This document shows positions 1 to 51,160 of a DNA stretch of 51,160 nt, one piece after another; positions within the stretch are counted from its first letter, which is position 1, and every line of letters starts with the position of its first letter. A program made the translations under genes and the position numbers. This stretch comes from a plasmid: the sequence record NZ_CP115194.1. The stretch is one strand, 5' to 3'. The notes beneath the pieces were generated by a model. It did no database searches and had not been told where the DNA came from. It was given only the letters and a program-made list of their open reading frames with translations.

Positions 1-193
1 GGGCCTTGGCGTCGGCCAACGTCGCCGCGTCGCCATCGGCGCGGGCTTTCGCTTCAGCGTCCACCAGCTGCTGCGAGTGCTGGTTCGCACTCGCCAGAGT
101 CTGCGCATCGCCATCCGCCCGGGCCTGGGCTTCGGCGGCCACCGTCTGATCGGTGTGCGCCTTGGCATTTGCACGTTTATCGCGCGTACACAT
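1..193 (-). CDS. hypothetical Ala/Asp-rich repeat protein; partial, its 3' part lies left of the window
   Basis: ATG (revcomp of cat at 191-193) preceded by an AAGGTGA ribosome-binding site. The frame stays open to position 1. Translation begins MCTRDKRANAKAHTDQTVAAEAQARADGDAQTLA, with repeated ARADGDA-x-TLA motifs. It is missing from the ORF track because there is no stop in the window. Confidence 0.3.
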   Translation of the reverse strand, partial: MCTRDKRANAKAHTDQTVAAEAQARADGDAQTLASANQHSQQLVDAEAKARADGDAATLADAKA

Positions 194-252
194 GATTTTC
201 ACCTTCGCTGTAAGTGTGCGCCCCTGTTTCTGGGCTCTATTAGTTGGCTTAG

Positions 253-843
253 TTAGTGGGAAGTCTCTGAAGTCGGCATATGTTCAAAATTCGGCACAAC
301 ACCGGGTTCGACGCGAACAGGCAGGGCCCCGTACTGCTCCAGTACAGTCAGCATCATGTCCAACTGGCTTGCCGAGTCATCGCTAATTCTCTCAAGTACA
401 AACTGGCATCTCTGCAATATATGCACCCGGCGTCGTAAATTCTCGTAAGAGGTCTGTACGTTCTTACGTATGGCCTTTACTTCTTCGTTCTTCAGGTCAC
501 TCAAGAACTCACGTTCTTTTTTCGTCAAAGGCCATAGGGGACGGAGCCGTCCCGAACCTACGGTCTCACTGCGCTGCCAGATGGGTTCAACTGCCATGTG
601 TGAAGCAATATCCAGCATGCTCAGTCCCAGGGCCAGCATTTGCGACCGCTTAACATCATACTGGCGGTCGAGCATCGTCCCTGGTTGCCCTTTGTCCCTG
701 CGCTCGCGGATAGTAAAGCTCACGCCGTCGTACATTTTAGGGGCATCAGAGTCGTCCTCTAAAACCGCGTAGCCGTGCCCAGCTTCCACGCATACGACAT
801 GCTTGCCGAGGTTAAACTTCAGTTCTATGTGGGACTTGGCCAT
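253..843 (-). CDS. hypothetical conserved plasmid/ICE protein; no recognisable motif
   Basis: 200 aa ORF, with MAKSHIEL as the likely start. It is co-directional with ssb and the T4SS operon. No motifs were recognised. Confidence 0.4.
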   Translation of the reverse strand: MAKSHIELKFNLGKHVVCVEAGHGYAVLEDDSDAPKMYDGVSFTIRERRDKGQPGTMLDRQYDVKRSQMLALGLSMLDIASHMAVEPIWQRSETVGSGRLRPLWPLTKKEREFLSDLKNEEVKAIRKNVQTSYENLRRRVHILQRCQFVLERISDDSASQLDMMLTVLEQYGALPVRVEPGVVPNFEHMPTSETSH

Positions 844-881
844 AAAATTAACCACCTATTTGGATACTGTAAGTAGACGTC

Positions 882-1286
882 TTAGTCCGGAATATCGTCC
901 ATATCATCAACGGGTGGCGGGTTATCCCCTTCTTTGGCACGCCCGCGCGCCAGAACCTGCATAGTTCCGTCGAAGTCGACGCTAACTTCGGTCGTGTACT
1001 GGTCGTTACCCTCCTTGTCTTTCCACTTCCGGGTTCGCAGGCTGCCTTCGACAAACAGCAGCGTCCCTTTACCGACGTACTCCCCGACGATTTCCGCCAG
1101 GCGGCCGAAGAACACCACGCGATGCCACTCGGTGCGTTCTTTCTGCTGGCCGGTCTGCTTGTCCTTCCAGGTTTCGCTGGTAGCGAGGGTGATGTTCGCT
1201 ACCGCCTTACCGTCGGCGGTGTAGCGCACTTCGGGATCGCCCCCGACGTTACCGACCAGGGTCACTCGGTTGATTCCACGTGCCAT
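882..1286 (-). CDS. ssb: single-stranded DNA-binding protein
   Basis: Begins [23 protein letters not shown], contains the conserved Trp/Phe residues and a Gly/Pro-rich tail ending DDIPD, the canonical acidic C-terminus. It is 134 aa. Confidence 0.9.
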
Positions 1287-1313
1287 GTCGCTTCTCCTTC
1301 GTCGTTGTTCGAC

Positions 1314-1709
1314 CTACTCGCCGTACAGGGCGAGGAAGGCCTCGTGAACCGCCTCGAATGAGGCGGATGACAGCTCTCCCAAGGGTTGGTCGGCGTAGCC
1401 ACCAGCTGCTATCAGGACCTCGCCGTCGCTTGTCGAAAGCCGTGCGGCTGCGCGATGAACTGCGCACGCGCATTCGTATTCCCACTGCTCATGGATCTGA
1501 CTGTTCCCCACCCCCTCGAGGACGCTGGCCGCCAGGTCCTGGGCCAGAACATAGCGATCACGGTCGAAGACCAGGACCTGGCCAGCAATGTCCATGAGCT
1601 CGCCGCAGCTAGCACCACGCAGTTTCGCGAGCTGGTACCTGGACCAGCCGGACAGGCTCTCGCGGTATTGCCGCAGCCAGGCCAGATCCTCGAGGGTGAG
1701 CAGGCTCAT
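1314..1709 (-). CDS. hypothetical protein
   Basis: 131 aa ORF. Its start overlaps the upstream gene by 4 bp (ATGA), which suggests an operon. Confidence 0.45.
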   Translation of the reverse strand: MSLLTLEDLAWLRQYRESLSGWSRYQLAKLRGASCGELMDIAGQVLVFDRDRYVLAQDLAASVLEGVGNSQIHEQWEYECACAVHRAAARLSTSDGEVLIAAGGYADQPLGELSSASFEAVHEAFLALYGE

Positions 1710-2029
1710 TTCTCCTCCGGGATCGGCTGGCCAAGGCGGCGATAGGCTTCTTCGGCCGCGGCCTGGGCATCACTCTCCGTACCGGTGAAAGACGGTGAGT
1801 CCGTGCAGTAGGTACGGATCTTTTTCTTCCGCTTGTAGATCATCGGAGGCTGCCAGCACTTGGTCAGCACCTTCGGACATTCGCCGCCGGTGAAACCTGT
1901 AGTTGCACACATCATGTATGCGCCGCGCATGTCGTTCTTATCTTTCCACTTGAAGTCGTAGATCGAACTAGCGACTGCCGGCTGTGAAGTAACTGCGAAT
2001 AGTGCGAGTACCGGGACAATGATTTTCAT
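1706..2029 (-). CDS. small secreted Cys-containing protein; conjugation-cluster accessory
   Basis: N-terminal signal peptide MKIIVPVLALFAVTSQPAVA, 107 aa. It overlaps the downstream gene by 4 bp. Confidence 0.45.
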   Translation of the reverse strand: MKIIVPVLALFAVTSQPAVASSIYDFKWKDKNDMRGAYMMCATTGFTGGECPKVLTKCWQPPMIYKRKKKIRTYCTDSPSFTGTESDAQAAAEEAYRRLGQPIPEEK

Positions 2030-2808
2030 AATGCGCGCGCCTCCGCTGCCGCGAGTCCTGCCATGATTCGACTTACATAGTTCTGAGTTTCCTCATAGGG
2101 CGGTATTCCGCCGTACTTACGTACAGCCCCCTCCCCTGCGTTATATGCAGCGATCGTCAACTTCAAGTTGCCACCGAACGCCCGATACAGCCTGGCCAGG
2201 TGCTTCGTGCCGCCGCGGATGTTCGACTCGGGGTCGAACGGGTCGACGCCGAACTCCTCGGACACCGCATCCATGAGCTGCATAAGTCCCTTCGCCCCCT
2301 TCGGACTGACGGCTGCGGGGTTGAATCGCGACTCTTCATGGATCATCAACGTCACCAGGGTCGGACTCATACGCACCTGGTGCGCGTAGCGCTGTATCAG
2401 CCCCGCATACGGCGCCGCCTTGGCCGCCATCGAGGCAGGCACAACCAGGCCCGCCTGCGGCTCCTCGGCAAGATCCCATAGCCGAATGGCACCGTCCCAG
2501 TCGTCAGATGCCGGCGGCGCCGGCGGTCGAGCCTGTTGTGCCGGTTGCTCGTCGAAGGCCTTGAAAGCCCCCTTGAGCTCCTGCAACTGGTCCGAACGCC
2601 AGGGCGTTGCCGAGTCGTCGCCAAGGCTGCTCAGCGCATTGCGCTGGGCGGCCATCGGCGCCGGCGGTGCGGAGAACAGGAAGTCGTACAGCGCCTGCTC
2701 GTCCTCAGCCGCCTGCAGGGCGGGCATTGTGAAGGCCGCGACCAACACCAGGACCGCCTTACTTGAGCGCTTGCGGGAACGCACTGTAGCGATACGTGAC
2801 GGGTTCAT
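2026..2808 (-). CDS. lytic transglycosylase, SLT domain (VirB1-like)
   Basis: Carries the GLMQLM and AYNAGEGAV motifs typical of the soluble lytic transglycosylase family. It has an N-terminal signal-like segment and sits inside the T4SS operon. Confidence 0.8.
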   Translation of the reverse strand: MNPSRIATVRSRKRSSKAVLVLVAAFTMPALQAAEDEQALYDFLFSAPPAPMAAQRNALSSLGDDSATPWRSDQLQELKGAFKAFDEQPAQQARPPAPPASDDWDGAIRLWDLAEEPQAGLVVPASMAAKAAPYAGLIQRYAHQVRMSPTLVTLMIHEESRFNPAAVSPKGAKGLMQLMDAVSEEFGVDPFDPESNIRGGTKHLARLYRAFGGNLKLTIAAYNAGEGAVRKYGGIPPYEETQNYVSRIMAGLAAAEARAL

Positions 2809-2959
2809 TGTCCACCCCTACCGGCCGGGTCAGGTCGCGTGAAATGACGTTGCGCTGCTGCAACTGGAAGAACTCACCGGTGCCCTCGATCTTGGTACTC
2901 GAGCACCCGGCCAGAGCCAGCAGCGCGGCGGTCGCGAGAATCGTCTTGGTCTTCATCAC
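2759..2959 (-). CDS. small lipoprotein (VirB7/TrbH-like position)
   Basis: Begins MMKTKTILATAALLALAGCSS, giving a lipobox LAGC. It is 66 aa and overlaps the downstream gene by 4 bp. Confidence 0.55.
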   Translation of the reverse strand: MMKTKTILATAALLALAGCSSTKIEGTGEFFQLQQRNVISRDLTRPVGVDNEPVTYRYSAFPQALK

Positions 2960-3330
2960 TTGCTCCCCGAGATCGAAACCAACTTGTGGTTGTGGTCCAC
3001 GATGACGTAGTTATCGACGCCGACCAGGAGCTGCAGCGCATCGATGACCGGCATGGTCCGATGGAGCTTCACGATCGGCGGGATCGCGCGATTGGCGAAC
3101 TTGATAGCGTCACTGGGCGCGGGGTACTGAGTGATGAACCGGTACCCGGTCGGCTCCAGCACATAGCGCGCGGCCTGGCCGATCGTCTTCACGTCCTCGG
3201 GCCAGGACGTCCGGACATACAGGCTCAGCGGATCTACATAGATGGGTTGTTGCGGCTGCTCGGCCGCAACCGAAAGCGCCGGCAACGCCATGATGGCGAG
3301 CAAGGCCTTAGTAATCAGCGAGTTCTTCAT
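2956..3330 (-). CDS. secreted T4SS-associated protein; its native upstream region has been replaced by the transposon end
   Basis: Signal peptide MKNSLITKALLAIMALPALSVAAE. Its ATG lies directly against the Tn3-family inverted repeat at 3331. Confidence 0.5.
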   Translation of the reverse strand: MKNSLITKALLAIMALPALSVAAEQPQQPIYVDPLSLYVRTSWPEDVKTIGQAARYVLEPTGYRFITQYPAPSDAIKFANRAIPPIVKLHRTMPVIDALQLLVGVDNYVIVDHNHKLVSISGSK

Positions 3331-3368
3331 GGGGAGCCCGCGGAATTCGGAAAAAATCGTACGCTAAG
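3331..3368 (+). repeat. Tn3-family 38 bp terminal inverted repeat (left)
   Basis: GGGG...ACGCTAAG, the hallmark ends of Tn3-family inverted repeats. Confidence 0.8.
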
Positions 3369-3474
3369 CCTCAATGCCTGCGCCGGCAGGCCTTTGCGTC
3401 TTGGCTCTGAGAATGAAGCCTCGGAACGGCTGAGATTGAACGTTCCCCAACTGCTTTATAGCTTTGGCGACAGA

Positions 3475-3750
3475 TCAGCGATCTTCACGGGTGTGCCACA
3501 GACGCAGCAGATAGATGGTAGAGCTCGCAATTTCGTAGCGCATCTCGTAATGCCCGACCAGAATCCGCCGCACGTCACGCGGATCGAACTCTTCCAGGCG
3601 CTCACCGATGCGCGGGTTGGCCAGCAGCTTAGTCGGTGCGCTCGTTAGTTGCTGCACGGTACGTGCCGCAGCGGGACGGTTCACAGCCGCCAGGAACTCA
3701 TATAGTCGAGTCAGATCGGACAGCCCCTTGTTCGTCCACTTCAACTCCAT
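3475..3750 (-). CDS. parE: ParE/RelE-family toxin
   Basis: 91 aa, beginning MELKWTNKGLSDLTRLYEFLAA and ending YLLRLWHTREDR. Its start overlaps the upstream antitoxin stop. Confidence 0.8.
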   Translation of the reverse strand: MELKWTNKGLSDLTRLYEFLAAVNRPAAARTVQQLTSAPTKLLANPRIGERLEEFDPRDVRRILVGHYEMRYEIASSTIYLLRLWHTREDR

Positions 3751-4022
3751 CAGCGCGGCACCGGCACCGGAGTGTCAGCACTAAGGCTATCGGCCCAGGC
3801 CTGGACTGCCTGATGGTCAATCACGCAGCCGGCATCCACATCAACCAGAGCCTCGCGGGTCAGGCGGCTACGCTCGTCTTCCTGGTCGAGCCAGGCTGTA
3901 AGAGCCTGCTTGACGATCCAGTTCTTGGAGCGCTCCAGGCGCTCTGCGATGTCATCGACTCGTTCGGCCAACTCTATGGGGACATGGGCGGTGACAGATC
4001 TGGTTTTGGCGTTAGCGGGCAT
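3750..4022 (-). CDS. parD: ParD/CopG ribbon-helix-helix antitoxin
   Basis: 90 aa. The N-terminal RHH fold (VTAHVPIELAERVDDIAERLERSKNWIVKQAL) is followed by a toxin-neutralising tail. Confidence 0.8.
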   Translation of the reverse strand: MPANAKTRSVTAHVPIELAERVDDIAERLERSKNWIVKQALTAWLDQEDERSRLTREALVDVDAGCVIDHQAVQAWADSLSADTPVPVPR

Positions 4023-4224
4023 GATGGTTACCTGCGGCTCGATTTAAAATTAATCATAATAAATAAAATAGAAGCGTCAAGCATGAATGTCAGATTGAAC
4101 TATACCCTAACCGGATGTCAGATAAGGTCGCGCGGCTCCGTCAGAATAGAGTCCACTTTCGCGTTCTTTGACACATGCCCGCGAAGGTCATAGATTTCAG
4201 CCTGACAAAATCGTTCAGGGCGCA
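4023..4224. promoter_or_regulatory. putative res site / divergent promoter region between parD and tnpR
   Basis: AT-rich 200 bp region, contrasting with the 60% GC surroundings, with repeated TGTCAGAT-like half-sites. It lies where res sits in Tn3-family elements. Confidence 0.4.
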
Positions 4225-4839
4225 ATGGAACCAAAAACCAACGTAAGCCCTTACCCCCATCCAACCCATGGAGGCATCTTGCAGGGACACCGTATCGGCT
4301 ATGTCCGGGTTAGCAGCTTCGACCAGAACCCGGAACGCCAACTGGAACAGACCCAGGTGAGCAAGGTGTTCACCGACAAAGCCTCGGGCAAGGACACTCA
4401 GCGTCCCCAACTCGAAGCGCTGCTGAGCTTCGTCCGCGAGGGCGACACCGTGGTGGTGCACAGCATGGATCGCCTGGCCCGCAACCTTGATGACTTGCGC
4501 CGCCTGGTGCAGAAGCTGACCCAGCGCGGTGTGCGTATCGAGTTCCTGAAAGAGGGCCTGGTCTTCACGGGCGAGGACTCGCCCATGGCCAACCTGATGC
4601 TTTCGGTGATGGGGGCCTTCGCCGAGTTTGAGCGTGCACTGATCCGCGAGCGGCAGCGCGAGGGCATTACCCTGGCCAAGCAGCGCGGCGCGTACCGGGG
4701 CCGCAAAAAGGCCCTGTCCGACGAGCAGGCAGCTACCCTGTGGATGCGGGCAGCGGCCGGTGAGCCCAAGGCTCAGCTCGCCCGCGAGTTCAACATCAGC
4801 CGGCAGACCCTCTACCAGTACCTCCGCACGAACGAGTGA
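4225..4839 (+). CDS. tnpR: Tn3-family serine resolvase
   Basis: Contains GYVRVSSFDQN (catalytic Ser) and a C-terminal HTH (ISRQTLYQYL). Start set at the internal ATG at 4225. Confidence 0.8.
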   Translation: MEPKTNVSPYPHPTHGGILQGHRIGYVRVSSFDQNPERQLEQTQVSKVFTDKASGKDTQRPQLEALLSFVREGDTVVVHSMDRLARNLDDLRRLVQKLTQRGVRIEFLKEGLVFTGEDSPMANLMLSVMGAFAEFERALIRERQREGITLAKQRGAYRGRKKALSDEQAATLWMRAAAGEPKAQLAREFNISRQTLYQYLRTNE

Positions 4840-4909
4840 GCTGCAATGCAGGTAACACCTTCTGTCGCGTAGAACCAACCAGATTCAAAGAGTTTAGCTC
4901 GGACGCTTC

Positions 4910-6142
4910 ATGCACGAAGGTATCGAAGCCGTACCCGATAGTGATGTGCCCCTGAACTATTGCTACGGTTTTCGCTCTCTGCCCGGCAGCGAGTTCGTTG
5001 CGAGCGACGAAATCTGTATTTATCTCCTGTCCATACAGGAACTGCATGTTGGCCTGAAGGGCCTCAACCTTTTGACCTATGCCAAGCTGTCCTGGCTGCA
5101 AGCCTGGCACATCCGCGACGAAACCTATTCGGCGGCCCTGGCCGAGTTGGTCAATCATCAATACCGCCATGTTTTTGCCGCTCACTGGGGGGACGGCACT
5201 ACCTCATCCTCCGATGGCCAGCGCTTCCGGGCTGGCGGCCGGGGCGAGAGTACCGGGCACGTCAATCCGAAGTACGGCAGCGAGCCGGGGCGGTTGTTTT
5301 ACACCCATATCTCCGACCAGTACGCGCCGTTCAGCACCCGCGTGGTGAATGTCGGCGTGCGCGACTCCACCTATGTGCTCGACGGCTTGCTGTACCACGA
5401 GTCCGACCTGCGGATCGAGGAGCACTACACCGACACGGCTGGCTTCACCGATCACGTCTTCGCCCTGATGCACCTGCTGGGCTTCCGCTTCGCACCACGC
5501 ATCCGCGACCTCGGTGAAGCCAGGCTGTATGTGCCGCAGGGCGTGCAGGCCTACCCGACGCTGAGGCCGATGATAGGCGGCACCCTGAACATCAAGCACG
5601 TGCGCGCCCATTGGGATGACATCCTGCGCCTGGCCAGTTCGATCAAGCAGGGCACCGTCACCGCCTCACTGATGCTGCGCAAGCTCGGCAGCTATCCGCG
5701 CCAGAATGGCCTGGCCGTCGCCCTGCGCGAGCTGGGCCGGATCGAACGCACGCTGTTTATTCTCGACTGGCTGCAAAGCGTCGAGCTGCGCCGCCGCGTG
5801 CATGCCGGATTGAACAAAGGTGAGGCGCGCAACTCCCTGGCCAGGGCGGTGTTCTTCAACCGTCTAGGGGAAATCAGGGATCGCAGCTTCGAGCAGCAGC
5901 GCTACCGGGCCAGCGGCCTCAACCTGGTGACGGCGGCCATCGTGCTGTGGAACACAGTGTACCTGGAGCGCGCCACCCAGGCGGTGGGCGACATGGGCAA
6001 GCCGGTGGACGGCGATCTGCTGCAATACCTGTCGCCGCTGGGCTGGGAACACATCAGCCTGACCGGCGATTACGTCTGGCGGCAGAGCCGCAGGCTGGAA
6101 GACGGGAAGTTCAGGCCGCTACGGCTACCCGGAAAACCTTAG
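4910..6142 (+). pseudogene. tnpA: Tn3-family transposase, C-terminal 410 aa only (the N-terminal ~580 aa are deleted)
   Basis: Contains [15 protein letters not shown] and the C-terminal [12 protein letters not shown] motifs of Tn3 TnpA. Only 1.2 kb lies between tnpR and the inverted repeat, whereas a full tnpA is ~3 kb. Confidence 0.8.
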
Positions 6143-7571
6143 CGTACGATTTTTTCCGAATTCTGCGGGCTCCCCTTTCATAGACGTGCTTCCAGGGTTT
6201 GACGTAGACGTCATCCTCGAACGAGACATAGAAGGTCTGCCCGGGGCGGATAGTGACGGTGGGGACGATGTTGAGGTACTTCTGGACCAGGCTCGAAGCC
6301 TGCCGGCGACTGCTGTCGCCGACGTCGCCGGCGAACGTCGAATCGTTGTCGGAGCCAGATCCGGAGCGACTGGTCGAGCTGCCGATCAGCGCGTAGGCCG
6401 CCACTCCCAGGAACTGGGACAGCAGGTGATAGTCCACCTGGTCCGCGATCGCGGCGACCCCTTCGCGGTCCAGGCCGGCGGCCTTGGACAGGTCGATCTT
6501 GTTGCCACCTGGTAGGATTACCCAATCGTTGGTGATGCCCATCCGGTGCTGGATGGCCTCGTTGACGTTGCCGGCCTTGTGCACACGCATGATGATCTCG
6601 GAGCCTTTCGGGATCGCCACGTACTGCCGGGTAATGTCGTAGACGTCTCGGCTGACCAGCCCCTTGAGCTGGCCACCCTGGAAGTCGCTGACGCCCTTGC
6701 GCATGAACTGGGCCGGGATCTCGGTGCCGGGAGGCAGCTTGAGCATGCCCTCGATATCTGCGTTGTAGGCATTCTCCTTCGTGTATCCGACAACATCGGT
6801 CGGCGCCGGCGTGAAGGTTTTCTTCACCTGCTCGAGTTCCTCGCGCTTCTGCGCCAGGAAGGAAGGCTCTTCACCAGGCGGCGCGGACTGAAGCTCTTTC
6901 CGCAAGCGTTCTGCGGCCTCGATCCGCTGCCGCAAGTCCTTGCGGCGCGCTTCGAGGCTGCCCCCGGTCTGGGTCGGCGAATTCAGCAGGTTCTGAGCCT
7001 CGGCCGCAGAGGTCGAATATGGGCCTCGACTGGCAACGGCCACTCCTGCGCCGCCGCGCTGAGCCTTCGCCACCGCATCGGTGTAGCCCCAAGGGCTCTG
7101 AGCGCTCTTCAGAGCGCGCATGCGCTCCTCACTGCGCCACTTCGCGTAAGCCTTCTGTTCTGCAGAAGGCTCGCGCGCCTTGCCCTTGCCCTGGCTCGCC
7201 TTGCTCGTGTCGTCACGGCCCTGGAACTGCGACCAAGCCTGCTGCCCCGTTGTCTTCAGCTCGCCGGCGGCCTCGTCCACTTGTTCCTGGAACGAGTTGC
7301 GCTCGGACAGCCGCGATTGCTGCCGGGAAACGAGATCTCCGAACTGGCTGGCCCCTGCTCCCATGTTCGAGGACTGCCGTTGCTGCTGCCGCTGCTCGGC
7401 CGCTGACTGTCGGGACCCACTGCCGCCGTTGGCTTTGAACCAGATGAAGTTGAGCACAAGGGCAACCAGGATCAGCCCGATCGAGGCCAAGAGCCAGCGC
7501 TGTAGCTTCGTCCTGTGCGCGGCCGGGCGCTCCCGGATCCGCGGCTGTGCTTCGTCAGCCATGGTGGTCAC
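6111..7571 (-). CDS. VirB10/TrbI-like T4SS protein; its 3' end is disrupted by the Tn3-family insertion, so the last ~21 codons read into the inverted repeat
   Basis: N-terminal TM segment, a Gln/Pro-rich linker, and a C-terminal conserved domain (…[19 protein letters not shown]…[11 protein letters not shown]…). The native frame, reconstructed across the insertion, ends KHVYEELADY, overlapping the ATG of the next gene. Confidence 0.6.
6138..6175 (-). repeat. Tn3-family 38 bp terminal inverted repeat (right)
   Basis: Reverse complement is GGGGAGCCCGCAGAATTCGGAAAAAATCGTACGCTAAG. Confidence 0.8.
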
Positions 7572-8413
7572 TCCCCGAAGGTCTTCGCATCGGCCCGGGA
7601 AACGCTGATTCGCGCGTCGTCGACGCGCAGCGTGAAGGACGGGTAGATGCCGTTGATGGTGTACATGCCGTAGGCGTCGTCGTAGCGCACCGGCACGATG
7701 GCGTTCTTCTCACCGATGACCGACTCGACGGACAGCAGCCCGCGGTTGGGGGTGTTCAGCCGGATGTATGTGAACCGACCGTCGTCGTACACGTCTGAAA
7801 TGAGGTTCTGCGCGGCGAAGCCCTTGCCCTGGTCCCAGCTGTAACGGGTGTAGATGTGGTAGCGGTACCGCCGCAGCGCCTCCATGACGGCCTTACGGCT
7901 ATTGTCCGCGGCCGCGCGCCGCTCCTCGGCCATCTGCTGGGTCAAGGCCGCGTTCTGCTGGGCGAAGGCGGCGCCCTGCCGCATCTGCGCGCTGGAGAGG
8001 TTCTGCAGGCCTGCCCGAGCCGAGTCATTGAAGAACTGGCCGTCGGTCTTCACGATCACGCACGGTTCATTCTGTGCGGCCGCGACCCGGCGAAACATGA
8101 AGTCGTAGGCGTTGCCATCGGTCGTGAACGCTCGAACCATGGTTTCGACGCCCTCGGGCTCGTTGACCGAGTTCGGCTTGACCAGCATCACGGTGGCGGC
8201 GCCATCGACGTCCCATAGAACCTTGTTACTCGGCACCTTCGTCACCAGGTCAACGGGGAATTGAACGCGAGTGCCAAGACTCACAGCGGAGGAAATGGTC
8301 ACGACCGTTCCCTCACGCCAGTGAATTTCGCGGCAGGCCGTCGGCGCGGCTGCAACTCCTGCAGACGCGGCGAGAGAGCCCAGCACAAGAATGGAGGAGA
8401 TGAACTGTTTCAT
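7568..8413 (-). CDS. VirB9/TrbG-like T4SS protein
   Basis: Signal peptide and a C-terminal beta-rich domain. It sits between the VirB8-like and VirB10-like genes. Confidence 0.55.
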   Translation of the reverse strand: MKQFISSILVLGSLAASAGVAAAPTACREIHWREGTVVTISSAVSLGTRVQFPVDLVTKVPSNKVLWDVDGAATVMLVKPNSVNEPEGVETMVRAFTTDGNAYDFMFRRVAAAQNEPCVIVKTDGQFFNDSARAGLQNLSSAQMRQGAAFAQQNAALTQQMAEERRAAADNSRKAVMEALRRYRYHIYTRYSWDQGKGFAAQNLISDVYDDGRFTYIRLNTPNRGLLSVESVIGEKNAIVPVRYDDAYGMYTINGIYPSFTLRVDDARISVSRADAKTFGE

Positions 8414-9198
8414 TGGGGTTGAACCTCGCTGCGCTTCGCCTTGATCCCTGCCGGATCGTCGATTTCTTCGTAGTCCACGATTTCAAGTCCAATCGGATTG
8501 ACGTCGAGGATCTTGGTGTTCTTCGAGGCCAATTCCTCGAGTTCTTTCTTATCCACCAGGCGCCACTGTAGTCGCGCGATCTTGGCACTCCTGCTCTTCT
8601 CGAACCCCTGCGGGCTCGTCGAGATTTTGGTGTAGTAGATATTGGTCCGCACAACTTCCGACGATTTGTTGGAAAAAACAGCCGGCACAGTGTCGTAATG
8701 GTCGATCCAGATATCAGCTATTGAGATGCGGTCCTCTGTCGCTTCTTTCGCAGCGATAGCAGCTGCCTTCTTGACTGCATCGAAGCCGCCGTTCTTCTCT
8801 TCATCGACAAAGCGCTGATACAGCGCATTAGAAACGAGCATCCCCACCTGGCCGTAGTCCCTCGTAATGGTCGGTGGGAACACACCGAAACGCACTCTGA
8901 TGAAGTCTTTCAGCAACGCATCAACCGTCGCGGGCAGATACTCTTGATAGGGCTGACGTTTGAAGTACGAGATTTCCCTGTTCCCATTCGGGTACAGCTT
9001 CACGTAAGCGATTTCAAGATTGCGAGAGGCCTTTTCGGCCATCGACGAGAGAGAAACCGAAAGCACAACGATGGCAACCACAAGAACAAGAATAGCCACC
9101 AGAAGCCAATTGATAGTCACCTGAAGTTTAGTGTCTCGCCGTGGCTGATCGCTTTTTTCAGCGCGAGCGATCCCCGTGTTGTCAACTATGCCAACCAT
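8410..9198 (-). CDS. VirB8/TrbF-like bitopic T4SS protein
   Basis: Single N-terminal TM segment (WLLVAILVLVVAIVVLSV) followed by a periplasmic domain. It lies between the VirB6 and VirB9 analogues. Confidence 0.5.
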   Translation of the reverse strand: MVGIVDNTGIARAEKSDQPRRDTKLQVTINWLLVAILVLVVAIVVLSVSLSSMAEKASRNLEIAYVKLYPNGNREISYFKRQPYQEYLPATVDALLKDFIRVRFGVFPPTITRDYGQVGMLVSNALYQRFVDEEKNGGFDAVKKAAAIAAKEATEDRISIADIWIDHYDTVPAVFSNKSSEVVRTNIYYTKISTSPQGFEKSRSAKIARLQWRLVDKKELEELASKNTKILDVNPIGLEIVDYEEIDDPAGIKAKRSEVQPQ

Positions 9199-9210
9199 AA
9201 ATTTACCCTC

Positions 9211-10368
9211 TTAGAAGAACTTCTTGGTAACCCCTCTGGATACCATGTTTGCAGCTTTTCCTAATGCGCCAGACATGCTCCCAGCCCCTGAAGCTAGTAT
9301 CGATGCGAATACAAAGCTGGAAAGTACGAAAAGTACCGCGACAAAAAGAGCAGCAGCAGAATCCGCCAACAAATACAGTTGTTCCTTCGCAAACGGGACA
9401 ACCTCCGTTGGCTCGCCCCATGCTCCGTTGAAGTTCATGCCCAGGTCGTAAAGGGTGAATCTCACCAACAGCGCAGAAAGGACCATCGTCGCCTTCAGGA
9501 TGACATTCAGAATGATGAACCCCACGAAGAACCTAAGCCAACCATCGAAGAGCGGACGCGTACTCTCAAGCATATAAAACGGGATAAATACAACCCCAAC
9601 GATCTTTGCCAAACCATAGCCAAGCTCAGACCACATGGAAGCCAGCCAGTAGACAGCCTCAAGCAGAAAAGCAATGAACTCCCAGGCAGTGGAATACTGC
9701 CAATACTTTATGCCGTCCCACAGCCCCATATCCTCGAGCTTGACGTTATCAAAAGCGATCTTTACCCACTGTATGAAGAAGAAGTTATCAGTATTGCCTA
9801 CTAGGAACGACTGCATCCCCTGAGATATGGCGACCCCGACACCCCACATTGCGCTCGTGCCATAGTCGTATCCAAGCCAAAAAGCCACCGTTATAGATAA
9901 CGATACAAAAGCGGCCACCAAGCGCAGTGTATTAAGCCCATCCAAGACGAATATCGTTGCCTCGGAGACAATCAGGACGAAGAAACAGAACCGCAACAGC
10001 ATCCTGGACCATTGATTAACCGGGTTCGTGTAATCCCCCATGATGCCCACCACGAACCGGCTGACTTCACCGGCGAAAACACTTCGGAACGTCTCCGACA
10101 GCGCCGCATCCGCCGTAGCAGGAATCATCAGTAGCAGAGGTGAGAAGAACAGTGCGGCCCAGGCAAGCGATTGGCCACCGATCCTCACCCACCTACGCTG
10201 CCACCACCGCCCGCTAGTTCCCGCACGGCTTGCCTTCATGACCGGCAGACTGGCCAGGGATACCCCGCTCGCTGCTAGCAAGCGAGCGTATCTCCAGCGC
10301 GAGAACAGGTAGCCCGACGCACCGAACATCAGTGCGCACATAACTACCACAAGCCACATAGTCGACAT
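9211..10368 (-). CDS. trbL: TrbL/VirB6-like polytopic T4SS membrane protein
   Basis: At least eight hydrophobic segments and a Gly/Ser-rich C-terminus (GAGSMSGALGKAA). It is downstream of TrbJ and the exclusion-like gene. Confidence 0.6.
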   Translation of the reverse strand: MSTMWLVVVMCALMFGASGYLFSRWRYARLLAASGVSLASLPVMKASRAGTSGRWWQRRWVRIGGQSLAWAALFFSPLLLMIPATADAALSETFRSVFAGEVSRFVVGIMGDYTNPVNQWSRMLLRFCFFVLIVSEATIFVLDGLNTLRLVAAFVSLSITVAFWLGYDYGTSAMWGVGVAISQGMQSFLVGNTDNFFFIQWVKIAFDNVKLEDMGLWDGIKYWQYSTAWEFIAFLLEAVYWLASMWSELGYGLAKIVGVVFIPFYMLESTRPLFDGWLRFFVGFIILNVILKATMVLSALLVRFTLYDLGMNFNGAWGEPTEVVPFAKEQLYLLADSAAALFVAVLFVLSSFVFASILASGAGSMSGALGKAANMVSRGVTKKFF

Positions 10369-10396
10369 TCGAATGCCCTCAACCCCGTAGCAGCTA

Positions 10397-10933
10397 TTAC
10401 TCGGTAGAGTAAATGGATCCTTCTAAAACTTTGTCCCCACCAATTTCACAATATTTTCTTATAGGACTACCGGCCAACTGCTTTTCACATGGGAAGTAAA
10501 AAGAAAGAGGTCCGCTGAACGTTCTTCTTCCGAAGATATGCTCCTGTATCCAGCTAGCTTCTGATGCAACTTGCTGAGATGTAATCTCACCTGGACGACC
10601 TCGTAACGCCGGCCTTGCCACATCATAAATTTTTTTCAACTTAACTAGTTGTTCTTTAGCCTGAGCCTCCGTCAGACCAGAGTAGTTTTTCTTCGAGTAT
10701 GGTACTGAGCCGCGCGGGGGAAACTTCGCATTAGCTTCATCAATATAGACCTGCCTGCACGCCTCTCTTTCTCCAACGTTTTTCTTGCTCCCGCATTTTT
10801 TTGCTGCCAACTTAAAATACTCAAGCCTGTTGAGATCATATTTCTCTTGACTCTTGTCAAAGTATCTATCAGCAGCAGCAACGCCAACAGACAAAGGCAA
10901 TGCCAAAACCAAAAAGACGATCTTAATGTTCAT
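10397..10933 (-). CDS. secreted Cys-containing protein in the trbK (entry-exclusion) position, allele 1
   Basis: Signal peptide MNIKIVFLVLALPLSVGVAAA. The C-terminal 34 aa are identical to the paralogue at 12445-12975, while the N-terminal part is ~50% identical. Confidence 0.4.
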   Translation of the reverse strand: MNIKIVFLVLALPLSVGVAAADRYFDKSQEKYDLNRLEYFKLAAKKCGSKKNVGEREACRQVYIDEANAKFPPRGSVPYSKKNYSGLTEAQAKEQLVKLKKIYDVARPALRGRPGEITSQQVASEASWIQEHIFGRRTFSGPLSFYFPCEKQLAGSPIRKYCEIGGDKVLEGSIYSTE

Positions 10934-10946
10934 ATCTTAACCATCC

Positions 10947-12416
10947 TCACCAATCAGCCAAGGGGGAGTTATCAATCTTAATCCTTTGCTTCCGCTTCTC
11001 CGCTAACTCCCTCAAAGATGCTTCCTTAGATTCCTTTTCCTTGGAGAAAACAAAAGAGGGTAACTGATTTGAATACTGGAATCTTTTGTTCTGCTGATTC
11101 AGACTCTGTATCTGCAACTCCAAAGACTTCTGGTTTTGTTCCGCAAGAAATTGAAGTGTCTTTAAATTATCTTCATCGCCCAAAGCTAGACGAACAGAGT
11201 CCAAGTCATCAAGCTCTAGAGCATTGACCTCAATCATGTCCTGTTGCTGTTGAACCACGTCGACTTGGTCAGTGGCCATATCCACTCGGTTGGATGCCTG
11301 ATTTATCTCGGTCATGATTGATTTTCTACCGTTCCCGGAGAAAGGAATTGTGTCAGCGATCGACTGAATCTCTACAATCCTCCGCCCTCGAGCATATATT
11401 TGATCTACTCTAGCGTTGATTCTCTCCCACTCTGCATCACTTCTCTGGTTCTGCCCTGGATATATATCAAAAATATCCTTATAACTGGCATACAGTGCTT
11501 TCCAGTCCCTGGGACTCAACTTGCGCTTCAGCGACTCCATTTGACGCAGCACCTCGTCATATGCAACGAGAGTCTGCTTATAAAGCCGGAGAGCCTCCGC
11601 AAGCTGCTCTTGGTTCAGGACTGTTGTTTTAATATATTCATCGTAGTTTTTCAGGTCCTGAATATAGCCTTGCTCAGACCACATGGAAGCCAGCCAGTAG
11701 ACAGCCTCAAGCAGAAAAGCAATGAACTCCCAGGCAGTGGAATACTGCCAATACTTTATGCCGTCCCACAGCCCCATATCCTCGAGCTTGACGTTATCAA
11801 AAGCGATCTTTACCCACTGTATGAAGAAGAAGTTATCAGTATTGCCTACTAGGAACGACTGCATCCCCTGAGATATGGCGACCCCGACACCCCACATTGC
11901 GCTCGTGCCATAGTCGTATCCAAGCCAAAAAGCCACCGTTATAGATAACGATACAAAAGCGGCCACCAAGCGCAGTGTATTAAGCCCATCCAAGACGAAT
12001 ATCGTTGCCTCGGAGACAATCAGGACGAAGAAACAGAACCCCAACAGCATCCTGGACCATTGATTCACCGGGTTCGTGTAATCCCCCATGATGCCCACTA
12101 CGAACCGGCTGACTTCACCGGCGAAAACACTTCGGAACGTCTCCGACAGCGCCGCATCCGCCGTAGCAGGAATCACCAGTAGCAGAGGTGAGAAGAACAG
12201 TGCGGCCCAGGCAAGCGACTGGCCACCGATCCTCACCCACCTGCGCTGCCACCACCGCACGCTGGTTCCCGCGCGGCTTGTCATCACCATTGGCAGACTG
12301 GCCAGGGATACCCCGCTCGCCGCCAGCAAGCGAGCGTATCTCCAGCGTGAGAACAGGTAGCCCAGCGCACTGAACATCAGTGCGCACATAACTACCACAA
12401 GCCACATAGTCGACAT
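10947..12416 (-). CDS. chimeric ORF: TrbL/VirB6 N-terminal ~250 aa fused in frame to a TrbJ-like C-terminal ~240 aa
   Basis: The N-terminus is ~97% identical at the DNA level to 9630-10368. The C-terminus is ~75% identical at the amino-acid level to TrbJ at 12986-13837. The junction is at ~11683 with ATAGCC microhomology. Confidence 0.5.
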   Translation of the reverse strand: MSTMWLVVVMCALMFSALGYLFSRWRYARLLAASGVSLASLPMVMTSRAGTSVRWWQRRWVRIGGQSLAWAALFFSPLLLVIPATADAALSETFRSVFAGEVSRFVVGIMGDYTNPVNQWSRMLLGFCFFVLIVSEATIFVLDGLNTLRLVAAFVSLSITVAFWLGYDYGTSAMWGVGVAISQGMQSFLVGNTDNFFFIQWVKIAFDNVKLEDMGLWDGIKYWQYSTAWEFIAFLLEAVYWLASMWSEQGYIQDLKNYDEYIKTTVLNQEQLAEALRLYKQTLVAYDEVLRQMESLKRKLSPRDWKALYASYKDIFDIYPGQNQRSDAEWERINARVDQIYARGRRIVEIQSIADTIPFSGNGRKSIMTEINQASNRVDMATDQVDVVQQQQDMIEVNALELDDLDSVRLALGDEDNLKTLQFLAEQNQKSLELQIQSLNQQNKRFQYSNQLPSFVFSKEKESKEASLRELAEKRKQRIKIDNSPLADW

Positions 12417-12444
12417 TCGAATTCCCTCAACCCCGTAGCAGCTA

Positions 12445-12975
12445 TTACTCGGTAGAGTAAATGGATCCTTCTAAAACTTTGTCCCCACCAATTTCACAGT
12501 ATTTTCTTATAGGACTACCGGCCAACTGCTTTTCACATGGCAAGTAAAAAGAAAGAGAACTACTTAAAGTGCGTCTTCCGAAGATATTCTCCTGAATCCA
12601 GCTGGCTTCTGCCTCCACAGCATTCTTTGTCAGTTCTCCTGGATACGCTTTAGATCCACCATGGGCTTTCTCGTAGATACTCTTTAACTCGATAAGCTTC
12701 GCCACAGCTTGATCCTTGCTCATTCCAGAATAGTTTTTCTTCGAGTAAGCCGAGCTCCCTCTAGGTGGGTATTTTTCATCCGCTTTGTCGGTTATTTTTT
12801 TCTCGCAGGTGCGCCTTTCCCCAACAGTCTTCAAATGAGAGCAGCTAGATCGAGCAGTCTTAAAATACTCTGCCCTCTTCATGTCGTAGCTTTCTTGCGC
12901 CTTATCTATATATCTCTCAACAGCAAAAGCGCTAGTGGACAGCAACATTACGAAAATCAGTGAAAATATTTTCAT
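12445..12975 (-). CDS. secreted Cys-containing protein in the trbK position, allele 2
   Basis: Signal peptide MKIFSLIFVMLLSTSAFA. It keeps the C-terminal block FYLPCEKQLAGSPIRKYCEIGGDKVLEGSIYSTE. Start set at the internal ATG at 12975. Confidence 0.4.
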   Translation of the reverse strand: MKIFSLIFVMLLSTSAFAVERYIDKAQESYDMKRAEYFKTARSSCSHLKTVGERRTCEKKITDKADEKYPPRGSSAYSKKNYSGMSKDQAVAKLIELKSIYEKAHGGSKAYPGELTKNAVEAEASWIQENIFGRRTLSSSLSFYLPCEKQLAGSPIRKYCEIGGDKVLEGSIYSTE

Positions 12976-12985
12976 GTCTAAACTC

Positions 12986-13837
12986 TTACCAGTTTGCCAA
13001 AGGAGAATTATCAACCTTGATTTTCTGTTTTCTCTTCTGTTCTAGCTCTTTCAAGGATGCTTCCTGATTTTCCTTGTCCTTAGAAAAAACATGCGAGGCT
13101 AGTTGATTAGAGAACAACATGCGACTGTTGCTCTGGGCCATACTTTCAACCTGAAGCTCTAGTGCCTTTTGGTTCTGTTCCGCAAGGAACTGTAGTGTTC
13201 GTAAATTATCCTCATCACCAAGAGACAGGCGGTTCTCATCCAGATACGTGAGGTCCTCCATGTTGTCCTTCAGCTTTTGATTGAACTTCTCTACAGTGTT
13301 CGATTGAGACACTGCAAGATCTGAACGAGTAATCGCACGATTCAAGTCACTCGCAACAGTTTCTCGCCCATTGCCTTTGAATGGAATAGCGTCAACGATC
13401 GACTGAAGCTCGACCATTTTCTGTCCTCGAGCATAGACCTGATCTACTTTCGCGTTGATTCTTTCCCACTCAGCATCGCTGCGCTGAGTTTGGGTAGGAT
13501 ATAGATCGAGAATATCCTTATAACTGGCATACAGTGCTTTCCAGTCCCTGGGACTCAACTTGCGCTTCAGCGACTCCATTTGACGCAGCACCTCGTCATA
13601 TGCAACGAGAGTCTGCTTATAAAGCCGGAGAGCCTCCGCAAGCTGCTCTTGGTTCAGAACCGTGGTCTGAATGTATTCATCGTAGTTCTTCAGGTCCTGG
13701 ATATAGCCCTCAACCATCTGTGTGAGGTTAGCAATATCTGCAACAGGAAAACCCCACGCATTAACCACACTGCTATTAGTCATGGTTGCCATTGATAGGA
13801 ATACAGCTATCGCCAGAGACTTCAACTTGCGCTTCAT
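12986..13837 (-). CDS. trbJ: TrbJ/VirB5-like T4SS protein
   Basis: Signal peptide and the GFPVADIANLTQ motif (matching the TrbJ GIPV-D-NL-Q pattern). The rest is a long coiled-coil region. Confidence 0.65.
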   Translation of the reverse strand: MKRKLKSLAIAVFLSMATMTNSSVVNAWGFPVADIANLTQMVEGYIQDLKNYDEYIQTTVLNQEQLAEALRLYKQTLVAYDEVLRQMESLKRKLSPRDWKALYASYKDILDLYPTQTQRSDAEWERINAKVDQVYARGQKMVELQSIVDAIPFKGNGRETVASDLNRAITRSDLAVSQSNTVEKFNQKLKDNMEDLTYLDENRLSLGDEDNLRTLQFLAEQNQKALELQVESMAQSNSRMLFSNQLASHVFSKDKENQEASLKELEQKRKQKIKVDNSPLANW

Positions 13838-13855
13838 AAAAATTCCCTCTTATGT

Positions 13856-15132
13856 CTAAGCGAGTCTCAAGGCCTTCACTGCTTCAGCGATAGCCTTGTC
13901 TACGTCTCCAGGATATTTGGCGAACATCTCTCGGATTACTGGCTGTTCACTGGGCGAGCTGGTCGAGACGACATACTGCTCTGGCTCGACGTTCAGCTGG
14001 ACCACCTGGGCTATATCCGCCTCGGGCTGCCAGATTAACATCTCGCGCTGCGGTCGAAGGGACTCAATGCCGTCAACGATTCCGTCGCTCGCTCCGAAGA
14101 CCGTCTTGTAATGAGATCTCATCTCGGTCGACATTTTCGGCTCTGCCCCGAACAGGAACGTGGTAGCTGCACCGCGTAGCATCTGCCAGTCGGGTATGGC
14201 CGCGTAGTGCTGAGGGCTCTGTGTCCACAGCGTGATTCCGGCGTTCCACTTGTTCCAGGTTCGGACCTTTGCAAGCAGGAACTGCACTGCTCCTGGAACG
14301 TCCAGGAAGTACTGACACTCATCGATCTGCAGCTGTTTGATGCGATCTACCAGCTTTGGATCTTCGAATAGCCTGGTCACCCTGAAAAAGATTTCGGTCT
14401 GGGCGAGCGCTGCGAGCCTATGGTCGTCCTTCAGGCCGCTCAAGTTGTAGATGCCCATCCGCCTACCAAAGGTGCCCAACCCATCTATCTCGTTGTCGAA
14501 CAGGTTGCCGTATATTCCCGGGCGCACCCAGCGCTCCAGCTTCTGCTTAAGGCTTTTCGGGAAGTGGCTATACAGGCCCGAGAGGGTCCGCATGCTGGCC
14601 TCATCAACCCGCAGGATGTCACGGATCGCCCTATCGAGATCAGCCTGTTCATCCTTATCGATCGAACGCAGATCCGCCGACTCGTTGAGTTCGAACATGA
14701 TCCGCAACAGGTGCAGTAGATGCCCTACGAATAACCCGTCCTTCTCCTTCAAAGCCGGATCAGCCGAGAAGAACGCGTTGAAACCGTGACTCGTCGCAGG
14801 GTCCGTGATGCGGAATACTCCCGCATCAGATCCGAAGAAAGCGGCCATCGCCTCGGCACCAGCATCAACACCAATATCCTGGTACAGCCCTCCGAACTTC
14901 ATGAAGTGGCTCGCGATAGAATTCTTCGCGAACGTCTTGCCGGATCGAGTGGGGCCAGTTGCAATAACCAGGCCCTTGTCCGCCAGAAACTCCGAGTACC
15001 CGAAAGCGCAGTTGTCGCGCGTCTGAAGAATGTAGGTGGGTTCCTCCTTAGCCGAGCCCCAGGAGGTCACCCCCTTTTGCGACTTGAATGCGATAGACGT
15101 CGCGCCGGCCTGGCTGCTCGTGAACTCCACCG
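13856..15132 (-). pseudogene. trbE: VirB4/TrbE ATPase, C-terminal half (split by the IS21-family element)
   Basis: Walker A motif GPTRSGKT. The frame joins the N-terminal half precisely once the IS and one ACCG copy are removed, giving 850 aa in total. Confidence 0.75.
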
Positions 15133-15302
15133 TGTCAACAGCAACTCAGAAGTGACCCACCTTGGTGTTTGAACAGCAATTAGGAATTGACCCACCTGGA
15201 GTGTTTTCTAAGCAGCGGCAGTCCCTAGACACGGGTCAAGGCAGTTGCTGGGCGGCAACCTGATTTGACCCAGGGTCAAGTTCACCTGCTGGTCAGCGAT
15301 TT

Positions 15303-17197
<1,895 letters not shown>

Positions 17198-17220
17198 TCA
17201 TTTTCAATGTGCTGCTGACA

Positions 17221-18500
17221 ACCGCACGCATCGACTTCTTCGCGTAGCCGGGAAGCAGGGTCGGGAATAGCTCTATCAGCCCGGCCGACTCCCATACGGC
17301 CGTGAGGCTACTCTCGGTCAAAGCGGTGTGCATCTCTGCGCACGCGCTCTTGAGCTCAAGCGGATTCTCGTTCCACACCACAACATGCGAGTTATACGAG
17401 CCCCAGCGATCCGGGGTGTTCGCCGCATCATCAAGTTCTTTGACCTTCTTGCGGAGGTGATCGCTGTTTTTGAGCTTTTCCTCCATGCCGCTATTCGGGT
17501 TCTCACCGGTGAGAATCGCAGACAGCTTCATGTTCTGCCGGGCCAACTCGTTCGCCTTGTTCCGCAGCAGCATTGACAGCCCGGCCTTGCTGTACGGCAC
17601 CCAGCGGTTGACTACCAGGTAGTTGCCTTTCTGCATCAGCGGGGAGCGCTGAGTCTGGATCCAGATTCCCTCCGGAACGTAACGACCGCCATAGGCGATG
17701 ATGCTCGCGATCCGCGCGTAAACCGGACGGGGACCGTGGAACTTCAGGCAGGTCATGCCGTCGATCTCGACCGGCTCGATGCCCCCGTTGGAAAGAAGGG
17801 CGTCCCAGTTCTCGACCGGCACCTCCTCATGCACCGCACTGTCGAGCAGTGATGGGTTCATGTTCACCAGGGCTCGGTGAAGCGCCCATAGAGACTGGAG
17901 ATTCATGGTGGAGGACCGAGGCGACACCAGCTCCGACCGGCTGGACAGATCTTTCAGACTCGCCTCAAGGAGGTCGGCCTGACGCTGCAACTGCCGCTCT
18001 TCCGCGATCCATGCGTCATGGTTCCGGAACCGCTGCACCAATAGCAGACGGCTTTCCGCCTCGAAGGGCGCTTGAAACAAGTGCTTCAGCATCCCGACGC
18101 TGAGCAGGTTGTTTACATGTTCCTCCGCCGGGCACTCCAACAGCCAGAACAAGCGCGAGTCATTCAGCCGCTGTGAGTTCAGGAAGCGGGAGCGCCGCTT
18201 CGAAAGCAGGTCACTCCGCGGGTCGTCCCGCTCGCGCAATGCAACCCCTTTACCCTCGAAGTGAAAGTAGTACTGGCAGAGGCTCAGGGATGGGTGGAGG
18301 CTCTGGTAAAGGGCGCGCTGAACACTGGAGAACAATCGCCGATCATGTTCTCCCAGGGCTGTCGGGTCGGTCCCACCCATCTCAATACCGCTCAACAGCG
18401 AACCCGCGTAGGTCAGGCAGAATTTCTTCCACACACCTGCCGAGTACAGCTTGCTGTTCAACGGCTCGACCCGCTTTGGCTCCCCCTGATAGCGCCCCAT
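17221..18500 (-). pseudogene. trbE: VirB4/TrbE ATPase, N-terminal half (interrupted by the IS21-family element; the ORF reads on into the IS terminus)
   Basis: Begins MGRYQGEPKRVEPLNSKLYSAGVWKKF…GSLLSGIEMGGTDP, a VirB4-type N-terminus. The ATG is 2 bp after the pilin-gene stop. Confidence 0.7.
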
Positions 18501-18502
18501 GG

Positions 18503-18838
18503 TTAGATCCCCTGAATCCAGGAGAACAGAAGGGCGATGTTGAACATCACAACCGCGCCAGTCAGCGCACGTCCAACCAGGCCAATTGCCGGCCCGGCCG
18601 ACTTGGGAATGACCACCCACATGAAGTAGGCCAGGACGAACCCGAGGACAGCCACCAGAAGAACTCCAGGGCCACCCAGGAAGTCGACTATCTGCTGCAT
18701 CAGCGCGCCGATCTTCTGCAGCGGGCCGTCGTTCGGCGAGCCAAGATCCACATCGTTGTTCAGAGCCTGCGCCCCAGGACTGATGGCGAGGATGGCCGCC
18801 ATACAGAAGAGCCAGTTTTTCAAGCGAGACACTTTCAT
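18503..18838 (-). CDS. VirB2/TrbC-like pilin
   Basis: Signal peptide ending AQA, followed by two hydrophobic helices (LLVAVLGFVLAYFMWV / AVVMFNIALLFSWI). 111 aa. Confidence 0.5.
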   Translation of the reverse strand: MKVSRLKNWLFCMAAILAISPGAQALNNDVDLGSPNDGPLQKIGALMQQIVDFLGGPGVLLVAVLGFVLAYFMWVVIPKSAGPAIGLVGRALTGAVVMFNIALLFSWIQGI

Positions 18839-18842
18839 CAGA

Positions 18843-19262
18843 TCACTCCTTTTCAGTGAAAGCAGAACCGATAACCGGATCGTTATCGTTCCAGGACAAC
18901 AGCAGAATTCGGCGCTTACGCCCCCCCAACCAGCTCGTGTACACCGCATGATCGAACTTGAGAGGATCCAAGAAATCAGGGGCTGTCAGGCTTTGCAGCC
19001 AAAAAACCCAGGCGTCCGGGTCTTCCTTGTGGATCATGAAGACCGGGATGGTGATCACGAGGCACATGACTGTCCCGACCAAAAGGCCAAGCCAGACCCC
19101 GAACATGTAGAGAGAGCCGAAAAGCGCAATGAGCCCCATACCCATGACCCCTACCCATATTTTGGTGGGGATGCCAAACGACTCCCGCCGCTGGACGAAG
19201 GCGGCTTTGTTCTCGAGATCAGGATTATGCAGCGGCACTTGCGTTGACATTTCTTTCACCAT
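18843..19262 (-). CDS. VirB3/TrbD-like protein with a C-terminal extension
   Basis: Hydrophilic N-terminus with RRESFGIP, then two TM helices and a KEDP motif, which is the VirB3/TrbD topology. It is directly upstream of the pilin and VirB4. Confidence 0.45.
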   Translation of the reverse strand: MVKEMSTQVPLHNPDLENKAAFVQRRESFGIPTKIWVGVMGMGLIALFGSLYMFGVWLGLLVGTVMCLVITIPVFMIHKEDPDAWVFWLQSLTAPDFLDPLKFDHAVYTSWLGGRKRRILLLSWNDNDPVIGSAFTEKE

Positions 19263-19548
19263 CGCCCTCAAACTGCCCCCCTGTCCGCGGGAGGAACTGC
19301 AGAAAAACAGTGTTGTTGCGAATGGCTCCAGGGCACGCCTCTTCCACAAAAGGAAGGGCCACATCCAAGCGAAGCCAGATCCGCTTGTTCCCCTGGAGCG
19401 TCACAACATCAAACGTCTTCTCTTGGTCCGGGAGGCTGACTCTCATCCGCCAACCACGGCGCTCTCCTACCTCGGTTTCAACCAAGAAAACCTTGTAGTG
19501 AGGTGCTGTAGCATCTAGAAACACCAGTTCTCTCTTCGTAAGTGATGC
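19225..19548 (-). CDS. hypothetical small protein upstream of virB3 (doubtful)
   Basis: ORF with an internal Met (MASLTKRELVFLD…). No motifs, and it overlaps the virB3-like start. Confidence 0.2.
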   Translation of the reverse strand, partial: ASLTKRELVFLDATAPHYKVFLVETEVGERRGWRMRVSLPDQEKTFDVVTLQGNKRIWLRLDVALPFVEEACPGAIRNNTVFLQFLPRTGGQFEGDGERNVNASAAA

Positions 19549-19691
19549 CATGTCTTCAAACGCCAGTACCTGTAATGAATGTGGCAAACCTACCATTGCC
19601 ACTGTTGTGTGGCAACAGCTCGTTTTCTGAAACCCCCTACTTTTGAGATACAATCCCCCCATCCACGCCTATTCAACCCCCCCGGATACGA

Positions 19692-19976
19692 ATGAACGAA
19701 CCGCGCAAAAGGCCGACGAAGACTAAGAAGCCGCCAAGAAAAACCCCTCCAACACGGCTGACAATTCCTCAGGACGTACAGGACAGGTCTAACCAACTGT
19801 TTGTTGAGTCCGTGGACGTGAACGAGTTTTTCGGCCAACGGTCGTTGAGCAAGGTTGTAACGGCGTTGCTCGAAATAGCACTTGAACGTGCCGATCAGTT
19901 CGACAGCTCAAAGGTGACGGATAAGGACAGCTTGAAAGTCGAGCTGGAACGCATATTGCGCGGAGATAAGATCTGA
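19692..19976 (+). CDS. small basic protein, putative DNA-binding regulator, divergent from the T4SS operon
   Basis: 94 aa with a Lys/Arg/Pro-rich N-terminus and a helical C-terminus. The intergenic region towards the operon contains overlapping palindromes. Confidence 0.35.
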   Translation: MNEPRKRPTKTKKPPRKTPPTRLTIPQDVQDRSNQLFVESVDVNEFFGQRSLSKVVTALLEIALERADQFDSSKVTDKDSLKVELERILRGDKI

Positions 19977-20104
19977 CGCCGGCAGGGTCTCCAGTAGGAG
20001 ATGGGCGCCTGAGTAAAGGCATTTTTATAGCGGCACAGTGCCGCTACGACAAGGCGACAACTCCTTTCGAAGTTAAAAACTATCTATTCTGATAGCCCCC
20101 TCCC

Positions 20105-20495
20105 CTTCTAATACACCAGGTCCACGGCGCCGGTGGCCATCCCCTGGACGTGATCGAGGTCGACGGGCTCCACCAGGTGCTCGCCGGCCGCGCCGGACGG
20201 ATCCACGCCACCAGGTCCTTGGCGCCGCCGGCGCCGGTGGCCATCCCCTGGAAGTGATCGAGGCCGACGTACTCCACCAGGTGCTCGCCGGCCAGGCCGG
20301 ACGGATCCACGTCACCAGGTGTTCGGCGCCGCCGGCGCCGATGGCCATCCCCTGGACGTGATCGAGGGCGACGGGCTCAACCAACTGCTCGCCGGCCGTG
20401 CCGGACGGATCCGCGGCACCTGGTCCTCGGCGCCGCCGGCGCCGATGGCCACCTGCAGGTCGTGAACCAGGGCGACGCCCCAAGAGCTCGGAGGC
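20105..20495. repeat. tandem array of ~3.7 copies of a 105 bp GC-rich repeat unit
   Basis: Period ~105 bp. The unit core is GGCGCCGCCGGCGCCG-(A/G)TGGCCATCCCCTGGACGTGATCGAGGTCGACGGGCTCCACCAGGTGCTCGCCGGCC. The unit recurs at 21395-21560, 32400-32495, 33883-34123 and 35770-35887. Confidence 0.7.
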
Positions 20496-20579
20496 TTCCT
20501 GCATGCGCGTCAGCCAGCCGGACGAACGGTTGTTTTCATGTAAAATCGCATCCCTACCCTACGTGCTCGAGGACTGAGC

Positions 20580-21149
20580 TTGGCTAAATTTCACGTCGAC
20601 TCTATCCAGGAGTGGCAGTCGTTCGAGCACGACGGCGTAGAGTTCGACCTCGGTCATCTATCGTCGCACCAGGTAGTTTTCAAGAGCGAGAAACAAGACT
20701 ACAAGTTCGTTGTGACTTACGGGCTCCACTGCTTTACGAAAGACGATAGCGGCAACAACATTCCGTACCGGTACGAAGACGGTCGGCATGGGCAAATGGT
20801 CTGCATGGAACGCTACGAGGCCTCCAAGCAGCTCAAGGGCATCATAGAGAAACTGGACTCCGCTACGATCTACCACACGGAAGGCGAGCGCTTTTTCACC
20901 ATGAACATGTTGAACAGCGCTACCGGTCTACTGGAACCGTACAAAGTGTGCCTAGCATTCTTTCGCGAACATCGCTTGCTACGGATTCACGTCACCAGCG
21001 CGTATTTCGCACGCACTGGCGAAGGCTCACCGGATACCCCGATCAACAAAAAGGGATTCAGCATCTACAAGGTCGCGATGGATACGCAAAGAAAGCCGAA
21101 GGGGCAATGCCCCAAGGAAGTACGTAATCGACCGAAAGCGCAAAAATGA
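20580..21149 (+). CDS. hypothetical protein (single-gene cassette, lower GC)
   Basis: 189 aa ORF followed by the hairpin GAATCCCGC-N5-GCGGGATTC. Bounded on both sides by repeat families. Confidence 0.5.
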   Translation: MAKFHVDSIQEWQSFEHDGVEFDLGHLSSHQVVFKSEKQDYKFVVTYGLHCFTKDDSGNNIPYRYEDGRHGQMVCMERYEASKQLKGIIEKLDSATIYHTEGERFFTMNMLNSATGLLEPYKVCLAFFREHRLLRIHVTSAYFARTGEGSPDTPINKKGFSIYKVAMDTQRKPKGQCPKEVRNRPKAQK

Positions 21150-21394
21150 AGGGGCAGAAACGGCGAATCCCGCTCTAGGCGGGATTCTCAGCCGTCGAAA
21201 GTATACGTTCGACGGGGCAGGACACTGTTACCTGGCACTGGGCCATCTGATTGGCATCAGAAGCGGGGTGCGATCCGAAGATCCCTGTAACCACCCTGTG
21301 GTTCACGCTTAAGCGCACACAAAGAATAGTGTGTCCATGGTCACCATGTCAATCATGCTGTCACCTTCTGGATCATCAAGACTCACCCCCAATC

Positions 21395-21790
21395 ATCCCT
21401 CAACGGCTCCACCAGCTGCACGCCGGCCGTGCTGGGTGGATTCACGGCGGCAGGTGCTCGGCGCCGCCGGCGCCGATGGCCATCTCCTGGACGTGATCGA
21501 GGTCGGCGGGATCCACCAGTTGCGCGCTGGCCGTGCCGGCAGGTCACGCGCTCTGTGCTCTTCAAGTGGACCCGCTCGCACCGAGCCGATCCCGGTCAAG
21601 GGCCGCGCTCCCGGCTCGTCGGAACGGCTGCACCGTTCCGGCGAACGGACGCACGGGCGCAGCGCACCCTTGAACGCCTCTCCCCCGAACAGCCTCAGCC
21701 GGGGAGTGTGGGGCAGCTCCTCCGCCCCGCGCTCCCGAGCCCTCGGCGGCAAGAGCGGGATGACAAGGGCAGAGCCCTTGGTGTTCAGAT
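21395..21790. repeat. composite repeat: 105 bp unit (1.5 copies) plus the multi-hairpin element in reverse orientation
   Basis: 21560-21790 is the reverse complement of 32221-32400 and 35584-35760. It includes the GGAACGG-N5-CCGTTCC and CAAGGGC-N3-GCCCTTG stems. Confidence 0.6.
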
Positions 21791-21845
21791 ATGGGGGTTC
21801 CAAGGGGAATCATTCCCCTTGGCCGCACAACGTGCGGAATTGCTC

Positions 21846-22091
21846 TCAGCTTGAAAACCCCTTCATCGGAACAGGGTAGAGATTTGCTCCCACATTTAAG
21901 CCTGCATTGCCTCCGATATGAGAGGCGATGAACTCTGCAACAGGAGGGGTAACGCCAACCCCTATCCCTCGGGAAAGCCCAGACAGTAGCAGGCTCTGGT
22001 GCCTTTCCATCCATTCAGCAAGCTCGATGAGCGCTACCCTGTCTTCCTCAGTCGCTTGCGAATGAAATAGGGTGTTCTCAACATTTTGCAT
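21846..22091 (-). CDS. hypothetical small protein
   Basis: 81 aa. It is preceded by a leader and ribosome-binding site (AACCAGAGAGGT-N-ATGCC-ATG) duplicated from 22326-22376. Confidence 0.3.
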
Positions 22092-22141
22092 GGCATATAC
22101 CTCTCTGGTTTAACTTGGCGGTAGGTTCAGCGCGGAAACCA

Positions 22142-22324
22142 TCAGATGCTTGCAGCGGTGGATGGAGAGGAGCAACCGTCCAGGACGGTGTTTATTGCTG
22201 TGACCCACGAATCGACCGCTTTGGCATTACGTAGCTCCCCTACCCAAATCCTGTCAGGACGCACCCGGAGCATGATACGGATCAGGTCGGGAAGCTCCTT
22301 CGGTAACTCATCAGACTGTTTCAT
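22142..22324 (-). pseudogene. remnant of a second, diverged VirB11-like ATPase allele (internal 60-codon fragment)
   Basis: Its translation MKQSDELPKELPDLIRIMLRVRPDRIWVGELRNAKAVDSWVTAINT is ~75% identical to residues ~205-265 of the intact ATPase at 22393-23430. Confidence 0.5.
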
Positions 22325-22392
22325 GGCATACACCTCTCTGGTTGAAGCTCGTGGCAGGTTCAGCAAGGAAGCGCGCCCTGCCGGGCGCGCAG

Positions 22393-23430
22393 TCAGCAGC
22401 TCGGCTTGAGGTAGATGTGTTCTCCCTTCTCGATGTTGTACTCGAAGACTGGGACGATCTTGCCGTTCTGAATAAGGCAGACGTGCGTGATCTTTCGCCC
22501 ATACAGCCGGTGGTTACGGCTGGCATGGATCAGCATGTGCAGGTCACCCATGAGAATCTTGCCGACCAGGTCGTAATCCATCACGCCCGCCGAAGCCATC
22601 AGGTACTGGCAGCGGTGAATGGAGTCGCCCGGGCCGTTGGAGTGGATGGTTGAGGCGCAACCGTCCAGGCCGGTGTTCATCGCAGTGACCCAAGCATTTA
22701 CCGCTTTGGCATCACGTAGCTCCCCTACCCAGAGGCTGTCAGGACGCTGCCGGAGCGAGATACGGATCAGATCGGAAAGCTCCTTTGGCACCCCGTCAGA
22801 TTGCTTCGAGGCCTCCATCGAAATGCAGTTGGGGAGAGTCGTCCGGAGGTGAAGCTCCATCGTGTCTTCCGCGGTAATGATTCGAGTCGAGGGGTCGAGA
22901 AACTTGGAGACAGCCCGAAGCAAGGTCGTCTTTCCTGAGCCAGTGTTTCCGCTGCACAGGAAGTTGACCCTCTTCGAAACCTGCTCGCCAATGAAGTCGG
23001 CCATCTCCGCACTCATGGCCCCGTAGGAAACCAAGTCCTCCAGGGTGAGCAAACGAGTCGGGGCTTTCCGGAGAGTCACCGTCGCGCCAAATGGAGTGAT
23101 GGCCGGCATGGTTGCACAGATGCGGGACGCATCGGGCAACCGCGCGTTCGTCTCGGGGTCCTTGTGAGGATCCACCAAGTTGAGCGCGTTTGCGCACTGG
23201 GTGATGAACCGCTGGAGGTCAGACTCGCTAGCGAATTTCTCCTCGATTCGAATCATTCGGCTGTTCTTCTCGATGAAGATCGAATCCCAGCCATTGATCA
23301 TGATCTCAGTCACTTCAGGATCGCGATAGTGTTCGAGGATCGGCTTGGCGTAGTGGATCACCGACTCCCACGAGCGTAGAGACTTCGGATCGCTGGGAAC
23401 CGGACCAAATACAGTTTCTGTTAGGCTCAT
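22393..23430 (-). CDS. VirB11/TrbB-like secretion ATPase
   Basis: Walker A GNTGSGKTTL and RIITAEDTMEL (VirB11/PulE family). 345 aa, VirB11-sized. The N-terminal EIMINGWDSIFIE motif is present. Confidence 0.8.
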   Translation of the reverse strand: MSLTETVFGPVPSDPKSLRSWESVIHYAKPILEHYRDPEVTEIMINGWDSIFIEKNSRMIRIEEKFASESDLQRFITQCANALNLVDPHKDPETNARLPDASRICATMPAITPFGATVTLRKAPTRLLTLEDLVSYGAMSAEMADFIGEQVSKRVNFLCSGNTGSGKTTLLRAVSKFLDPSTRIITAEDTMELHLRTTLPNCISMEASKQSDGVPKELSDLIRISLRQRPDSLWVGELRDAKAVNAWVTAMNTGLDGCASTIHSNGPGDSIHRCQYLMASAGVMDYDLVGKILMGDLHMLIHASRNHRLYGRKITHVCLIQNGKIVPVFEYNIEKGEHIYLKPSC

Positions 23431-24185
23431 AATGAATACAGCTCCTCGCAGATGAACCTGAACTTATCGGTGGGATGAACCATCTTGGCAGCATCGAATC
23501 CACCACGATGCTCAGGACTGAGAACAAGCTTTCCTCGCTCGTTTATAACGTACATCGGCCAGATGTTTACTTTGTACTTCTCTTCATAGTTGTTCTTAAG
23601 CTGTTCGCTCGAGAATAGATAGAGAACCTGATCGTAATAACCTTTATGGATGTTCTTGAGGTGCGACAGGTAGATGTTATAAACCCGTCCAACGCTTTTA
23701 TGGTTCAACTCCACTTCTAGAGCGACCTTCTTTCCATTCTTGTACTCGAGAACAGCATCCGGCAAATGGTTGGCCTTCATCTTGGAAAGCTCTTTTTCTG
23801 GCATGAAGCCGGTGATCTCATCCCGTCGCGCCATGATCGCCCCCTGGATGGAGAACGCATGGACCAGCTGGATCCACGACGGCGTTCGCCGTCGTTTGAG
23901 ATCCAGGTGCGGCAGCAGCACCCTTGCCATCTCCATCCCGCTCTGGCTCAGCGAGTAGATTTTCCAGTCGAGCCCCGGCGCCTTGGTCACGACGACCAGG
24001 CGAGACTCCTCGAGGCGTCTGAAGAACACAGTCTGACCTCTGACCTCGGCACCATAGGCCTTGGCCAACAGCGATTGGTTGGAGAAATCGAAGAGGGCGA
24101 GCCACCGCACGACCTCTTTGATTTTTTCCCGGCTCCGCTCCTTACCACGGGATCCGGTCCAACCGTCCATTAGACGCTCAGTCAA
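23427..24185 (-). CDS. hypothetical protein with a possible N-terminal wHTH and a PD-(D/E)xK-like motif
   Basis: 252 aa. Its stop overlaps the ATPase start (ATGA), implying translational coupling. The D…ALEVELNHK segment resembles a nuclease core. The family was not recognised. Confidence 0.45.
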   Translation of the reverse strand: MTERLMDGWTGSRGKERSREKIKEVVRWLALFDFSNQSLLAKAYGAEVRGQTVFFRRLEESRLVVVTKAPGLDWKIYSLSQSGMEMARVLLPHLDLKRRRTPSWIQLVHAFSIQGAIMARRDEITGFMPEKELSKMKANHLPDAVLEYKNGKKVALEVELNHKSVGRVYNIYLSHLKNIHKGYYDQVLYLFSSEQLKNNYEEKYKVNIWPMYVINERGKLVLSPEHRGGFDAAKMVHPTDKFRFICEELYSL

Positions 24186-24235
24186 TCTCTCGCTCCTTAC
24201 TCATCTCCCGACTCCGAACAGCCTGAAGCTGTTCC

Positions 24236-24907
24236 GGCCCTCGGAAACAGCCGCAAGCTGTTTCCGCAGGGCAGTCGGGTACAGGTGTTTGATTACGACG
24301 AGCTTTTGTCGCCGATAGCTGCACAGGGCGGTGAAGCTCTCCGGCTCTTGCGAAACAGCCACAAGCTGTTTCGATTGGGCGCCCTGGCACGCAGTGTAGG
24401 GAACGGCGCTTGACCAAGCGAGCGAGCAAGTCAGCCGCCTGTAAAGGCCGGCGCAGACGATGCGAAGTGAAGCGCAGGGCGAAGCCGTCGAGCGAGGCAA
24501 AGTCGGCGCCCAGCTTTTCCGAAACAGCCAGAAGCTGTTTCGGGGGGAGCCCGGCAACGCGCTTCAGGTGACGACGCTTCGCCGAGCAAGCGAGCGAGCC
24601 CAGCCGCCCGAACGGGTCGGCGAGGGCAATGCGATGCGCGGCGATGGCGGAGCCGTCGAGCGAAGGTCGGCAGGCTCCCCTGCTCTTCGGAACAGCCAAA
24701 AGCTGTTCCGGCTTTTCCGAAACAGCCAGAAGCTGTTTCGGGGGGCGCCCAGTAACTCGGCCCAGGTGACGACGCTTCGCCGAGCAAGCGAGCGAGCCCA
24801 GCCGCCCGAACGGGTCGGCGAGGGCAATGCGATGCGCGGCGATGGCGGAGCCGTCGAGCGAAGGTCGGCAGGCGCCCCGCTCTCCGGAACAGCCAAAAGC
24901 TGTTCCG
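24236..24907. repeat. array of 8 hairpin motifs GRAACAGC-N5-GCTGTTYC, including a ~197 bp tandem duplication (24520-24716 / 24717-24905)
   Basis: Copies at 24236, 24262, 24351, 24522, 24694, 24719, 24743 and 24887. The spacing is irregular. The ORFs called here are artefacts of the repeats. Confidence 0.6.
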
Positions 24908-25214
24908 GCAGCGCGCGGCCCAGTTCGCGTCAGCGAGGTGGGCCGAAACAAACAGAAGCCTGACAGATGCGAGACGCGCCCACGCGGCTCGCAAGGCACC
25001 GAGGCCCCCCAGGGCCGAATGCCGGTCTGCTCCAGGGACGGCCGTCCAGGCCGGGACCTGGAGTGCGAAGCATCAGGCGACGTGCAGCGCGCGCCCGTCT
25101 GCGCTCGACTACTGAAGCCCGCCAGGGCTGAAGTCGGCGAGAGCGGACCCCCGGGTTCCGGGGTGGAGCAGCTGAGCAAGGGACGGGAGAAGGACCGCGG
25201 CGAAGAGTTGCGGG

Positions 25215-25361
25215 CCCCCGGGGGTTGGGGTTCCCCCCCCCCCGGGGGGGGGGGGGGGGGGGAGAGGGGTGGGCCCCCCCCCCGGGGGGGGGCCCCACAG
25301 GGGGGGCGCCTCCGGGGGGGGGGGTTCCCCCCCCCCCGGCCCCCCCCTGGGGGGGGGGGGG
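25215..25361. repeat. tract of alternating long poly-G and poly-C homopolymer runs (up to ~24 nt)
   Basis: Read directly from the sequence, runs such as ccccccccccgggggggggggggggggggg. This is possibly an assembly or sequencing artefact, or else a hypermutable structure-forming tract. Confidence 0.7.
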
Positions 25362-25437
25362 CCCTCTTTACGATAGCGATGCAAGCGGCCTAACGGTGGT
25401 TGCGACTTGGGTAAGGCGCGCCGCAATCATCGTGTTT

Positions 25438-27381
25438 ATGACAGCCCTACCCGTCTTCGCCCTTGCCCTGTTCGTCGTAGCTGTCTATCAGTTCGGCTAC
25501 GATGGTGGCCAGGAATATTGGCTCATCTGGTTTGACATACTGCTCAACAGCCTACGAGACCTGTGGTGGATAGCCGTTCCTTTCTTCGCCCTACCCTTCT
25601 TCGTCAAGATGCTCATTCTCCGGGTCGTTCGCCCGCGCATTTCCGCCGCCTGGCGAAACTGGGGAGTGATGCAATCAGGCGATGCGCTGAGCGACATTCG
25701 CACGGAAGTGAATAGACTCAAGGCCAAGAACTTTCTTCCCAGCAACTACTACAAGGAGGACGAATTTTTCTTCGGCCTAGACGAAAAGAACATCCCCCTA
25801 TATGCCCCGCTGTCGGTCTACGTGAAAACACACATCAAGGCCCTGGGACCATCCCAGACAGGGAAAGGTGTCTTTCTCGGGGTAGAACTCGATCAAGCCA
25901 TTTGGCGTGGCTGGGGTGCATGGTTCATAGACCAAAAACCCGATGACAACATCGTTCACATTATGAGCGAATCTTGTGAGCGCAACGGGCGCCCCGCAAT
26001 GGTTGTGTGCGACTTAACCGGTTCCCGAGAAACGGGCTATCACCCTTTCAAAAACGGCACTAGGCGCGAGCGTCGCGAACGGATCACCAAAGTTTTGGGA
26101 CTTAATGACTCAGGCACTGATGCGGACCATTACAAGAGAAATGCTAGGCGTGTTTTGGATATGCTAATGCCTCATTGGGATGGAACACTTTCCCATCTGG
26201 CAGAGTTGATACAGTACCCGCCAAACTCGCTCACTAGTTCCGAAAAGAATCTCGTAGACAATTTTGGGGGAAACATCGAATCGTCTCTTGTGGAGATGCA
26301 ATTTATCGATGCTCTCGAACCACTTGGCGAGGGACTAAACATTGAGAAAGAATTATTGGCGGGCAGCGTAGTTTATATAAAGTCTGATCTTCAAGACGAC
26401 GTTATACGCAGAGCTGCAAATTGCTTACTTGAAGAAGTAATTCAGGTAGTTCGCCGAATCAGTCTTTCAAGCACCCCCCATAAATATGTGCAACTCACAA
26501 TCGACGAAGCAAGGTTCATGATGACAGACACTCTTGCTAACTCACTGGCAACTGTTTTATCAAAACAACTCCTGATGACTCTCGCCTATCAAGCAAGAGA
26601 AGATCCGCTCAACTTGACAGATAAAACCCTTAACGGAGACTCGATCAAGAACGGTATTGAAACGAATACACAGATCACGATTGTTCATCGGGCTACTGAG
26701 AAAGAAACTGCCCAGTGGATCTCCGACAGTACTGGAGAGGCTCAAAAAAGCATCACCAAAATGGAACGGGTGGAGCGAAATCAAGGCGGGGCTGAAGAGT
26801 GGACTGGCGAGCGCAGTATCGGACAGCAAGCGGAGAACTTCGTCCATACAAATGTGATTCTGGCACTGCCCCCGCGCGTAGCGGTACTCATCATACCGAA
26901 CGTGCTCAGCACGGTCATGTACAGCTGCTGGGTGCCCTACAAGCATGCGCACCCACTCAGCCATTACGTTGCTCTACAGCAGAGCCAGAAGGACGCTCAG
27001 GGTTCCCCGGCTGCCGTCCCCTCCTCTACTGTTCCAGCCGTTCCCGCACCGATAGAAGCGAGTCCTGAGGACATGATCGGTGATGACCCATTCGCAGAGC
27101 TTGACCAGCAACCGGATGACACGATTCTGTTTGACCAGGAGGAAGACCCCTTCGCAGACGCCGACGATATCCCAGTCGCTGCAGAACAACTCCCGCAAGC
27201 AGATGACGGCCCGTCCGGGCTCACCCCGGAGCAACAAGCCATGATCGACGCGGCTGCAAACAATTTGTTCGCTTCTTCTGCCGAGAAGAAGAACAAGACG
27301 ATGAAGCAAGAGAAGAAATCACCTAGCGGCCAGGGCCAAGACGTGGACCTGTCCTCTCTCGACAACGTAGACGGAATCTGA
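25438..27381 (+). CDS. VirD4/TraG-family type IV coupling protein (T4CP) with an acidic C-terminal tail
   Basis: Two N-terminal TM helices. The atypical Walker A LGPSQTGKGVFLGV matches the VirD4/TraG APTRSGKGVG type. FIDQKPDD follows, and the C-terminus is Asp/Glu-rich. Start set at the ATG at 25438, downstream of the G/C tract. Confidence 0.55.
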   Translation: MTALPVFALALFVVAVYQFGYDGGQEYWLIWFDILLNSLRDLWWIAVPFFALPFFVKMLILRVVRPRISAAWRNWGVMQSGDALSDIRTEVNRLKAKNFLPSNYYKEDEFFFGLDEKNIPLYAPLSVYVKTHIKALGPSQTGKGVFLGVELDQAIWRGWGAWFIDQKPDDNIVHIMSESCERNGRPAMVVCDLTGSRETGYHPFKNGTRRERRERITKVLGLNDSGTDADHYKRNARRVLDMLMPHWDGTLSHLAELIQYPPNSLTSSEKNLVDNFGGNIESSLVEMQFIDALEPLGEGLNIEKELLAGSVVYIKSDLQDDVIRRAANCLLEEVIQVVRRISLSSTPHKYVQLTIDEARFMMTDTLANSLATVLSKQLLMTLAYQAREDPLNLTDKTLNGDSIKNGIETNTQITIVHRATEKETAQWISDSTGEAQKSITKMERVERNQGGAEEWTGERSIGQQAENFVHTNVILALPPRVAVLIIPNVLSTVMYSCWVPYKHAHPLSHYVALQQSQKDAQGSPAAVPSSTVPAVPAPIEASPEDMIGDDPFAELDQQPDDTILFDQEEDPFADADDIPVAAEQLPQADDGPSGLTPEQQAMIDAAANNLFASSAEKKNKTMKQEKKSPSGQGQDVDLSSLDNVDGI

Positions 27382-27383
27382 CT

Positions 27384-28193
27384 ATGCCAACTATCTACTC
27401 CGTAATGACGCCCAAAGGCGGCGTCGGCAAGACCACCAGTCTGACCGGGCTGGCCTGCTACATCGCAGGCCAGCTCCAGAAGAAGGTTCTTCTGGTCGAC
27501 CTGGACAACATTGCCAGCCTGACCAACAACTTCCAGGGGGCAGATGTTCGGTACTCGCAGTACAGCAATGTTACGGATCTGTTCGTTGACCCCGACGAAC
27601 AGCGCAAGATCGTGGTGAGCCCTATCTCGGATCGAATCCACCTGATCCAGGGGCACTCGGATATGTCAGCGGTCAACCGCTCTGCCAGCCTCATGGTTCT
27701 GAACCAGCTGGAGGAGAACCTCAAACAGAACGTTCCCGACTTCGAGTCCTATGACTACGTGTTGATCGACACACCAGCCGGCAACGGAAACATCGTGCTG
27801 GCCGCGCTGATAGCTTCGCACCGGGTCTACTCTCCGATCGACCTCGACAACAACGCGATCACCTCCCTCCATGAGCTGGCGAAGATTCTGAAGGTCATTC
27901 GCAACCGCATGAACCCGGACCTGTCCTGGGAAGGATTCCTCATCAACCGAGTACCGAAGCTGGTGAGCTATCTCGGGAAGAAGGTGCCCGAAGCAACGAC
28001 AGAACGGGTTATCTACAACGAGCTGGTCGAGAAGTACCAGGAACGAGCGCTGCTCGGGGTAATCGCGTACCGCAATCCGATCAAGAAGGCTTTCAGCCAG
28101 GGCAAGTGGATTGAGCCGGACAATGACTCGGCTCGAGACGCCCTGGCCGAAGTCGAAGCCTTCTGCAAGAAACTGTTGGAGTCCAAGCAATGA
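27384..28193 (+). CDS. parA: ParA/Soj-family partition ATPase
   Basis: Deviant Walker A KGGVGKTT near the N-terminus. 269 aa. The stop overlaps the downstream gene (ATGA). Confidence 0.85.
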   Translation: MPTIYSVMTPKGGVGKTTSLTGLACYIAGQLQKKVLLVDLDNIASLTNNFQGADVRYSQYSNVTDLFVDPDEQRKIVVSPISDRIHLIQGHSDMSAVNRSASLMVLNQLEENLKQNVPDFESYDYVLIDTPAGNGNIVLAALIASHRVYSPIDLDNNAITSLHELAKILKVIRNRMNPDLSWEGFLINRVPKLVSYLGKKVPEATTERVIYNELVEKYQERALLGVIAYRNPIKKAFSQGKWIEPDNDSARDALAEVEAFCKKLLESKQ

Positions 28194-29212
28194 GTGATGC
28201 CATCGCCGAACTGTTGAACAGCAAATCGTCGGACAACGAACCACGTGAACGGATCGTGCTGATCCACCGCTCCGACCTCTACCCGGACCCGACGCAAGAC
28301 CGTGATGACTGGGAGGCCGAAAGAACTCTCGCCCACATCGCCGGCATCCGCAGGAGTGCGCTGATCCCCCTCGAGGAGGGCCGCCACTACGGAATCCGAA
28401 AAGCTCTTTGGGTGGAACCAGCAGACGAAACAGGGAAGCACAAGATCATCGAGGGAGAATGCCGCTGGAGGGCGACCGAAGACGCTCCGGATGACGTGCA
28501 GCTGCTGCCGTGCATCATCAGTAAAGGTGGCGTTCGCGAACGGCGAATGGACCATGTGACGGGCAACGTCCTCGGCCAGGGGCTGACCGTTTGGCAAACC
28601 GCATGCTCGATCAAGCGGGACAAGGAGGAATTCGGATTCACCACTGAGGAAATCCTTGCGGTACACGGCATCAAGGACAAGTCGCGCCTGAGCCGCTACA
28701 TGAAGGTTTTCAAGCTGAGCCCCGAGGCACAGGAGTTTGCGAAGCTAGATGAATTCCGGGACGTCAACATCATCTACGACCTGGAAAAGCTCGACAAGAT
28801 GGGGCCGGATACCCTGAAGAAGCTGAGCAAGCGCCTGGAGAAAGGGGAAAGCATCCAGACGGCCATCAAGGCGCTGCTGCCGCGTGAAAAAAAGAAATCG
28901 GAGCCGCCGGCGCCGGGGGCAGGGCAGGGGTCAGTTTCAGATTCTGAAACCGGCACCACCCAGCAGCCCTCCAGCGAGGATGGAGCGGCAACCACGGATA
29001 GCGCTTCAACGAGTGACAGCGCCAATACGGCAGCCAGCTCTTCGGGCTCAGTGGTTTCAGATTCTGAAACCAACGGCAGCGCCTCTCTCATGTTGACCCC
29101 GAAGAGAGCCCAAGCCCTGGCCGTACTGCTGAACATCGAACCGGGTGAGGGTGATCTGAGCGCGCTGATCGAGGCGCTTGCTCAAGCCCTGGATGAACTT
29201 GCGGAAAAGTGA
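28190..29212 (+). CDS. parB: ParB-like partition protein with a Ser/Thr/Asp-rich low-complexity linker
   Basis: Translationally coupled to parA. It contains a GGVRERR segment reminiscent of ParB box II, and two 17 bp palindromes inside the coding region. Confidence 0.5.
   Translation: MSDAIAELLNSKSSDNEPRERIVLIHRSDLYPDPTQDRDDWEAERTLAHIAGIRRSALIPLEEGRHYGIRKALWVEPADETGKHKIIEGECRWRATEDAPDDVQLLPCIISKGGVRERRMDHVTGNVLGQGLTVWQTACSIKRDKEEFGFTTEEILAVHGIKDKSRLSRYMKVFKLSPEAQEFAKLDEFRDVNIIYDLEKLDKMGPDTLKKLSKRLEKGESIQTAIKALLPREKKKSEPPAPGAGQGSVSDSETGTTQQPSSEDGAATTDSASTSDSANTAASSSGSVVSDSETNGSASLMLTPKRAQALAVLLNIEPGEGDLSALIEALAQALDELAEK
28934..28950. promoter_or_regulatory. 17 bp perfect palindrome GTTTCAGATTCTGAAAC, a candidate parS/centromere site (copy 1)
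   Basis: Perfect 8 bp arms around a central T. It lies inside the parB-like gene, where it encodes SDSET. Confidence 0.4.
29054..29070. promoter_or_regulatory. 17 bp perfect palindrome GTTTCAGATTCTGAAAC (copy 2)
   Basis: An identical copy 120 bp downstream of the first. Confidence 0.4.
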
Positions 29213-29222
29213 AATAACCCCC

Positions 29223-29654
29223 ATGCCAATTGCCAGAATCGCAACGCTATCCGACTACGTTCCATTCCAGCACGACGGGCGCGCGCTCTATCGTATCCGC
29301 TGGGAAGACGTTTTGTGCCCGGGTAGTCCAACGGACAACCCGGCCGATGGTCTACCCGCCTACAACGCTCACCAGATAGCGGTCGCGGCTGGCAAGCCGA
29401 CGCTGTTCGATGTGTTCGACGACGCAATCGAATGGTGCCTGGCAGGCGAGTCGGTCGATGCGCAACAACTCGCTTCGGACATAGTGAAGCACCACTCACG
29501 CGGCACAGACATTCCCTTGGGTATCGACCAGACCCAAGGGACAACTGTTAGCCGAAATTTTCGTTTTGCGGTCGCCTTCCTCAAGGACCAGATTCGCTCG
29601 CTGCCTCCCAGCAATATCCTGGCCCTAAGAGGAGTAGCTGCGGGTATTAAGTGA
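29223..29654 (+). CDS. hypothetical protein
   Basis: ORF with an internal ATG at 29223, following parB in the same orientation. Confidence 0.4.
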   Translation: MPIARIATLSDYVPFQHDGRALYRIRWEDVLCPGSPTDNPADGLPAYNAHQIAVAAGKPTLFDVFDDAIEWCLAGESVDAQQLASDIVKHHSRGTDIPLGIDQTQGTTVSRNFRFAVAFLKDQIRSLPPSNILALRGVAAGIK

Positions 29655-30262
29655 TGGAAAAGAAGAACGTTCCTGGTAACAAGAAAGCTGCCAACACCGT
29701 CATTACGGTTCACGACAAGTTCGTGGTTGGGATATGGGAAACCTCCTCGCGCAGGATCTCCGGGCGGGTGGTGGTCGATAGCCTATTCTCCGTCGAGTCG
29801 TTCAGCACGACAAAGAAGCCTGAGCATTTGGTCGCCAAAACACTGGCCAAAAAGGTCATTCCAGGCCTGCGGGAAATCATCGAGAGCTACGAGGCCAAGT
29901 TGACCGAAACCCTGAAGACTATCAGGGATGAGGTCAACGAACGCATGGCCGACCCTCTGCTCAAGAGCATCGAGTTCGGCGCGCCTCAAGAGCAGACCTA
30001 TGAATTGGTGGTAGATGGTCGCCACTCCTGGCCCCTGGTCAATCGTTTCGTCCGATCAATCGTCCTCGTCGATGAGATTTCTCAGGCGCTTCGCCAAATG
30101 TACCTGTCCGGCTTCATCGACTACGGCGAATACAAGAAACGTGAGAAGAAGGCGGCCAAACCGATATGGCAATGCATGACCCGACTCGATGAAGTGATAA
30201 AGCACTACCACCAGCAACGTAAGCAGATCGCGGCGATCACTACCGCGGCGAAAGTCGGTTGA
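29651..30262 (+). CDS. hypothetical protein
   Basis: 203 aa. It overlaps the upstream stop by 4 bp. Confidence 0.45.
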   Translation: MMEKKNVPGNKKAANTVITVHDKFVVGIWETSSRRISGRVVVDSLFSVESFSTTKKPEHLVAKTLAKKVIPGLREIIESYEAKLTETLKTIRDEVNERMADPLLKSIEFGAPQEQTYELVVDGRHSWPLVNRFVRSIVLVDEISQALRQMYLSGFIDYGEYKKREKKAAKPIWQCMTRLDEVIKHYHQQRKQIAAITTAAKVG

Positions 30263-30270
30263 GGTGAGCA

Positions 30271-32091
30271 ATGGGCAATCTTCTGATCGTAGAGTCACCG
30301 GCAAAAGCGAAGACCTTCGAGGGCTATCTTGGGCCCGGCTGGGAGGTCAAGGCCTCTTTCGGCCATATTCGGGATCTCCCGGAACATGAAATGGGGGTCG
30401 CAGGTCCTGAATACCGCCCTGACTATGTATTCATAGGGGAGGGCAAGAAAGTATCCGAAGTCCTGAAGAACGCAGCCAGGCGAGCGCTAAGCTCAGGCGG
30501 AGCGGTCTACTTGGGATCCGACGACGATAGGGAAGGGGAGGCGATTGCCTGGCACCTCCAGCAAGTCCTCGGCCTGCAGGATCCCAAGCGCATCACCTTC
30601 GGGGAGATCTCGAAGAAGGAGATTCTTCGCGCGGTCGCAGAACCTCGAAAGATCAATGTGAGATTGGTCGCCGCTCAAGAGGCCCGCAGGATCCTCGACA
30701 GGATCGTTGGCTACTACATCAGCCCGATCGTCCAGGAACTGATGGCAACGTACGACTACTCGGCCGGTCGAGTGCAGAGCGTCGCGGTGTTACTCGTTGT
30801 GGAACGCGAAAATCTCATCCGCGCCCACACTGCGGTTACGCATCACTCGGCACGCTTCGCCTTCCAGGGCGGTTGGTCCGCTGACTGGGCACCTGATGAG
30901 AAATGCACCGACCTGGCCACTGCGGAGCGTATTGCGAACGCTCGGCAGTTTACAGTCCTCGAGCACTCCGTTGGTGAGTCCAGGTCCTCGCCGTTCAAAC
31001 CGTTCATCACATCTACGCTTCAACAGGCGGCCAGTAACGCGCTCAATCTGCGGTCCAAGGCCTGTATGGAGGCGGCGCAGAAGCTGTACGAGGCGGGTCA
31101 CATCACATATATGCGCACCGACAACCCGAACCTCACCGACGATATGCTGGTGGCCGTTCGGGATTATTGTGCCGCTCAGAATCTCCCGCTGTCTGACGAA
31201 CCCAGGACCTGGAAGGCGAAAGCGGACGCTCAGGAGGCACACAAGGGGATCCATCCTACCGACATTACTCGGCTTGAAGCAGGAGAAGACGAGGCCCAGC
31301 GCAAGCTGTATCAACTGATCTGGAAGCGGACGGTCGCCTGTCAGATGGCGGATGCCGTGTTCAAGGTTACCAAGGTCAAGTTGAAGCCCGAGGGATTGGA
31401 TGGGACAGTGGCTGTAGCTGGTGAGCATAGCGAGCTGGTCAGCCCCGGCTACAAGACAATCCTGGCCGAGGATGACGCCGAGGACAAACCAGACGAAGTA
31501 TCGCGCACGACAGGGGCGATTCCGCCGATCGAGACAGGCGCATCCCTTACCGCGACTTCCGGTGAGGTCGTCACGACAAAGACGAAAGCAGCACGCCGTT
31601 TCACCGAGGCCTCGTTGGTGAAGGAGCTGGAGAGCCGCGGGATCGGAAGGCCTTCGTCGTTTGCCGCAATTATGGAAAACATTTCCAAGACCCGGCGCTA
31701 TGTCCAATTGAAGAAGGGGACGAAGTTCCTGGAGCCTACTGACCGTGGCGAGAAACTGGTCCAGGTGCTTCTAAACCGGTTCAGCTTTATGGACGTGGAT
31801 TTCACCAGGGAACTTGAACGCAAGTTGGACGAAATAGCAAAGGGTACTGCGAATTATCGATCAGTTATAGCGGGCTTCGATCAACAGTTGCAGGACGAAA
31901 TTGCGAAGCTGCTTCGAGAGATAGAACCACTTCACCCTTGTCCAAAATGTGGACGCGGACTTCTGCTGATCGAGAAGAAGAAGGAGAAGGGTAAGGAAGC
32001 CAGCGCGTTCTTTGGATGCCGAGGCTTCTTCGATAAGAAGTGTGACGGAATATATCCGGCAAAGGACGGAGCACCAGTAATACAGCAGTGA
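30271..32091 (+). CDS. topA: type IA DNA topoisomerase (plasmid/ICE-type TopA)
   Basis: Toprim N-terminus MGNLLIVESPAKAKTFEGYLG, the DxDxEGE motif (DDDREGEAIAWH), and a C-terminal zinc ribbon CPKCGRG…CRGFFDKKC. Confidence 0.85.
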   Translation: MGNLLIVESPAKAKTFEGYLGPGWEVKASFGHIRDLPEHEMGVAGPEYRPDYVFIGEGKKVSEVLKNAARRALSSGGAVYLGSDDDREGEAIAWHLQQVLGLQDPKRITFGEISKKEILRAVAEPRKINVRLVAAQEARRILDRIVGYYISPIVQELMATYDYSAGRVQSVAVLLVVERENLIRAHTAVTHHSARFAFQGGWSADWAPDEKCTDLATAERIANARQFTVLEHSVGESRSSPFKPFITSTLQQAASNALNLRSKACMEAAQKLYEAGHITYMRTDNPNLTDDMLVAVRDYCAAQNLPLSDEPRTWKAKADAQEAHKGIHPTDITRLEAGEDEAQRKLYQLIWKRTVACQMADAVFKVTKVKLKPEGLDGTVAVAGEHSELVSPGYKTILAEDDAEDKPDEVSRTTGAIPPIETGASLTATSGEVVTTKTKAARRFTEASLVKELESRGIGRPSSFAAIMENISKTRRYVQLKKGTKFLEPTDRGEKLVQVLLNRFSFMDVDFTRELERKLDEIAKGTANYRSVIAGFDQQLQDEIAKLLREIEPLHPCPKCGRGLLLIEKKKEKGKEASAFFGCRGFFDKKCDGIYPAKDGAPVIQQ

Positions 32092-32144
32092 CACTTATAA
32101 CAAGAGAGCCATGCGTTGAATCAAAGACTTTGGTTAATTCGAAA

Positions 32145-32166
32145 AGGGTACTTAGTACCCTTTTTT
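32145..32166 (+). terminator. rho-independent terminator after topA
   Basis: AAAAGGGTACT-TAGTACCCTTTTTT hairpin followed by a T-run. Confidence 0.6.
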
Positions 32167-32220
32167 ATTAGCTACGAGTCGATTTAATAAAATTCGAGCC
32201 TCCTTTCATATAGCGCTCAA

Positions 32221-32495
32221 CACACCAAGGGCTCCGCCCTTGTCATCCCGCTCTTGCCGCCGAGGGCTCGGGAGCGCGGGGCGGAGGAACTGCCCCACAC
32301 TCCCGGCTGAGGCTGTCCAGGGGAGGGGGCTCAAGCGTGCGCTCTGCCCGTGCGTCCGTTCGCCGGAACGGTGCAGCCGTTCCGACGAGCCGGGCGCGCG
32401 GCGCTTGACCCGGAAACGCCGGCGACGTTGGCCACCTGCAGGAGTGATCGAGATCGACGGCTCCACCAGCTGCTCGCCGGCCAGGCCATGCAGGC
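32221..32495. repeat. composite repeat: multi-hairpin element (forward) plus a degenerate 105 bp unit
   Basis: Shares CACCAAGGGCTCYGCCCTTGTCATCCCGCTCTTGCCGCCGAGGGCTCGGGAGCGCGGGGCGGAGG … CGTTCGCCGGAACGGTGCAGCCGTTCCGACGAGCCGG with 35584-35760, and with 21560-21790 in reverse complement. Confidence 0.6.
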
Positions 32496-32665
32496 GATCC
32501 CCCCTAATCAGCGAGAACCAGGTAGCAGTGCGAACCCACTGAAACCACGCTGGAACGCGTGTTCTGTGGACTCGACGCCCATTGACGTCTAATATCTGAC
32601 GCGCCAGTACCAAGGGCACTATGACTGGCTGAAATGCTCATACTTTAAGATCTTGAAGGTGACAT

Positions 32666-33043
32666 ATGAAACCTGTTCTCAAGCAATATACCCTCGACGA
32701 ACCCATGCTTGGTGGAGTCAGCCGTGGGTTGGTCACGTTGGTCAATGATTACGACGCGCTCGTTCCGTTGATCGATGCAGCCCGCTACGTACGAGCACAA
32801 GGTGGACGGGAGACGCCTCTAGAGCCGACTCCCATTTGCCTTACTGGTGATGCGGGTGAAGAATGGGTATCCGTTTTTCATTCCGACGTCCACAATACTC
32901 TTTTCGTCCTGCGCACCCGTGGCGCTACTCATGAGACGAGAATCTTTGCCTATACTTATGGGAAGCAACCGTTTCTCCTCGTAGATGCGGTCCAAATCCT
33001 TAAGTATCACAAGAGCACTTACACATTACACCTCTGGTCTTAA
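32666..33043 (+). CDS. hypothetical protein (low-GC cassette)
   Basis: 125 aa ORF between two repeat elements, followed by a terminator. Confidence 0.45.
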   Translation: MKPVLKQYTLDEPMLGGVSRGLVTLVNDYDALVPLIDAARYVRAQGGRETPLEPTPICLTGDAGEEWVSVFHSDVHNTLFVLRTRGATHETRIFAYTYGKQPFLLVDAVQILKYHKSTYTLHLWS

Positions 33044-33046
33044 TGT

Positions 33047-33090
33047 CGTAAGTGAGGGGAGGTAGCTTTGCTACCTCCTCTTTTTTTTGC
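33047..33090 (+). terminator. rho-independent terminator
   Basis: GAGGGGAGGTAGC-TTTG-CTACCTCCTC hairpin followed by TTTTTTTT. Confidence 0.6.
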
Positions 33091-33258
33091 AAAACCTACT
33101 TTCGCGCAATGCAAAGATGGGTATTCGACTGCACAAATTGCATATATTGTGCAGAGCTTTACTGATCTGGATTTCTGCCCTAGTATTTCAGTCGACAGTA
33201 GCAGGGCGCTATGACTGTCTGAAACGCTCATATCTTAATATCAAGCAGGAATCCGACC

Positions 33259-33540
33259 ATGAGTCAGCACCTTTTCTCTTCGGAAGTTGGGAATAAGAAA
33301 TTCGAAGTTATTATGGGTTGGGATAATCCAACTAAGAGTTTCTTCCTCATTATCTTCGATAAGAAATCTGATGAAGACTATCCGGTCTACACCAACCTGG
33401 ATGAAGTGATGCCCCGAGACCTGGACTACTACGTTGGAAAATGTCGTGATCTGGGAATCGACGTGAAGCCAGAGATCATTGCGGAAATACGGGATGACCA
33501 ACGGTTGAACGTCAGCAATAAAGTGAAGGAGTGGAACTGA
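33259..33540 (+). CDS. hypothetical protein (AT-rich cassette)
   Basis: 93 aa, ~42% GC. Its stop overlaps the next ORF. Confidence 0.4.
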   Translation: MSQHLFSSEVGNKKFEVIMGWDNPTKSFFLIIFDKKSDEDYPVYTNLDEVMPRDLDYYVGKCRDLGIDVKPEIIAEIRDDQRLNVSNKVKEWN

Positions 33541-33815
33541 TGAACACGAAGCACATTGCAGCGTATTCCTTTACCTCCTTCAGCGTTGAGGGAACCTTCG
33601 GCTGCACGTTCTTCGCACCCTCGTTAGAGGAAGTGAAAGAGATGGCACGAGCCCAAGGCTTCCGCAACCTCCAATACTATCCACGGTTCATCATGGATCG
33701 TTCTGCCATGCGTGCACGCTCGAAAGAGCTTGCAGGTCAGGTAGTACCTGAAAGCGTGCTTGGGATGTTATTGCACGATGCTCCATTGAGGACTGACGAT
33801 ATGGTTCCCTTCTAG
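33531..33815 (+). CDS. hypothetical protein (AT-rich cassette)
   Basis: 94 aa, followed by the terminator AGAGGGCGC-TTGC-GCCCTCT plus a T-run at 33826-33864. Confidence 0.4.
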   Translation: MELMNTKHIAAYSFTSFSVEGTFGCTFFAPSLEEVKEMARAQGFRNLQYYPRFIMDRSAMRARSKELAGQVVPESVLGMLLHDAPLRTDDMVPF

Positions 33816-33882
33816 TAACACTAGAGGGAAACCAGAAGAGGGCGCTTGCGCCCTCTTTTTTTATTCCCCTCCCGTCTGGCGG

Positions 33883-34123
33883 GTCCACGGTACCAGGTGC
33901 TCGGCGCCGCCGGCGCCGATGGCCATCCCCTGGACGTGATCGAGGTCGACGGGCTCCACCAGCTGCTCGCCGGCCAGGCCGGACGGATCCACGGCACCAG
34001 GTGCTCGGCGCCGCCGGCGCCGATGGCCACCCCCTGGACGTGATCGAGGTCAACGGGCTCCACCAGCTGCTCGCCGGCCGCGCCGGACGGATCCACGCCA
34101 CCAGGTCCTCGGCGCTGATTACG
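33883..34123. repeat. tandem 105 bp repeat, ~2.3 copies
   Basis: Same unit as at 20105-20495. Confidence 0.7.
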
Positions 34124-34247
34124 GCGTTCCAGATAGGGTATACCTCACTAGGCACGCCCTAGGGCGACGGGAAAATTCTCTCCTCCGTTGAAGTGAACAC
34201 CTAAAATGGCACACACTTTAGCGGACACTCATAATGGAACAGCAACA

Positions 34248-34868
34248 ATGTTCGTTCGAGCATATCTGCGCGCTTCGACCGCAGAACAGGATGCAACCCG
34301 GGCGAGGGCAGAACTGGATTCATTCGCCCTCGAGCACGGTAAGGTCATCGCTGCGGAGTATGTCGACAACGTGAGCGGCGCCAAGGCCGATCGACCGGCG
34401 CTGAAGAGGTTGCTCAAGGACGCAAGGGAGGGCGACGTGCTGCTGGTGGAGAGCATCGATCGCCTGACTCGGTTGCCTGAAGGGGAGTGGAAAACTCTGC
34501 GCGGCGCAATCGACTCCATCGGCCTCCGGATTGTCGCCCTGGACCTGCCCACCAGCCACCTTGGGATGAAGCCAACCCAAGGGGACCAGTTCACCAGCCG
34601 CATGCTTGCTGCGATCAACGAACTGATGGTCGAGATGATGGCGGCTATTGCCCGTAAGGATTACGAACAGCGACGAACTCGCCAGGCACAGGGGATCCGT
34701 AAAGCCAAGGAGGCGGGAGCCTACCGAGGCCGCGGCGTTGACCAGCAGTTGCACAACAGGGTTCGCGAACTCCTATCTGCTGGACTAGGTATTCGAGCCA
34801 CCGCTCGACTGGCACAGTGCTCGCCGACAACGGTCATCAAGATTCGTAACCAGGCAACGACGGAATGA
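34248..34868 (+). CDS. serine recombinase (resolvase/invertase family)
   Basis: Contains YLRASTAEQD with a catalytic Ser, and a C-terminal HTH. Start set at the ATG at 34248. Confidence 0.75.
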   Translation: MFVRAYLRASTAEQDATRARAELDSFALEHGKVIAAEYVDNVSGAKADRPALKRLLKDAREGDVLLVESIDRLTRLPEGEWKTLRGAIDSIGLRIVALDLPTSHLGMKPTQGDQFTSRMLAAINELMVEMMAAIARKDYEQRRTRQAQGIRKAKEAGAYRGRGVDQQLHNRVRELLSAGLGIRATARLAQCSPTTVIKIRNQATTE

Positions 34869-34881
34869 GAGGAAGGCGCGC

Positions 34882-35082
34882 ATGCAGGAAGTCAACCGCG
34901 AAGAACTGCAAGATCTCCGCTACGAACTGAACGATCTGGCCGAGCGGTACATCCGCACATTCGGCAACAGCAAGGACGGGATGGAAGGGCTCGCCGAGGA
35001 CCTGGTGCGGATCGTTGCAGACGAGAAGTATCCAGGCGGCTGGGCAGGGCTGGTGAGCTTCATCATGAAAGCCAGCGGCTGA
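34882..35082 (+). CDS. hypothetical small protein
   Basis: 66 aa. Followed by the bidirectional terminator AAAAAAGGCGCCTAGGCGCCTTTTTT at 35100-35133. Confidence 0.35.
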   Translation: MQEVNREELQDLRYELNDLAERYIRTFGNSKDGMEGLAEDLVRIVADEKYPGGWAGLVSFIMKASG

Positions 35083-35139
35083 GTCCGATCCTACCGACAC
35101 AAAAAAGGCGCCTAGGCGCCTTTTTTGTTTTGAGCGCGC

Positions 35140-35490
35140 TCAGTGACTGACACTGCGCGCTGCGTCCCGTACCAGGGGTAACAGCTTGTCGCGCTGGACC
35201 TGATAGAAGATTTGGGCAACGACACCGAGAACTCCAAGCCCCACGATAATGGGTGCCAGCTGGTCACCATACTGCTTGGTGATTGTTGGCCCAGCCCCCA
35301 AGAACCCCTGCAGGATGAATTCAAGCAGCATCCAACATAGAAGCAGGGTGAAGAGTCCCACTGTGCCAACCTTCGACGCGATATCGAAAAGGCGGTACAG
35401 CACGTAGTTCATGCCCGCCTGTTTTTTGATGGTGGCCAGCATTTCGCGTTCAACGTCGTGGAACAGCGATTTGTTGCGAAAGAAGATCAT
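35140..35490 (-). CDS. hypothetical membrane protein
   Basis: 116 aa with two to three hydrophobic helices. It converges on the shared terminator. Confidence 0.4.
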
Positions 35491-35520
35491 CGGCTATCCC
35501 TCCTAAGAAGACCGGCGCCA

Positions 35521-35887
35521 AAGGGCAGAGCCACTTGGGGAATCCTTCCCATCCCTGCCCCTGGCGCGGTTCGGGGATGGTAACACCAAGGGCTCTGCCC
35601 TTGTCATCCCGCTCTTGCCGCCGAGGGCTCGGGAGCGCGGGGCGGAGGAGCTGCCCCACACTCCCCAGCGGAGGCTGTCCAGGGCAGGGGGCTCAAGCGT
35701 GCGCTCTGCCCGTGCGTCCGTTCGCCGGAACGGTGCAGCCGTTCCGACGAGCCGGGCGCGCGGCGCTTGACCCAGAACCGCCGGCGCCGGTGGCCATCCC
35801 CTGGACGTGATCGAGGTCGACGTCTCCACCAGGTGCTCGCCGGCCAGGCCGGACGGATCCACGGCACCAGGTCCTCGACGATCGCGC
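35521..35887. repeat. composite repeat: multi-hairpin element (forward) plus one 105 bp unit
   Basis: See 32221-32495. It ends with GGCCATCCCCTGGACGTGATCGAGGTCGAC. Confidence 0.6.
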
Positions 35888-36035
35888 CTAGCGGTTTGGG
35901 GGAGGGCAAGGAATCGCGTAAGCGACCCCGAAGGGGCAAGGGCTAGTCGAACGAAGTTCGACGTTGGGCTTGTTCCGCGCAGGGCGTGGCTCTCGCGCGG
36001 CCATAGAAAAGGCCCGCGGGTGCGGGCCTGGGGGA

Positions 36036-36293
36036 CTACTCGCCGTTGAAGTAGGCGCCTCGCTCCTGGAACTCGCGGGCGATCAGTTCCTGGGCGAAGA
36101 GTGGGGCGGTCTTCTCGATCCGCTTCACCATCTTCCGCCGGCGAGCTTCAGCTTTGCGCTCAGCACTCCAGCGCTGGACAGCCTTGGAGGGAGGGAAGTC
36201 GATGCAGACGCCGTATCCCTGGCCCTGGTACTCCTTCCATAACTCGCGAATTTTGGTGGGGATAGGCGCTCCGGGCACGGTGTATTTGACCAT
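36036..36293 (-). CDS. hypothetical protein
   Basis: Start set at the internal MVKYTVPG. It is co-directional with, and just downstream of, the ParB-nuclease-like gene. Confidence 0.35.
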   Translation of the reverse strand: MVKYTVPGAPIPTKIRELWKEYQGQGYGVCIDFPPSKAVQRWSAERKAEARRRKMVKRIEKTAPLFAQELIAREFQERGAYFNGE

Positions 36294-36389
36294 CAGCTCT
36301 CGTCGGCCTGGGCAGGGTCTATGCGGCAGGCACCAACGGAGCGAGTAGCGCCACATCAGTGGCGCTCCACGCTTTTTCATGAGACCCCC

Positions 36390-38363
36390 TTACGCCTTCG
36401 GCTCGTGGCTTGCGAGGATCGCCGGCAGCCAGTTCGACCCTTCGGCCAGGCGTCCAGCCTCGGCGGCCAGGTCGATCTTCTTGAGGGTGGAGAGGCGGGC
36501 CACTTCTGCCGGTGCGATGGTCTGCATGGCTTCCAGGGTCAACCCCTTGGGCACCTCACGGAAATAGGCGTCGGCGGTCGGCTTCCACCAGTTGCGCATA
36601 TCCAGTTCAAGGGTTTGGGCCAGGACGTCCGCACCGCTCTGGCCATCGGTGCCCTTGTCGCTCACGACGTCGACGCCGGTGGCAACGCAGAAGGCGAGCA
36701 GGTCGTTGAGGTCAGCCATCGACAGATCGAGGAGGGCGGCGAACAGTTGGCGGGGTTCGCTCGGCAGTCGCTCCCGCCACTGCCCACGCATGTCTTCGAG
36801 TGCCTGGAGGACGGCCGAGTCCTTGAGGTCGGAAGCGTATTCGGTCAGGCCGCCGCGCTGTGAGACGCTGACGCCGACCGGTACGGCGAAGCGCGGGGAG
36901 TGGTCGCTGTGGATGATCTGGATGGCCAGTTTGTGGACCACTGCGACCAGGGCCACTTTCGGGTTTCGGGCCAGTTCGACTTGCAGGGCCGCGGTCTTGT
37001 GAGCGGTCAACTGGCGGCCCATGCGGTCCGGCAGGCGCGCCGTTTGTTCCTTCGGTGCGTCGTCGGTGCTCTGGCCGTCCGTCCCCTGTTTTTCGCCACC
37101 TTCGACGGCAGCCATGTCTTCAGGCTTGACCAGACCACGCCGGACTTCCACGTCTCCGGAGTTCCCAACGCTGATGATGCATCCCGCCGTGGTCATCGCT
37201 TCCGGGTCGTAGGACCTCACCGCTCCGCTCTCCAGGGCGTGGAGACGATCTTCGGCATCCCCTTTCTCCTGCTCCAGGCGTTCGGCAGTGTCGAAATCCT
37301 CTGCCTCGAAGGCGTTTTCGATCTCGGTTTCCAGTTGATCGAGAGCGGCCTTGAGACTGGCACGCTCGGTCTGTTGCTCCGGGGTCAACTCGACGGGCAG
37401 GGGGTGAATCCGTCCGAATTTGTACAGATCAGAGGTGTTGAAGCGGGGCATGACTTCAACCCACCCCCAGCCTTCCGCCCGGATCGGCTCGGCGATAGGC
37501 TCCAATTTCTCGATAGCGAGCTTGTCGAGGAGCGGCAGGTCGGTGATGTAGGAGTCCTCCGCGTTGCCGAACAGGTCGCGGCGTACCGCACCGCCGGCTT
37601 GCTCATAGGCTTCCAGTCCGACGAATCTCGCCAGGGGTTCATGCCGCACCAGGGTTTCTCCCCTGGTCACTGCCCGGCGAAGTTCATAGGGTTGACGCAT
37701 CCACGACTGGACGTCGAAGAAAGCCGCTTCCTGAATTTCGTGGTTGTCGCAGATGGCCAGGGCCTGCAACTGCTCCATGTTCGCCGATCCTTCGCGGTAG
37801 GCCTGGATCAGCCTCGGGGAGAGGTTGGCCAGCTTGAGGCGTTGCTTCACCACCACAGGGGTGACGCCGAAGCTTGCGGCGATATCGGCAACAGGAATGC
37901 CGGCGTTGGACAGTTCCTGGAACGCGATGAACTCGTCGGCCGGGTGCATGGCTTCGCGCTGGACGTTCTCGGACAGGCTCGCAGTAAGCCCGGTGCTCTC
38001 GTCCACGATCTGGCACATGATGAGGGTGTCGGCGCTGAGCTTCTTCTTCTCGACCAGGGCATGCAGCTTCGCCAAGCGGCGACCGCCGGCGGCAACGTCG
38101 TAGAAACCATCCTCGGCCTCGATGACGACGAGGTTCTGCAACAGCCCCTGGGATTGCAGGCTCGCTTCCAGGGCATCCCCGGCCTCGGCACTGGCGGCAG
38201 ATACCCGCACGTTCTTCGCCCACAGACGGAGCTTCTTGAGCGGAATCTCTTTCCACACCCCGCCCGGCAGTTTCGACGCGGCAGCGCTCTTGGCCTTCCC
38301 CCTTGCTTTGCTAGATGCTCCTTGAGCCGGCTTTTGCTGTTGCTTCTGAGTGTTGTTGTTCAT
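36390..38363 (-). CDS. large ParB/Spo0J-nuclease-domain protein (plasmid/ICE type)
   Basis: N-terminal ParB-like core (LVVIEAEDGFYDVAAGGRRLAKLHAL) followed by a ~500 aa extension. The start ATG at 38361-38363 is preceded by the AGGAGAAAACC ribosome-binding site. Confidence 0.6.
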   Translation of the reverse strand: MNNNTQKQQQKPAQGASSKARGKAKSAAASKLPGGVWKEIPLKKLRLWAKNVRVSAASAEAGDALEASLQSQGLLQNLVVIEAEDGFYDVAAGGRRLAKLHALVEKKKLSADTLIMCQIVDESTGLTASLSENVQREAMHPADEFIAFQELSNAGIPVADIAASFGVTPVVVKQRLKLANLSPRLIQAYREGSANMEQLQALAICDNHEIQEAAFFDVQSWMRQPYELRRAVTRGETLVRHEPLARFVGLEAYEQAGGAVRRDLFGNAEDSYITDLPLLDKLAIEKLEPIAEPIRAEGWGWVEVMPRFNTSDLYKFGRIHPLPVELTPEQQTERASLKAALDQLETEIENAFEAEDFDTAERLEQEKGDAEDRLHALESGAVRSYDPEAMTTAGCIISVGNSGDVEVRRGLVKPEDMAAVEGGEKQGTDGQSTDDAPKEQTARLPDRMGRQLTAHKTAALQVELARNPKVALVAVVHKLAIQIIHSDHSPRFAVPVGVSVSQRGGLTEYASDLKDSAVLQALEDMRGQWRERLPSEPRQLFAALLDLSMADLNDLLAFCVATGVDVVSDKGTDGQSGADVLAQTLELDMRNWWKPTADAYFREVPKGLTLEAMQTIAPAEVARLSTLKKIDLAAEAGRLAEGSNWLPAILASHEPKA

Positions 38364-38560
38364 TTCGGTTTTCTCCTGGGATGTTGCTGTGGTGGTTGAA
38401 CTTGCTTCGCTGAGTGACCTTTCGCCGTGAGCCCGGAGTGGGCCTGGCCGTAGAGGTCGGGTGGCAAGGGGAGAAACCGGAAGCCGCATGCGCCGAGCGC
38501 AGCGAGGGGAACGGGTGAGGATTTCTAGCGCAGCGACCCTTGCTGGCCGGCCGGGCCAGG
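38364..38560 (-). promoter_or_regulatory. conserved ~200 nt 5' leader, copy A (shared with the copy at 47535-47735)
   Basis: ~85% identity with 47535-47735. Both copies lie directly upstream of a gene start on the minus strand. Confidence 0.45.
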
Positions 38561-38835
38561 TCAACGTTTAGGGCGTGCGAAAGGGCATCCAGGGAAGCGC
38601 CGAAGTTCGGCCGCGACGCTCACCGGAGGGGCTGGAAAGGGACAACGCGGGCGCAAGCCCGGGCGCGCGGAGCGCGCAGCGACTGCCAGGCGGAGCCTGG
38701 TGGGAGCGGAAGCGAGAGCCGACCGCAGGGAGGGAAGGATGGAAGCCCGAAGGGGCGAGACGCCGCCGGCGGCTCGATGCGTAGCACGACAGCCCGGGCC
38801 GCAGGCCTCGCAAGGAACTGCTGCGTTGTGTGAAG

Positions 38836-39099
38836 TCAGCCGGCCGGCTCGCCTTCGATCCGCATTTCCGTCTCGTTGCCAACTACCCGTTTGCGCTCGA
38901 ACAGTCCGCGCAGCTCTTCAGCACTGAACAGGCCTGCCTCGGCAACGCGCAGAATGTCCATGGCATCGAGCATGCCCTGGAGGTAGCCGATATCGAAACG
39001 GTAGGTGCGCACGTCTTGGGCCTTGGCCAGCGCACGGAACGAACTTTCCAGCAGGTGGAGCAGCTCGTCGCGCTGCTGCGTGTTGTTCTCGGAGGTCAT
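38836..39099 (-). CDS. hypothetical protein
   Basis: 87 aa ORF in the conserved ICE/plasmid hypothetical-gene block. Confidence 0.35.
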   Translation of the reverse strand: MTSENNTQQRDELLHLLESSFRALAKAQDVRTYRFDIGYLQGMLDAMDILRVAEAGLFSAEELRGLFERKRVVGNETEMRIEGEPAG

Positions 39100-39112
39100 G
39101 GGCGTGTTCCTT

Positions 39113-39385
39113 TCAGTTGGCCGCGGCCTTGTTCACGACGTGGAGTTCCGCCTCGATAGCGCGCAGCTCGCGGGCGCCTGGCTCACTCATACCGCAGTCG
39201 GGGAGGTGGCCGAACACCAGAAGCGCGCAGAGCGCATGGTAGCGAGCCAGGTAGTCCCGGCAGGCCTGCTCCAACTGTTCGCCGCCGATGCCTTCGGCCT
39301 TCTTGCGATGGAAGGAAAGGATGGCATCCAGTTCCTGGCGGGCGTTGTCGATGATGGTCTGCTCCAGACGGGGAATGCTGGTCAT
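39113..39385 (-). CDS. hypothetical protein
   Basis: 90 aa. Its start overlaps the stop of the next gene by 4 bp. Confidence 0.35.
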   Translation of the reverse strand: MTSIPRLEQTIIDNARQELDAILSFHRKKAEGIGGEQLEQACRDYLARYHALCALLVFGHLPDCGMSEPGARELRAIEAELHVVNKAAAN

Positions 39386-39633
39386 GGCTGAACTCCGCCC
39401 TGCGCGGTGCTGGCCAGCAGGTCACGCACCTGGTGAGGAGGAACGACAGTACCGTCGAGCGACCAGGTGAACAGTGGTACCGACCCCATGTCGGCCATCA
39501 CCAGCAGGCGACGGCCCGCGACCTGAAGGACGTCGGCCGCTACTGGCGGGCGGCGCCGGCGGATCAGTGCGTCCCGCCGCAGCTTGGTCATGAGGAATTC
39601 GGCCTGGACTATGCGTGCTGTCGCGTTGTTCAT
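39382..39633 (-). CDS. hypothetical protein
   Basis: ORF with the internal start MNNATARIVQ. Confidence 0.3.
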   Translation of the reverse strand: MNNATARIVQAEFLMTKLRRDALIRRRRPPVAADVLQVAGRRLLVMADMGSVPLFTWSLDGTVVPPHQVRDLLASTAQGGVQP

Positions 39634-39692
39634 GAGGGCGCTCCGTTCCTGTGTCAAAATACTGGTTTTCCATACAGCATAGGTCTTCGCAC

Positions 39693-39944
39693 ATGGCCAC
39701 CCAGAAGTTGCCGCCATTTGCTCCCGTAACGCTCGCCGAGTTGCGCCGGATCTGGCAAGAACATCCGGCGGAGGATGTTCGCCGGTTGACCCTTGAGGTA
39801 GCGAGGTATCGCCAGGTGATAGCCGAAATCGACGGGCACTATCGCCACATCCATCAGTCGTGGCGCGACACGGTGGGCGGAGAACTCTTCGCGCTGCACC
39901 TGCTCAAGCAACTGATGTACACCGAACGACAGCGCTTGGGCTAG
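39693..39944 (+). CDS. hypothetical protein
   Basis: Starts MATQKLPPF. It is divergent from the minus-strand block. Confidence 0.3.
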   Translation: MATQKLPPFAPVTLAELRRIWQEHPAEDVRRLTLEVARYRQVIAEIDGHYRHIHQSWRDTVGGELFALHLLKQLMYTERQRLG

Positions 39945-39994
39945 GAAGACCCGCGAGGGTCCACCAGTTGGCAGCGACGAGCAGGGCAGAAGCA

Positions 39995-40243
39995 TCAGCC
40001 GTTTGGCTTCAGCGCGACCGTGAGGCCCGCGAGCAAGGCGTGCGCATCTGTTTCGAAGCCGGCTGCGGCGTGGTGTCGGCGGCCAGCGGCGTCGACGAGC
40101 TCCCAGCCGAAGTTGTCCCCCAAGTAGAAGACGTCGAGGACCAGGTGCTCGGCCTGCACCGAGTGCATCAGTTCATGCTCCTCGAGGTTGAACGCGGGCA
40201 GTTCGCGGGGTTCGTCAACGTCGAGCTCGATCTCTGTGGCCAT
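39995..40243 (-). CDS. hypothetical acidic protein
   Basis: Starts MATEIELDVDEPREL. Confidence 0.3.
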   Translation of the reverse strand: MATEIELDVDEPRELPAFNLEEHELMHSVQAEHLVLDVFYLGDNFGWELVDAAGRRHHAAAGFETDAHALLAGLTVALKPNG

Positions 40244-40317
40244 GGTGTTTCTCCTAGATGTTGTGCCGTTGGTCAGCTGGCCGGGCACAAGATGTTGGGT
40301 TCAAGGTGGTGCTGCGA

Positions 40318-40866
40318 TCATTCCTCATGGGAGCCACCCTGGCTACCGGGGATGATGAACTTCAGTTCCAGCCAGATACCACATGCGAATGCCATTTCCA
40401 GCAGATCCTCAAGCGGAACTGACTGAACCTCCAAGGCGAGCAGGCGACGGACGTTGGCCTCCGACGTCTTCATCTGCCGCGCCGCTTCGGCTTCAGTCCA
40501 GCCATTCCGCCTGACCTGTCCCGCAAGAATGCCGGTGAAATAAGCCTGTATAACCGCAGGGTCGTGGTAGACATTCGAACTCTGTGCGGCAGGCTGCTCC
40601 CTGTAAGCTAGCTTCGCCCGCTGGCAGAGCAGCACCCAGTAGGCGTAGGGGATTTCGTCCTGGCCGGTAGTCCAGCGGTTAACCTCGCGCCGCGACAATC
40701 CGCCGAGAACAACGGCAGCGTCCCGCGGTTCGAGGTCAGCCAGCCGCATGACGGCAAGCACTTCTGCAGCGCTGGGCGGGATCCAACCACTTTCGAAGGT
40801 ACGCAAGCAGGCCTCTCGAACAAGGGGCTCCGATCGCTGTATCAGGTAGGGGGCTCTGGTTTCCAT
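40318..40866 (-). CDS. hypothetical protein with a C-terminal HTH-like segment
   Basis: 182 aa. The TEAEAARQMKTSEANVRRLLA segment resembles an XRE-type HTH. Confidence 0.4.
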   Translation of the reverse strand: METRAPYLIQRSEPLVREACLRTFESGWIPPSAAEVLAVMRLADLEPRDAAVVLGGLSRREVNRWTTGQDEIPYAYWVLLCQRAKLAYREQPAAQSSNVYHDPAVIQAYFTGILAGQVRRNGWTEAEAARQMKTSEANVRRLLALEVQSVPLEDLLEMAFACGIWLELKFIIPGSQGGSHEE

Positions 40867-40899
40867 AAGATTCTCCAGGCGAGAGGAAAAGATGGGCTG

Positions 40900-41352
40900 C
40901 TAAAGCAGCCCATTTTCGGCGAACGAGAAGATTTTCGAGGAACCGACCACGAAGTGGTCGAGTAGGCGGACGTCGATTAAGGACAGAGCGTCCTTGATCT
41001 TGGATGTCAGAATTCTGTCCGCCTGTGACGGCTCGACGATTCCGGAGGGATGATTGTGCACGGCGATAGCCGCTGCAGCATTACAGGCGAGCGCTTGCTG
41101 GACAATGACGCGGGGATAGACCGCCGCTGAGTCGATAGTCCCCTGAAACAGGCGCTTGAAACATAGTATCCGGTGGGCTGAGTCAAGAAAGAGCATGGCG
41201 AAATGCTCGTTGAACTCAGGGCCCAGCGATAAGCGGATATAGTCGCGAACGTCCTCGGGGTTGGTCAGGTAGGAAGTACCTGGGATCCGGCGATCAAGAA
41301 TCGCCAGGGCCTGAGACAGAACGCTCCGATCTTCTTCGGAAAGACATTGCAT
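40900..41352 (-). CDS. radC: RadC-like JAB/MPN domain protein
   Basis: Contains the JAMM metal-binding motif (HNHPSG) and a downstream PS-x-x-D, the core of the RadC family. ~150 aa. Confidence 0.85.
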   Translation of the reverse strand: MQCLSEEDRSVLSQALAILDRRIPGTSYLTNPEDVRDYIRLSLGPEFNEHFAMLFLDSAHRILCFKRLFQGTIDSAAVYPRVIVQQALACNAAAAIAVHNHPSGIVEPSQADRILTSKIKDALSLIDVRLLDHFVVGSSKIFSFAENGLL

Positions 41353-41454
41353 AGCGGAATTCTCCGTTTGTAACGCCGAGCAATTCGCACGGCGTGATCA
41401 TTCTATCGTCCAGGCAACGGCGCTGCAGGGGCAAGGCAGATAGCTATCTGCTGG

Positions 41455-41667
41455 TTACTGGCCGGGTTGCGGGTTGGCCTCAATACCGAGGCGGTTGGTC
41501 GGCTCGCCGTGTTCGTTGCGGATAAACGCTACTACTGAGCAACCGCACTCATTCGCGAGATCCTGCGCCTCACGGGCCAAGTCCTCGAGGCGATACTCGG
41601 CGCGGCTGCAAGATATTCTGGACTCGTCCAGCAGCTGGCCGCGATCGCTGTAGAAACCTACGTTCAT
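41455..41667 (-). CDS. hypothetical protein
   Basis: 70 aa. Overlaps the neighbouring gene by 4 bp. Confidence 0.3.
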   Translation of the reverse strand: MNVGFYSDRGQLLDESRISCSRAEYRLEDLAREAQDLANECGCSVVAFIRNEHGEPTNRLGIEANPQPGQ

Positions 41668-41870
41668 CGATCTACCTCACGGCCCGGGCATTCAAGAGCG
41701 AATTGTCTGCCGGCGTTCACGCCGGCGCGATAGATGGCGAACGCCTTATCGGTCTGCGCTTGTCGCTCCTGAGCGGTGATCAGCCCCAAACGAAACTGCT
41801 GGAGCGCTTGGTCAACACGCTCAGTCAGTTGAAGATCGGCGCCCGTCACGGCTAAAGGGGTAGTCATCAC
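41664..41870 (-). CDS. hypothetical protein
   Basis: 68 aa. Overlaps the neighbouring gene by 4 bp. Confidence 0.3.
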   Translation of the reverse strand: MMTTPLAVTGADLQLTERVDQALQQFRLGLITAQERQAQTDKAFAIYRAGVNAGRQFALECPGREVDR

Positions 41871-42172
41871 TGGGGAGAACCTCCCTCGTTGGGCTCATAC
41901 TGTGCTGCCATCTGCCGAACTTGTTCGGCCAGATCCGGCGGTAACCAGACGCCGACGAAAACCAGGCCTGCGGCGCCTTTCTGCAGGTACGGTTCTACGC
42001 GCTTCAGCGCTGAGTTGACGTTCTGCGCGCTGCGTCCAGTATGGCGCGCGACCTCGATCGGCTTCACGCCATCGACGAAGACGGCCCGGGCGATCGCCAG
42101 GGTGTCAGGGTGTAGGCGTTTCATCGCCGGCAGGCACTGCTCCCAGTGCTCCAGGGTGTAACGTTCCGGCAT
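41867..42172 (-). CDS. hypothetical DNA-binding-like protein
   Basis: Starts MPERYTLEHWEQ. The IEVARHTGRSAQNVNSALKR segment is HTH-like. Confidence 0.35.
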   Translation of the reverse strand: MPERYTLEHWEQCLPAMKRLHPDTLAIARAVFVDGVKPIEVARHTGRSAQNVNSALKRVEPYLQKGAAGLVFVGVWLPPDLAEQVRQMAAQYEPNEGGSPQ

Positions 42173-42269
42173 CGGTCCATTCGCTCCACGGCTGTTATAC
42201 TGACGTCGCTCAGTTCGCAGAGCAAAACAGGGGCCCACATGCGTTGCAGCGCGTGTGGGCCTCGCCTTT

Positions 42270-42611
42270 TCAAGGCCTGTCATGGTCGAACAACTCCTTC
42301 TGCGGATCCTCGGGATCTCGCCTGGGTGAATTCAAAGGGTGGCCCAGCTGTCGGCGAATCTCGGCCAGCCAGGCCTTGTAGGGTGAGTTCACTCGCCTCC
42401 CGAAAGGGTAGGCCGTTCGCAACTCCTGGCGCAGCATCTTCAGGTCTGAGCGCCCCACGCGGCGAATGACCTCGCGGACTACCGGCGCCGCTCGATCAGC
42501 CCAGCTCATCATGATCCTCGCGTTCAATCGTGATGGGCAGGTGTTCGAGCAGCAACTGCCGAGCTGCGATCTCTGCCCCCTTCTGGCGGAAGGCCTCCTC
42601 GATCTCGGCAA
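42270..42611 (-). CDS. hypothetical protein (start uncertain)
   Basis: ORF that overlaps its neighbour at 42496-42822. An internal start at MMSWADRA is possible. Confidence 0.25.
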   Translation of the reverse strand: MPRSRRPSARRGQRSQLGSCCSNTCPSRLNARIMMSWADRAAPVVREVIRRVGRSDLKMLRQELRTAYPFGRRVNSPYKAWLAEIRRQLGHPLNSPRRDPEDPQKELFDHDRP

Positions 42612-42822
42612 GCTGCATCTGCAACATAAGAATCTCCGATCTGACCTCGTTCACCATCGCCTCTTGGCCAAGCCCTGCAGAAACCAGGCTTTCGATGCGC
42701 CGAACAGCAAGCGTATACGCGCGCGATCGGTCCAGAAGGCTGTCCAGGCAATTCTGGAATGCCTGGCTCAATCGTTGCTGTGCTCTCATGACCTGCTCCG
42801 ATCTGGATAAGCGCAGCGCCAC
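42496..42822 (-). CDS. hypothetical coiled-coil protein
   Basis: 108 aa ORF. Confidence 0.35.
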   Translation of the reverse strand: MALRLSRSEQVMRAQQRLSQAFQNCLDSLLDRSRAYTLAVRRIESLVSAGLGQEAMVNEVRSEILMLQMQLAEIEEAFRQKGAEIAARQLLLEHLPITIEREDHDELG

Positions 42823-42849
42823 GCAGGTGGCCGCTGCGCTACGGCGGTG

Positions 42850-43236
42850 TTACGCCTGCACAGGGGCTTCTTTGAACCCGGGCAGGTCCACGATGGCGGC
42901 ATCGCGGATCCGCGACAGCAGCTCATACGCCGGCGACTGGTAGTAGCCCGGGGCATCGCACGAGTTCCGATGGTACGTGTCGGCCAGCTTCAGCAACTCC
43001 ACGGCGGAAACCAACTCGGCCTGGTCGTCGAAGGTGAAGGGGATGAAATGGCCTTCGTCGTAGTCGAGCCCACGGCAGCTGAACCGGACGGAGCGGATGT
43101 TTTCCTCGCGCAGGCACTGGCCATCTTGCTCGATCTGCTTGAGCTCGAGGTCACAAGTCAGCCGGTCTTTCGGGTAGACGTAGCGCAGTAGAATCGACAG
43201 GTGCCGACAGCTGAGAACAAGGTTGGACTCACTCAT
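42850..43236 (-). CDS. hypothetical protein
   Basis: 128 aa ORF, the first gene of the minus-strand block. Confidence 0.4.
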   Translation of the reverse strand: MSESNLVLSCRHLSILLRYVYPKDRLTCDLELKQIEQDGQCLREENIRSVRFSCRGLDYDEGHFIPFTFDDQAELVSAVELLKLADTYHRNSCDAPGYYQSPAYELLSRIRDAAIVDLPGFKEAPVQA

Positions 43237-43407
43237 GGGATATCTCCGTTCGCATCGCAGAGCCCTTCGGAGCGGTTGCAGCCGCTGATTCCGAAGAGGG
43301 TTGAAGGGGCCCGGGCGAGCCGGGCGCCAAGTGCAAGAGAAGTGTGCGGCTAGCGTCGGATAAAATAAACTGTTTATAAACTATTTATTTACACAGGGTT
43401 CATCGCA

Positions 43408-43427
43408 ATTCGTCACTTCGGGGACCG
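43408..43427 (+). repeat. 20 bp direct repeat ATTCGTCACTTCGGGGACCG, copy 1 (flanks the parDE-2 cassette)
   Basis: An identical copy lies at 44085-44104. The sequences beyond the repeats are unrelated. Confidence 0.7.
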
Positions 43428-43510
43428 TACTCCGGCTCCTCGTCCGCCTGAGGTTGACGTACCATTCCTATTCATTACGATTAAAACCGATTAATAAGGG
43501 AGAACCCCTC

Positions 43511-43786
43511 ATGAGCACAGCAGCCAAACCAACGCGCACCGTGACTGCTCACGTCCCGGTAGATCTGGCCGAGCGCGTCGATGCAATCGCCGAGCGCCTG
43601 GAGCGATCGAAGAACTGGATCGTCAGGCAGGCGCTGTCAGCCTGGATCGACCAGGAAGACGAGCGCAGCCGTCTGACACGTGAAGCCCTGGATGATGTAG
43701 ACGCAGGACGTGTCGTCGATCACCAGGCCGTGCAGGCCTGGGCCGAGAGCTTGGGCACTGACTCTCCGCTGCCGGTACCACGCTGA
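43511..43786 (+). CDS. parD: ParD/CopG RHH antitoxin (second, diverged copy)
   Basis: Starts MSTAAKPTRTVTAHVPVDLAERVDAIAERLERSKNWIVRQAL. ~85% aa identity to the copy at 3750-4022. Confidence 0.8.
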   Translation: MSTAAKPTRTVTAHVPVDLAERVDAIAERLERSKNWIVRQALSAWIDQEDERSRLTREALDDVDAGRVVDHQAVQAWAESLGTDSPLPVPR

Positions 43787-44061
43787 TGGAGTTGAAGTGG
43801 ACGAGCAAAGGGCTCTCCGACGTGGCACGGCTCTACGAGTTCCTGGCTACGGTGAACAAGGAAGCTGCCGCCCGCACGGTGCAGCAGCTGACGAGCGCGC
43901 CGACCGCCTTGTTGACCAACCCGCGGCTGGGCGAGCGCCTGGAAGAGTTCGAACCGCGGGATGTTCGCCGCATCCTGATCGGCCATTATGAGATGCGCTA
44001 TGAGATCCTGGATTCCTGCATCTACGTGCTTCGTCTGTGGCACACACGCGAAGACAGGTAG
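43786..44061 (+). CDS. parE: ParE/RelE toxin (second, diverged copy)
   Basis: Begins MELKWTSKGLSDVARLYEFLATVNKEAAART and ends YVLRLWHTREDR. Its start overlaps the antitoxin stop. Confidence 0.8.
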   Translation: MELKWTSKGLSDVARLYEFLATVNKEAAARTVQQLTSAPTALLTNPRLGERLEEFEPRDVRRILIGHYEMRYEILDSCIYVLRLWHTREDR

Positions 44062-44084
44062 TCCCAGCGAACCAGGTCGCCCCG

Positions 44085-44104
44085 ATTCGTCACTTCGGGG
44101 ACCG
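44085..44104 (+). repeat. 20 bp direct repeat ATTCGTCACTTCGGGGACCG, copy 2
   Basis: It provides the last codons and the stop (RSPK*) of the minus-strand ORF at 44090-44506. Confidence 0.7.
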
Positions 44105-44506
44105 GAGACTCCAGGCCTCGACGCCGGCGGTCCCTGAAGTAATGTCCAACAGCGAGGGCCAGGTAAGGCCGAGCTGTCGCCGGGCCTGAGGCAGGCCGCA
44201 ACCGGTGGCGTGACGATATCGGCGCACGGCTGCTACTACATTCCCCGCCTTCACCATGTCGACACACTCCCGCCTGAGCACGTCCTCTGTCACCTCCTGG
44301 GAAGAGGCATCGGCCTGCTGCTCCTGCAGGCGGCCGATGAGCGCCCTCATGCCTGGGTAGTGCAGCCGATCGGAGTAGGCCCGAATCGGGGGGATTCGGC
44401 CCTGGATCTGGTCCTGATGGCCACACTCGGGGCAGCCGTCGTTGTCCAGGGGCAGCACCACGCAACAGACTGGGCAAATTACATCATCGAGCGTGAGTCT
44501 CTTCAT
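44090..44506 (-). CDS. hypothetical protein with an N-terminal CxxC…CxxC zinc ribbon
   Basis: Starts MKRLTLDDVICPVCCVV…CPECGH. Its C-terminus and stop lie inside the 20 bp repeat. Confidence 0.4.
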   Translation of the reverse strand: MKRLTLDDVICPVCCVVLPLDNDGCPECGHQDQIQGRIPPIRAYSDRLHYPGMRALIGRLQEQQADASSQEVTEDVLRRECVDMVKAGNVVAAVRRYRHATGCGLPQARRQLGLTWPSLLDITSGTAGVEAWSLRSPK

Positions 44507-44525
44507 TTTCCCCTCCAGCACGACA

Positions 44526-44843
44526 TTATGTCGACGAACGAATCACTCCACGTTCTACCAAACCAGAATAATAGGCATGAATATAGTCATCAGACTCGAA
44601 ACAGAGGCAGTAGATTTTGATAGCACTTTTTACGATCGAGTATATGCAACTGGTTGCAAGAACCAAGCAGAGGATACCGACTATAGCTATTACATAATTA
44701 GCTGCACCGCTAGCATATACAAGGATCAAAACAAGAAAAGTAGATAAGCTAAGTACCAGGTAACCGACGGCCTGCAACAGGCTAGCCTTTAAATATGACC
44801 ATGAGATGGCCACCAGCATCTTCCCGCGTGAGTTTGTATACAT
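44526..44843 (-). CDS. hypothetical small membrane protein (AT-rich)
   Basis: Two to three TM helices. ~38% GC. Confidence 0.4.
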   Translation of the reverse strand: MYTNSRGKMLVAISWSYLKASLLQAVGYLVLSLSTFLVLILVYASGAANYVIAIVGILCLVLATSCIYSIVKSAIKIYCLCFESDDYIHAYYSGLVERGVIRSST

Positions 44844-44872
44844 GGATATTTCCCTTAAGAGAAACGAGAGCT

Positions 44873-45229
44873 CTAGCTTGGGCTGGCAGACAGAGTCTCT
44901 CCCAGTGAAACTATGGTGCTGACCCTAGTGCTTTTGATGTTTCCGATGTTGAAAGAGACTCTACTGGAGATAGAGTCAACGTCAATATTATTATCAGCGA
45001 TGACTTGCGGCAGAATCTCGATCATCTTCCCATTAATGATCTCGGCGATCCTCTTGCGGGCTCCTTCGTCGGAAAGATTCACTGGAACTACGGCAGCCGG
45101 GAAAGCCGCCCGACTCTTTCCAAGATACTCTTGGGTCCCAGCAAGAATCTTGTATTCAAAATCGACGACGTACGAATCAAGTTTCACATCCACAGGACAA
45201 CTCCCCAATAAATTACAATTGCTCTTCAT
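44873..45229 (-). CDS. hypothetical protein (AT-rich)
   Basis: 118 aa ORF. Confidence 0.4.
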   Translation of the reverse strand: MKSNCNLLGSCPVDVKLDSYVVDFEYKILAGTQEYLGKSRAAFPAAVVPVNLSDEGARKRIAEIINGKMIEILPQVIADNNIDVDSISSRVSFNIGNIKSTRVSTIVSLGETLSASPS

Positions 45230-45635
45230 ACCACTGTTGGAAATTTCTTTTGAATATATCCATGAGGCGATAATGCGTGTTACGGCCCCAGGAACCGCCG
45301 GAACTGCCGACGTTGTTGTCAGCGGTGGACAACATTACGTTAGCGATACGATGCCACCAACCAAACTCGGCAAACGGATTGCTCGCAACGCGACCGTCCG
45401 CATTGAGCAACGCCTCCTCCCATCCTTTGTACTCGAGATACTCGTCGTGACAGGACTCGTTCACGAGCCGCTGTAGCACGCTTTCTCGAAAGCCTTCGTG
45501 AAGCCTGACGGCGAATGCAACAGCAGCTCGGATCTGGCTTTCGGTCAGGTGATCGAGATTAGCCTCCTGCCACTCATCAATGAAGCGAGCCGCCTGCAGG
45601 ATCGATCTCGACACAACATTGTTCGAAATGCTCAT
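45213..45635 (-). CDS. hypothetical protein
   Basis: 140 aa ORF directly downstream of kfrA, in the same orientation. Confidence 0.4.
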   Translation of the reverse strand: MSISNNVVSRSILQAARFIDEWQEANLDHLTESQIRAAVAFAVRLHEGFRESVLQRLVNESCHDEYLEYKGWEEALLNADGRVASNPFAEFGWWHRIANVMLSTADNNVGSSGGSWGRNTHYRLMDIFKRNFQQWYEEQL

Positions 45636-45639
45636 AGCG

Positions 45640-46722
45640 TTACTCCTTGCTCTCGGAATCGCCCTTGGCGGGCTTGCGGGGCGTCTTGGCCTTGATCTTC
45701 GCGGGCTGTTGGACTGCGGCGCTACCGAGGCGGTCTAGCAGCTGAGCGTTGCTCTCCCGAAGACTATCAAGTTCACCTTCGGCGCGCGCGGCTCGTAGTC
45801 CAACCACCTGGGCTTCTTTGCGGGCGGCGTCACGTTCGCCCTGTACCCGGGTGAAGCGTTCCGCCTGAGCATGAGCCTCGGCAGCAGCGCGCTTGCGCTG
45901 TTCACTCGCGGCCTCTTCTGCTGCCTGCAAGCGATAGAGGTCCTTCATCGCCGTATCAAGACGATGCTGTAGGTCCTCGACACGGGCTGCCAGATCGTCG
46001 CGCTGGGCCTCCGCCCTGCCCTTCGCCTCAGCGAGTTCCGCCTTGGCCTTGTCGATCTCCTGGGCGGCCACAGCCTTGATCTGGTCCAGTTCGGTCTGAT
46101 GGATCTTACGGGCCGAAACCAGCTCGTTCCGCACCTCGGACAACTCGTCCCGGGCGCGTTGCAGCTCGATTTTCTGGTCCTCGACGCGGCGAGTGATTTC
46201 CTCGGTCCTTGCCTCGGCCGACTCTGCGCGGGACGTCTGCTGGGCCAGACTCTGGCGCAGCCCATCGATCACTAGAACCTGCTCCTCGAACGCCTGCTGC
46301 AAGGCCTGTTTGTCCTCGCGCAGCCGCTCCAGATCTCCTTGCTGCTCTTCGTACAACTGCGACAGTTCTATCCGGGTCGATTCAGCATCCGCCCTCTCCT
46401 GGTCCCACTCTGCCTCGGCCTTTCGCAGGCTCGCATTGGCCATATCCGTGGCAGCACTCCACAAGGCGGAGCCCAGGGTAAGTGCTTCCCTGTGCAGTTC
46501 AGGCGGCAGTTCCAGGTGGACCGGCTCAGGTTTGGCGGTTTGCAGATGCCGCCACTCTTTCATGACCCGTGTGACCGTGTTCATGTCCGCCCGGGCAGCC
46601 CGGCGTACCGCTTCCACCTGCGGGAAGCGCTCACGCCCCAGCTCTTCATAGAGGCGATCGGCCTCCCGGAAAACACGAGCCCGAACGTCTGCAACCTGGT
46701 CGTTACCTTCATGTTCCGACAT
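45640..46722 (-). CDS. kfrA: KfrA-like protein: N-terminal DNA-binding domain plus a long Ala/Glu/Arg-rich coiled coil
   Basis: The start ATG at 46720-46722 is preceded by a GGAGGA ribosome-binding site. The N-terminal ~80 aa are followed by ~280 aa of AEAR/QLE-type heptads, as in plasmid KfrA. Confidence 0.6.
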   Translation of the reverse strand: MSEHEGNDQVADVRARVFREADRLYEELGRERFPQVEAVRRAARADMNTVTRVMKEWRHLQTAKPEPVHLELPPELHREALTLGSALWSAATDMANASLRKAEAEWDQERADAESTRIELSQLYEEQQGDLERLREDKQALQQAFEEQVLVIDGLRQSLAQQTSRAESAEARTEEITRRVEDQKIELQRARDELSEVRNELVSARKIHQTELDQIKAVAAQEIDKAKAELAEAKGRAEAQRDDLAARVEDLQHRLDTAMKDLYRLQAAEEAASEQRKRAAAEAHAQAERFTRVQGERDAARKEAQVVGLRAARAEGELDSLRESNAQLLDRLGSAAVQQPAKIKAKTPRKPAKGDSESKE

Positions 46723-46745
46723 AAGTCCTCCGAAGGGGGGATAAG

Positions 46746-46779
46746 ATAATAATAAGAATAGCATTATTCTTATTATTAT
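46746..46779. promoter_or_regulatory. AT-rich palindrome upstream of kfrA, a putative operator
   Basis: 14 bp perfect inverted arms ATAATAATAAGAAT / ATTCTTATTATTAT with a 6 bp spacer, 24-57 bp upstream of the kfrA start. Confidence 0.4.
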
Positions 46780-46807
46780 GAAATCAATATGCGACCGCTT
46801 GTCGATT

Positions 46808-46932
46808 ACATCAGCCTGACCGGCGATTACGTCTGGCGGCAGAGCCGCAGGCTGGAAGACGGGAAGTTCAGGCCGCTACGGCTACCCGGAAAACCTTAGC
46901 GTACGATTTTTTCCGAATTCTGCGGGCTCCCC
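46808..46932 (+). mobile_element. Tn3-family remnant: the last ~85 bp of tnpA plus a 38 bp terminal inverted repeat (solo end)
   Basis: 46808-46932 is near-identical to 6051-6175, in the same orientation. Nothing upstream of it resembles tnpA. Confidence 0.75.
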
Positions 46933-47534
46933 TAGGAAGCGAAGCCGATGCCGCCGAAGCAATCGGGCGTCAGGATCTGGCTGGCCAGGCTCTCGCTGAA
47001 ACCCTGCGCAACCAAGGCGGCGTGCCGAGCCTCGAGGGTCTTGTGCTTCCGGATCACCTGGTTGGCGGCCTTCATACGTTGCTGGTTCGCCTCCAACTGC
47101 TGCAACTCGGCCTGGAGCTTCTCGATGGCGTCCGGGTCGTCACTCGAGATTCCCCCGGTCCCCACGGCCGCGGCCTTCTGCTCGTAGTGCTTCGCCTTGT
47201 CCTGCAGCGCGAATGCCTTGCCGTAAGTGCTGTGGATCCGGTCGCGGTACCGCCGGTCCCGCCCTTCGCTGTGATGCCCTACCAGGATCGGTTGTCCGAA
47301 AGGGATAGCGCTGGCCATGGTCTTCGCTCGCTGGTAGAGCGCGCCGCTCTCGTCTGAAATCTTCGCTGCACGTTCCTGGAGGCGTTCCCTCCGATCGGCG
47401 AGCTTCTGTTCGTACCAGTTCAGCTCGCGGCCAACCTGCTCGGGGCTCACGTCCTGCCCTACCCGGGTTGCTTTGCTAGATGCTTCTTGAGCCGGCTCTT
47501 GCTCTGGCTGTTGCTTATGCTCTTCGTGATGCAT
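46932..47534 (-). CDS. hypothetical protein. Its stop codon is formed at the edge of the Tn3-family inverted repeat.
   Basis: Start MHHEEHKQQ, preceded by the AGGAGACC ribosome-binding site. The GQPILVGHHSE segment is present. The TAG stop overlaps the last base of the inverted repeat. Confidence 0.45.
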   Translation of the reverse strand: MHHEEHKQQPEQEPAQEASSKATRVGQDVSPEQVGRELNWYEQKLADRRERLQERAAKISDESGALYQRAKTMASAIPFGQPILVGHHSEGRDRRYRDRIHSTYGKAFALQDKAKHYEQKAAAVGTGGISSDDPDAIEKLQAELQQLEANQQRMKAANQVIRKHKTLEARHAALVAQGFSESLASQILTPDCFGGIGFAS

Positions 47535-47735
47535 GTCAGGGGTCTCCTGGTGATGTTGCTGTGGTGGTGTTTGCTTCGCTGAGTGATCTTTTCGCCGTGA
47601 GCCCGGAGAGGCCTGGCCCAAGAGGGCGACTGGCCAGGGGGAAACCGGAGGCCGCATGCGCCGAGCGCAGCGAGGGGAACGGGTGAGGATTTCCAGCGAA
47701 GCGCCCCTTGCCGGTCGGCCGGGCCCGGCCAACTT
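47535..47735 (-). promoter_or_regulatory. conserved ~200 nt 5' leader, copy B
   Basis: See 38364-38560. Confidence 0.45.
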
Positions 47736-48260
47736 GAAGGGCGTGCGAAAAGACGCGCAGCGAGCGCGGCACAGAACAACAGGAGAGGGAAAGGACCAGG
47801 ATCACCAGGGCATTGCCGGCAATGCCCCTGGAAGACCTCACCAGCGGAGGCGAAGACTCCCGCCCTCGCCCTATGGGCTGCTCTTACAACAGGCACTGTC
47901 GGCACCGCAGGGGCGCATAGAGGGGAAAATCAGCGTTCCCCTACCCCCCTCACTGATTACTAGGAGCGTAGCGACCGTGCGTACGGCGGGAGTGACCACT
48001 GCAGCGGCAGTGAAGCATTCGCTGTACTGGCAGAACTCCGAGGAATGTTCATCCCTTTAGTCCAGCGAGCGTTGCCACGTATGTGGCAGGCTCGCTTAGG
48101 GGACCCCGCGCGCGTAGCGCGAAGTCGGGGCAGCACTTCCTGCTTTTCTGCAGGGGGAACCCCTGCATATAGATAGCCTCTCGGCTTGCCGAGGCATTAT
48201 CGGGTGGAGCGCAGCGACACCCCTTCTTCTGATTCTTTTTAAAGCGGACTGATTAAGGAC

Positions 48261-48300
48261 CGACACTTAACTTGAATCTTCCCGACACTTAACTTCAATC
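48261..48300 (+). repeat. two 18 bp direct repeats CGACACTTAACTT(G/C)AATC separated by 4 bp (iteron-like)
   Basis: Read directly. They lie in the intergenic region between the minus-strand genes at 46932-47534 and 48454-49293. Confidence 0.6.
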
Positions 48301-48453
48301 CTTTCTCTCCTGGCGGCGCTAGCGCGGCCGCCGCAGCGAGGAACGCCCGGGAAATGTCGTTTAGGGATGGTTGCCGGCGATCACGGCGCCGGAATCGTGC
48401 GGAAAGTGCCTCCGGCCGTAGCCGATCGGGCAGGAGGAAGCTCCAGCTGGGAA

Positions 48454-49293
48454 TCAGCCGGCTAGCTTCTTGGTGATTATCGCTTCAGCCAGTTTCCGGC
48501 ACGTCGCACCGTCTCGGCTGGGATCCTCTTGCTTCAACGCCAGGATCAGTTCGTTGAGCATATGCCCGTAGGTCTGAGCGTCGAGCTGGGGCGGCCCGGC
48601 CCCTCCATGCGAGGGGCCGATTCGAGGAAGGTCGCCAGGCCCACGGCGGCGGATCACCAGCATTTTGCCGATGGCCAGCGCGCTCCTGGACCACTGGCCG
48701 AGGTTGCCACCCTGCCTCTTTGCTTTCTTCGCCAGGCGCTCGCTGGCCCTCTTCCGCTCATGCTTCAACCATTTCAGCAGGCCGAACGCGCCGAACAACA
48801 GGCTGTTCACAGACTTGATCGCAGCGAGGCCACGGTAGGAACCGTCTTCTTGCAGCTGCCGGGGCTGGGAGACCGTCAGAATGTTTGCGAACTTGATATC
48901 CGCGACAGCGCGCTCGATGCGGCGCATGCCGATGCCGATGTATTCCGCCAGGAACTGGAAAGTCAGCGACTGGAAGCCCTCGGCCGAAGGGACACCACAC
49001 CTGAGCGAAGTCAGGTCGGTGTACTCGAGGACAGCCGCCAGGACCAGAAGGCAGGCCTCACGGCGTTCGCTGCGCTGCTGTCGCTTGCTGCCATTAGCGG
49101 CGTTCAACGAAGGGAGGCGAGAGGGCGAGTAGTAATACTGGCGCAACTCTTCCTGGAGGCGCTGCAGGATTTTGGGACGGTTTTTCAGCGTCGTCGGCTT
49201 CACCAGCCCCAGGCGAGGTGCGTCCGGTTTATGCCCGCAGTAGTTGCCGCCGTTGTTCACGCGCGGCACGTACGTCCTTGTGTTTATCGACAT
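48454..49293 (-). CDS. hypothetical basic protein, possible replication initiator / DNA-binding protein
   Basis: Starts MSINTRTYVPRVNNGGNYC. It is Arg/Lys-rich, and its start codon is embedded in an 11 bp-arm palindrome. The family was not confidently recognised. Confidence 0.3.
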   Translation of the reverse strand: MSINTRTYVPRVNNGGNYCGHKPDAPRLGLVKPTTLKNRPKILQRLQEELRQYYYSPSRLPSLNAANGSKRQQRSERREACLLVLAAVLEYTDLTSLRCGVPSAEGFQSLTFQFLAEYIGIGMRRIERAVADIKFANILTVSQPRQLQEDGSYRGLAAIKSVNSLLFGAFGLLKWLKHERKRASERLAKKAKRQGGNLGQWSRSALAIGKMLVIRRRGPGDLPRIGPSHGGAGPPQLDAQTYGHMLNELILALKQEDPSRDGATCRKLAEAIITKKLAG

Positions 49294-49441
49294 AGCCCCC
49301 CGCCTGTCCGGCGGTGAGCTGTCGATAAACGGCATTTTTCAAACTTGCGCGCAGGCGCAGTGATAGCCATAATCAGCTCACTAGCTCACTAGTTGAGAAC
49401 AGGTGTCCTCCGCCAAGATTCAACCTGTTCTAGGTTTTCCA

Positions 49442-49475
49442 AGAAGCCCGGTTACCAGCCGGGCTTTTTGGTTTC
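49442..49475 (+). terminator. rho-independent terminator
   Basis: GCCCGG-ttacca-GCCGGGC followed by TTTTTGGTTT. Confidence 0.5.
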
Positions 49476-49489
49476 TGCGATTCTGTTAT

Positions 49490-49810
49490 CTACGCTACCT
49501 GTAGCCTCACCTCACGAAATCCCACACGTTCAGCATCCGCCCGGACATGCTCCAGGCTCTTGTAGATCTTCGGCCGCGTAGAGCGTGCCAAGGTTAAGTG
49601 CTCCTTCGTACCATCAGAGCGACTAACCAACAGCAACCAGCTCCCCTTTTCCATTGGGGCCGGAGCCACAATGGCCTCTCTCAGGGCTCCAACTTCGAAA
49701 AGCTTGCGCATCGCGGATAGGTCCACTGCCATTGCACCCTCATCATCAGGTCGATGGTAAATCTTAAGCAGACTAAGCAGCCCTGCATGAAAATGCAAAT
49801 TTGTGAACAT
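49490..49810 (-). CDS. hypothetical protein
   Basis: 106 aa ORF. Confidence 0.35.
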   Translation of the reverse strand: MFTNLHFHAGLLSLLKIYHRPDDEGAMAVDLSAMRKLFEVGALREAIVAPAPMEKGSWLLLVSRSDGTKEHLTLARSTRPKIYKSLEHVRADAERVGFREVRLQVA

Positions 49811-49926
49811 GAATTACGAATTTCGTGCTTCGTGTGAGGGTACCGCTGACTCGCCGGTATCGCGAGCTAGCAACCCGAATAGGCTTCACCGCGGTTGGCG
49901 CCACGGCAGCCCGTCCCTGGCCTTGG

Positions 49927-50553
49927 CTACCGCATGTAGTTCACCTGTTCTCTATCGATCTTGATTGCCGTTTCCGGCGCCGGCAGCCGGCGCTGGATAG
50001 CGCGCCCGCGTCCCATCAGCCGACCAGGTTCGATGGTCGGCAGCCGGAATATCTTCGTGTTCTGCATACCCAGCCCCCGGCCGCGAACCCGCTCGAGGAG
50101 ATCGAGCGGGTAGTCGAACTTCATCGCCGGAGTTTCAAGTCGCGCCGGATACGGGCTACGCACGAATTCCGGGGTCCGGTCGCTCCACTGTCCCTCGGTG
50201 CTGTCGAGCTGGAGCCAGAGGCTCGGGAAGTCGCTCACAGCGTCGAATACGTCGTCGAGGACGACGTATTCGACACGATGCGTCAGCAACACCTCGCCGG
50301 CGATACTCCAGCGCGTCACCGCAGTGAAGAACGGCGCGAAGCCAGGCACGTCGAGAAGAATGCCGTTCACCGGCTGCCGCCCTAACTTGCGACGCGCGAC
50401 CAGCGCGCGCGAATTGCGAAACGGCCGGCCGGGAACCACGTCGACATTGCCTTTCAGCACCAGGTCGAACTCTTCGACCTGGACCTCGAGCAGCCTGCAG
50501 GGCAAGTTGAAGCCCGAGGGCAACTCCAGGGTGGGGCAGATGTGAATCAGCAT
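49927..50553 (-). CDS. hypothetical protein
   Basis: 208 aa ORF directly downstream of the adhesin gene. Confidence 0.4.
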   Translation of the reverse strand: MLIHICPTLELPSGFNLPCRLLEVQVEEFDLVLKGNVDVVPGRPFRNSRALVARRKLGRQPVNGILLDVPGFAPFFTAVTRWSIAGEVLLTHRVEYVVLDDVFDAVSDFPSLWLQLDSTEGQWSDRTPEFVRSPYPARLETPAMKFDYPLDLLERVRGRGLGMQNTKIFRLPTIEPGRLMGRGRAIQRRLPAPETAIKIDREQVNYMR

Positions 50554-50564
50554 CGTCGAACCTC

Positions 50565-51160
50565 CTACCAGCCCTTGACCACGCCGAAGCTCGCCCCGGA
50601 AACCGCTTTGCTGGTACCGATAGCGCCGCGGAACGTAACGACCGTAGAGTCGGAAACGTAGTGGTTGAGACCGATGGCCATCGCCGACGCGCTCTGCACC
50701 GTCCCCATGCCGAAACCGAACTGCGAGCGGCCGAGATCCCGTGGACCGATACCGATAGCCGCGGTGGCCATGGCCAGCGCGCCGATCGCGCGGTACTCCT
50801 GCCGCATCTGCGCGTTTTCCTTGCGGATATACCTGTAGGCGCCGGCGAGTGCGTCGTTGAACGAGTTGTCGAGGGCATCGATGCGCTGGTCTGTGTAGTG
50901 GTTTGCGCTGTTGAGCGTCTGCAAGTCGGCGGCCTGCATCTGCGAGAGATTCACGGCGTCGGTGCCGGCCGTGCCGGCACGAACGTTGGTGATCTGCCGC
51001 TCGCCGCCGGCGGCGCCGACAGACACGGTGTTCGCGCGATCGGCAACCGACCCCGCACCGAGCGCAACGGATCCTGCAGCGGTCGAGCTTGACCCCTTAC
51101 CTACAGCAACAGAACCCTCCCCGGCTTCCGCTCCTCGAGCAACCGAGTAATCCTCGGTGT
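50565..51160 (-). CDS. YadA-like trimeric autotransporter adhesin, C-terminal part (the 5' end lies beyond the window)
   Basis: Carries the [46 protein letters not shown] head/neck repeats and a C-terminal membrane anchor ending FGVVKGW. The frame is open to the window edge. Confidence 0.6.

What the first reader, a model, noticed from the sequence alone, without database searches (positions are those of the whole stretch)
3326..6181. Tn5501-like parDE transposon, lacking most of tnpA, inserted precisely in the overlapping stop/start of two T4SS genes
- A 2.85 kb Tn3-family element with 38 bp GGGG…ACGCTAAG inverted repeats carries parE-parD, an AT-rich res-like region, tnpR and only the last 410 codons of tnpA. 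It therefore cannot transpose on its own.
- Removing it, together with one copy of the flanking TTCAT, restores a native junction in which the virB10-like ORF ends …KHVYEELADY-TAA while the next gene starts at an overlapping ATG (tATGAAGAAC…).
- The insertion therefore replaced the last 5 codons of the VirB10-like protein with 21 inverted-repeat-encoded residues.
- It also stripped the downstream gene of its coupled translation context.
- Toxin-antitoxin (TA) modules next to res are a known feature of Tn3-family elements. A deletion derivative retaining only TA, res and resolvase, frozen inside a T4SS operon, is unusual.
Basis: partly seen in the sequence, partly recalled or inferred. Interest (0 to 1): 0.55.

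Follow-up and report, generated by a model that had tools for sequence, protein, structure and literature searches.

The report
Defective parDE transposon inside plasmid T4SS operon
A 2.85-kb crippled Tn1721/TnAs1-type transposon (toxin-antitoxin, res site and resolvase, no working transposase) has recently hopped into the conjugation operon of a Pseudomonas aeruginosa plasmid, almost certainly with a borrowed transposase. This is a well-documented but ordinary mobile-element event.

Summary
Window 3331-6175 is a 2,845-bp Tn3-family element with 38-bp inverted repeats (37/38). It carries parE-parD, a res region, tnpR and a tnpA remnant. It sits between two copies of TTCAT, with one extra T at 6176.

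Removing it restores, base for base, the uninterrupted junction of P. aeruginosa plasmid pF052_2; 24 further related plasmids also match across it uninterrupted. There virB10 ends ...KHVYEELADY* and overlaps the next gene by 23 nt.

Two parts of the interpretation fail.
- **Not Tn5501-like.** TnpA is 21-22% identical, TnpR 35% and ParE 29%. The element is Tn1721/TnAs1-type: TnpA and TnpR are 96% identical and the right repeat is 38/38 identical to Tn1721's.
- **Not "frozen".** The same deleted forms (2,845/2,832 and 4,706 bp, derived from a 7,261-bp parent) occur at six or more sites. Three other sites have perfect 5-bp duplications, so the element is probably moved in trans.

Only 356 tnpA codons survive, not 410. 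Likely donor-type plasmids co-reside with empty-site plasmids in two strains.

An IS21-family element independently splits a second gene of the same T4SS cluster.

It is a new member of a known kind and of modest interest.

The parts
3326..3330 (.). Left copy of the target-site duplication, TTCAT. On the minus strand it reads ATGAA and supplies the ATG of the downstream gene.
   Evidence: The flanks overlap by these 5 nt on the empty-site plasmid pF052_2.
3331..3368 (+). Left 38-bp terminal inverted repeat (IRL), GGGGAGCCCGCGGAATTCGGAAAAAATCGTACGCTAAG.
   Evidence: 37/38 complementary to IRR. (one mismatch to the Tn1721 repeat).
3475..3750 (-). parE toxin gene (91 aa).
   Evidence: Pfam ParE_toxin, E 1.3e-15, full-length match. 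It is 84.6% identical to the ParE next to a TnAs1-type module in pCF39S.
3750..4022 (-). parD-type ribbon-helix-helix antitoxin gene (90 aa). Its stop overlaps the parE start by 1 nt.
   Evidence: Pfam RHH_1, E 1e-8. Coordinates.
4053..4080 (-). Promoter-like site (TTGACG, 16 nt spacer, TATGAT) pointing into parD-parE and onward toward the downstream T4SS genes.
   Evidence: Consensus scan, 10/12 matches. This is a prediction only.
4088..4210 (+). res region, homologous to the res regions of Tn1721 and Tn501. Homology to those transposons begins here, at TGTCAG.
   Evidence: Alignment A1. The megablast matches to TnAs1-type elements start at query position ~757-759, which is window ~4087-4089.
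4279..4839 (+). tnpR serine resolvase (186 aa, TTG start, GGAGG 4 nt upstream).
   Evidence: Pfam Resolvase plus HTH_7. It is 95.7% identical to TnAs1-type TnpR. The same coordinates are annotated in pF077_2.
4839..5078 (-). A 240-bp internal fragment of the parent transposon's pesticin-like muramidase passenger gene, left between the two deletion junctions.
   Evidence: blastn against the 7,261-bp parent: element 1509-1748 equals parent 3370-3609. Parent annotation.
5072..6142 (+). tnpA remnant, codons 633-988 of 988. The N-terminal DNA-binding part and the first 53 positions of the DDE_Tnp_Tn3 profile are missing.
   Evidence: The Pfam match starts at profile position 54.
4910..6142 (+). Fusion ORF of 410 codons: ~54 non-tnpA codons followed by 356 tnpA codons.
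6138..6175 (-). Right 38-bp terminal inverted repeat (IRR), 38/38 identical to the Tn1721 IRR.
6176..6176 (.). Extra T between IRR and the duplication. It is absent from the empty site.
6177..6181 (.). Right copy of the target-site duplication, TTCAT.
6111..7571 (-). VirB10/TrbI-like gene, now chimeric. The native ...YEELADY* is replaced by ...YE plus [21 protein letters not shown]. The TrbI domain (residues 279-455) is untouched.
2956..3330 (-). Downstream 124-aa secreted protein, weakly PilL-like. It keeps its ATG, but its upstream sequence is now the inverted repeat and has no Shine-Dalgarno motif.
   Evidence: (TIGR03748, E 3.8e-8, below cutoff).
46808..46932 (+). Solo relic of the same transposon's right end: 87 bp of the tnpA 3' end plus IRR, followed by T at 46933. 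It lies beside a KfrA-like gene and belongs to the plasmid backbone.
   Evidence: The relic is also present in pF052_2.

Best explanation
**What it is.** Window 3331-6175 is a non-autonomous, doubly deleted derivative of a 7,261-bp Tn3-family transposon of the Tn1721/TnAs1 type. It is 2,845 bp long. The parent has this order: IRL, parE-parD, res, tnpR, three passenger genes (a hypothetical gene, DUF3218 and a pesticin-like muramidase), tnpA, IRR.

**How it arose.** One deletion removed parent positions 3610-6157, giving a 4,706-bp form. A second removed 1510-3369, giving the 2,845-bp form. What remains is both ends, the toxin-antitoxin pair, res, the resolvase and a dead 356-codon tnpA tail.

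**How it got here (inferred).**
- A transposase supplied in trans acted on the two 38-bp ends of a copy on a co-resident pF077_2/pF052_1-type plasmid. The source would be the full-length element or another Tn1721/Tn501/TnAs1-type element.
- Replicative transposition fused donor and target plasmids.
- The element's own TnpR/res resolved the cointegrate.
- This left a copy in a pF052_2-type ("type I", pT1-like) conjugative plasmid, flanked by a TTCAT duplication.

**Local consequences.**
- Shown from the sequence: VirB10 loses 5 C-terminal residues and gains 21, with its TrbI domain intact. The downstream PilL-like gene keeps its ATG but loses its GGAAG Shine-Dalgarno sequence and its 23-nt overlap coupling.
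- Inferred: parDE is co-oriented with the operon and no terminator-like site follows parE. Transcription of the distal genes may therefore continue from the parDE promoter or by read-through.

The event is recent, because the flanks are 100% identical to pF052_2.
For: - **Insertion and empty site.**
- **Anatomy.**
- **Parent and two deletions.** See (blastn against the 7,261-bp element of NZ_CP150133.1; its annotation).
- **Tn1721/TnAs1 type.** TnpA is 96.3% and TnpR 95.7% identical to the TnAs1-type proteins. IRR is 38/38 identical to the Tn1721 IRR. The res regions align.
- **Mobility of the defective forms.** They occur at six sites:
  - this site;
  - the KfrA-side site, 7,261 and 2,845 bp, no duplication;
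  - the AACAG/AACAG site, 4,706 bp;
  - the TGGTA/TGGTA site, 4,706 and 2,845-type;
  - the ATATC/ATATC site, 2,832 bp (2,845-type);
  - L023, with no duplication.
- **No local transposase.** The window contains no intact Tn3-family tnpA.
- **Co-residence of donor-type and empty-target plasmids.** Strain F052 carries pF052_1 and pF052_2. Strain PaLo502 carries CP075789, CP075790 and CP075791.
- **Precedent.** Trans-mobilised, transposase-less Tn3-family elements, including one carrying res and tnpR, giving 5- or 6-bp duplications, are documented in Pseudomonas (PMC4133298).
- **Expression signals.** The promoter and terminator scan is.
Against: - No transposase source is visible in the window, and the host chromosome is not available.
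- The duplication is not clean, because of the extra T at 6176.
- At the TGGTA site both the 4,706-bp and the 2,845-type forms occur (L016 against L022). Recombination between copies, or recurrent deletion, therefore also shapes these elements, and that could mimic movement of the 2,845-bp form.
- The KfrA-side copy, the presumed donor, has no duplication of its own.
- All expression effects are inferred from sequence.
Confidence: 0.8

Rival explanations
1. An autonomous full-length (7,261-bp) copy inserted here by itself. It was later reduced to 2,845 bp by homologous recombination or gene conversion with a deleted copy on a co-resident plasmid, or by the same deletions recurring in place.
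For: - At the TGGTA site both the 4,706-bp form (L016) and the 2,845-type form (L022) occur with the same flanks. This shows that copies at one site can change form.
- Arms of 1,509 and 1,104 bp of perfect homology are available for recombination.
Against: - No full-length copy is seen at this site or at any of the three clean-duplication sites. Only the KfrA-side site has one.
- Each site would need an extra conversion step.
- The deletion junctions have little or no microhomology, so identical recurrence is unlikely.
Confidence: 0.12
2. One reading: a Tn5501-like parDE transposon remnant that is immobile ("frozen") in the T4SS operon.
For: - The gene order (toxin, antitoxin, res, tnpR, tnpA) matches the Tn5501 configuration in PMC7157771, Table 1.
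- The element lacks a functional tnpA.
Against: - Identity to Tn5501.7 is 21-22% for TnpA, 35% for TnpR and 29% for ParE, with no ParD hit. Identity to the TnAs1-type proteins is 96%.
- Identical defective forms sit at several sites with 5-bp duplications.
Confidence: 0.04
3. Assembly artefact: a repeat shared with a co-resident plasmid was mis-joined into the T4SS plasmid.
For: - The same element is 100% identical on plasmids that co-reside with this backbone.
- The junction was found in no other collection.
Against: - Both junctions fall at the exact ends of the 38-bp repeats.
- The 5-nt target TTCAT is duplicated. A mis-join would not create that.
Confidence: 0.03
4. The 38-bp repeats and their contents are native intergenic sequence of this T4SS cluster, not an insertion.
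For: None found.
Against: - Twenty-five related plasmids are uninterrupted at this junction, one of them 100% identical.
- The content is a complete Tn1721-type module.
Confidence: 0.01

Closest known systems
Tn1721/Tn1722 and TnAs1 (Tn3 family; close to Tn501)
   Same: - IRR is 38/38 and IRL 37/38 identical to the Tn1721 IRR.
- TnpA (both the remnant and the full-length parent) is 96% identical, and TnpR is 96% identical.
- The res region is homologous.
- tnpR and tnpA are co-directional.
   Different: - To the left of res it carries parE-parD instead of the genes found left of res in Tn1721 or Tn501.
- The parent has three passenger genes between tnpR and tnpA.
- The copy here has lost tnpA codons 1-632.
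Tn5501 and derivatives as catalogued in TnCentral (Lima-Mendez et al. 2020, PMC7157771)
   Same: - Same architecture: toxin and antitoxin genes immediately beside res, divergent from tnpR and tnpA.
- A ParE-family toxin paired with a ribbon-helix-helix antitoxin.
- A Pseudomonas plasmid habitat.
   Different: - It belongs to a different transposase lineage: TnpA 21-22% and TnpR 35% identical.
- The toxin-antitoxin pair is of a different lineage: ParE 29% identical, ParD not detectably similar.
TIME-RES and other non-autonomous Tn3-derived elements (Szuplewska et al. 2014, PMC4133298)
   Same: - No working transposase.
- 38-bp Tn3-family ends.
- Carries res plus a resolvase gene.
- Found at several sites with 5-bp (there 5- or 6-bp) duplications, in Pseudomonas plasmids.
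- Acts as a portable recombination and stabilisation module.
   Different: - It derives from a Tn1721/TnAs1-type parent, not a Tn5563-type one.
- It additionally carries a toxin-antitoxin pair and a tnpA stump.
- Mobility here is inferred from comparative data, not captured experimentally.
T4SS loss in type I (pT1) KPC plasmids of P. aeruginosa ST463 (PMC11659478)
   Same: - Matching plasmids from China (e.g. NZ_CP078000, 106.7 kb) fall within the size range of the KPC plasmid clade II of PMC12661517. I infer, without testing, that this backbone is the pT1/type I family.
- The T4SS is hit in both cases. In that study loss of the VirB region cut transfer by at least 1,000-fold and was associated with clonal success.
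   Different: - There the loss is a ~16-kb deletion. Here it is two insertions, this transposon and an IS21-family element.
- No phenotype is known for this plasmid.

Membership tests
Tn3-family transposon | ~38-bp terminal inverted repeats of the GGGG...ACGCTAAG type | tested here: met
   Arms 3331-3368 and 6138-6175 are 37/38 complementary. The right repeat is identical to the Tn1721 IRR.
Tn3-family transposon | 5-bp target-site duplication | tested here: met
   TTCAT lies at 3326-3330 and 6177-6181 and is single-copy in the empty site. There is one anomaly: an extra T at 6176.
Tn3-family transposon | Intact ~990-aa DDE transposase (autonomy) | tested here: not met
   Only residues 633-988 of 988 remain. 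The Pfam match starts at profile position 54. The element is therefore a non-autonomous derivative.
Tn3-family transposon | Site-specific resolution module (serine resolvase plus res) | tested here: met
   The element has Resolvase and HTH_7 domains. Its res region aligns with those of Tn1721 and Tn501. The three subsites were not mapped individually.
Tn1721/TnAs1 lineage | Near-identity of TnpA, TnpR, the inverted repeats and res | tested here: met
   TnpA is 96.3% identical, TnpR 95.7% and IRR 38/38. DNA identity is ~90% across tnpR-tnpA.
Tn5501 group (TnCentral sense) | Transposase, resolvase and toxin-antitoxin proteins identical or nearly identical to Tn5501 (PMC7157771) | tested here: not met
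   Compared with Tn5501.7, TnpA is 21-22% identical, TnpR 35% and ParE 29%; ParD gives no hit.
Tn5501 group (TnCentral sense) | Configuration <T <A tnpR> tnpA> with the toxin-antitoxin pair beside res | tested here: met
   Gene order and strands are shown. The configuration is defined in the table quoted.
ParDE type II toxin-antitoxin | ParE-fold toxin preceded by a small DNA-binding antitoxin in one operon | tested here: met
   The toxin matches ParE_toxin over its full length and the antitoxin matches RHH_1. The two genes overlap by 1 nt.
ParDE type II toxin-antitoxin | Toxicity and neutralisation | not testable with these tools
   This needs expression assays. Note that a backbone paralogue, 82-84% identical, lies at 43532-44058.
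Non-autonomous Tn3-derived elements (TIME / TIME-RES kind) | No functional transposase, yet copies at several sites each with a target duplication | tested here: met
   Six sites were found, and three others have perfect 5-bp duplications.
Non-autonomous Tn3-derived elements (TIME / TIME-RES kind) | Demonstrated transposition when transposase is supplied in trans | not testable with these tools
   This needs a trap-plasmid or mating-out assay.

The most novel reading that the evidence does not exclude
The 2.8-kb toxin-antitoxin / res / resolvase cassette is not mere debris. On this reading it is a selected, trans-mobilised "portable plasmid-maintenance module" that spreads among co-resident P. 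aeruginosa plasmids. Its landing in the T4SS operon, together with the IS21 hit on a second gene of that cluster, would reflect selection to silence a costly conjugation system while adding stability functions.
Probability: 0.2. Interest if true: 0.5.

Novelty: new member of a known kind. Interest (0 to 1): 0.3.

Why it matters
**Why it has some value**
- It is a clean natural example of a transposase-less Tn3-family element being moved between co-resident plasmids.
- Plasmids of the likely donor type, an empty target and the filled target are all identifiable.
- It adds a ParDE pair beside res to the Tn1721/TnAs1 lineage. The 2020 catalogue (PMC7157771) listed ParDE in its Tn3000, Tn3 and Tn4651 subgroups; whether the Tn1721/TnAs1 lineage falls outside those subgroups was not checked.
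- The plasmid backbone appears to belong to a family that carries blaKPC-2 in high-risk P. aeruginosa ST463, although that assignment was not tested. In that family T4SS loss changes transfer and fitness. Insertional hits on the T4SS are therefore relevant to plasmid epidemiology.

**Why the value is limited**
- Nothing here challenges current understanding of Tn3-family biology.

Tried and rejected
- **Tn5501 reference records.** I looked for JN648090, CP016447 and MF487840 in the plasmid collection and they are absent. I used Tn5501.7 (NZ_CP021651.1) and Tn5501.12 (NZ_CP017294.1) instead. They share one TnpA, WP_012077404.1. The Tn5501 label was rejected.
- **Search for the same insertion elsewhere.**
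  - The chimeric VirB10 (486-aa and 483-aa versions) is not on record.
  - The junction 31-mer is absent from metagenome and genome contigs.
- **Literature searches.**
  - Searches by plasmid accession or strain name returned nothing relevant.
  - No paper naming a TnAs1-type parDE transposon was found.
  - A search on target immunity for Tn1721/Tn501 gave nothing usable.
- **Identity of the IS21-interrupted gene.** I tried to confirm it as virB4. There is only a faint CagE_TrbE_VirB hit (E 0.09) and no PDB relative, so it is called "putative".
- **A site-specific cause for deletion 1.** I considered this because the junction lies exactly at the tnpR stop codon. The junction sequences show no meaningful repeat.
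- **A terminator after parE.** The scan found none on that strand.

Full report

Yes. A pair of 38-nt inverted repeats lies at 3331-3368 and 6138-6175, 37/38 complementary. Between them are these features:
- parE at 3475-3750(-), Pfam ParE_toxin, E 1.3e-15;
- a ribbon-helix-helix antitoxin at 3750-4022(-), overlapping parE by 1 nt;
- an AT-rich spacer (46% GC over 4023-4278, against 58% for the window);
- tnpR at 4279-4839(+), with Resolvase and HTH_7 domains;
- a 410-codon ORF at 4910-6142(+) matching DDE_Tnp_Tn3 from profile position 54 to the end.

TTCAT flanks both ends, at 3326-3330 and 6177-6181.

**2. Is it an insertion?**

Yes, and this is the decisive test.
- I joined 2700-3330 to 6182-6900 and searched the plasmid collection. 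The join matches P. aeruginosa plasmid pF052_2 (NZ_CP115229.1) at 100% over all 1,350 nt in one piece.
- Another 24 related ~50-kb P. aeruginosa plasmids match uninterrupted at 95.8-99.6%.
- A whole-sequence comparison shows that the window is a complete circular plasmid equal to pF052_2 plus three differences: this element, a 2,088-bp insertion at 15133-17220, and a small indel near 25.2-25.4 kb. The two flanks of the element overlap on pF052_2 by exactly the 5 nt TTCAT.
- In pF052_2 the VirB10/TrbI-like protein ends ...[13 protein letters not shown]. The next gene (124 aa) starts at an ATG 23 nt before that stop.

The site is a 23-nt overlap rather than a stop/start overlap.

**3. What is the element?**

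*It is not Tn5501.*
- TnCentral's Tn5501.7 (NZ_CP021651.1) and Tn5501.12 (NZ_CP017294.1) share one TnpA, WP_012077404.1.
- Against Tn5501.7, the proteins here are 21-22% (TnpA), 35% (TnpR) and 29% (ParE) identical. ParD gives no hit.
- The original Tn5501 of pPGH1 carries a tad-ata/Gp49 pair instead (PMC6896180, PMC7157771).

*It is Tn1721/TnAs1-type.*
- TnpA is 96.3% and TnpR 95.7% identical to the TnAs1-type proteins.
- The right repeat is 38/38 identical to the IRR next to tetR-tetA in a Tn1721 copy.
- The res region aligns with those of Tn1721 and Tn501 from TGTCAG at 4088 onward.
- Everything to the left of that point, including parDE and its AT-rich upstream region, is unrelated to those transposons. 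This is the pattern expected if the toxin-antitoxin module was exchanged at or near res, as proposed for other Tn3-family elements (PMC7157771).

**4. How was it made?**

A 7,261-bp full-length relative sits in plasmid NZ_CP150133.1. Its order is IRL, parE, parD, res, tnpR, then a hypothetical gene, a DUF3218 gene and a pesticin-C-terminus-like muramidase gene on the opposite strand, then a 988-aa tnpA, then IRR.

blastn gives the following correspondence:

| Element here | Parent | Content |
|---|---|---|
| 1-1509 | 1-1509 | IRL to the tnpR stop |
| 1509-1748 | 3370-3609 | internal piece of the muramidase gene |
| 1742-2845 | 6158-7261 | tnpA 3' end and IRR |

- Two deletions therefore occurred.
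- A 4,706-bp intermediate carrying only the second deletion exists in CP075790.1.
- Only tnpA codons 633-988 survive.
- The first ~54 codons of the "410-codon tnpA" are antisense muramidase sequence.
- The deletion junctions show little or no microhomology.

**5. Is it frozen?**

No. I looked up the exact 410-aa fusion protein and read the flanks at each place it occurs.

| Site | Form(s) | Flanks |
|---|---|---|
| This one (VirB10) | 2,845 bp | TTCAT / T+TTCAT |
| Beside a KfrA-like gene in pF077_2-type plasmids | 7,261 and 2,845 bp | TTCTT / TTAGC, no duplication |
| CP075790.1 and relatives | 4,706 bp | AACAG / AACAG |
| TrwC-relaxase plasmid | 4,706 bp (L016) and 2,845-type (L022) | TGGTA / TGGTA (right flank only for L022) |
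| L019 | 2,832 bp, 2,845-type | ATATC / ATATC |
| L023 | 4,706 bp plus an IS | no duplication |

- Three further perfect 5-bp duplications around elements that lack tnpA codons 1-632 are best explained by transposase acting in trans.
- That behaviour is established for Tn3-family elements and has been captured experimentally for transposase-less relatives in Pseudomonas, including one carrying res and tnpR, with 5- or 6-bp duplications (PMC4133298).
- The window itself contains no intact Tn3-family tnpA.
- The copy in pF077_2 is identical over all 2,845 bp.
- Plasmids of that type co-reside with empty-site plasmids of this window's type in strain F052 (pF052_1 and pF052_2). The same holds in strain PaLo502.
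- The simplest history is donor plasmid to cointegrate, then resolution by the element's own TnpR/res, leaving this copy.
- One caution: two forms occur at the single TGGTA site. Recombination between copies therefore also operates, so "full-length or 4,706-bp copy inserted, then converted" remains a minor rival.

**6. Consequences at the site**

*Shown from the sequence.*
- VirB10 now reads ...HVYE followed by [21 protein letters not shown]. Five residues are lost and 21 gained.
- About 13 of the new residues are encoded by the repeat and the rest by the antisense of the tnpA 3' end.
- The TrbI domain (residues 279-455) is untouched.
- The downstream gene keeps its ATG from the left TTCAT copy. 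Its upstream sequence changes from ...CCCTGGAAGCACGTCT|ATG to ...CCGCGGGCTCCCC|ATG. This removes the GGAAG motif and the overlap with virB10.

*Inferred.*
- parD-parE run in the same direction as the operon.
- A promoter-like site (TTGACG, 16 nt spacer, TATGAT; 4080-4053, minus strand) precedes them.
- No terminator-like site lies on that strand between parE and the downstream gene, or anywhere else in the element.
- Distal genes may therefore still be transcribed while the first of them is poorly translated.
- The flanks are 100% identical to pF052_2, so the event is recent and no decay has followed.

**7. Context that changes the reading**

- *A second hit on the T4SS.* An IS21-family element (istA 16106-17176, istB 15303-16106; Pfam rve and IstB_IS21) lies at 15133-17220 with a 4-bp duplication, ACCG. 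It splits an 850-aa protein that is intact in pF052_2. That protein follows a VirB2-like ORF and is only faintly VirB4-like. The T4SS cluster is thus hit twice.
- *The plasmid family.* Matching plasmids fall within the size range of the KPC plasmid clade II of PMC12661517. I infer, without testing, that these belong to the "type I" (pT1) family of PMC11659478. For that family the intact plasmid conjugates at about 0.38 per recipient, and loss of the VirB region cuts transfer by at least 1,000-fold and was associated with clonal success.
- *A relic of the same transposon.* The backbone already holds a solo relic of this transposon's right end (46808-46932, followed by T) beside a KfrA-like gene. 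That position corresponds to where the full element sits in pF077_2-type plasmids.
- *A parDE paralogue.* The backbone carries one at 43532-44058, 82-84% identical at the protein level.

**8. The extra T**

Both candidate sources of the right end have T immediately after the repeat. These are the KfrA-side copies (CCCC|TTAGC) and the relic (CCCC|TAGGA). The extra T could therefore be one donor nucleotide carried over by a cut 1 nt outside the end. Alternatively it could be a 6-bp duplication (CTTCAT) with one C-to-T change. The data do not decide between these.

**9. Verdict**

The name (Tn5501-like), the count of tnpA codons and the idea of a frozen, unusual relic are wrong. The element is a non-autonomous Tn1721/TnAs1-type parDE-res-tnpR element that has been moved repeatedly among P. 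aeruginosa plasmids. It is a new member of a known kind, useful as a well-documented example, and of modest interest.

Noticed in passing
window 15133-17220 (duplication ACCG at 15129-15132 and 17221-17224): An IS21-family insertion sequence (istA 356 aa, istB 267 aa) splits an 850-aa gene of the same T4SS cluster. That gene is intact in pF052_2 and is only faintly VirB4-like. This is a second, independent hit on the conjugation machinery.
   Followed up: partly
window 46808-46933: A solo relic of the same transposon's right end (87 bp of the tnpA 3' end plus a 38/38-identical IRR, then T) lies beside a KfrA-like gene (45737-46781). It is also present in the empty-site plasmid. The target plasmid therefore already carried an identical end when the new copy arrived, which bears on Tn3-family target immunity.
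   Followed up: partly
window 43532-44058 (+): The backbone carries a parD-parE paralogue 82-84% identical at the protein level to the transposon's pair. The plasmid thus has two closely related ParDE systems, and cross-neutralisation is possible.
   Followed up: no
window 6176: A single extra T lies between the right inverted repeat and the TTCAT duplication. It is either one donor-flank nucleotide carried over or a 6-bp duplication with one mismatch.
   Followed up: partly
L006 (NZ_CP150133.1 31684-38944); fragment at window 4839-5078: The full-length 7,261-bp parent carries a pesticin-C-terminus-like muramidase gene, a DUF3218 gene and a hypothetical gene between tnpR and tnpA. That is an unusual place for Tn3-family passenger genes and may be a bacteriocin/immunity module.
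   Followed up: no
L016 versus L022 (TGGTA site on a TrwC-relaxase plasmid): The 4,706-bp and 2,845-type forms occur at the same insertion site in different samples. This implies recombination between copies or a recurrent identical deletion.
   Followed up: partly
window ~24513-25369: A region of ~200-bp tandem repeats contains an indel relative to pF052_2: 147 bp here against ~868 bp there.
   Followed up: no
L001 6001-8845 and L006 (KfrA-side site): The presumed ancestral or donor copy (both the full-length and the 2,845-bp form) has no target-site duplication (TTCTT / TTAGC). This suggests a later rearrangement next to it.
   Followed up: no

Follow-up and report, generated by a model that had tools for sequence, protein, structure and literature searches.

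The T4SS operon of the Pseudomonas aeruginosa plasmid NZ_CP115194.1 holds a hetero-allelic stack of what appear to be two entry-exclusion cassettes, joined through an in-frame trbL::trbJ fusion ORF. This double-exclusion plasmid probably arose when two plasmids that belonged to different exclusion classes and shared a cell underwent one illegitimate crossover, with the fusion ORF as a by-product. The origin of the stack by crossover is well shown by sequence alignment to the parental types, and from the homologies of the stacked genes we infer a function in exclusion. The analysed window (the whole stretch of DNA, 51,160 nucleotides) is the complete plasmid. Its assignment to IncP-11 is based on the backbone and replicon that it shares with the archetype RP1-1 (LC700336), which was among 26 family matches, aligns to 87% of the 6.8-kb query at 90.9% identity, and has the same rep_cluster_2025 and the same synteny. 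RP1-1 has been designated IncP-11 and self-transmissible (bioRxiv 10.1101/2024.09.03.610885).

Gene Organization of the Tandem Region

The preliminary description had proposed the minus-strand order trbJ, a secreted gene, a chimera, a second secreted gene, and trbL, and all five ORFs were found; we call the secreted genes X_A and X_B. All gene coordinates that follow refer to the minus strand. The trbJ-like gene of allele class A (12986-13837) encodes 283 aa with a signal peptide and an all-helical prediction. It is followed by X_A (12445-12975), a class A homologue of trbK-type entry-exclusion genes, whose predicted secreted product has 176 aa from an ATG and contains four Cys; a longer ORF from a TTG encodes 189 aa and runs to 13014. 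The chimeric ORF (10947-12416, 489 aa) joins trbL codons 1-249 of an A-type parent (11672-12416) in frame to trbJ codons 44-283 of a B-type parent (10947-11671), the latter without the TrbJ signal peptide. Several hydrophobic segments lie in the TrbL part, and the TrbJ part is fused behind TrbL transmembrane segments. X_B (10397-10933, 178 aa), the second trbK-type homologue and of class B, and the intact trbL/virB6-like gene of the B-type parent (9211-10368, 385 aa) complete the stack. A virB8/trbF-like gene (8410-9198) lies 3′ of trbL within a tract identical to B-type plasmids. Upstream of trbJ, the 3′ fragment of virB4/trbE (13856-15130; NCBIfam VirB4_CagE, E 5e-19) is cut by an IS21-family element (15133-17220), for which flank alignments reveal a 4-bp target duplication, and the 5′ part of virB4/trbE resumes at 17221. 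Shine-Dalgarno-like sequences precede both X genes (AAGAG for X_A and GAGGA for X_B), and no terminator was found between the genes of the trbJ-to-trbL stack.

Two repeats frame this arrangement. The first (9616-10563 versus 11664-12611) is 96.1% identical over 948 nt without gaps; its upper copy includes the 5′ part of the chimera and its lower copy the first ~250 codons of the intact trbL. The second (11340-11669 versus 13379-13708) is 88.5% identical, and between the two repeat blocks identity is only ~50-60%. Chimera residues 1-249 are 96.0% identical to TrbL, in agreement with the earlier proposal that the chimera carries the first ~250 trbL codons. That proposal also described a TrbJ-like C-terminal half with ~75% identity to the intact TrbJ. 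The fused TrbJ part stood, at 70.8% identity between chimera residues 250-489 and TrbJ residues 44-283 (98.5% over the first 65 aa and 60.6% over the remainder), but it makes up 240 of the 283 TrbJ residues and is no half. X_A and X_B are 60.2% identical overall, with 50.7% over the N-terminal 140 aa and 97.2% over the last 36 aa, as had been claimed in outline (a conserved C-terminus behind N-terminal parts ~50% identical). The region was also correctly described as AT-richer than its flanks (GC 0.483 across 9211-13837 versus 0.57-0.64).

The Junction and Its Parents

Three-way and five-way alignments with parental trbL and trbJ define the recombination junction (11664-11677, minus strand). 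The minus strand reads TCTGAGC up to the breakpoint and continues with AAGGCTAT, which places the breakpoint of the A+B junction at a single phosphodiester bond between 11672 and 11671. The ATAGCC microhomology noted earlier is real in that the hexamer GGCTAT/ATAGCC (11664-11669) is common to trbL and trbJ, but it lies 2 nt 3′ of the breakpoint rather than at it, and the AA dinucleotide directly before GGCTAT is trbJ_B sequence. From 11671 to 6177 there are 0 mismatches in 5498 nt relative to the single-copy B-type contigs L006 and L011. Typing assigns the 3′ part of the chimera to J_B at 100%, and from 11671 onward this part is 100% identical to B-type single-copy contigs. From 15132 to 11664, up to the junction, there are three mismatches in 3469 nt (99.9% identity) relative to the single-copy A-type contig L016, and 21242 to 17221 is 99.93% identical to A-type L017. 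X_A shares 99% identity with its counterpart in single-copy A-type plasmids, and the exact X_B protein is found in single-copy B-type plasmids.

A simple tandem duplication with later divergence was rejected, each copy being identical or nearly so to a different extant single-copy allele, and pS between the window's two cassettes being saturated (0.82-0.83) with the flanks identical. The preliminary view of recombination rather than a simple recent duplication is thus upheld, since the two units match different single-copy types. Its attribution to two related but distinct T4SS gene sets needs a refinement: over the ~10.5-kb T4SS locus, divergence between the A-type L016 and the B-type L006 reaches 56% within the cassette and is 0.0% elsewhere. 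By sequence, the parents are near-isogenic IncP-11 plasmids, with a cassette of ~1.8 kb as essentially their sole difference.

In the proposed mechanism, an A-class and a B-class plasmid resident in the same cell would have undergone a single illegitimate crossover that fused codon 249 of the A-class trbL to codon 44 of the B-class trbJ, and the resulting cointegrate would then have resolved within the shared backbone. The expected product is trbJ_A-X_A-[trbL′::′trbJ_B]-X_B-trbL, in which trbJ and trbL each survive as one intact copy alongside both X genes, and in which the in-frame 489-aa fusion would be a by-product of the crossover. An improbable alternative starts with a ~2-kb tandem duplication (trbL249::trbJ44) in a B-class plasmid, the upstream copy of which later recombined homologously with an incoming A-class plasmid and took on its cassette. 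Homologous exchange of the cassette between identical backbones clearly occurs, the two repeats still undergo gene conversion, and a swap that ended in trbL codons ~130-250 by the junction would leave no trace because A and B are identical there. This route needs two events where one is enough, however, and neither the 26 closed family members nor the draft contigs read showed a homo-allelic duplication with this or any other junction. A second stack, discussed next, also speaks against it.

Other Carriers of Stacked Cassettes

The A+B structure also occurs in the closed plasmid pF052_2 (99.7%), ERZ15614059 NODE_1894, and GCA_050664915.1. These copies differ only by inter-repeat gene-conversion tracts, one IS insertion, and one 4-kb deletion. 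An independent second stack, C+A, is present in NZ_CP077996 with breakpoints that differ from those of A+B: the sequence passes from 15 nt beyond the X_C stop to codon ~153 of trbJ_A, and the microhomology there is 2 nt. The change from C-type to A-type sequence in NZ_CP077996 coincides exactly with this breakpoint, within 15 nt of nonhomologous sequence, and for that reason a later homologous swap cannot yield this stack. Because the A+B carriers are all members of a single plasmid lineage with at least 99.7% identity, there are only two independent stacking events in total. T4SS function was independently lost in two of the four sequenced A+B carriers, and both X genes are retained there.

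Mis-joining of mixed A-class and B-class plasmids by an assembler has a negligible probability. In some isolates, short-read contigs do break exactly at borders of the repeat (at 11672 in L020 and at 12042 in L021), which indicates that the repeat confuses assemblers. The identical junction is nevertheless found in the closed 46.9-kb plasmid pF052_2 and in at least three further assemblies from different sources, and the differing gene-conversion tracts, IS21 insertion, and 4-kb deletion mark the A+B copies as independent molecules rather than one repeated error. The tandem structure, whose reality had been flagged for confirmation, is not an assembly artefact.

X Is a Homologue of a Proven Entry-Exclusion Protein

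By sequence comparison, X is homologous to pKPC_UVA01 TrbK, for which entry exclusion has been proven experimentally. BLASTP aligns X_B with TrbK_pKPC_UVA01 (WP_032420232.1) at 33% identity over 143 aa (E 4e-18), hhalign scores the X-allele profile (A1) against it at 98.6% (E 5.7e-16), and tblastn gives matches to pKPC_UVA01-like plasmids (E 6e-10). X lies between the trbJ-like gene and trbL/virB6, the position of trbK in pKPC_UVA01; the order virB4-trbJ-trbK-trbL-virB8-B9-B10 of that plasmid is identical in the window and is repeated in a Marinobacter plasmid. Homology and position together bear out the earlier "exclusion-like" label. Both proteins have 150-180 aa and an N-terminal signal peptide followed by an A-D-(K/R)-Y-x-D motif. 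The export signal of X, as read from the sequences, is a hydrophobic N-terminus that ends in AAA|D (X_B) or AFA|V (X_A), and the AF2 model is a compact helical bundle after residue ~24 (pLDDT 90.5 for X_B). Unlike TrbK_pKPC_UVA01, X has an extra Cys-containing C-terminal beta element of ~25 aa in the AF2 model. Pfam (E<=0.01) and NCBIfam (E<=0.1) searches with X_A, X_B, and 10 distant family members gave no match. Within this T4SS clade, X homologues are conserved in Marinobacter and in other Pseudomonas plasmids, and X-family genes also lie beside F-type/ICE transfer genes without a TrbJ neighbour.

Exclusion indices of 300-2800 were measured for TrbK_pKPC_UVA01, which is not needed for transfer and must be present in both donor and recipient (PMC8923210). 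Its specificity is relaxed, with IncP R751 and IncN R46 also inhibited (PMC8923210). Each X would by analogy be a secreted, periplasm-facing protein that keeps out plasmids of its own class. If each X does so, only plasmids of different classes could share a cell, and stacks would therefore be hetero-allelic. The stacked plasmid would exclude both A-class and B-class competitors. The net benefit of a double carrier is not obvious, because more recipients would also exclude it if a donor needs the same TrbK, as it does with pKPC_UVA01. As a separate observation that runs against class specificity, the C-terminal 36 aa of X_A and X_B are 97% identical, and the C-terminus is essential in TrbK_pKPC_UVA01. 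Hetero-allelic stacks may also be visible only since duplications of identical units disappear through homologous recombination or are collapsed by assemblers, which would be survivorship and not selection.

Cassette Classes and the Donor-Side Candidate

The hypervariable cassette (~1.8 kb) consists of the C-terminal ~175 codons of trbJ (codons ~108-283) and X. It occurs in at least four allele classes (A, B, B2, and C), among which X is 53-87% identical. Cassette pS is 0.72-0.84, versus 0-0.15 in the flanks, and dN/dS is low where measurable. These comparisons indicate that old cassette classes are shuffled among otherwise near-identical backbones, and the saturated pS and low dN/dS within identical backbones point to selection that has long kept the classes apart. 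Across 27 sources (26 loci and the window), the linkage between TrbJ-C and X classes is perfect, and no linkage of TrbL N-terminal haplotypes with these classes was found. The TrbJ C-domain is thus the best candidate for a donor-side specificity partner of X.

The "TrbJ" name is given by position and by homology to the pKPC_UVA01 gene, not by a significant VirB5/TrbJ Pfam match. The trbJ-like gene lies between virB4 and virB6 and encodes a signal-peptide-bearing helical product that hhalign pairs with pKPC_UVA01 TrbJ at 99.6% (E 9e-24). Pfam and NCBIfam searches with this protein gave no match, PF07996 included, nor did a sequence search of the PDB, where TraC and TrwJ are solved VirB5 structures. 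A syntenic Marinobacter homologue falls below the PF07996 threshold (E 0.0035, 18.2 versus 24.7 bits), and the AF2 model, all-helical at pLDDT 49, is too poor for a fold search. TrbL of the window is likewise below threshold for PF04610 (E 0.0074, 16.5 versus 25.9 bits); precomputed tables assign PF04610 to the syntenic Marinobacter TrbL and to the family member P0118, which is 82% identical to the TrbL half of the chimera. Deletion of trbJ in pKPC_UVA01 abolishes transfer (PMC8923210).

These properties bear on what the cassette does. It is very unlikely to be a surface-variation module in which TrbJ-C and X vary against pilus-specific phages or for recipient receptors, with stacking as a supply of alternative pilus tips, on the model of the amplified Bartonella Trw modules. 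VirB5-type proteins are located at the pilus tip or stalk, and the linkage of a hypervariable TrbJ C-part to X and the conservation of X in the T4SS clade would suit such a module. The second TrbJ copy, however, lacks the signal peptide and first 43 residues and lies behind TrbL transmembrane segments, the closest characterised X homologue functions in exclusion and is not needed for transfer, and the X-family genes beside F-type/ICE transfer genes have no TrbJ neighbour. A neutral origin, with the second X and the fusion ORF conferring no advantage and divergence alone shielding the stack from homologous deletion, is rather doubtful. It fits with only two independent events, the single A+B lineage, the relaxed specificity of TrbK_pKPC_UVA01, and the expectation that duplications elsewhere in the plasmid would go unseen or be unstable. 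Against it, both events kept a complete second X gene with a ribosome-binding site while neighbouring genes survive only as fragments. The 948-nt repeats recombine actively, yet the stack outlasted an IS insertion, a deletion, and spread to several isolates, and the divergence pattern of the cassette is that of selected classes. Beyond the preferred reading of a crossover between exclusion classes, the trbJ(C-domain)-trbK cassette might tentatively be viewed as a self/non-self locus, with ancient classes under frequency-dependent selection, TrbJ read by the recipient's periplasmic TrbK, and stacking that widens immunity.

Relation to Known Exclusion Systems

In pKPC_UVA01-like plasmids, trbK is a single, essentially invariant copy with the same tblastn identity among the Enterobacterales plasmid matches listed, in contrast to the IncP-11 family with its deep allele classes, two of which are stacked in tandem in each of two lineages. 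The SXT/R391 ICEs (Eex/TraG, groups S and R) and F-like plasmids (TraS/TraG) also have discrete exclusion classes that co-vary with a donor T4SS gene, and as in IncP-11 the SXT/R391 classes lie in highly conserved, recombining backbones (PMC2791158). The Eex proteins of these systems are inner-membrane proteins unrelated to X, and the donor partners in known exclusion systems are all VirB6 homologs (PMC12282955), whereas the co-varying partner in IncP-11 is the VirB5-position TrbJ and the VirB6 homologue TrbL is unlinked. For RP4 (IncP-1)/Ti TrbK and pKM101 (IncN) Eex, the gene likewise lies between trbJ/virB5 and trbL/virB6 (PMC8923210), and in Ti plasmids TrbJ and TrbK act jointly in exclusion (PMC3907764). 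These proteins are lipoproteins of ~60-70 aa with an invariant lipobox Cys where the signal peptide is cleaved. X is ~2.5x larger (176-178 aa) and has no lipobox Cys; in X_B the first Cys is C47, with none in or near the signal peptide. X was rejected as a member of either lipoprotein group on the lipobox, length, and lack of a curated family match.

The Bartonella Trw T4SS, a host-interaction system, has trwJ-trwI-trwH (virB5-virB6-virB7) amplified in tandem as complete genes that diversify in situ. The window stack is alike in holding diverged tandem copies of a virB5/virB6 segment within a T4SS operon. It differs in that it unites two pre-existing alleles from separate plasmids, has two intact copies of the exclusion gene alone, and carries its virB5/virB6 pieces as fused fragments. 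In a limited literature search, no report was found of two exclusion alleles stacked in one element.

Implications

Entry exclusion determines which conjugative plasmids invade relative-bearing cells and shapes competition and recombination among resistance plasmids, and clinical P. aeruginosa harbours IncP-11 plasmids with carbapenemase genes. For finding the specificity determinants, and with them the donor-side target of TrbK-type exclusion proteins (IncP, IncN, pKPC_UVA01), the IncP-11 series is ideal: its trbK alleles, at least four and deeply diverged, are perfectly linked to the TrbJ C-domain on otherwise identical backbones. Its exclusion classes could serve as typing markers. If TrbJ is the donor-side determinant, it would depart from all systems resolved so far, in which the determinant is a VirB6 homologue. 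The stacks illustrate how class-specific exclusion could steer recombination toward hetero-allelic partners, and two independent plasmids with tandem alleles suggest a simple route to broader immunity. If the TrbJ-C/TrbK recognition locus is real, double-allele plasmids would be natural "multi-immune" competitors among mutually incompatible plasmids.

Organization of the Tandem Segment

On the minus strand of 9211-13837, a trbJ-like gene (12986-13837, 283 aa) is followed by a small secreted-protein gene, X_A (12445-12975, 176 aa), a chimeric ORF (10947-12416, 489 aa), a second small secreted-protein gene, X_B (10397-10933, 178 aa), and trbL (9211-10368, 385 aa), with a virB4 fragment upstream and virB8-, virB9-, and virB10-like genes downstream. 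The preliminary description had read this region as two tandem trbJ-X-trbL segments joined through the chimeric ORF, and both the ORF order and self-comparison bear this out. Two direct repeats were found, one pairing 9616-10563 with 11664-12611 (96.1% over 948 nt, ungapped) and the other pairing 11340-11669 with 13379-13708 (88.5%). Identity between copies of the ~2048-nt unit is a mosaic ranging from 100% down to ~50%; for X_A against X_B, overall amino acid identity is 60.2%, with 50.7% in the N-terminal 140 aa and 97.2% in the C-terminal 36 aa. The segment is also AT-richer than its flanks, as had been described (48% versus 57-64% GC). The chimera is indeed a trbL::trbJ fusion, with residues 1-249 sharing 96.0% identity with TrbL and residues 250-489 sharing 70.8% with TrbJ 44-283, although the TrbJ portion amounts to 85% of TrbJ and not the mere half first reported. 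That portion carries no signal peptide and may face the cytoplasm, going by a crude and unreliable hydropathy count. No other full-length fusion protein was found in a search with the chimera as query. The fusion is most simply a by-product; an in-frame join has a one-in-three chance of arising and a second stack, on NZ_CP077996, has no fusion.

Matches to the segment were found in 26 Pseudomonas aeruginosa plasmids, which range from 35 to 107 kb and all belong to replicon cluster 2025. Among them is RP1-1 (LC700336), the archetype of Pseudomonas incompatibility group IncP-11, which is reported to be self-transmissible (bioRxiv 10.1101/2024.09.03.610885). The family is IncP-11. MOB-suite typing in PLSDB lists all 26 members as "non-mobilizable," whereas RP1-1 reportedly transfers itself; the relaxase and T4SS of this clade are evidently missed by current typing models. 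VirB8, TrbL, TrbJ, and X all score under Pfam thresholds. The ST463 "type I" KPC plasmid was considered as the family and rejected; its reference, pS11-17 (CP138579), is unrelated and has a different, canonical VirB operon, so the "type I" conjugation and incompatibility data were set aside. Besides its VirB1-B11 operon, pS11-17 has two anti-CRISPR genes, acrF3 and another of acrF type, and despite being unrelated, it and the IncP-11 family are both found in Chinese clinical P. aeruginosa.

The window is a whole circular plasmid that equals closed pF052_2 (NZ_CP115229, from a Danish cystic-fibrosis isolate) except for three differences. An IS21-family element absent from pF052_2 lies in virB4 (15133-17220; istA 16106-17176, istB 15303-16106) with a 4-bp target duplication, and since it splits this essential T4SS ATPase, the plasmid is probably not self-transmissible. 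A 2846-bp Tn3-family-derived element (3331-6176), flanked by a 5-bp target duplication and bounded by ~38-bp terminal inverted repeats, has been added at the 3′ end of trbI, where it takes the place of the final 6 codons. Its DDE transposase (4910-6142; Pfam DDE_Tnp_Tn3, E 3e-136) is truncated. The third difference is a ~0.7-kb deletion in the window at 25223-25369. A short, very GC-rich stretch (24400-25500, up to 0.71) stands beside a low-GC stretch (0.49, 25500-27000) upstream of the coupling-protein gene (25225-27381), where this deletion also falls.

Parental Classes and Origin of the Stack

Most family members carry one trbJ-X-trbL set, in which X and the linked C-terminal part of TrbJ fall into classes A, B, B2, and C. 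Amino acid identity between X proteins is 60% for A versus B, 53-55% for A versus C, ~71% for B versus C, and 87% for B versus B2. The X allele of RP1-1 is about 70% identical to X_B, in this resembling class C. Between virB4 and trbJ, B-class plasmids also have an extra ~232 bp holding a 62-codon ORF (4901-5089 in L006), DNA that is not in A-class or C-class plasmids or in the window. From 11671 down to 6177, the window shows 0 mismatches in 5498 nt against three single-copy B-class contigs (L006, L011, and L012), and from 15132 down to 11664, it shows 3 mismatches in 3469 nt against L016, a contig with a single A-class copy; past the IS, it matches A-class L017 at 99.93%. The switch of parent falls between 11672 and 11671, where the minus strand reads ...TGGTCTGAGC from trbL and then AAGGCTATATTC... 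from a B-type trbJ, giving the A+B junction CCATGTGGTCTGAGCAAGGCTATATTCAGGACCTG. The ATAGCC microhomology noticed earlier at the junction survives as a GGCTAT hexamer common to trbL and trbJ, but it sits 2 nt away from the true breakpoint.

The same junction recurs in pF052_2, in ENA assembly ERZ15614059, and in GCA_050664915.1, and contigs in two more draft assemblies end precisely at the repeat borders. Relative to the window, all 21 changes in pF052_2 lie in 12041-12371 and carry the lower-repeat base, and the 3 in the ENA contig lie at 9993-10051 and carry the upper-repeat base. The two sets of changes are tracts of gene conversion from one trbL 5′ copy to the other. The ENA sister plasmid (ERZ15614059 NODE_1894, 1-4561) has an independent ~4-kb deletion that took virB2, virB3, and the first ~250 virB4 codons, so that plasmids with the stack have lost T4SS function a second time, by a separate event. 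T4SS function has thus been lost in two of the four A+B carriers, with both X genes retained. An assembly artefact is excluded as the source of the junction because it recurs in copies with distinct, informative differences, namely the gene-conversion tracts, the IS in virB4, and the virB2-virB4 deletion. All A+B carriers represent one plasmid lineage. The junction 35-mer was not found in metagenome_contigs or genome_contigs, and a related-locus search with X alignments returned nothing usable.

Outside the cassette, the A-class and B-class parents show 0.0% divergence over the ~10.5-kb T4SS locus. The divergent cassette itself starts at the end of virB4 and stops near trbL codon 130, and nucleotide divergence reaches 56% in a hypervariable core made up of trbJ codons ~108-283 and X codons 1-140. 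In this core, pS is saturated at 0.72-0.84, versus 0-0.15 in flanking genes, and dN/dS is low wherever measurable. Saturated synonymous sites, flanks without divergence, and separate parental matches show that the two units are ancient alleles that were joined and not products of divergence in situ. A duplication with patchy conversion afterwards was suggested by the mosaic of 100%-identical and diverged stretches and was rejected, as the same mosaic is already present in single-copy A-type and B-type relatives. The preliminary preference for recombination between related but distinct gene sets over a recent duplication is upheld by the saturated pS and by the match of each half to a different single-copy type; that interpretation is supported and sharpened.

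The simplest history of the A+B stack would be a single illegitimate crossover and its resolution. A co-resident A plasmid, within trbL, would have recombined with a B plasmid, within trbJ, to form a cointegrate that could resolve at any point of the identical backbone, and the product retaining an intact trbJ and an intact trbL would be the observed plasmid. For the window considered alone, an initial duplication with later replacement of one class by homologous recombination is an improbable route, and homo-allelic duplication with homologous replacement leaves the stack on NZ_CP077996 (China) inexplicable. That plasmid has the order trbJ_C-X_C-trbJ_A fragment-X_A-trbL. Its breakpoint joins a site 15 nt past the X_C stop codon to trbJ_A codon ~153 with only AT in common (junction GTGCAGTAGTTACTATTCAAAGGCAATGGG), so duplication with homologous replacement is ruled out there by a parent switch within non-homologous sequence. 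The C+A stack is independent of the A+B stack. A third candidate, CP093282, a PLSDB record with two X copies, proved to be a head-to-tail plasmid dimer; CP093282.1 (Pseudomonas silvicola p2) is 84,880 bp, with every gene again at +42,440. This doubling of a ~42.4-kb plasmid may be genuine or may have arisen during assembly; the plasmid shares the virB4-trbJ-X-trbL synteny. There are two independent stacking events only, A+B and C+A.

Identity of X and a Proposed Exclusion Cassette

X has no sequence match in Pfam, NCBIfam, or PDB, and a profile search of 1.84 billion representatives returned 67 relatives of 140-210 aa, nearly all without a name. The DUF1311 label that UniRef gives one distant member was not reproduced by Pfam. 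The confident AlphaFold model of X (pLDDT 90.5) predicts a disulfide-containing helical bundle with a small beta element and has no specific structural neighbour. X was instead linked to a known family by tblastn against plasmids, in which its decisive match was a 152-codon gene lying between "trbJ" and trbL in pKPC_UVA01 and many Enterobacterales relatives. X shares 33% identity with this TrbK by BLASTP (E 4e-18; hhalign 98.6%, E 5.7e-16), and the pKPC_UVA01 operon is fully syntenic with the T4SS operon of the window. TrbK of pKPC_UVA01 is an entry-exclusion protein by experiment, with an exclusion index of 300-400 that exceeds 2800 on over-expression; it is dispensable for transfer, its C-terminus is essential, it is needed, unusually, in donor and recipient alike, and its specificity is not strict (PMC8923210). 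The trbJ-like protein matches pKPC_UVA01 "TrbJ" (hhalign 99.6%, E 9e-24), which is essential for transfer of that plasmid (PMC8923210); it is a putative member of the VirB5/TrbJ Pfam family. A TrbJ profile search against PDB sequences gave nothing relevant, and the AF2 model of TrbJ was too poor for use. In contrast to the RP4 TrbK and pKM101 Eex families, X is not a lipoprotein, and it belongs to neither. The distant X-family protein P0009 (found in Pseudomonas luteola and others; loci L030-L032, gene 6001-6507) is encoded at one border of an F-type/ICE-like transfer cluster with DsbC-like, TraC_F_IV, TrbC_Ftype, and S26 peptidase genes, and the left flanks vary; a TrbJ/TrbL context is therefore not a fixed setting for the X family.

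Linkage between TrbJ-C and X alleles is perfect, holding in 27 of 27 sources (26 loci and the window), whereas TrbL N-terminal haplotypes assort freely relative to them. A comparable case is that of the SXT/R391 exclusion groups, in which eex and traG co-vary (PMC2791158). However, the co-varying partner in IncP-11 plasmids is the VirB5-position protein, whereas the donor partner is a VirB6 homologue in all resolved exclusion systems (PMC12282955). TrbJ and TrbK do cooperate in exclusion in Ti plasmids (PMC3907764). Together, these observations lead us to propose that the trbJ-C/X cassette would set exclusion class; from homology and linkage, we infer that the IncP-11 X alleles act in exclusion. 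Plasmids of the same class would exclude one another, so only different classes would meet in one cell, which would account for the hetero-allelic make-up of both stacks. A stacked plasmid would then exclude both of its classes. Both X genes keep Shine-Dalgarno-like sequences, and no terminator-like sites were found between the genes, the few matches in the region being no more than chance expects.

Conclusions

Plasmid recombination is known already, as are exclusion groups and this family of exclusion proteins. What is new is a deep multi-allelic trbJ-C/trbK cassette in IncP-11 plasmids, the linkage of X to the VirB5-position protein, and natural tandem stacking of two classes, twice independently. 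Two observations count against class-specific exclusion: the loose specificity of TrbK of pKPC_UVA01 and the nearly shared last 36 aa of X_A and X_B. Other duplications might be too unstable, or too hard to see, for any but hetero-allelic stacks to be detected. If donors also need a matching TrbK, a double carrier may in turn be excluded by more recipients. The proposed exclusion classes are directly testable by mating assays.

Follow-up and report, generated by a model that had tools for sequence, protein, structure and literature searches.

A 104-bp GC-rich tandem repeat with the features of an interspersed minisatellite in IncP-11-type plasmids of Pseudomonas aeruginosa

MIRU and other bacterial interspersed minisatellites consist of GC-rich intergenic units of about 50-100 bp, which are present at several loci and vary in copy number between isolates. 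The sopC site of the F plasmid is made up of 12 tandem 43-bp units, each of which contains a short inverted repeat, and its copy number is not critical. In integron cassettes, attC elements of 60-140 bp border small, often promoterless gene modules that all lie in one orientation. The chromosome of P. aeruginosa itself carries VNTR loci that are used for MLVA typing, and nine of 13 of these have units of more than 100 bp (PMC11506784).

We describe here a repeat carried by plasmids of the same species which, as far as its sequence allows it to be classed, would be an interspersed minisatellite with GC-rich, non-coding units of 104 bp, confined to those P. aeruginosa plasmids that have an IncP-11-type (RepP-11A-like) replicon. 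A search of the literature on IncP-11, pMOS94, p14057A, pR31-KPC and '104-bp tandem repeat' found no description of the plasmid repeat, which was apparently undescribed until now. It is a real feature, but one of an ordinary kind.

The DNA analysed, referred to below as the window, is the whole of a 51,160-nucleotide stretch from the plasmid record NZ_CP115194.1. It comes from an IncP-11-type plasmid of P. aeruginosa, RP1-1 type. Most of it is 99.9-100% identical to pF052_2 (NZ_CP115229.1), and it is colinear with RP1-1 (LC700336.1), in which the rep gene is annotated repP-11A. The region that holds the arrays lies between the type IV secretion genes and parB and includes relaxase, coupling-protein, parA and topA genes and a serine resolvase gene (34206-34868; Pfam Resolvase, 4.9e-23).

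Tandem Repeats Finder located two arrays with a period of 104 bp, at 20125-20477 (3.4 copies, 87% matches) and at 33880-34115 (2.3 copies, 93%). When a two-unit query was used in blastn, and a profile built from the window's own units in nhmmer, five loci were found, at 20100-20493, 21404-21539, 32412-32487, 33880-34115 and 35774-35880, and each one is on the + strand. With up to three mismatches allowed, a 25-mer core matched seven times in the window, again always on the + strand, where 0.00 matches were expected in shuffled sequences. The coordinates, the number of loci and the shared orientation are those given in a first-pass annotation made from the letters of this stretch. That annotation had also put the period at 105 bp, "exactly 35 codons", which is wrong: it is 104 bp, not a whole number of codons, in both arrays of the window and in every relative examined. 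The edges of the arrays were then aligned to a consensus unit numbered from GGATCC, and the resulting positions are collected in Table 1.

Table 1 Arrays of the 104-bp unit, the modules between them and the copies of the Pf-like element in the window, with the number of units at orthologous loci in relatives
Feature	Position	Strand	Extent and content	Copies across relatives	Basis
Array A1	20100-20477	+	about 3.6 units; ends at unit position 71	2.6 to 9.6	TRF, nhmmer, register alignment
Array A2	21405-21539	+	1.3 units; starts at unit position 72, exact continuation of A1	0.3 to 6.3	
Array A3	32417-32487	+	partial unit, positions 28 to 100	fixed at 0.7-1.0 (solitary partial copy)	
Array A4	33877-34115	+	2.3 units, position 101-104 to 27; 90 bp upstream of resolvase gene	2 to 11	
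Array A5	35778-35880	+	one circularly permuted unit, positions 27/28 to 26; downstream of parB operon terminator	fixed at 0.7-1.0 (solitary partial copy)	
Locus A6			sixth locus, near rep	fixed at 0.7-1.0 (solitary partial copy)	
Module M1	20478-21404	+	927 bp, between unit positions 71 and 72; 189-aa ORF at 20580-21149		
Module M3	32488-33876	+	between unit positions 100 and 101-104; small ORFs at 32666-33043, 33259-33540 and 33531-33815; two terminator-like hairpins		
Module M4	34116-35777	+	between unit positions 27 and 27/28; resolvase gene, two small ORFs, Pf-like element copy 3		
Pf-like element (about 200 nt), copy 1	21585-21785	+ (phage-sense strand)	45 bp from A2		
Pf-like element, copy 2	32222-32414	-	just downstream of topA (30271-32091); abuts A3		
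Pf-like element, copy 3	35582-35781	-	within M4; abuts A5		

The first unit of A1 is truncated on its left side and has a 9-bp deletion, and the last unit is degenerate. Gaps of about 65 to more than 100 bp separate the arrays from the neighbouring ORFs, and terminator-like hairpins are present between A4 and its upstream gene and after A1. The GC content of the arrays (70-75%) is well above that of the flanking small ORFs (44-59%) and the mean of the window (58%), in agreement with the earlier description of GC-rich repeats beside low-GC cassettes. The sixth locus, which lies beside 46815 in relatives, is missing from the window.

The 104-bp unit was present in 89 plasmids of PLSDB, all from P. 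aeruginosa or P. paraeruginosa. Searches of a phage collection (by blastn), the JGI metagenomes (with two different patterns) and IMG/VR did not find it. Nor did a search for the core 25-mer in 185,579 species genomes (one genome per species), where the lone match is a 25-nt coincidence within a cytochrome P450 gene. The suggestion that the family is plasmid-specific is supported for the databases searched, in which 89 Pseudomonas plasmids and nothing else carried the unit.

Three lineages could be distinguished among the plasmids. Lineage A comprises RP1-1-like plasmids, with units at least 95% identical to the consensus, and lineage B the KPC-2 'type I' plasmids, e.g. YLH6_p3, with units about 87% identical to the consensus and a period of exactly 104. 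Lineage C consists of a few plasmids with decayed arrays, whose units are about 75% identical to the consensus. A related rep gene and likely iterons are common to all three; the iterons, (G/C)AAGTTAAGTGTCGG twice with 22-bp spacing, are found beside rep at 48260-48300 in the window, and also in RP1-1 (L002) and in L010. The array of lineage B lies between the rep iterons and a region that has been named a resistance-gene acquisition hot spot in these plasmids (PMC8532800).

Orthologous loci were mapped by their flanks (98-100% identical) in six lineage-A plasmids. Copy number was found to vary only in arrays of at least two units, while A3 has 0.7 copies in every relative examined and A5 has 0.8 in all relatives that keep the locus. 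Variation confined to multi-unit arrays is the signature of slippage or unequal crossover and not of a regulated number. The repeat thus shows each of the features by which an interspersed minisatellite or VNTR is recognised: units of about 100 bp joined head to tail, polymorphic copy number at orthologous loci and non-coding sequence.

The non-coding nature of the units deserves some comment, as they could instead derive from a protein-coding gene, as a remnant or a fragment, or specify a repetitive protein. Long ORFs do traverse the arrays, as the first-pass annotation had pointed out, for example one of 143 aa on the - strand (20073-20504), and RefSeq annotates short 'hypothetical proteins' at the arrays. 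With a period of 104 bp, however, each successive unit is read in a different frame. Three units translated in all six frames matched no Pfam family, and when the 143-aa ORF was searched for among 5.8 billion proteins, only 47 unnamed P. aeruginosa ORFs of varying length (78-239 aa) were returned, all on plasmid-sized contigs. Variation along the unit showed no 3-nt or ~10-nt periodicity (best harmonic p = 0.93 after correction), and the sole genome match is the coincidence in the P450 gene mentioned above. On the coding side there is also a 53-bp unit-like stretch (unit positions 47-96), which runs antisense within the first 35 codons of a 378-aa ORF, at 8252-8304 in RP1-1 and at 35958-36010 in pMS14403A (L004); the start of this gene may have been built on an old array remnant. 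With no Pfam match, no real protein family, no codon periodicity and, in the Pfam and protein searches, no known protein gene of which the units could be a fragment, the original reading of the units as non-coding stands. A coding origin is effectively refuted already, and we give it almost no weight.

The alignment to the consensus unit showed that the edges of the arrays fit one another in three places: the last position of A1 is 71 and the first of A2 is 72; A3 stops at 100, and A4 begins at 101-104; and A4 in turn stops at 27, with A5 beginning at 27/28. We estimate that three such fits would arise by chance with a probability of about 1e-4 (roughly 0.05 per pair). The left flank of A4 resembles that of A1 (CCCCTCCCNTCT), so the fit between A3 and A4 could partly reflect a duplicated array end. 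The three complementary registers suggest that the five loci are the pieces of two arrays that have been cut by three modules. If this is so, the uniform orientation of the copies, the partial units at their edges and their position at module borders all follow from the splitting of the arrays. The earlier remark that the copies sit at the boundaries of gene cassettes is supported, the borders of the modules being found at the array edges.

Module M1 is present in about 18 of the 26 lineage-A plasmids. It is absent from pMS14403A, pPA7790 and pJUPA4295 (L004, L019 and L020), which come from Australia, Brazil and Japan, and in its place these plasmids have an uninterrupted array of 8, 5 and 5 units, respectively, flanked on the left as A1 is and on the right as A2 is. 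The first-pass annotation had proposed that related plasmids be compared for gain or loss of cassettes exactly at the repeat borders, and this comparison was positive, with M1 missing and the array uninterrupted in three plasmids. Homologues of M1 (86-89% identity) occur in pQBR55 from P. fluorescens, in pFKN from P. syringae and in other Pseudomonas plasmids, without adjoining 104-bp units. The limits of the homology lie within 3 bp of where A2 starts and about 30-45 bp from where A1 ends. No Pfam family was found for the 189-aa ORF of the module. On these comparisons M1 is a discrete, horizontally travelling module that sits cleanly within one unit. In pFKN (L018), an 8-bp microsatellite (TGAGGTTG), repeated about eight times at ~1920-1975, precedes the M1 homologue.

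Module M3 is present in all 26 lineage-A plasmids. The arrangement of A3, A4 and A5 could have arisen by insertion, or by the integration of a circle carrying the Pf-like element described below and an array. The arrays also look like joints in a mosaic. In comparison with four relatives, the left flank of A1 is 86-87% identical and the right flank about 99%. When lineages B and C are compared, identity is 84-92% on the left side of the array, the DNA on the right side is unrelated, and the units themselves are only 68-77% identical. That units should be less conserved than neighbouring non-coding DNA argues against strong sequence-specific selection.

The clean insertion of three modules with no target duplication raises the possibility that the arrays are a dedicated platform for the capture of cassettes, in which a site-specific recombinase, such as the adjacent serine resolvase, moves modules at the units. 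A4 is 90 bp upstream of the resolvase gene, and the length of the unit is within the range of res sites. Against this, the three junctions fall at different positions in the unit (71, 100 and 27), so that there is no single core. In the lineage-B plasmid L005 no recombinase is annotated, and those of L010 lie within transposon-type resistance regions. Resolution sites typically have an AT-rich crossover centre; the unit is GC-rich and without one, and direct res repeats around a plasmid would be self-destructive. The units were rejected as the res site of the serine resolvase on the count of five to seven direct loci per plasmid and the lack of an annotated recombinase in L005, and as integron attC sites, which need a single-strand hairpin, on the lack of a significant fold or covariation and on the three differing junctions. 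A res-like candidate upstream of the resolvase gene, TAGGGTATACCTCACTAGG, is unique in the window. Capture by a dedicated recombinase is, therefore, very unlikely.

The first-pass annotation had offered a REP/MITE-like family as one reading of the repeat. More broadly, the units might be a MITE, a REP-like palindrome, or a structured RNA or single-stranded DNA element, as the copies are dispersed and intergenic and adjoin an element of about 200 nt that is genuinely structured. The predicted single-strand fold of the unit, however, was no better than that of shuffled sequences on either strand (z = -0.6 and -0.2). In an alignment of 14 units from the three lineages the covariation term was -0.38, with a compensatory change in only 3 of 24 predicted pairs, and Rfam gave no match at the arrays with either gathering or E-value thresholds. 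The unit has no inverted termini and no target duplication was found at the module junctions. The head-to-tail units with neither terminal inverted repeats nor target-site duplication do not fit a MITE, and the fold z-scores and covariation give no stable stem-loop of the kind seen in REP, BIME or ERIC sequences. As the dispersal of the copies is explained by the splitting of arrays, we regard the mobile or structured readings as highly improbable, and the REP/MITE-like proposal fails.

The structured element that accompanies the units is GC-rich, and its three copies adjoin three of the five array loci. In filamentous phages of the Pf1/Pf4 type it has a counterpart of 93-95.5% identity, which overlaps the annotated gene PA0719 and lies immediately before the gene for the single-strand-binding protein. 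In conjugative plasmids of P. syringae, unannotated DNA close to ssb and topA matches it at 75-77% identity. A consensus structure from nine homologues has 61 pairs, 17 of them with compensatory double changes, and there was no match to an Rfam family. The covariation points to a structured single-strand element common to inoviruses and conjugative plasmids; it is possibly a site for priming of the complementary strand or an origin-type element.

A different possibility is that the arrays are cis-acting sites for a protein of the replicon family, acting in a centromere-like manner, in handcuffing or as a global operator. The site would be a perfect 7-3-7 inverted repeat of 17 bp, CGGCGCC-GCC-GGCGCCG, which is the best-conserved block of the unit, nearly invariant and found only inside units, and which looks like the site for a dimeric protein. 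Six-base palindromes number 9 per unit, compared with 3.6 +/- 1.9 in shuffled sequences. The exact 104-bp period has been retained in two lineages, a related rep and oriV are common to every array-bearing lineage examined, and in lineages B and C the array adjoins oriV at a constant position, about 450 bp beyond the rep iterons. The consensus units of lineages A and B are 88.5% identical, compared with 66-74% for the shared rep region and up to 91-94% for other shared segments. Conservation of the unit above that of the rep region could result from selection, but recent exchange between the lineages would explain it equally well.

Several observations do not fit a protein-binding array of this kind. 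A single locus may hold anything from 0.3 to 11 copies, without evident constraint, and lineage C arrays have decayed and diverged further than the non-coding DNA beside them. The plasmid pPH3PALO502 has large arrays yet lacks ParB and a TrfB-like gene, and neither of the two lineage-B plasmids examined has an annotated ParB-family gene, a small ATPase system being present instead. The orientation of the array relative to rep differs among the lineages, conservation along the unit is without helical periodicity and the Rep iteron AAGTTAAGTGTCGG does not occur in the unit. The arrays were discounted as iterons, the likely iterons being elsewhere and unrelated to the unit. A sopC-like site would be expected to occur together with its ParB and adjacent to par; most arrays are far from both parA and parB. 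Overall a binding function seems rather unlikely.

The Chi sequence reported for Pseudomonas is GCTGGCGC (PMC5959072, PMC12407980). The units were rejected as Chi hotspots, this GCTGGCGC motif being absent from the whole window on both strands. In most units there is CCACCAGC, which is complementary to the Chi octamer of E. coli. The octamer itself, GCTGGTGG, occurs 11 times in the window, nine times on the - strand, and four of those nine copies are inside units.

Some other repeats and insertions were noted in the window. A 19-bp motif, TTCGTCACTYSRGGGACCG, at 43409-43427 and 44086-44104 brackets a RelE/ParE-RHH toxin-antitoxin pair, and at the equivalent place in plasmid L005 (5125 and 5287) two inverted copies of the motif bracket one inverted 104-bp unit. 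A sequence nearly identical to TTCGTCACTYSRGGGACCG has been described as an iteron of pMOS94 (PMC6614342). The interval from the relaxase gene (23427-24185, - strand) to the coupling-protein gene contains, at 24513-24909 and 25236-25361, a tandem repeat of 198 bp (2 copies, 95%) and an inverted repeat of 61 nt, and probably represents the oriT region. An IS21-family element (istA/istB) at 15133-17220 is missing from the relatives examined; plasmid CP075790.1 carries a copy that is 100% identical. The transfer region contains an inserted 2.8-kb segment (3331-6176), which includes a second copy of the toxin-antitoxin region (78% identical and inverted, 3482-3995 vs 43541-44054) and an exact 126-bp duplicate of 46808-46933. 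Direct repeats at 9616-9915/11664-11963 (99%) and 11322-11621/13361-13660 (87%), spaced by about 2,040 bp, suggest a tandem duplication of about 2 kb in the secretion-system genes. Positions 1-166 of the window lie within a YadA-like gene, whose internal repeats match multiple tandem copies in the homologues of L005 and L010.

Taken together, the evidence is best explained if the arrays are a recombination-prone, insertion-tolerant spacer without sequence-specific function, and we consider this, on balance, to be the probable reading. An array of at least two head-to-tail units would expand and contract by slipped-strand mispairing or by unequal homologous crossover, the latter presumably RecA-dependent. 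Being intergenic and dispensable, such an array would tolerate the insertion of a gene module, and each insertion would split it into two arrays of the same orientation. The direct repeats that then flank a module would let homologous recombination excise it precisely or swap it between related plasmids. On this explanation the units would have no selected function. Certain observations have to be counted against it, namely the clean entry of M1 without target duplication, the enrichment in six-base palindromes, the conserved 7-3-7 inverted repeat, the conservation between lineages A and B and the constant position of the array in lineages B and C.

A further possibility is that the arrays are a selected 'landing pad' of IncP-11-type plasmids, which would promote the clean capture and excision of modules and their exchange between co-resident plasmids, perhaps via a protein bound at the 7-3-7 repeat. 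Such a system would parallel the integron in function but would operate through homologous or unit-directed recombination. We think both the selected role and the parallel improbable, and the passive spacer is preferred.

The plasmids that carry the repeat are vehicles by which carbapenemase genes (KPC-2, VIM, IMP, OXA and others) spread among clinical P. aeruginosa, and the hypervariable 104-bp repeat is a ready marker for tracking their sublineages. The repeat also explains breaks in short-read assemblies and the differing 'hypothetical proteins' annotated at the arrays, and the arrays mark the joints at which backbone modules have been gained and lost. The conceptual interest is modest unless the arrays actively promote the exchange of modules; if they do, this would be a new route of plasmid mosaicism.

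Comparison with the known systems places the repeat as follows. Like integron attC sites, the units are repeated elements at the borders of small modules and all have the same orientation. Unlike attC, they form no hairpin from an imperfect palindrome, their junction positions vary, they also occur as tandem units with no gene between them and no link to an integron integrase was seen. With F sopC they share the tandem arrangement on a plasmid and a short perfect inverted repeat in the unit, but the period is 104 bp, there are several loci, these are not beside the par operon and there is no co-variation with ParB. The VNTRs used for MLVA of P. aeruginosa are polymorphic repeats of similar unit length in the same host, but no relationship in sequence to the plasmid repeat was apparent; the core 25-mer of the plasmid unit is absent from the species-representative genomes, and the homologues of its ORF are all on plasmid-sized contigs. 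As in MIRU, the units are GC-rich and intergenic, follow one another head to tail, occupy several loci of a single replicon and vary in copy number. The plasmid units differ from MIRU in that they do not overlap the stop and start codons of their neighbours, a terminator separating A4 from its upstream gene, in that they are confined to one replicon family, and in that their loci can be traced to the splitting of arrays by insertions.

Follow-up and report, generated by a model that had tools for sequence, protein, structure and literature searches.

In the contingency loci of Neisseria, Haemophilus, Campylobacter, and Helicobacter, a G/C homopolymer lies at the 5' end or in the promoter of a gene, where it is prone to slipped-strand mispairing. 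Such a locus has a single tract, usually of less than ~20 nt, that occupies the same position in related strains and varies in length, while the gene is otherwise intact. In promoter G-quadruplex/i-motif elements, one strand carries four or more G runs, each no shorter than 3 nt, and the other carries C runs. Homopolymers of both bases can also come from the bench, as the dG:dC tailing method of cloning leaves G/C homopolymer tails of 10 to 30 nt. A further source is the sequencer: two-color Illumina chemistry calls missing signal as G, which yields poly-G tails (PMC6129281). Here, we compare with these systems a G/C homopolymer mosaic found at the 5' end of the type IV coupling protein (T4CP) gene in a plasmid record, and we conclude that it is almost certainly a problem of record quality, not biology.

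The stretch of DNA analyzed here (the window) is the whole 51,160-nt record NZ_CP115194.1. It is an RP1-1-type plasmid of Pseudomonas aeruginosa in the form of a complete circle. Its nearest relative, which it matches almost throughout, is pF052_2 (NZ_CP115229.1; 46,934 bp), from a cystic fibrosis lung isolate in Denmark. Positions 51160 and 1 are adjacent in pF052_2, indicating that the window is the whole circle. A megablast search of plasmid records found 26 P. aeruginosa plasmids that share the region, including RP1-1 (LC700336.1). Unfiltered megablast alignment to pF052_2 gave identities of 99.9% for 17221-25222 on the left of the mosaic and, on its right, 100% across 5,660 nt (25370-31029) followed by 99.985% across 20,131 nt (31030-51160). 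The two plasmids are collinear except for three differences: a 2,846-bp insert, a 2,088-bp insert, and the mosaic itself.

The mosaic, hereafter the tract, is 147 nt long (25223-25369) and has no counterpart in the relatives, as seen by megablast against pF052_2 without the low-complexity filter, by alignment, and in a table of homopolymer runs. Its main runs lie within 25233-25361 and are, in order, C11, G19, C10, G9, G7, G11, C11, C8, and G13. Smaller runs of 3 to 5 nt are found within 25215-25296, with C5, G5, and G4 ahead of the main block and G4, G3, and C4 between the main runs, and the G+C content of 25215-25361 is 91%. All homopolymers of at least 9 nt in the 51,160-nt window fall inside 25233-25361 (G19, G13, G11, and G9; C11, C11, and C10), and G or C runs in the rest of the window reach 7 nt at most. 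Under an independent-base model with the base frequencies of the window itself, a G run of at least 11 nt is expected 0.035 times per window, a C run of at least 11 nt 0.055 times, and a G run of at least 19 nt 1.5e-6 times. Since the long homopolymers are confined to one stretch and the longest of them has so low an expectation, the tract is confirmed and beyond chance. The original prediction, which placed extreme G and C runs next to the coupling-protein gene, was right about the runs and their location but overstated their maxima (19 G, not 24, and 11 C, not 12), and the tract in fact replaces the 5' end of that gene.

The flanks match pF052_2 and RP1-1 up to the junctions, and the locus is the same. 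At this locus, megablast and alignment show that the 147 nt stand where pF052_2 has 868 bp (pF052_2 5661-6528). These native 868 bp are found in one piece, at 91.8 to 100% identity, in all 26 related plasmid records. Another 20 contigs encode an identical copy of the 167-aa neighbor gene and sort into two gene arrangements. We compared the sequence of two of the 20, one per arrangement and from independent draft genomes, and both have a 706-aa T4CP, the usual 1,015-bp spacing, and a native segment that is 99.8% identical. Neither the 26 plasmid relatives nor these two sibling contigs have any G or C run longer than 6 nt at the locus.

As seen in pF052_2 and RP1-1, the native segment contains a G+C-rich cluster of hairpins (for example, ACACCCCCGGAG/CTCCGGGGGTGT and TGATGCCAGCA/TGCTGGCATCA), an A+T-rich stretch of 30% G+C, five copies of a perfect palindrome, TTTCAGAWTCTGAAA, and the first 111 nt of the T4CP gene. 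Compared with an intact T4CP upstream region of the RP1-1 type, the window thus lacks the hairpin cluster, the A+T-rich stretch, all five palindromes, and T4CP codons 1 to 37. A consensus promoter scan detected no promoter in the native segment or in the window's version of it, and we therefore claim no mapped promoter, just the loss of the whole upstream region. Literature searches on the RP1-1 and pMOS94 lineages turned up no account of the intergenic region. Repeats shared between the native 868 bp and the rest of the plasmid do not exceed 41 nt, and nothing obvious in the segment accounts for an assembly break.

Two other origins of the tract within the plasmid were tried and rejected. Relocation of the native segment is ruled out by a search of the window, in which just two known palindrome copies match it. 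As for the possibility that the tract is the native 868 bp in scrambled form, a MAFFT alignment of the two looked suggestive, but the local alignment score of 27 is ordinary. Sequences with the run order shuffled score 22.8 +/- 2.7, and 23 of 300 reach the observed value, as do 54 of 314 other plasmid windows. We reject this origin for the bulk of the tract, the weak in-register signal being limited to its first ~40 nt.

The two junctions differ in shape. On the left, the sequence is already degraded ahead of the tract, at 25147-25222. Within the nearest 6 kb, every departure from pF052_2 falls in this stretch: one nucleotide is deleted at 25147, four are inserted at 25185-25188, and positions 25206, 25214, 25215, and 25220 are substituted. 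In the 8,003-nt block to the left of the tract, the sole other mismatch to pF052_2 is at 19104, and the remainder all fall within the last 75 nt. Counted in the same register per 15 nt toward and into the tract, identity goes from 100% to 80%, 40%, 47%, and 53% and then to 13 to 27%. The commonest change is A-to-G, with 9 of the 25 substitutions in 25206-25260. The template can be followed a short way into the tract itself: 21 of 45 positions match in register at 25219-25263, compared with 12.7 +/- 3.4 at other offsets, and an offset does as well in 1.7% of cases within the locus and in 0.56% across the plasmid. This signal inside the tract is modest but consistent, and past ~25264 the template is no longer recognizable. 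On the right, the junction is abrupt, with junk up to 25369 and 100% identity starting at 25370. Recombination or deletion would give two clean edges; a fade on one side only is just what a base-caller yields when it loses its template.

What remains of the T4CP gene is codons 38 to 706 and the stop codon, on the plus strand at 25370-27381, 100% identical to pF052_2 and with a Pfam match to TraG-D_C. In the relatives, the 706-aa product is annotated as a TraM recognition domain protein or as cpl, and its ATG belongs to the missing segment, 111 nt ahead of the right junction. The native protein starts with the 37 residues MEFLRIVMEQTDPWAPMLVSLFLGLMLALSVGGAIHH and goes on with DSDASGLTVV, and the reading frame of the window comes out of the tract directly at DSDASG. 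A full-length coupling protein of the VirD4/TraG/TraD-like family combines an N-terminal membrane anchor with a C-terminal TraG-D_C/NTPase region. The T4CP of the record retains its C-terminal TraG-D_C domain, but the tract has taken the place of residues 1 to 37, among them the first hydrophobic segment (MLVSLFLGLMLALSVGGAI); with this N-terminal anchor gone, the protein is not a full-length member of its family. Mechanical translation extends the frame upstream to a TTG codon inside the tract (ORF 25225-27381, reading MGFPPPRGGGGGGEGWAPPPGGG...), and its plus-strand 5' extension at 25225-25369 gives a poly-Gly/Pro N-terminus, MGFPPPRGGGGGG..., that is spurious. The original prediction had said as much of an ORF start within the tract, and the position of the real ATG bears it out. 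For the 718-, 661-, and 647-aa versions of the ORF, no gene product with a poly-Gly/Pro N-terminus or a truncated T4CP is on record, and the right junction has no exact match in viral, genome, or metagenome contigs.

The upstream neighbor of the tract is an intact plus-strand gene for a 167-aa hypothetical protein (24460-24963); in the relatives, 1,015 bp separate this gene from the start of the T4CP gene downstream. Beyond it, a 252-aa gene without a Pfam match (minus strand, 23427-24185) is transcribed away from the tract. Annotations of this region in RP1-1 include tivB11, rlx, and cpl (type IV coupling protein); the 252-aa gene is the one annotated there as rlx (relaxase), and by that annotation it provides a putative transfer-region context for the locus.

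Mosaics of the same kind are found well outside Pseudomonas plasmids. Scanning one genome per bacterial and archaeal species for a C11G15 core, we found it in at least 120 contigs of unrelated taxa, among them Streptomyces, Sphingomonas, Pseudomonas, Mycobacterium, and many metagenome bins. Names of the contigs among the matches listed suggest several assemblers, including SPAdes-style NODE_, MEGAHIT-style k141_, and tig names. Like the tract, these mosaics switch between G and C runs and include an occasional A or T, as in a contig that contains ...GGGGGGGGGGGGCCCCaCaaCCCCGGGGGGGGGGGGGG..., and their median length among the matches listed is 60 nt, most being no longer than ~210 nt and thus at most roughly one read. 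In 68 of 120 matches listed (57%), the mosaic is found no more than 300 nt from the end of its contig, compared with 4.7% expected under uniform placement. In the other 52 of the 120 listed, it is internal to the contig, as in the window, which shows that such junk does enter contig interiors. The largest mosaic among the matches listed spans 2,250 nt with 56 runs of at least 7 nt in a MAG contig (JADJQU010000031.1, 98306-100555), and the "tig" name of this contig suggests a long-read assembler, so the artifact class is not restricted to short-read contig ends.

Taken together, the absence of an orthologous counterpart, the displacement of 868 bp that 26 of 26 relatives conserve, the gradual, read-like rise of errors toward the tract, and the recurrence of the same mosaics at unrelated contig ends indicate that the tract is very probably a sequencing or assembly artifact. 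Judging from the assembled sequence and not from reads, we put the probability of this non-biological origin at about 0.88. It was one of two alternatives in the original prediction, together with the worry that the sequences on either side might not be contiguous. That worry proves only half right: both flanks keep their proper order and orientation in the plasmid, but the 868 bp between them are lost.

How the artifact arose can be outlined as follows. One or a few low-quality reads would have started in genuine sequence near 25150-25200, with base-calling fidelity dropping progressively until it gave G-only and C-only runs that extended the genuine contig end to the right. During gap closure, circularization, or polishing, an assembler or polisher may then have used this junk to bridge a gap or to circularize to the other genuine end at 25370. 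The outcome would be a closed circle of 51,160 bp in which 147 nt of filler take the place of ~868 bp of backbone, the latter comprising the hairpin-rich intergenic region, five palindromic, putative protein-binding-type sites, and T4CP codons 1 to 37. If this outline is right, the native segment, or some other real sequence, would be physically present in the isolate.

In several respects, the tract is like the poly-G tails of two-color instruments (NextSeq/NovaSeq), where G is over-called, A-to-G is the commonest error, and the junk is no longer than about one read. In such reads, signal loss would be called as G, and reads of the opposite strand would supply the C runs. The A-to-G bias fits this chemistry, and we consider it plausible, at roughly even odds, that the reads came from a two-color, Illumina-type instrument. 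However, the tract differs from poly-G tail junk in being internal to a closed circular record and in alternating repeatedly between G and C; pure two-color signal loss predicts poly-G tails and does not explain in detail the several alternations within 147 nt, in runs that fall short of the usual assembly k-mers. Mosaics of this sort are present in at least 120 unrelated assemblies, and 57% of the matches listed are no more than 300 nt from an end.

Other explanations differ in what they take the tract to stand for. The junk could mask a real structural change, such as a true 868-bp deletion or a mobile-element insertion that the assembly failed to resolve, which is compatible with the tract itself being junk; the absence of the native segment would then be more than an omission from the record. 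Insertions into this backbone do happen, since the window has gained two mobile elements relative to pF052_2 (3331-6176 and 15133-17220), and the native segment has no repeat or extreme composition that alone would open a coverage gap. However, native sequence would normally persist up to the insertion point on either side of an unresolved element, whereas here all 868 bp are absent; the segment is kept in all 26 relatives and both sibling contigs compared, and no positive evidence points to an extra element. We therefore regard a hidden structural change as rather unlikely. A laboratory origin fares worse. The run lengths do recall the 10- to 30-nt tails that terminal transferase adds in dG:dC tailing, and the tract would then be a scar at a cloning junction. 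Yet tailing leaves one run per junction and not nine alternating runs, the left junction is gradual and not clean, and the remainder of the molecule is free of vector sequence: it is a natural plasmid of clinical type that, but for the two mobile elements, runs collinear with pF052_2. Such a scar is scarcely credible.

The other alternative in the original prediction was a genuine G-quadruplex/i-motif tract, hypervariable by slippage, in the promoter of the T4CP gene and at its 5' end. As a physically real element, it could act as a hypervariable conjugation switch. One strand of the tract does have G runs of at least 3 nt, four or more of them joined by short loops, a property that is trivial for any G-run mosaic, so that formally the tract could form a G-quadruplex, an i-motif, or very stable hairpins, with a predicted single-strand minimum free energy of -77 kcal/mol. 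Against shuffled sequence, this stability does not stand out (z = -1.7). Moreover, unlike promoter G-quadruplex/i-motif elements, the tract has adjacent complementary C and G runs that would favor hairpins or duplex, and it has displaced the native upstream region and does not form part of it; the motif is absent from all the relatives compared, where such an element would be conserved. The reading frame is open throughout the tract, but this is uninformative because stop codons need A and T, which are nearly absent there. The comparison with contingency loci fails in a similar way. Both share a slippage-prone G/C homopolymer where a gene begins or in its promoter, but the tract has nine runs, none of which occurs in any relative, there is no positional counterpart of variable length, and the gene is damaged in other ways, since the 868 bp lost contain its start codon. 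A real element would also have removed the first hydrophobic (transmembrane) segment and the entire upstream region of the gene that it is meant to control, in a locus where the relatives have no tract at all and no G or C run above 6 nt. The read-decay errors in the flank and the same-looking mosaics at contig ends of unrelated taxa argue in the same direction, and we know of no bacterial mechanism that adds untemplated alternating G and C runs. A physically real tract is therefore very improbable. The same holds for its most specific form, in which a deletion of the T4CP upstream region, a possible transfer origin, and the 5' end of the gene was healed by ~150 nt of untemplated G/C homopolymers, and which we consider highly doubtful. 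If the tract were real, it would imply template-independent or runaway-slippage synthesis new to Pseudomonas, and a plasmid locked out of conjugation.

Under the artifact reading, the consequences are for the use of the record. The plasmid looks closed, yet ~868 bp of its conserved backbone are missing and 147 nt of its sequence are invented. An annotator that starts the T4CP gene in the tract creates a fake poly-Gly/Pro N-terminus, one that chooses a downstream start creates a truncated gene, and either misannotation could falsely suggest a transfer-defective plasmid or a novel T4CP variant. Counts of TTTCAGAWTCTGAAA sites taken from this record are likewise wrong, with 2 instead of 7. The artifact class is widespread, given at least 120 contigs among the public reference genomes scanned and 52 internal cases among the matches listed. 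A filter for adjacent C and G runs, each of at least 10 nt, would flag such sites in large-scale scans.

The placement of the tract in the record was also noted. Its center (25288) lies 292 nt from the midpoint (25580) of the circular record, and the chance of being that near is ~1.1%. In addition, the record starts inside a gene, a YadA-like CDS in pF052_2. These are hints, seen post hoc and given little weight, that would fit a contig circularized at its junk-bearing ends and then rotated by half its length. The midpoint itself is clean sequence, and the fit to a half-length rotation is inexact.

The palindrome lost with the native segment is a feature of the backbone in its own right. This perfect 15-nt sequence, TTTCAGAWTCTGAAA, has seven copies in pF052_2, compared with 0.09 expected. 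Five of the copies are at 5858-6126 in pF052_2, spaced 45 to 81 nt apart just upstream of the T4CP-ParA operon, and the other two are at 1961-2095, spaced 120 nt apart inside a 340-aa ORF downstream of parA. The only two in the window are at 28935-28949 and 29055-29069, both within ORF 28190-29212, and the five that it lacks are those of the missing segment. The copies look like a set of putative operator or centromere sites for a plasmid DNA-binding protein.

Another repeated sequence lies on the left side of the tract and is shared with pF052_2. A 198-bp unit is present in two tandem copies (95% identical) at 24513-24909, inside the 167-aa hypothetical ORF, and each unit bears hairpins such as GAAACAGCCAGAAGCTGTTTC. 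With the rlx-like gene on one side and the T4CP upstream region on the other, the repeat may be cis-acting DNA, such as a transfer or replication origin, and not coding.

The two inserts that distinguish the window from pF052_2 are of different families. The one at 3331-6176 (2,846 bp) ends in terminal inverted repeats (GGGGAGCCC.../...GGGCTCCCC), and the target sequence duplicated is TTCAT (5 bp). Its cargo consists of small ORFs without assigned function and a Tn3-family transposase that is incomplete (410 aa, DDE_Tnp_Tn3), and because the transposase is only partial, we classify the insert as a defective Tn3-family element. Its final 126 nt also match pF052_2 31032-31157. The other, at 15133-17220 (2,088 bp), is an IS21-family insertion sequence that encodes IstA (rve; 16106-17176) and IstB (15303-16106), with ends TGTCA.../...TGACA and a 4-bp target duplication, ACCG. 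A 948-bp paralogous repeat has copies at 9616-10563 and 11664-12611. In the 9-kb block concerned, the window and pF052_2 differ by 21 substitutions, every one of which falls in a 330-nt patch (12041-12371) of the second copy. The patch is identical to the other repeat copy in pF052_2, whereas the two copies differ in the window, a pattern that would fit either gene conversion in pF052_2 or a repeat-polishing artifact in the pF052_2 record.

Follow-up and report, generated by a model that had tools for sequence, protein, structure and literature searches.

The window analysed here is a 51,160-nt stretch of a Pseudomonas aeruginosa conjugative plasmid (NZ_CP115194.1), and it carries three copies of a ~193-bp repeated multi-hairpin element, hereafter E, which are 93-96% identical. 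E1 (32222-32414; 198.7 bits with a covariance model of the element) and E2 (35583-35776; 207.7 bits) share one orientation with the folded ('viral') sense on the minus strand, while E3 (21590-21784; 211.9 bits) is inverted and has its folded sense on the plus strand. E1 was 96.4% identical to E2 and 92.8% identical to E3 (BLAST E-values 1e-78 to 1e-98). Scanning the window with the covariance model recovered exactly these three copies at 199-212 bits, and the strand opposite to the folded sense reached only ~24 bits through one sub-hairpin. This confirmed, with refined bounds, the claim of the first-pass annotation that three copies of >90% identity exist at 32221, at 35584 and, inverted, at 21560-21790. 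E1 lies 130 bp downstream of topA, and E2 is flanked by two minus-strand genes (36036-36380 and 35140-35490).

In E1, the hairpins lie on the minus strand. HP1 (32331-32408) is a 78-nt imperfect hairpin with the base GGTCAAG.G/C.CTTGA and the tip GGAACGG-CTGCA-CCGTTCC; HP2 (32272-32302; GAG.GTGGGGC...GCCCCGC.CTC) and HP3 (32260-32271; CCGAG-CC-CTCGG) make up a three-way junction (32256-32313), and the terminal HP4 (32226-32242; CAAGGGC-NNN-GCCCTTG) forms one sharp end of the element. Both stems that had been picked out at first pass are present: CAAGGGC-TCT-GCCCTTG at 35587-35603 and 21764-21780, with TCC as the loop in E1, and GGAACGG-TGCAG-CCGTTCC as the tip of the much longer HP1.

A second repeat, U, is adjacent to E at all three copies, as had been described before, although its tandem period is 104 bp (TRF) and not the 105 bp originally given. 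All U units lie on the plus strand. Array 1 (20125-20477) has 3.4 copies of the 104-bp unit, is non-coding, given that 104 is not divisible by 3, and varies in copy number among related plasmids; a single full unit (21407-21510) sits ~80 bp from E3; and array 3 (33880-34115; 2.3 copies) ends ~130 bp upstream of a plus-strand serine recombinase gene (34248-34868; Resolvase N-terminal domain and HTH_7). The partial units abutting E1 (32417-32487; 71 bp, unit positions 59-103 then 1-27) and E2 (35778-35880; 103 bp, unit positions 58-102 then 1-57) both begin near unit position ~58. Since all U units are co-oriented while E3 is inverted, E and U are separate modules and do not form a fixed composite. 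U was not present in the phages or the other plasmids that carry E.

Folding of the element, which had been suggested as a check, revealed a consensus structure of 50 pairs in four conserved hairpins, with 99.5% of cells paired across 96 distinct aligned copies. Compensatory changes occurred at 16 pairs, a number equalled in 0/500 shuffles, while slid controls gave 2-5. One such change, a G-C to C-G swap in HP1 (columns 18/86), distinguishes E1 and E2 from E3, and in distant plasmid families the hairpins persist although identity has dropped to ~76% and a different hairpin has taken the place of HP3. G·T pairings were found in 115 cells (at 15 pairs) versus 5 cells for A·C, which identifies the phage viral strand as the folded strand; the folded sense is the coding (viral) strand in every phage, and the ssDNA folding z-score was -3.55 for the viral sense versus -2.13 for the opposite sense. 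Sliding-window folding with mononucleotide shuffles in Pf1 and phage 17897 placed E windows in the top six in Pf1, with E not uniquely the most structured region in either genome. Rfam 15 contained no match to E at gathering thresholds, and only chance-level matches at an E-value of <= 10.

The Pf literature treats the region of E as the hypothetical protein gene PA0719/orf110 (PMC12328805, PMC7549136), and these annotated ORFs enclose E in Pf1/Pf4. A protein-coding role was nevertheless rejected: 1-nt indels among the phage copies break any reading frame, and E lies between genes in the plasmids and in a second phage lineage. For PA0719, a 'conserved N-terminus, divergent C-terminus' has been reported, which agrees with E being non-coding. 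E is thus a non-coding ~190-nt module that acts as a folded single-stranded nucleic acid.

Full-length E was found once per genome in 30/30 matching Pf inovirus records, all of them P. aeruginosa phages, which span two lineages with different Rep families (the G2P family and the PA0727 type). Apart from one pair with a coaA stretch at 69%, E is the sole nucleotide similarity between these lineages; its conservation between them is 75-85%, and their morphogenesis proteins are distantly related at most. E is located upstream of gene 5 in Pf1/Pf4, and between a zot-like gene and the repressor/rep genes in the second lineage. At least 120 IMG/VR contigs of 3-14 kb carry E with one match each, and satellite-like minimal elements that consist of small regulators, E, Rep and Int beside tRNA genes have kept it. 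A genome scan found 87 chromosomal loci in Pseudomonadaceae, 1-5 per genome, and Pf-type genes adjoin E in 83/86 loci with a full-length copy; in the remaining three, the neighbours of E are out of view because the contig is short or the locus has its edge there. A dispersed repeat of the REP or MITE type was rejected on these grounds, and the earlier remark that the copies are not random REP scatter held up. The plasmid copy E3 is itself close to the phage element, with homology to a Pf4-type phage that extends over 21572-21825 (256 bp, 92.6% identity) and includes the extra flanking hairpin CCAAGGGGAATCATTCCCCTTGG.

E also occurred in 113 plasmid records, of which MOB-suite typed 62 as conjugative and 9 as mobilizable; the records called 'non-mobilizable' include the window plasmid's own family, which conjugates at 0.38 per recipient (PMC11659478). 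Full-size members of this family carry E at the same three syntenic backbone positions, three places per record, and every one of them has kept E1-E3 at full length and 92-100% identity. About 77 of the plasmids are from the P. syringae complex, and in the four syringae-type plasmids inspected E always has ssb on one side and stbB on the other, at a distance of 2-3 kb from the nikA-relaxase operon. The rolling-circle plasmids pPP81 and pHPA0170-3, which belong to one replicon cluster (the pPP81 rep matches Pfam Rep_1), have the HP1 half of E without the rest, at 82% identity and with compensatory changes at the tip. This half falls in their non-coding DNA and shares its strand, the displaced one, with the sole pC194-type nick motif (CTTGATA). 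HP1 is on the rep-coding strand in a third rolling-circle plasmid (L107), where no CTTGATA nick motif was found. The plasmids that carry E encode no Pf proteins and contain neither the Pf plus-origin nor other Pf DNA.

Across these replicons E is, judged by association, independent of any one Rep or relaxase family. It occurs with three unrelated Rep families (G2P, PA0727-type and Rep_1) and with none, so a Rep nicking origin was rejected; likewise, it occurs with four relaxase families (MOBC, MOBP, Pfam Relaxase (PF03432, MobA/VirD2-type) and MOBF) and in phages, and oriT was rejected.

For judging the orientation of E on the window plasmid, the likely place of oriT was taken from a candidate relaxase gene. 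Pfam scans of the window's unknown proteins showed no relaxase, whereas NCBIfam identified a MobC-family (MOBC) candidate on the minus strand at 23427-24185 (NF041423, E-value 1.4e-18); a predicted MOBC relaxase was also reported for pP33-2 (PMC8287167). The position of this gene points to the intergenic region between the divergent mobC and T4CP genes (24186-25224), which contains a 198-bp x2 tandem repeat, as the candidate oriT. The transferred strand is a prediction from two rules of thumb, namely that the relaxase gene enters last and that the T-strand templates the leading-region genes. By these rules, the folded sense would lie on the transferred strand for E3, for the mobilizable plasmid L004 (1.8 kb from oriT) and for the half-element of pNAH20, and on the retained strand for E1, E2 and the syringae-type plasmids. 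E1/E2 and the syringae-type E are co-oriented relative to the predicted transfer geometry, though inverted relative to topA. Orientation on conjugative plasmids is thus mixed, and a role on the recipient side would fit only E3, L004 and the pNAH20 half-element. In both inovirus lineages, the satellite-like elements, pPP81 and pHPA0170-3, the strand that turns single-stranded carries the folded sense.

On balance, E is probably a single-strand origin or initiation signal that is recognised by the host, a reading drawn from sequence comparison that I favour with moderate confidence. Because Pf phages share the folded module with rolling-circle, mobilizable and conjugative plasmids, starting second-strand synthesis is its most likely role, rather than marking cassettes. 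When the viral-sense strand is exposed as ssDNA, which in Pf inoviruses and rolling-circle plasmids would be the viral or displaced strand, the hairpins of E may escape coating by SSB and attract a priming activity of the host, for which primase, a PriA-type primosome and RNA polymerase are the candidates, and the primer laid down at E would then start complementary-strand synthesis. As the copies on the window plasmid face both ways, each strand carries at least one E. E3, near the trailing end of the predicted transferred strand, may serve conversion in the recipient, while E1 and E2, on the predicted retained strand and on the leading side of oriT, may serve the priming of replacement- or lagging-strand synthesis in the donor. 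In ColE1, primosome sites are present on both strands.

Several known systems resemble E in part. The minus-strand origin and packaging hairpins of the Ff phages (f1/M13/fd) are, like E, non-coding, multi-hairpin, on the viral strand, present once per genome and required only in cis, and in the second Pf lineage E sits where such a region is classically found, with the zot-like gene on one side and the repressor/rep genes on the other. In contrast to the Ff region, E has no sequence similarity to it, lies upstream of gene 5 and within an annotated ORF in Pf1/Pf4, and also occurs with the same sequence on plasmids; furthermore, its stems lack the -35/-10 pair that the RNA-polymerase-dependent Ff origin has. 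The ssi and Frpo elements of F, ColIb-P9, R100 and R6K (Masai and Arai, 1997; Samuel et al., 2024, PMC11541004) are likewise structured ssDNA elements of conjugative plasmids that often occur in several copies, lie in the leading region next to ssb as E does in syringae-type plasmids, and are recognised by enzymes of the host without need of the plasmid's relaxase, as is proposed for E. Such ssi sites are interchangeable in function with phage minus origins, and can replace that of M13 (Nomura, 1991, as cited in PMC11541004), whereas the phage and plasmid copies of E are close natural homologues (75-93%), a relation that goes beyond function. E also differs from ssi/Frpo in its mixed orientation relative to the predicted T-strand.

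A mechanism of the Frpo type was not supported. The base of HP1 carries -35-like hexamers (TTGACC/TTGAGC/TTGAAC), but reading of the sequences and the alignment found no TAnnnT -10 hexamer 16-18 nt downstream in any copy in either sense, and so there is no sigma-70 -35/-10 geometry; by motif, E is not Frpo-like. In the syringae-type plasmids the Frpo geometry would fit only if the non-viral sense were active, and it fails at E1, where it would read antisense into topA. E also resembles the sso of rolling-circle plasmids: in the pPP81-type Rep_1 plasmids, HP1 and the hairpin that follows it lie in the non-coding region on the nick-motif strand, which is the orientation an sso requires. I know of no similarity of HP1 to the ssoA, ssoU, ssoT or ssoW types.

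E could instead work as RNA within operon transcripts, for example as a processing or stability element, or as a site through which a phage or plasmid ssDNA/RNA-binding protein regulates neighbours such as gene 5 and ssb. In all phages the folded sense matches that of the mRNA, as it does in L004, in the rolling-circle and syringae-type plasmids (in the latter, ssb-E-stbB) and at E2 and E3, and G·U pairs are well tolerated in RNA. Moreover, genes for single-strand-binding proteins adjoin E in Pf1-type phages and syringae-type plasmids, and in biofilms PA0717-PA0719 reportedly had the highest expression of any Pf4 region (PMC12328805). However, E1 is antisense to both flanking genes with no minus-strand gene nearby, and the E of L106 is also antisense to its neighbours. 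The neighbouring genes differ completely between contexts, which leaves no common regulatory target, and an ssDNA stage is the sole property that the hosts of E have in common. The lack of an Rfam match also speaks against an RNA element, and an intrinsic terminator does not apply because HP4 is not followed by a T-run. A role as RNA is thus unlikely, although I rate it above the other alternatives to a single-strand origin.

Doubtful to a greater degree is the possibility that E, or a part of it, is the Pf packaging signal, and that the plasmids are packaged into Pf virions or interfere with them, by phagemid-like hitch-hiking or as an anti-phage decoy. The Ff packaging hairpin is ~78 nt long, and HP1 is about the same size. 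Each inovirus genome has one copy of E on the viral strand, the satellite-like elements have kept it, and HP1 is found on small rolling-circle plasmids that produce circular ssDNA; the similarity of Pf4 to E3 that includes the flanks suggests recent exchange. Yet, as an indirect argument, a signal read by the morphogenesis proteins should diverge with them, and E is conserved between lineages in which these proteins are at most distant relatives. The rolling-circle plasmids need an sso anyway and HP1 is exactly at the expected place for it, the E-carrying plasmids are devoid of the Pf plus-origin and any other Pf DNA, and P. syringae plasmids keep E even though the matching phages are all from P. 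aeruginosa. Within the phages, packaging and origin function are not separable by sequence alone. That E holds a Pf packaging or assembly signal which plasmids retain for the extrusion of their ssDNA in Pf virions, or for titrating assembly proteins, is very unlikely.

It is similarly improbable that E on the plasmid has no function and is left over from past recombination with Pf replicative forms, followed by duplication within the plasmid. The Pf4-type flanks of E3 would fit such an origin, as would E1 and E2, which look like one duplicated E+U junction (268 bp, 93%). Against this, all three full-length copies are retained throughout the full-size members of the family, the G-C to C-G swap between E1/E2 and E3 is compensatory, and the hairpins persist in distant plasmid families despite the low identity and the exchange of HP3.

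The first-pass annotation had proposed that E and U form a cassette-delimiting, site-specific recombination system, possibly using the adjacent serine recombinase. Alignments of 26 relatives bore out that differences cluster at repeats, but the breakpoints (~20198, 34115 and 35850-35880) fell inside or at the ends of U arrays, while the positions of E were fixed; a further breakpoint at ~24510/25370 corresponded not to U but to the 198-bp tandem repeat at 24513-24909, which lies between the mobC and T4CP genes. A gene at 20580-21149 was missing in two relatives (L012 and L013), and its brackets were U arrays and not, as had been thought, copies of E. In L013 and L014 a 2.3-kb insertion lies directly beyond the U that abuts E2. 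These indels, together with the direct orientation of U and the array just upstream of the resolvase gene, the usual place of a res site, are what favours a delimiter. On the other hand, most of the blocks between the elements are invariant backbone, comprising the mobC-virB11 module, the stretch from T4CP to topA, and the resolvase block. Within the family E keeps to fixed syntenic sites, and it is single-copy in replicons that involve no cassettes, namely phages, satellite-like elements and other plasmids. Copies in the Pf prophages of many Pseudomonadaceae chromosomes are unrelated to any cargo boundary, an outcome that the first-pass annotation had itself named as refuting its proposal. 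E and U are also separable, and the covariation reflects selection for single-strand folding rather than for a duplex binding site. Breakpoints of the kind observed, within long tandem repeats of near-identical sequence, are the expected product of homologous recombination or slippage, and they are compatible with ordinary homologous recombination between U repeats. The U arrays are a separate repeat specific to the plasmid family and account for the indel breakpoints among relatives. Integron attC sites and the pdif modules of Acinetobacter plasmids resemble E as hairpin-forming repeats found in both orientations near variable DNA, and attC also works as folded ssDNA; E differs in that there is no IntI, in not flanking each variable segment, and in being a 190-nt element with four hairpins that is single-copy in most replicons. 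To my knowledge, E does not resemble the dif sequence of P. aeruginosa. A delimiter is therefore the least credible of the explanations considered here.

As for the phages themselves, the literature searched held no mapping or usable data on the Pf minus-strand origin or packaging signal, or on the sso of pPP81. Pf phages are clinically important, and E is a precise candidate for their minus-strand origin or packaging signal; it also suggests that the annotation of the PA0719/orf110 ORF is largely spurious. On the plasmid side, I know of no earlier sequence-defined family of single-strand initiation elements for Pseudomonas conjugative plasmids, and E would be the first. The plasmids concerned include the KPC-carrying pT1 family and the pPT23A virulence-plasmid family, and the two orientations of E raise the question of donor versus recipient priming. 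If the packaging reading were true, it would mean a natural phagemid-like spread of rolling-circle and conjugative resistance plasmids, or an anti-phage decoy on them. Shared at 75-93% identity by inoviruses, satellite-like elements and rolling-circle, mobilizable and conjugative plasmids, E is a clear case of a cis-acting part that has been exchanged across classes of mobile elements.

Three copies of one multi-hairpin element of ~193 bp, hereafter E, were read from the sequence in the three regions named in the first-pass annotation: E1 (32222-32414), E2 (35583-35776) and, inverted, E3 (21590-21784). A repeat finder run on the window paired E pieces of 83-142 nt at 88-98% identity, and BLAST within the window matched E1 to 35583-35776 at 96.4% identity (E-value 1e-88) and, inverted, to 21784-21590 at 92.8% identity (E-value 1e-78). 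Both stems quoted earlier were found in E, while the adjoining tandem repeat unit, U, turned out to have a period of 104 bp and not 105 bp. U forms arrays at 20125-20477 and 33880-34115, a single unit at 21407-21510, and partial units abutting E1 (32417-32487) and E2 (35778-35880). U units run in a uniform direction throughout the window and E3 is inverted, so E and U are two separate modules and not a single composite.

E had been suggested to delimit cassettes or mark recombination hotspots, and five complete relatives, together with piece boundaries in 26 plasmids, were compared. The blocks 21785-25222, 25370-32221 and most of 32488-35205 were conserved. One variable feature was the U-flanked gene at 20580-21149, which weakly resembles the YjaZ family ('stationary phase growth adaptation'; E 2e-14); relatives L012 and L013 lack it and have the two U arrays merged. 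Further variation comprised the number of U copies, a deletion of 358 bp (33440-33798) in L013, a 2.3-kb insertion past the E2-adjoining U in L013 and L014, and a large deletion in L011. Breakpoints fell within U arrays or at their ends and none lay in E, which leaves the hotspot idea standing for U only: U arrays behave as recombination hot spots, for which homologous recombination or slippage is sufficient, while E is a backbone feature with a function distinct from that of U. With every U unit in direct repeat and one of the arrays located a short way upstream of the resolvase gene, it is possible that the resolvase acts on U arrays.

The small 'plasmids' returned by the first plasmid search were replicative forms of Pf, the filamentous phages (inoviruses) of Pseudomonas, with the match limited to query positions 23-215. 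In a phage collection, 30 records matched E, each at one full-length place with 74-91% identity. E lies between PA0718 and gene 5 in Pf1 (6886-7077) and in a Pf4-type prophage (3441-3632), under an annotated ORF, orf110/PA0719 (6815-7147 in Pf1; 3370-3747 in record L008). Phages 17897, 42-1 and WX_Y represent a second inovirus lineage, with a Rep of the Ff gene-II family; there E is intergenic, flanked by the zot-like gene/att end on one side and the repressor/rep genes on the other. E is the sole nucleotide similarity between the two phage lineages, and likewise the only one that Pf4 has with the window plasmid or with L004, a mobilizable plasmid of 12 kb; none of the E-bearing plasmids examined encodes Pf proteins. 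At least 120 inovirus-size contigs in IMG/VR matched, once each. In every case the '+' sense of E1 was antisense to the phage genes, so the viral strand carries its reverse complement.

Among representative genomes, a 24-nt E motif gave 87 matching stretches in Pseudomonas, Stutzerimonas, Ectopseudomonas and relatives, 86 of them with full-length E at 79-92% identity; Pf-type genes lay beside E in 83 of these 86 loci, and in the other three a locus edge or the shortness of the contig hides the genes next to E. One chromosomal context is PA0718-E-gene 5, and in the other, beside a tRNA or tmRNA gene, genes for a PA0727-type Rep and an integrase follow E at a distance of 350-500 bp. Elements of the latter kind also contain Cox-like small regulators (L018 556-4546; L024, L060, L043 and ~50 other loci), had no structural (coat, zot) genes within ~4.5 kb, and may be compact inovirus satellites.

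A sensitive search found E in 113 plasmid records. About 77 P. syringae-complex plasmids and pMP-R124, of the pPT23A-type conjugative kind, carry one full-length E each at ~76% identity. The one-strand gene order T4CP-TrbM-topA-x-ssb-E-stbB-x was present in all five pPT23A-type plasmids inspected, followed beyond stbB-x by a short opposite-strand gene and then by nikA-like and 1245-aa relaxase genes, an order that places E beside ssb and 2-3 kb from the probable oriT. On L004, which encodes a NikA-like protein and a PF03432 relaxase, E is 1.8 kb from the probable oriT. The halves of E can also occur separately: the rolling-circle plasmids pPP81, whose rep scores as Pfam Rep_1, and pHPA0170-3, in the same replicon cluster, have only the long hairpin, HP1 (83 nt, 82% identity, the tip differing by compensatory changes), followed by a second hairpin; against the E model the whole region scores 101-109 bits. 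Another rolling-circle plasmid, 3.85 kb in size and present as a dimer in its record (L107), has two tandem HP1-like copies per monomer (3129-3234, 3317-3398), and in the IncP-9 plasmid pNAH20 (L108 8001-8083) the HP2-HP4 half stands alone, downstream of mobF. pPP81 and pHPA0170-3 each contain one CTTGATA, the pC194-type nick motif, which is the established plus-strand nick site of this Rep family. The viral (folded) sense of HP1 is on the strand that carries this motif; judged by it, the viral sense of HP1 would lie on the strand displaced as ssDNA.

Alignment of 96 distinct E copies in viral sense gave an RNAalifold consensus with HP1 at columns 13-91, a junction helix around HP2 (124-154) and HP3 (155-166), and HP4 at 184-201. 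Standard pairs filled 99.5% of the 4793 cells of this fold, and both-sided changes occurred at 16 of 50 pairs (121 cells), which was matched in 0 of 500 shuffles; sliding the fold by 1-3 columns as a control left 2-5 such pairs and 34-48% pairing. G·T accounted for 115 cells at 15 pairs and A·C for only 5 cells, and this excess shows that the selected fold is that of the viral sense, neither of its complement nor a duplex feature. Folding E1 as ssDNA gave z = -3.55 for the viral sense (0 of 200 shuffles equal) and z = -2.13 for the other sense. The syringae-type copies keep HP1, HP2 and HP4 and have a different small hairpin in place of HP3, and the ends of E are sharp in all contexts.

A conserved reading frame through E was ruled out by 1-nt indels among the phage copies (columns 44 and 109); these frame-breaking indels and the covariation suggest that most of orf110/PA0719 is not true coding sequence. 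Two published observations fit this non-coding reading: PA0719 is conserved at the N-terminal end and diverges at the C-terminal end, and its start-codon mutant makes the replicative form normally (PMC12328805). P. aeruginosa CRISPR protospacers are found within PA0719, which overlies E (PMC7549136), and spacers against it could match plasmid E copies too.

The E-bearing replicons have no genes in common: they include inoviruses with two Rep families, Rep-Int satellite-like elements, Rep_1 rolling-circle plasmids, and MOBC, MOBP, PF03432 (MobA/VirD2-type) and MOBF plasmids. Their common property is a single-stranded DNA stage, and the folded sense is on the single strand both in the phages, where that strand is known, and in pPP81 and pHPA0170-3, where the nick motif indicates it. 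Such placement is the mark of single-strand origins or initiation sites that host enzymes recognise, and this role is the best explanation for E, held with moderate confidence. The base of HP1 contains a -35-like TTGACC, and a -10 hexamer 16-18 nt beyond it was absent in every copy, leaving the Frpo/M13 RNA-polymerase model unsupported; primase- or PriA-type recognition is a possible candidate mechanism.

In the phages, sequence alone does not tell an origin from a packaging signal, and E could possibly be the latter, but its conservation across lineages with at most distantly related assembly proteins and its presence in rolling-circle and P. syringae plasmids argue against this. E may act as an RNA element, since its folded sense coincides with the mRNA sense in most contexts. 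Against this less likely reading, E1 and the E of record L106 are antisense to neighbouring genes, and a target gene common to the contexts is absent. The plasmid copies are unlikely to be relic DNA, as they are retained and conserve the structure at 76% identity, and as E1/E2 differ from E3 by a compensatory change (columns 18/86).

The region has matches in about 26 P. aeruginosa plasmids, 35-107 kb in size (pF052_2 matches window 19000-37000 at 99.8-100% identity), and the window backbone is the 'type I' (pT1) of ST463 KPC plasmids. The window encodes T4SS genes, a T4CP (25225-27381), topoisomerase IA (30271-32091), a serine recombinase (34248-34868), ParA and a KorB-like protein, a 724-aa ParB_N protein, a KfrA-like protein, a DUF3560 protein and, on the minus strand, a MobC-family (MOBC) relaxase candidate (23427-24185; NCBIfam, E 1.4e-18); a MOBC relaxase was likewise predicted for the relative pP33-2 (PMC8287167). 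The mobC candidate and the T4CP gene are divergent, and their spacer, which carries a 198-bp tandem repeat in two copies (24513-24909), is likely oriT; an inverted repeat lies at 25236-25361 in the mobC-T4CP region (23427-25361). MOB-suite types pT1-family plasmids as non-mobilizable, while pT1-KPC conjugates at a frequency of 3.8e-1 per recipient (PMC11659478), and the region with the candidate MOBC relaxase and likely oriT explains this typing of a conjugative family.

Elsewhere in the window, an IS21-family element (15303-17176; IstA-like integrase 16106-17176, IstB 15303-16106) interrupts a virB4-like gene, giving two ORF halves (13856-15130 and 17160-18620). The closest relative, pF052_2, has an uninterrupted 2553-bp gene at this position, annotated only as a hypothetical protein, and L012 and L013 have a same-sized gene there annotated VirB4. 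A ~2-kb tandem duplication involving paired function-unassigned ORFs (9616-9915/11664-11963 and 11322-11621/13361-13660, segments 99% and 87% identical) sits in the AT-poorer T4SS region (GC 46-50%). A Tn3-family transposase fragment (4910-6142) adjoins a resolvase-like ORF (region 4100-6176), identical 126-bp direct repeats occur at 6051-6176 and 46808-46933, and DNA of these regions is also present on L004, 84-91% identical. The 5' ends of the 724-aa ParB_N and DUF3560 genes have ~290 bp in common (38303-38595, 47468-47763; 78-90% identical), which suggests a common N-terminal module in the predicted proteins.

The T-strand, the strand transferred in conjugation, was predicted by two rules, namely that the relaxase gene enters last and that the T-strand templates leading-region genes (PMC11541004). 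Both rules point to the window plus strand, leaving the probable oriT (24186-25224) towards T4CP; the minus strand carries mobC and the ParB/KfrA/DUF3560 block, within which relatives also have anti-CRISPR genes. These are acrE1, acrF3 and a third acrF-type gene (L012 5851-6841; L014 47141-48140), in the same-strand block corresponding to window 36036-48000, and of these two relatives L012 alone has an SOS-response peptidase gene.

E3 would thus be on the predicted T-strand, 2.4-3.6 kb from its 3' end, and a primer there would let nearly the whole T-strand be copied in one run. The pNAH20 half-element appears to be placed like E3, and E of L004 would also be on the predicted T-strand. For E1, E2 and the syringae-type copies, which lie on the leading side of oriT, the folded sense is on the predicted retained strand. 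Relative to predicted transfer, E1/E2 agree in orientation with the syringae copies although they are inverted relative to topA, so that orientation seems to track transfer geometry and not gene direction. A primer at these copies would be extended along the unwinding direction, as would be needed for lagging-strand priming or for synthesis of the replacement strand in the donor. These strand assignments are predicted ones, and a simple 'recipient-only' ssi is made less likely by the mixed orientation.

In its behaviour E is comparable to the minus origin/packaging region of Ff, to the ssi/Frpo sites of plasmids and to the sso elements of RCR, but neither its sequence nor its motifs match theirs. 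E is absent from Rfam, and a description was not found in the literature searched, where the region is handled as protein gene PA0719. Pf thereby gains a concrete cis-element candidate and the resistance and virulence plasmids of Pseudomonas a defined ssDNA signal, one cis module being naturally common, with identities reaching 93%, to phages, satellite-like elements and plasmids.
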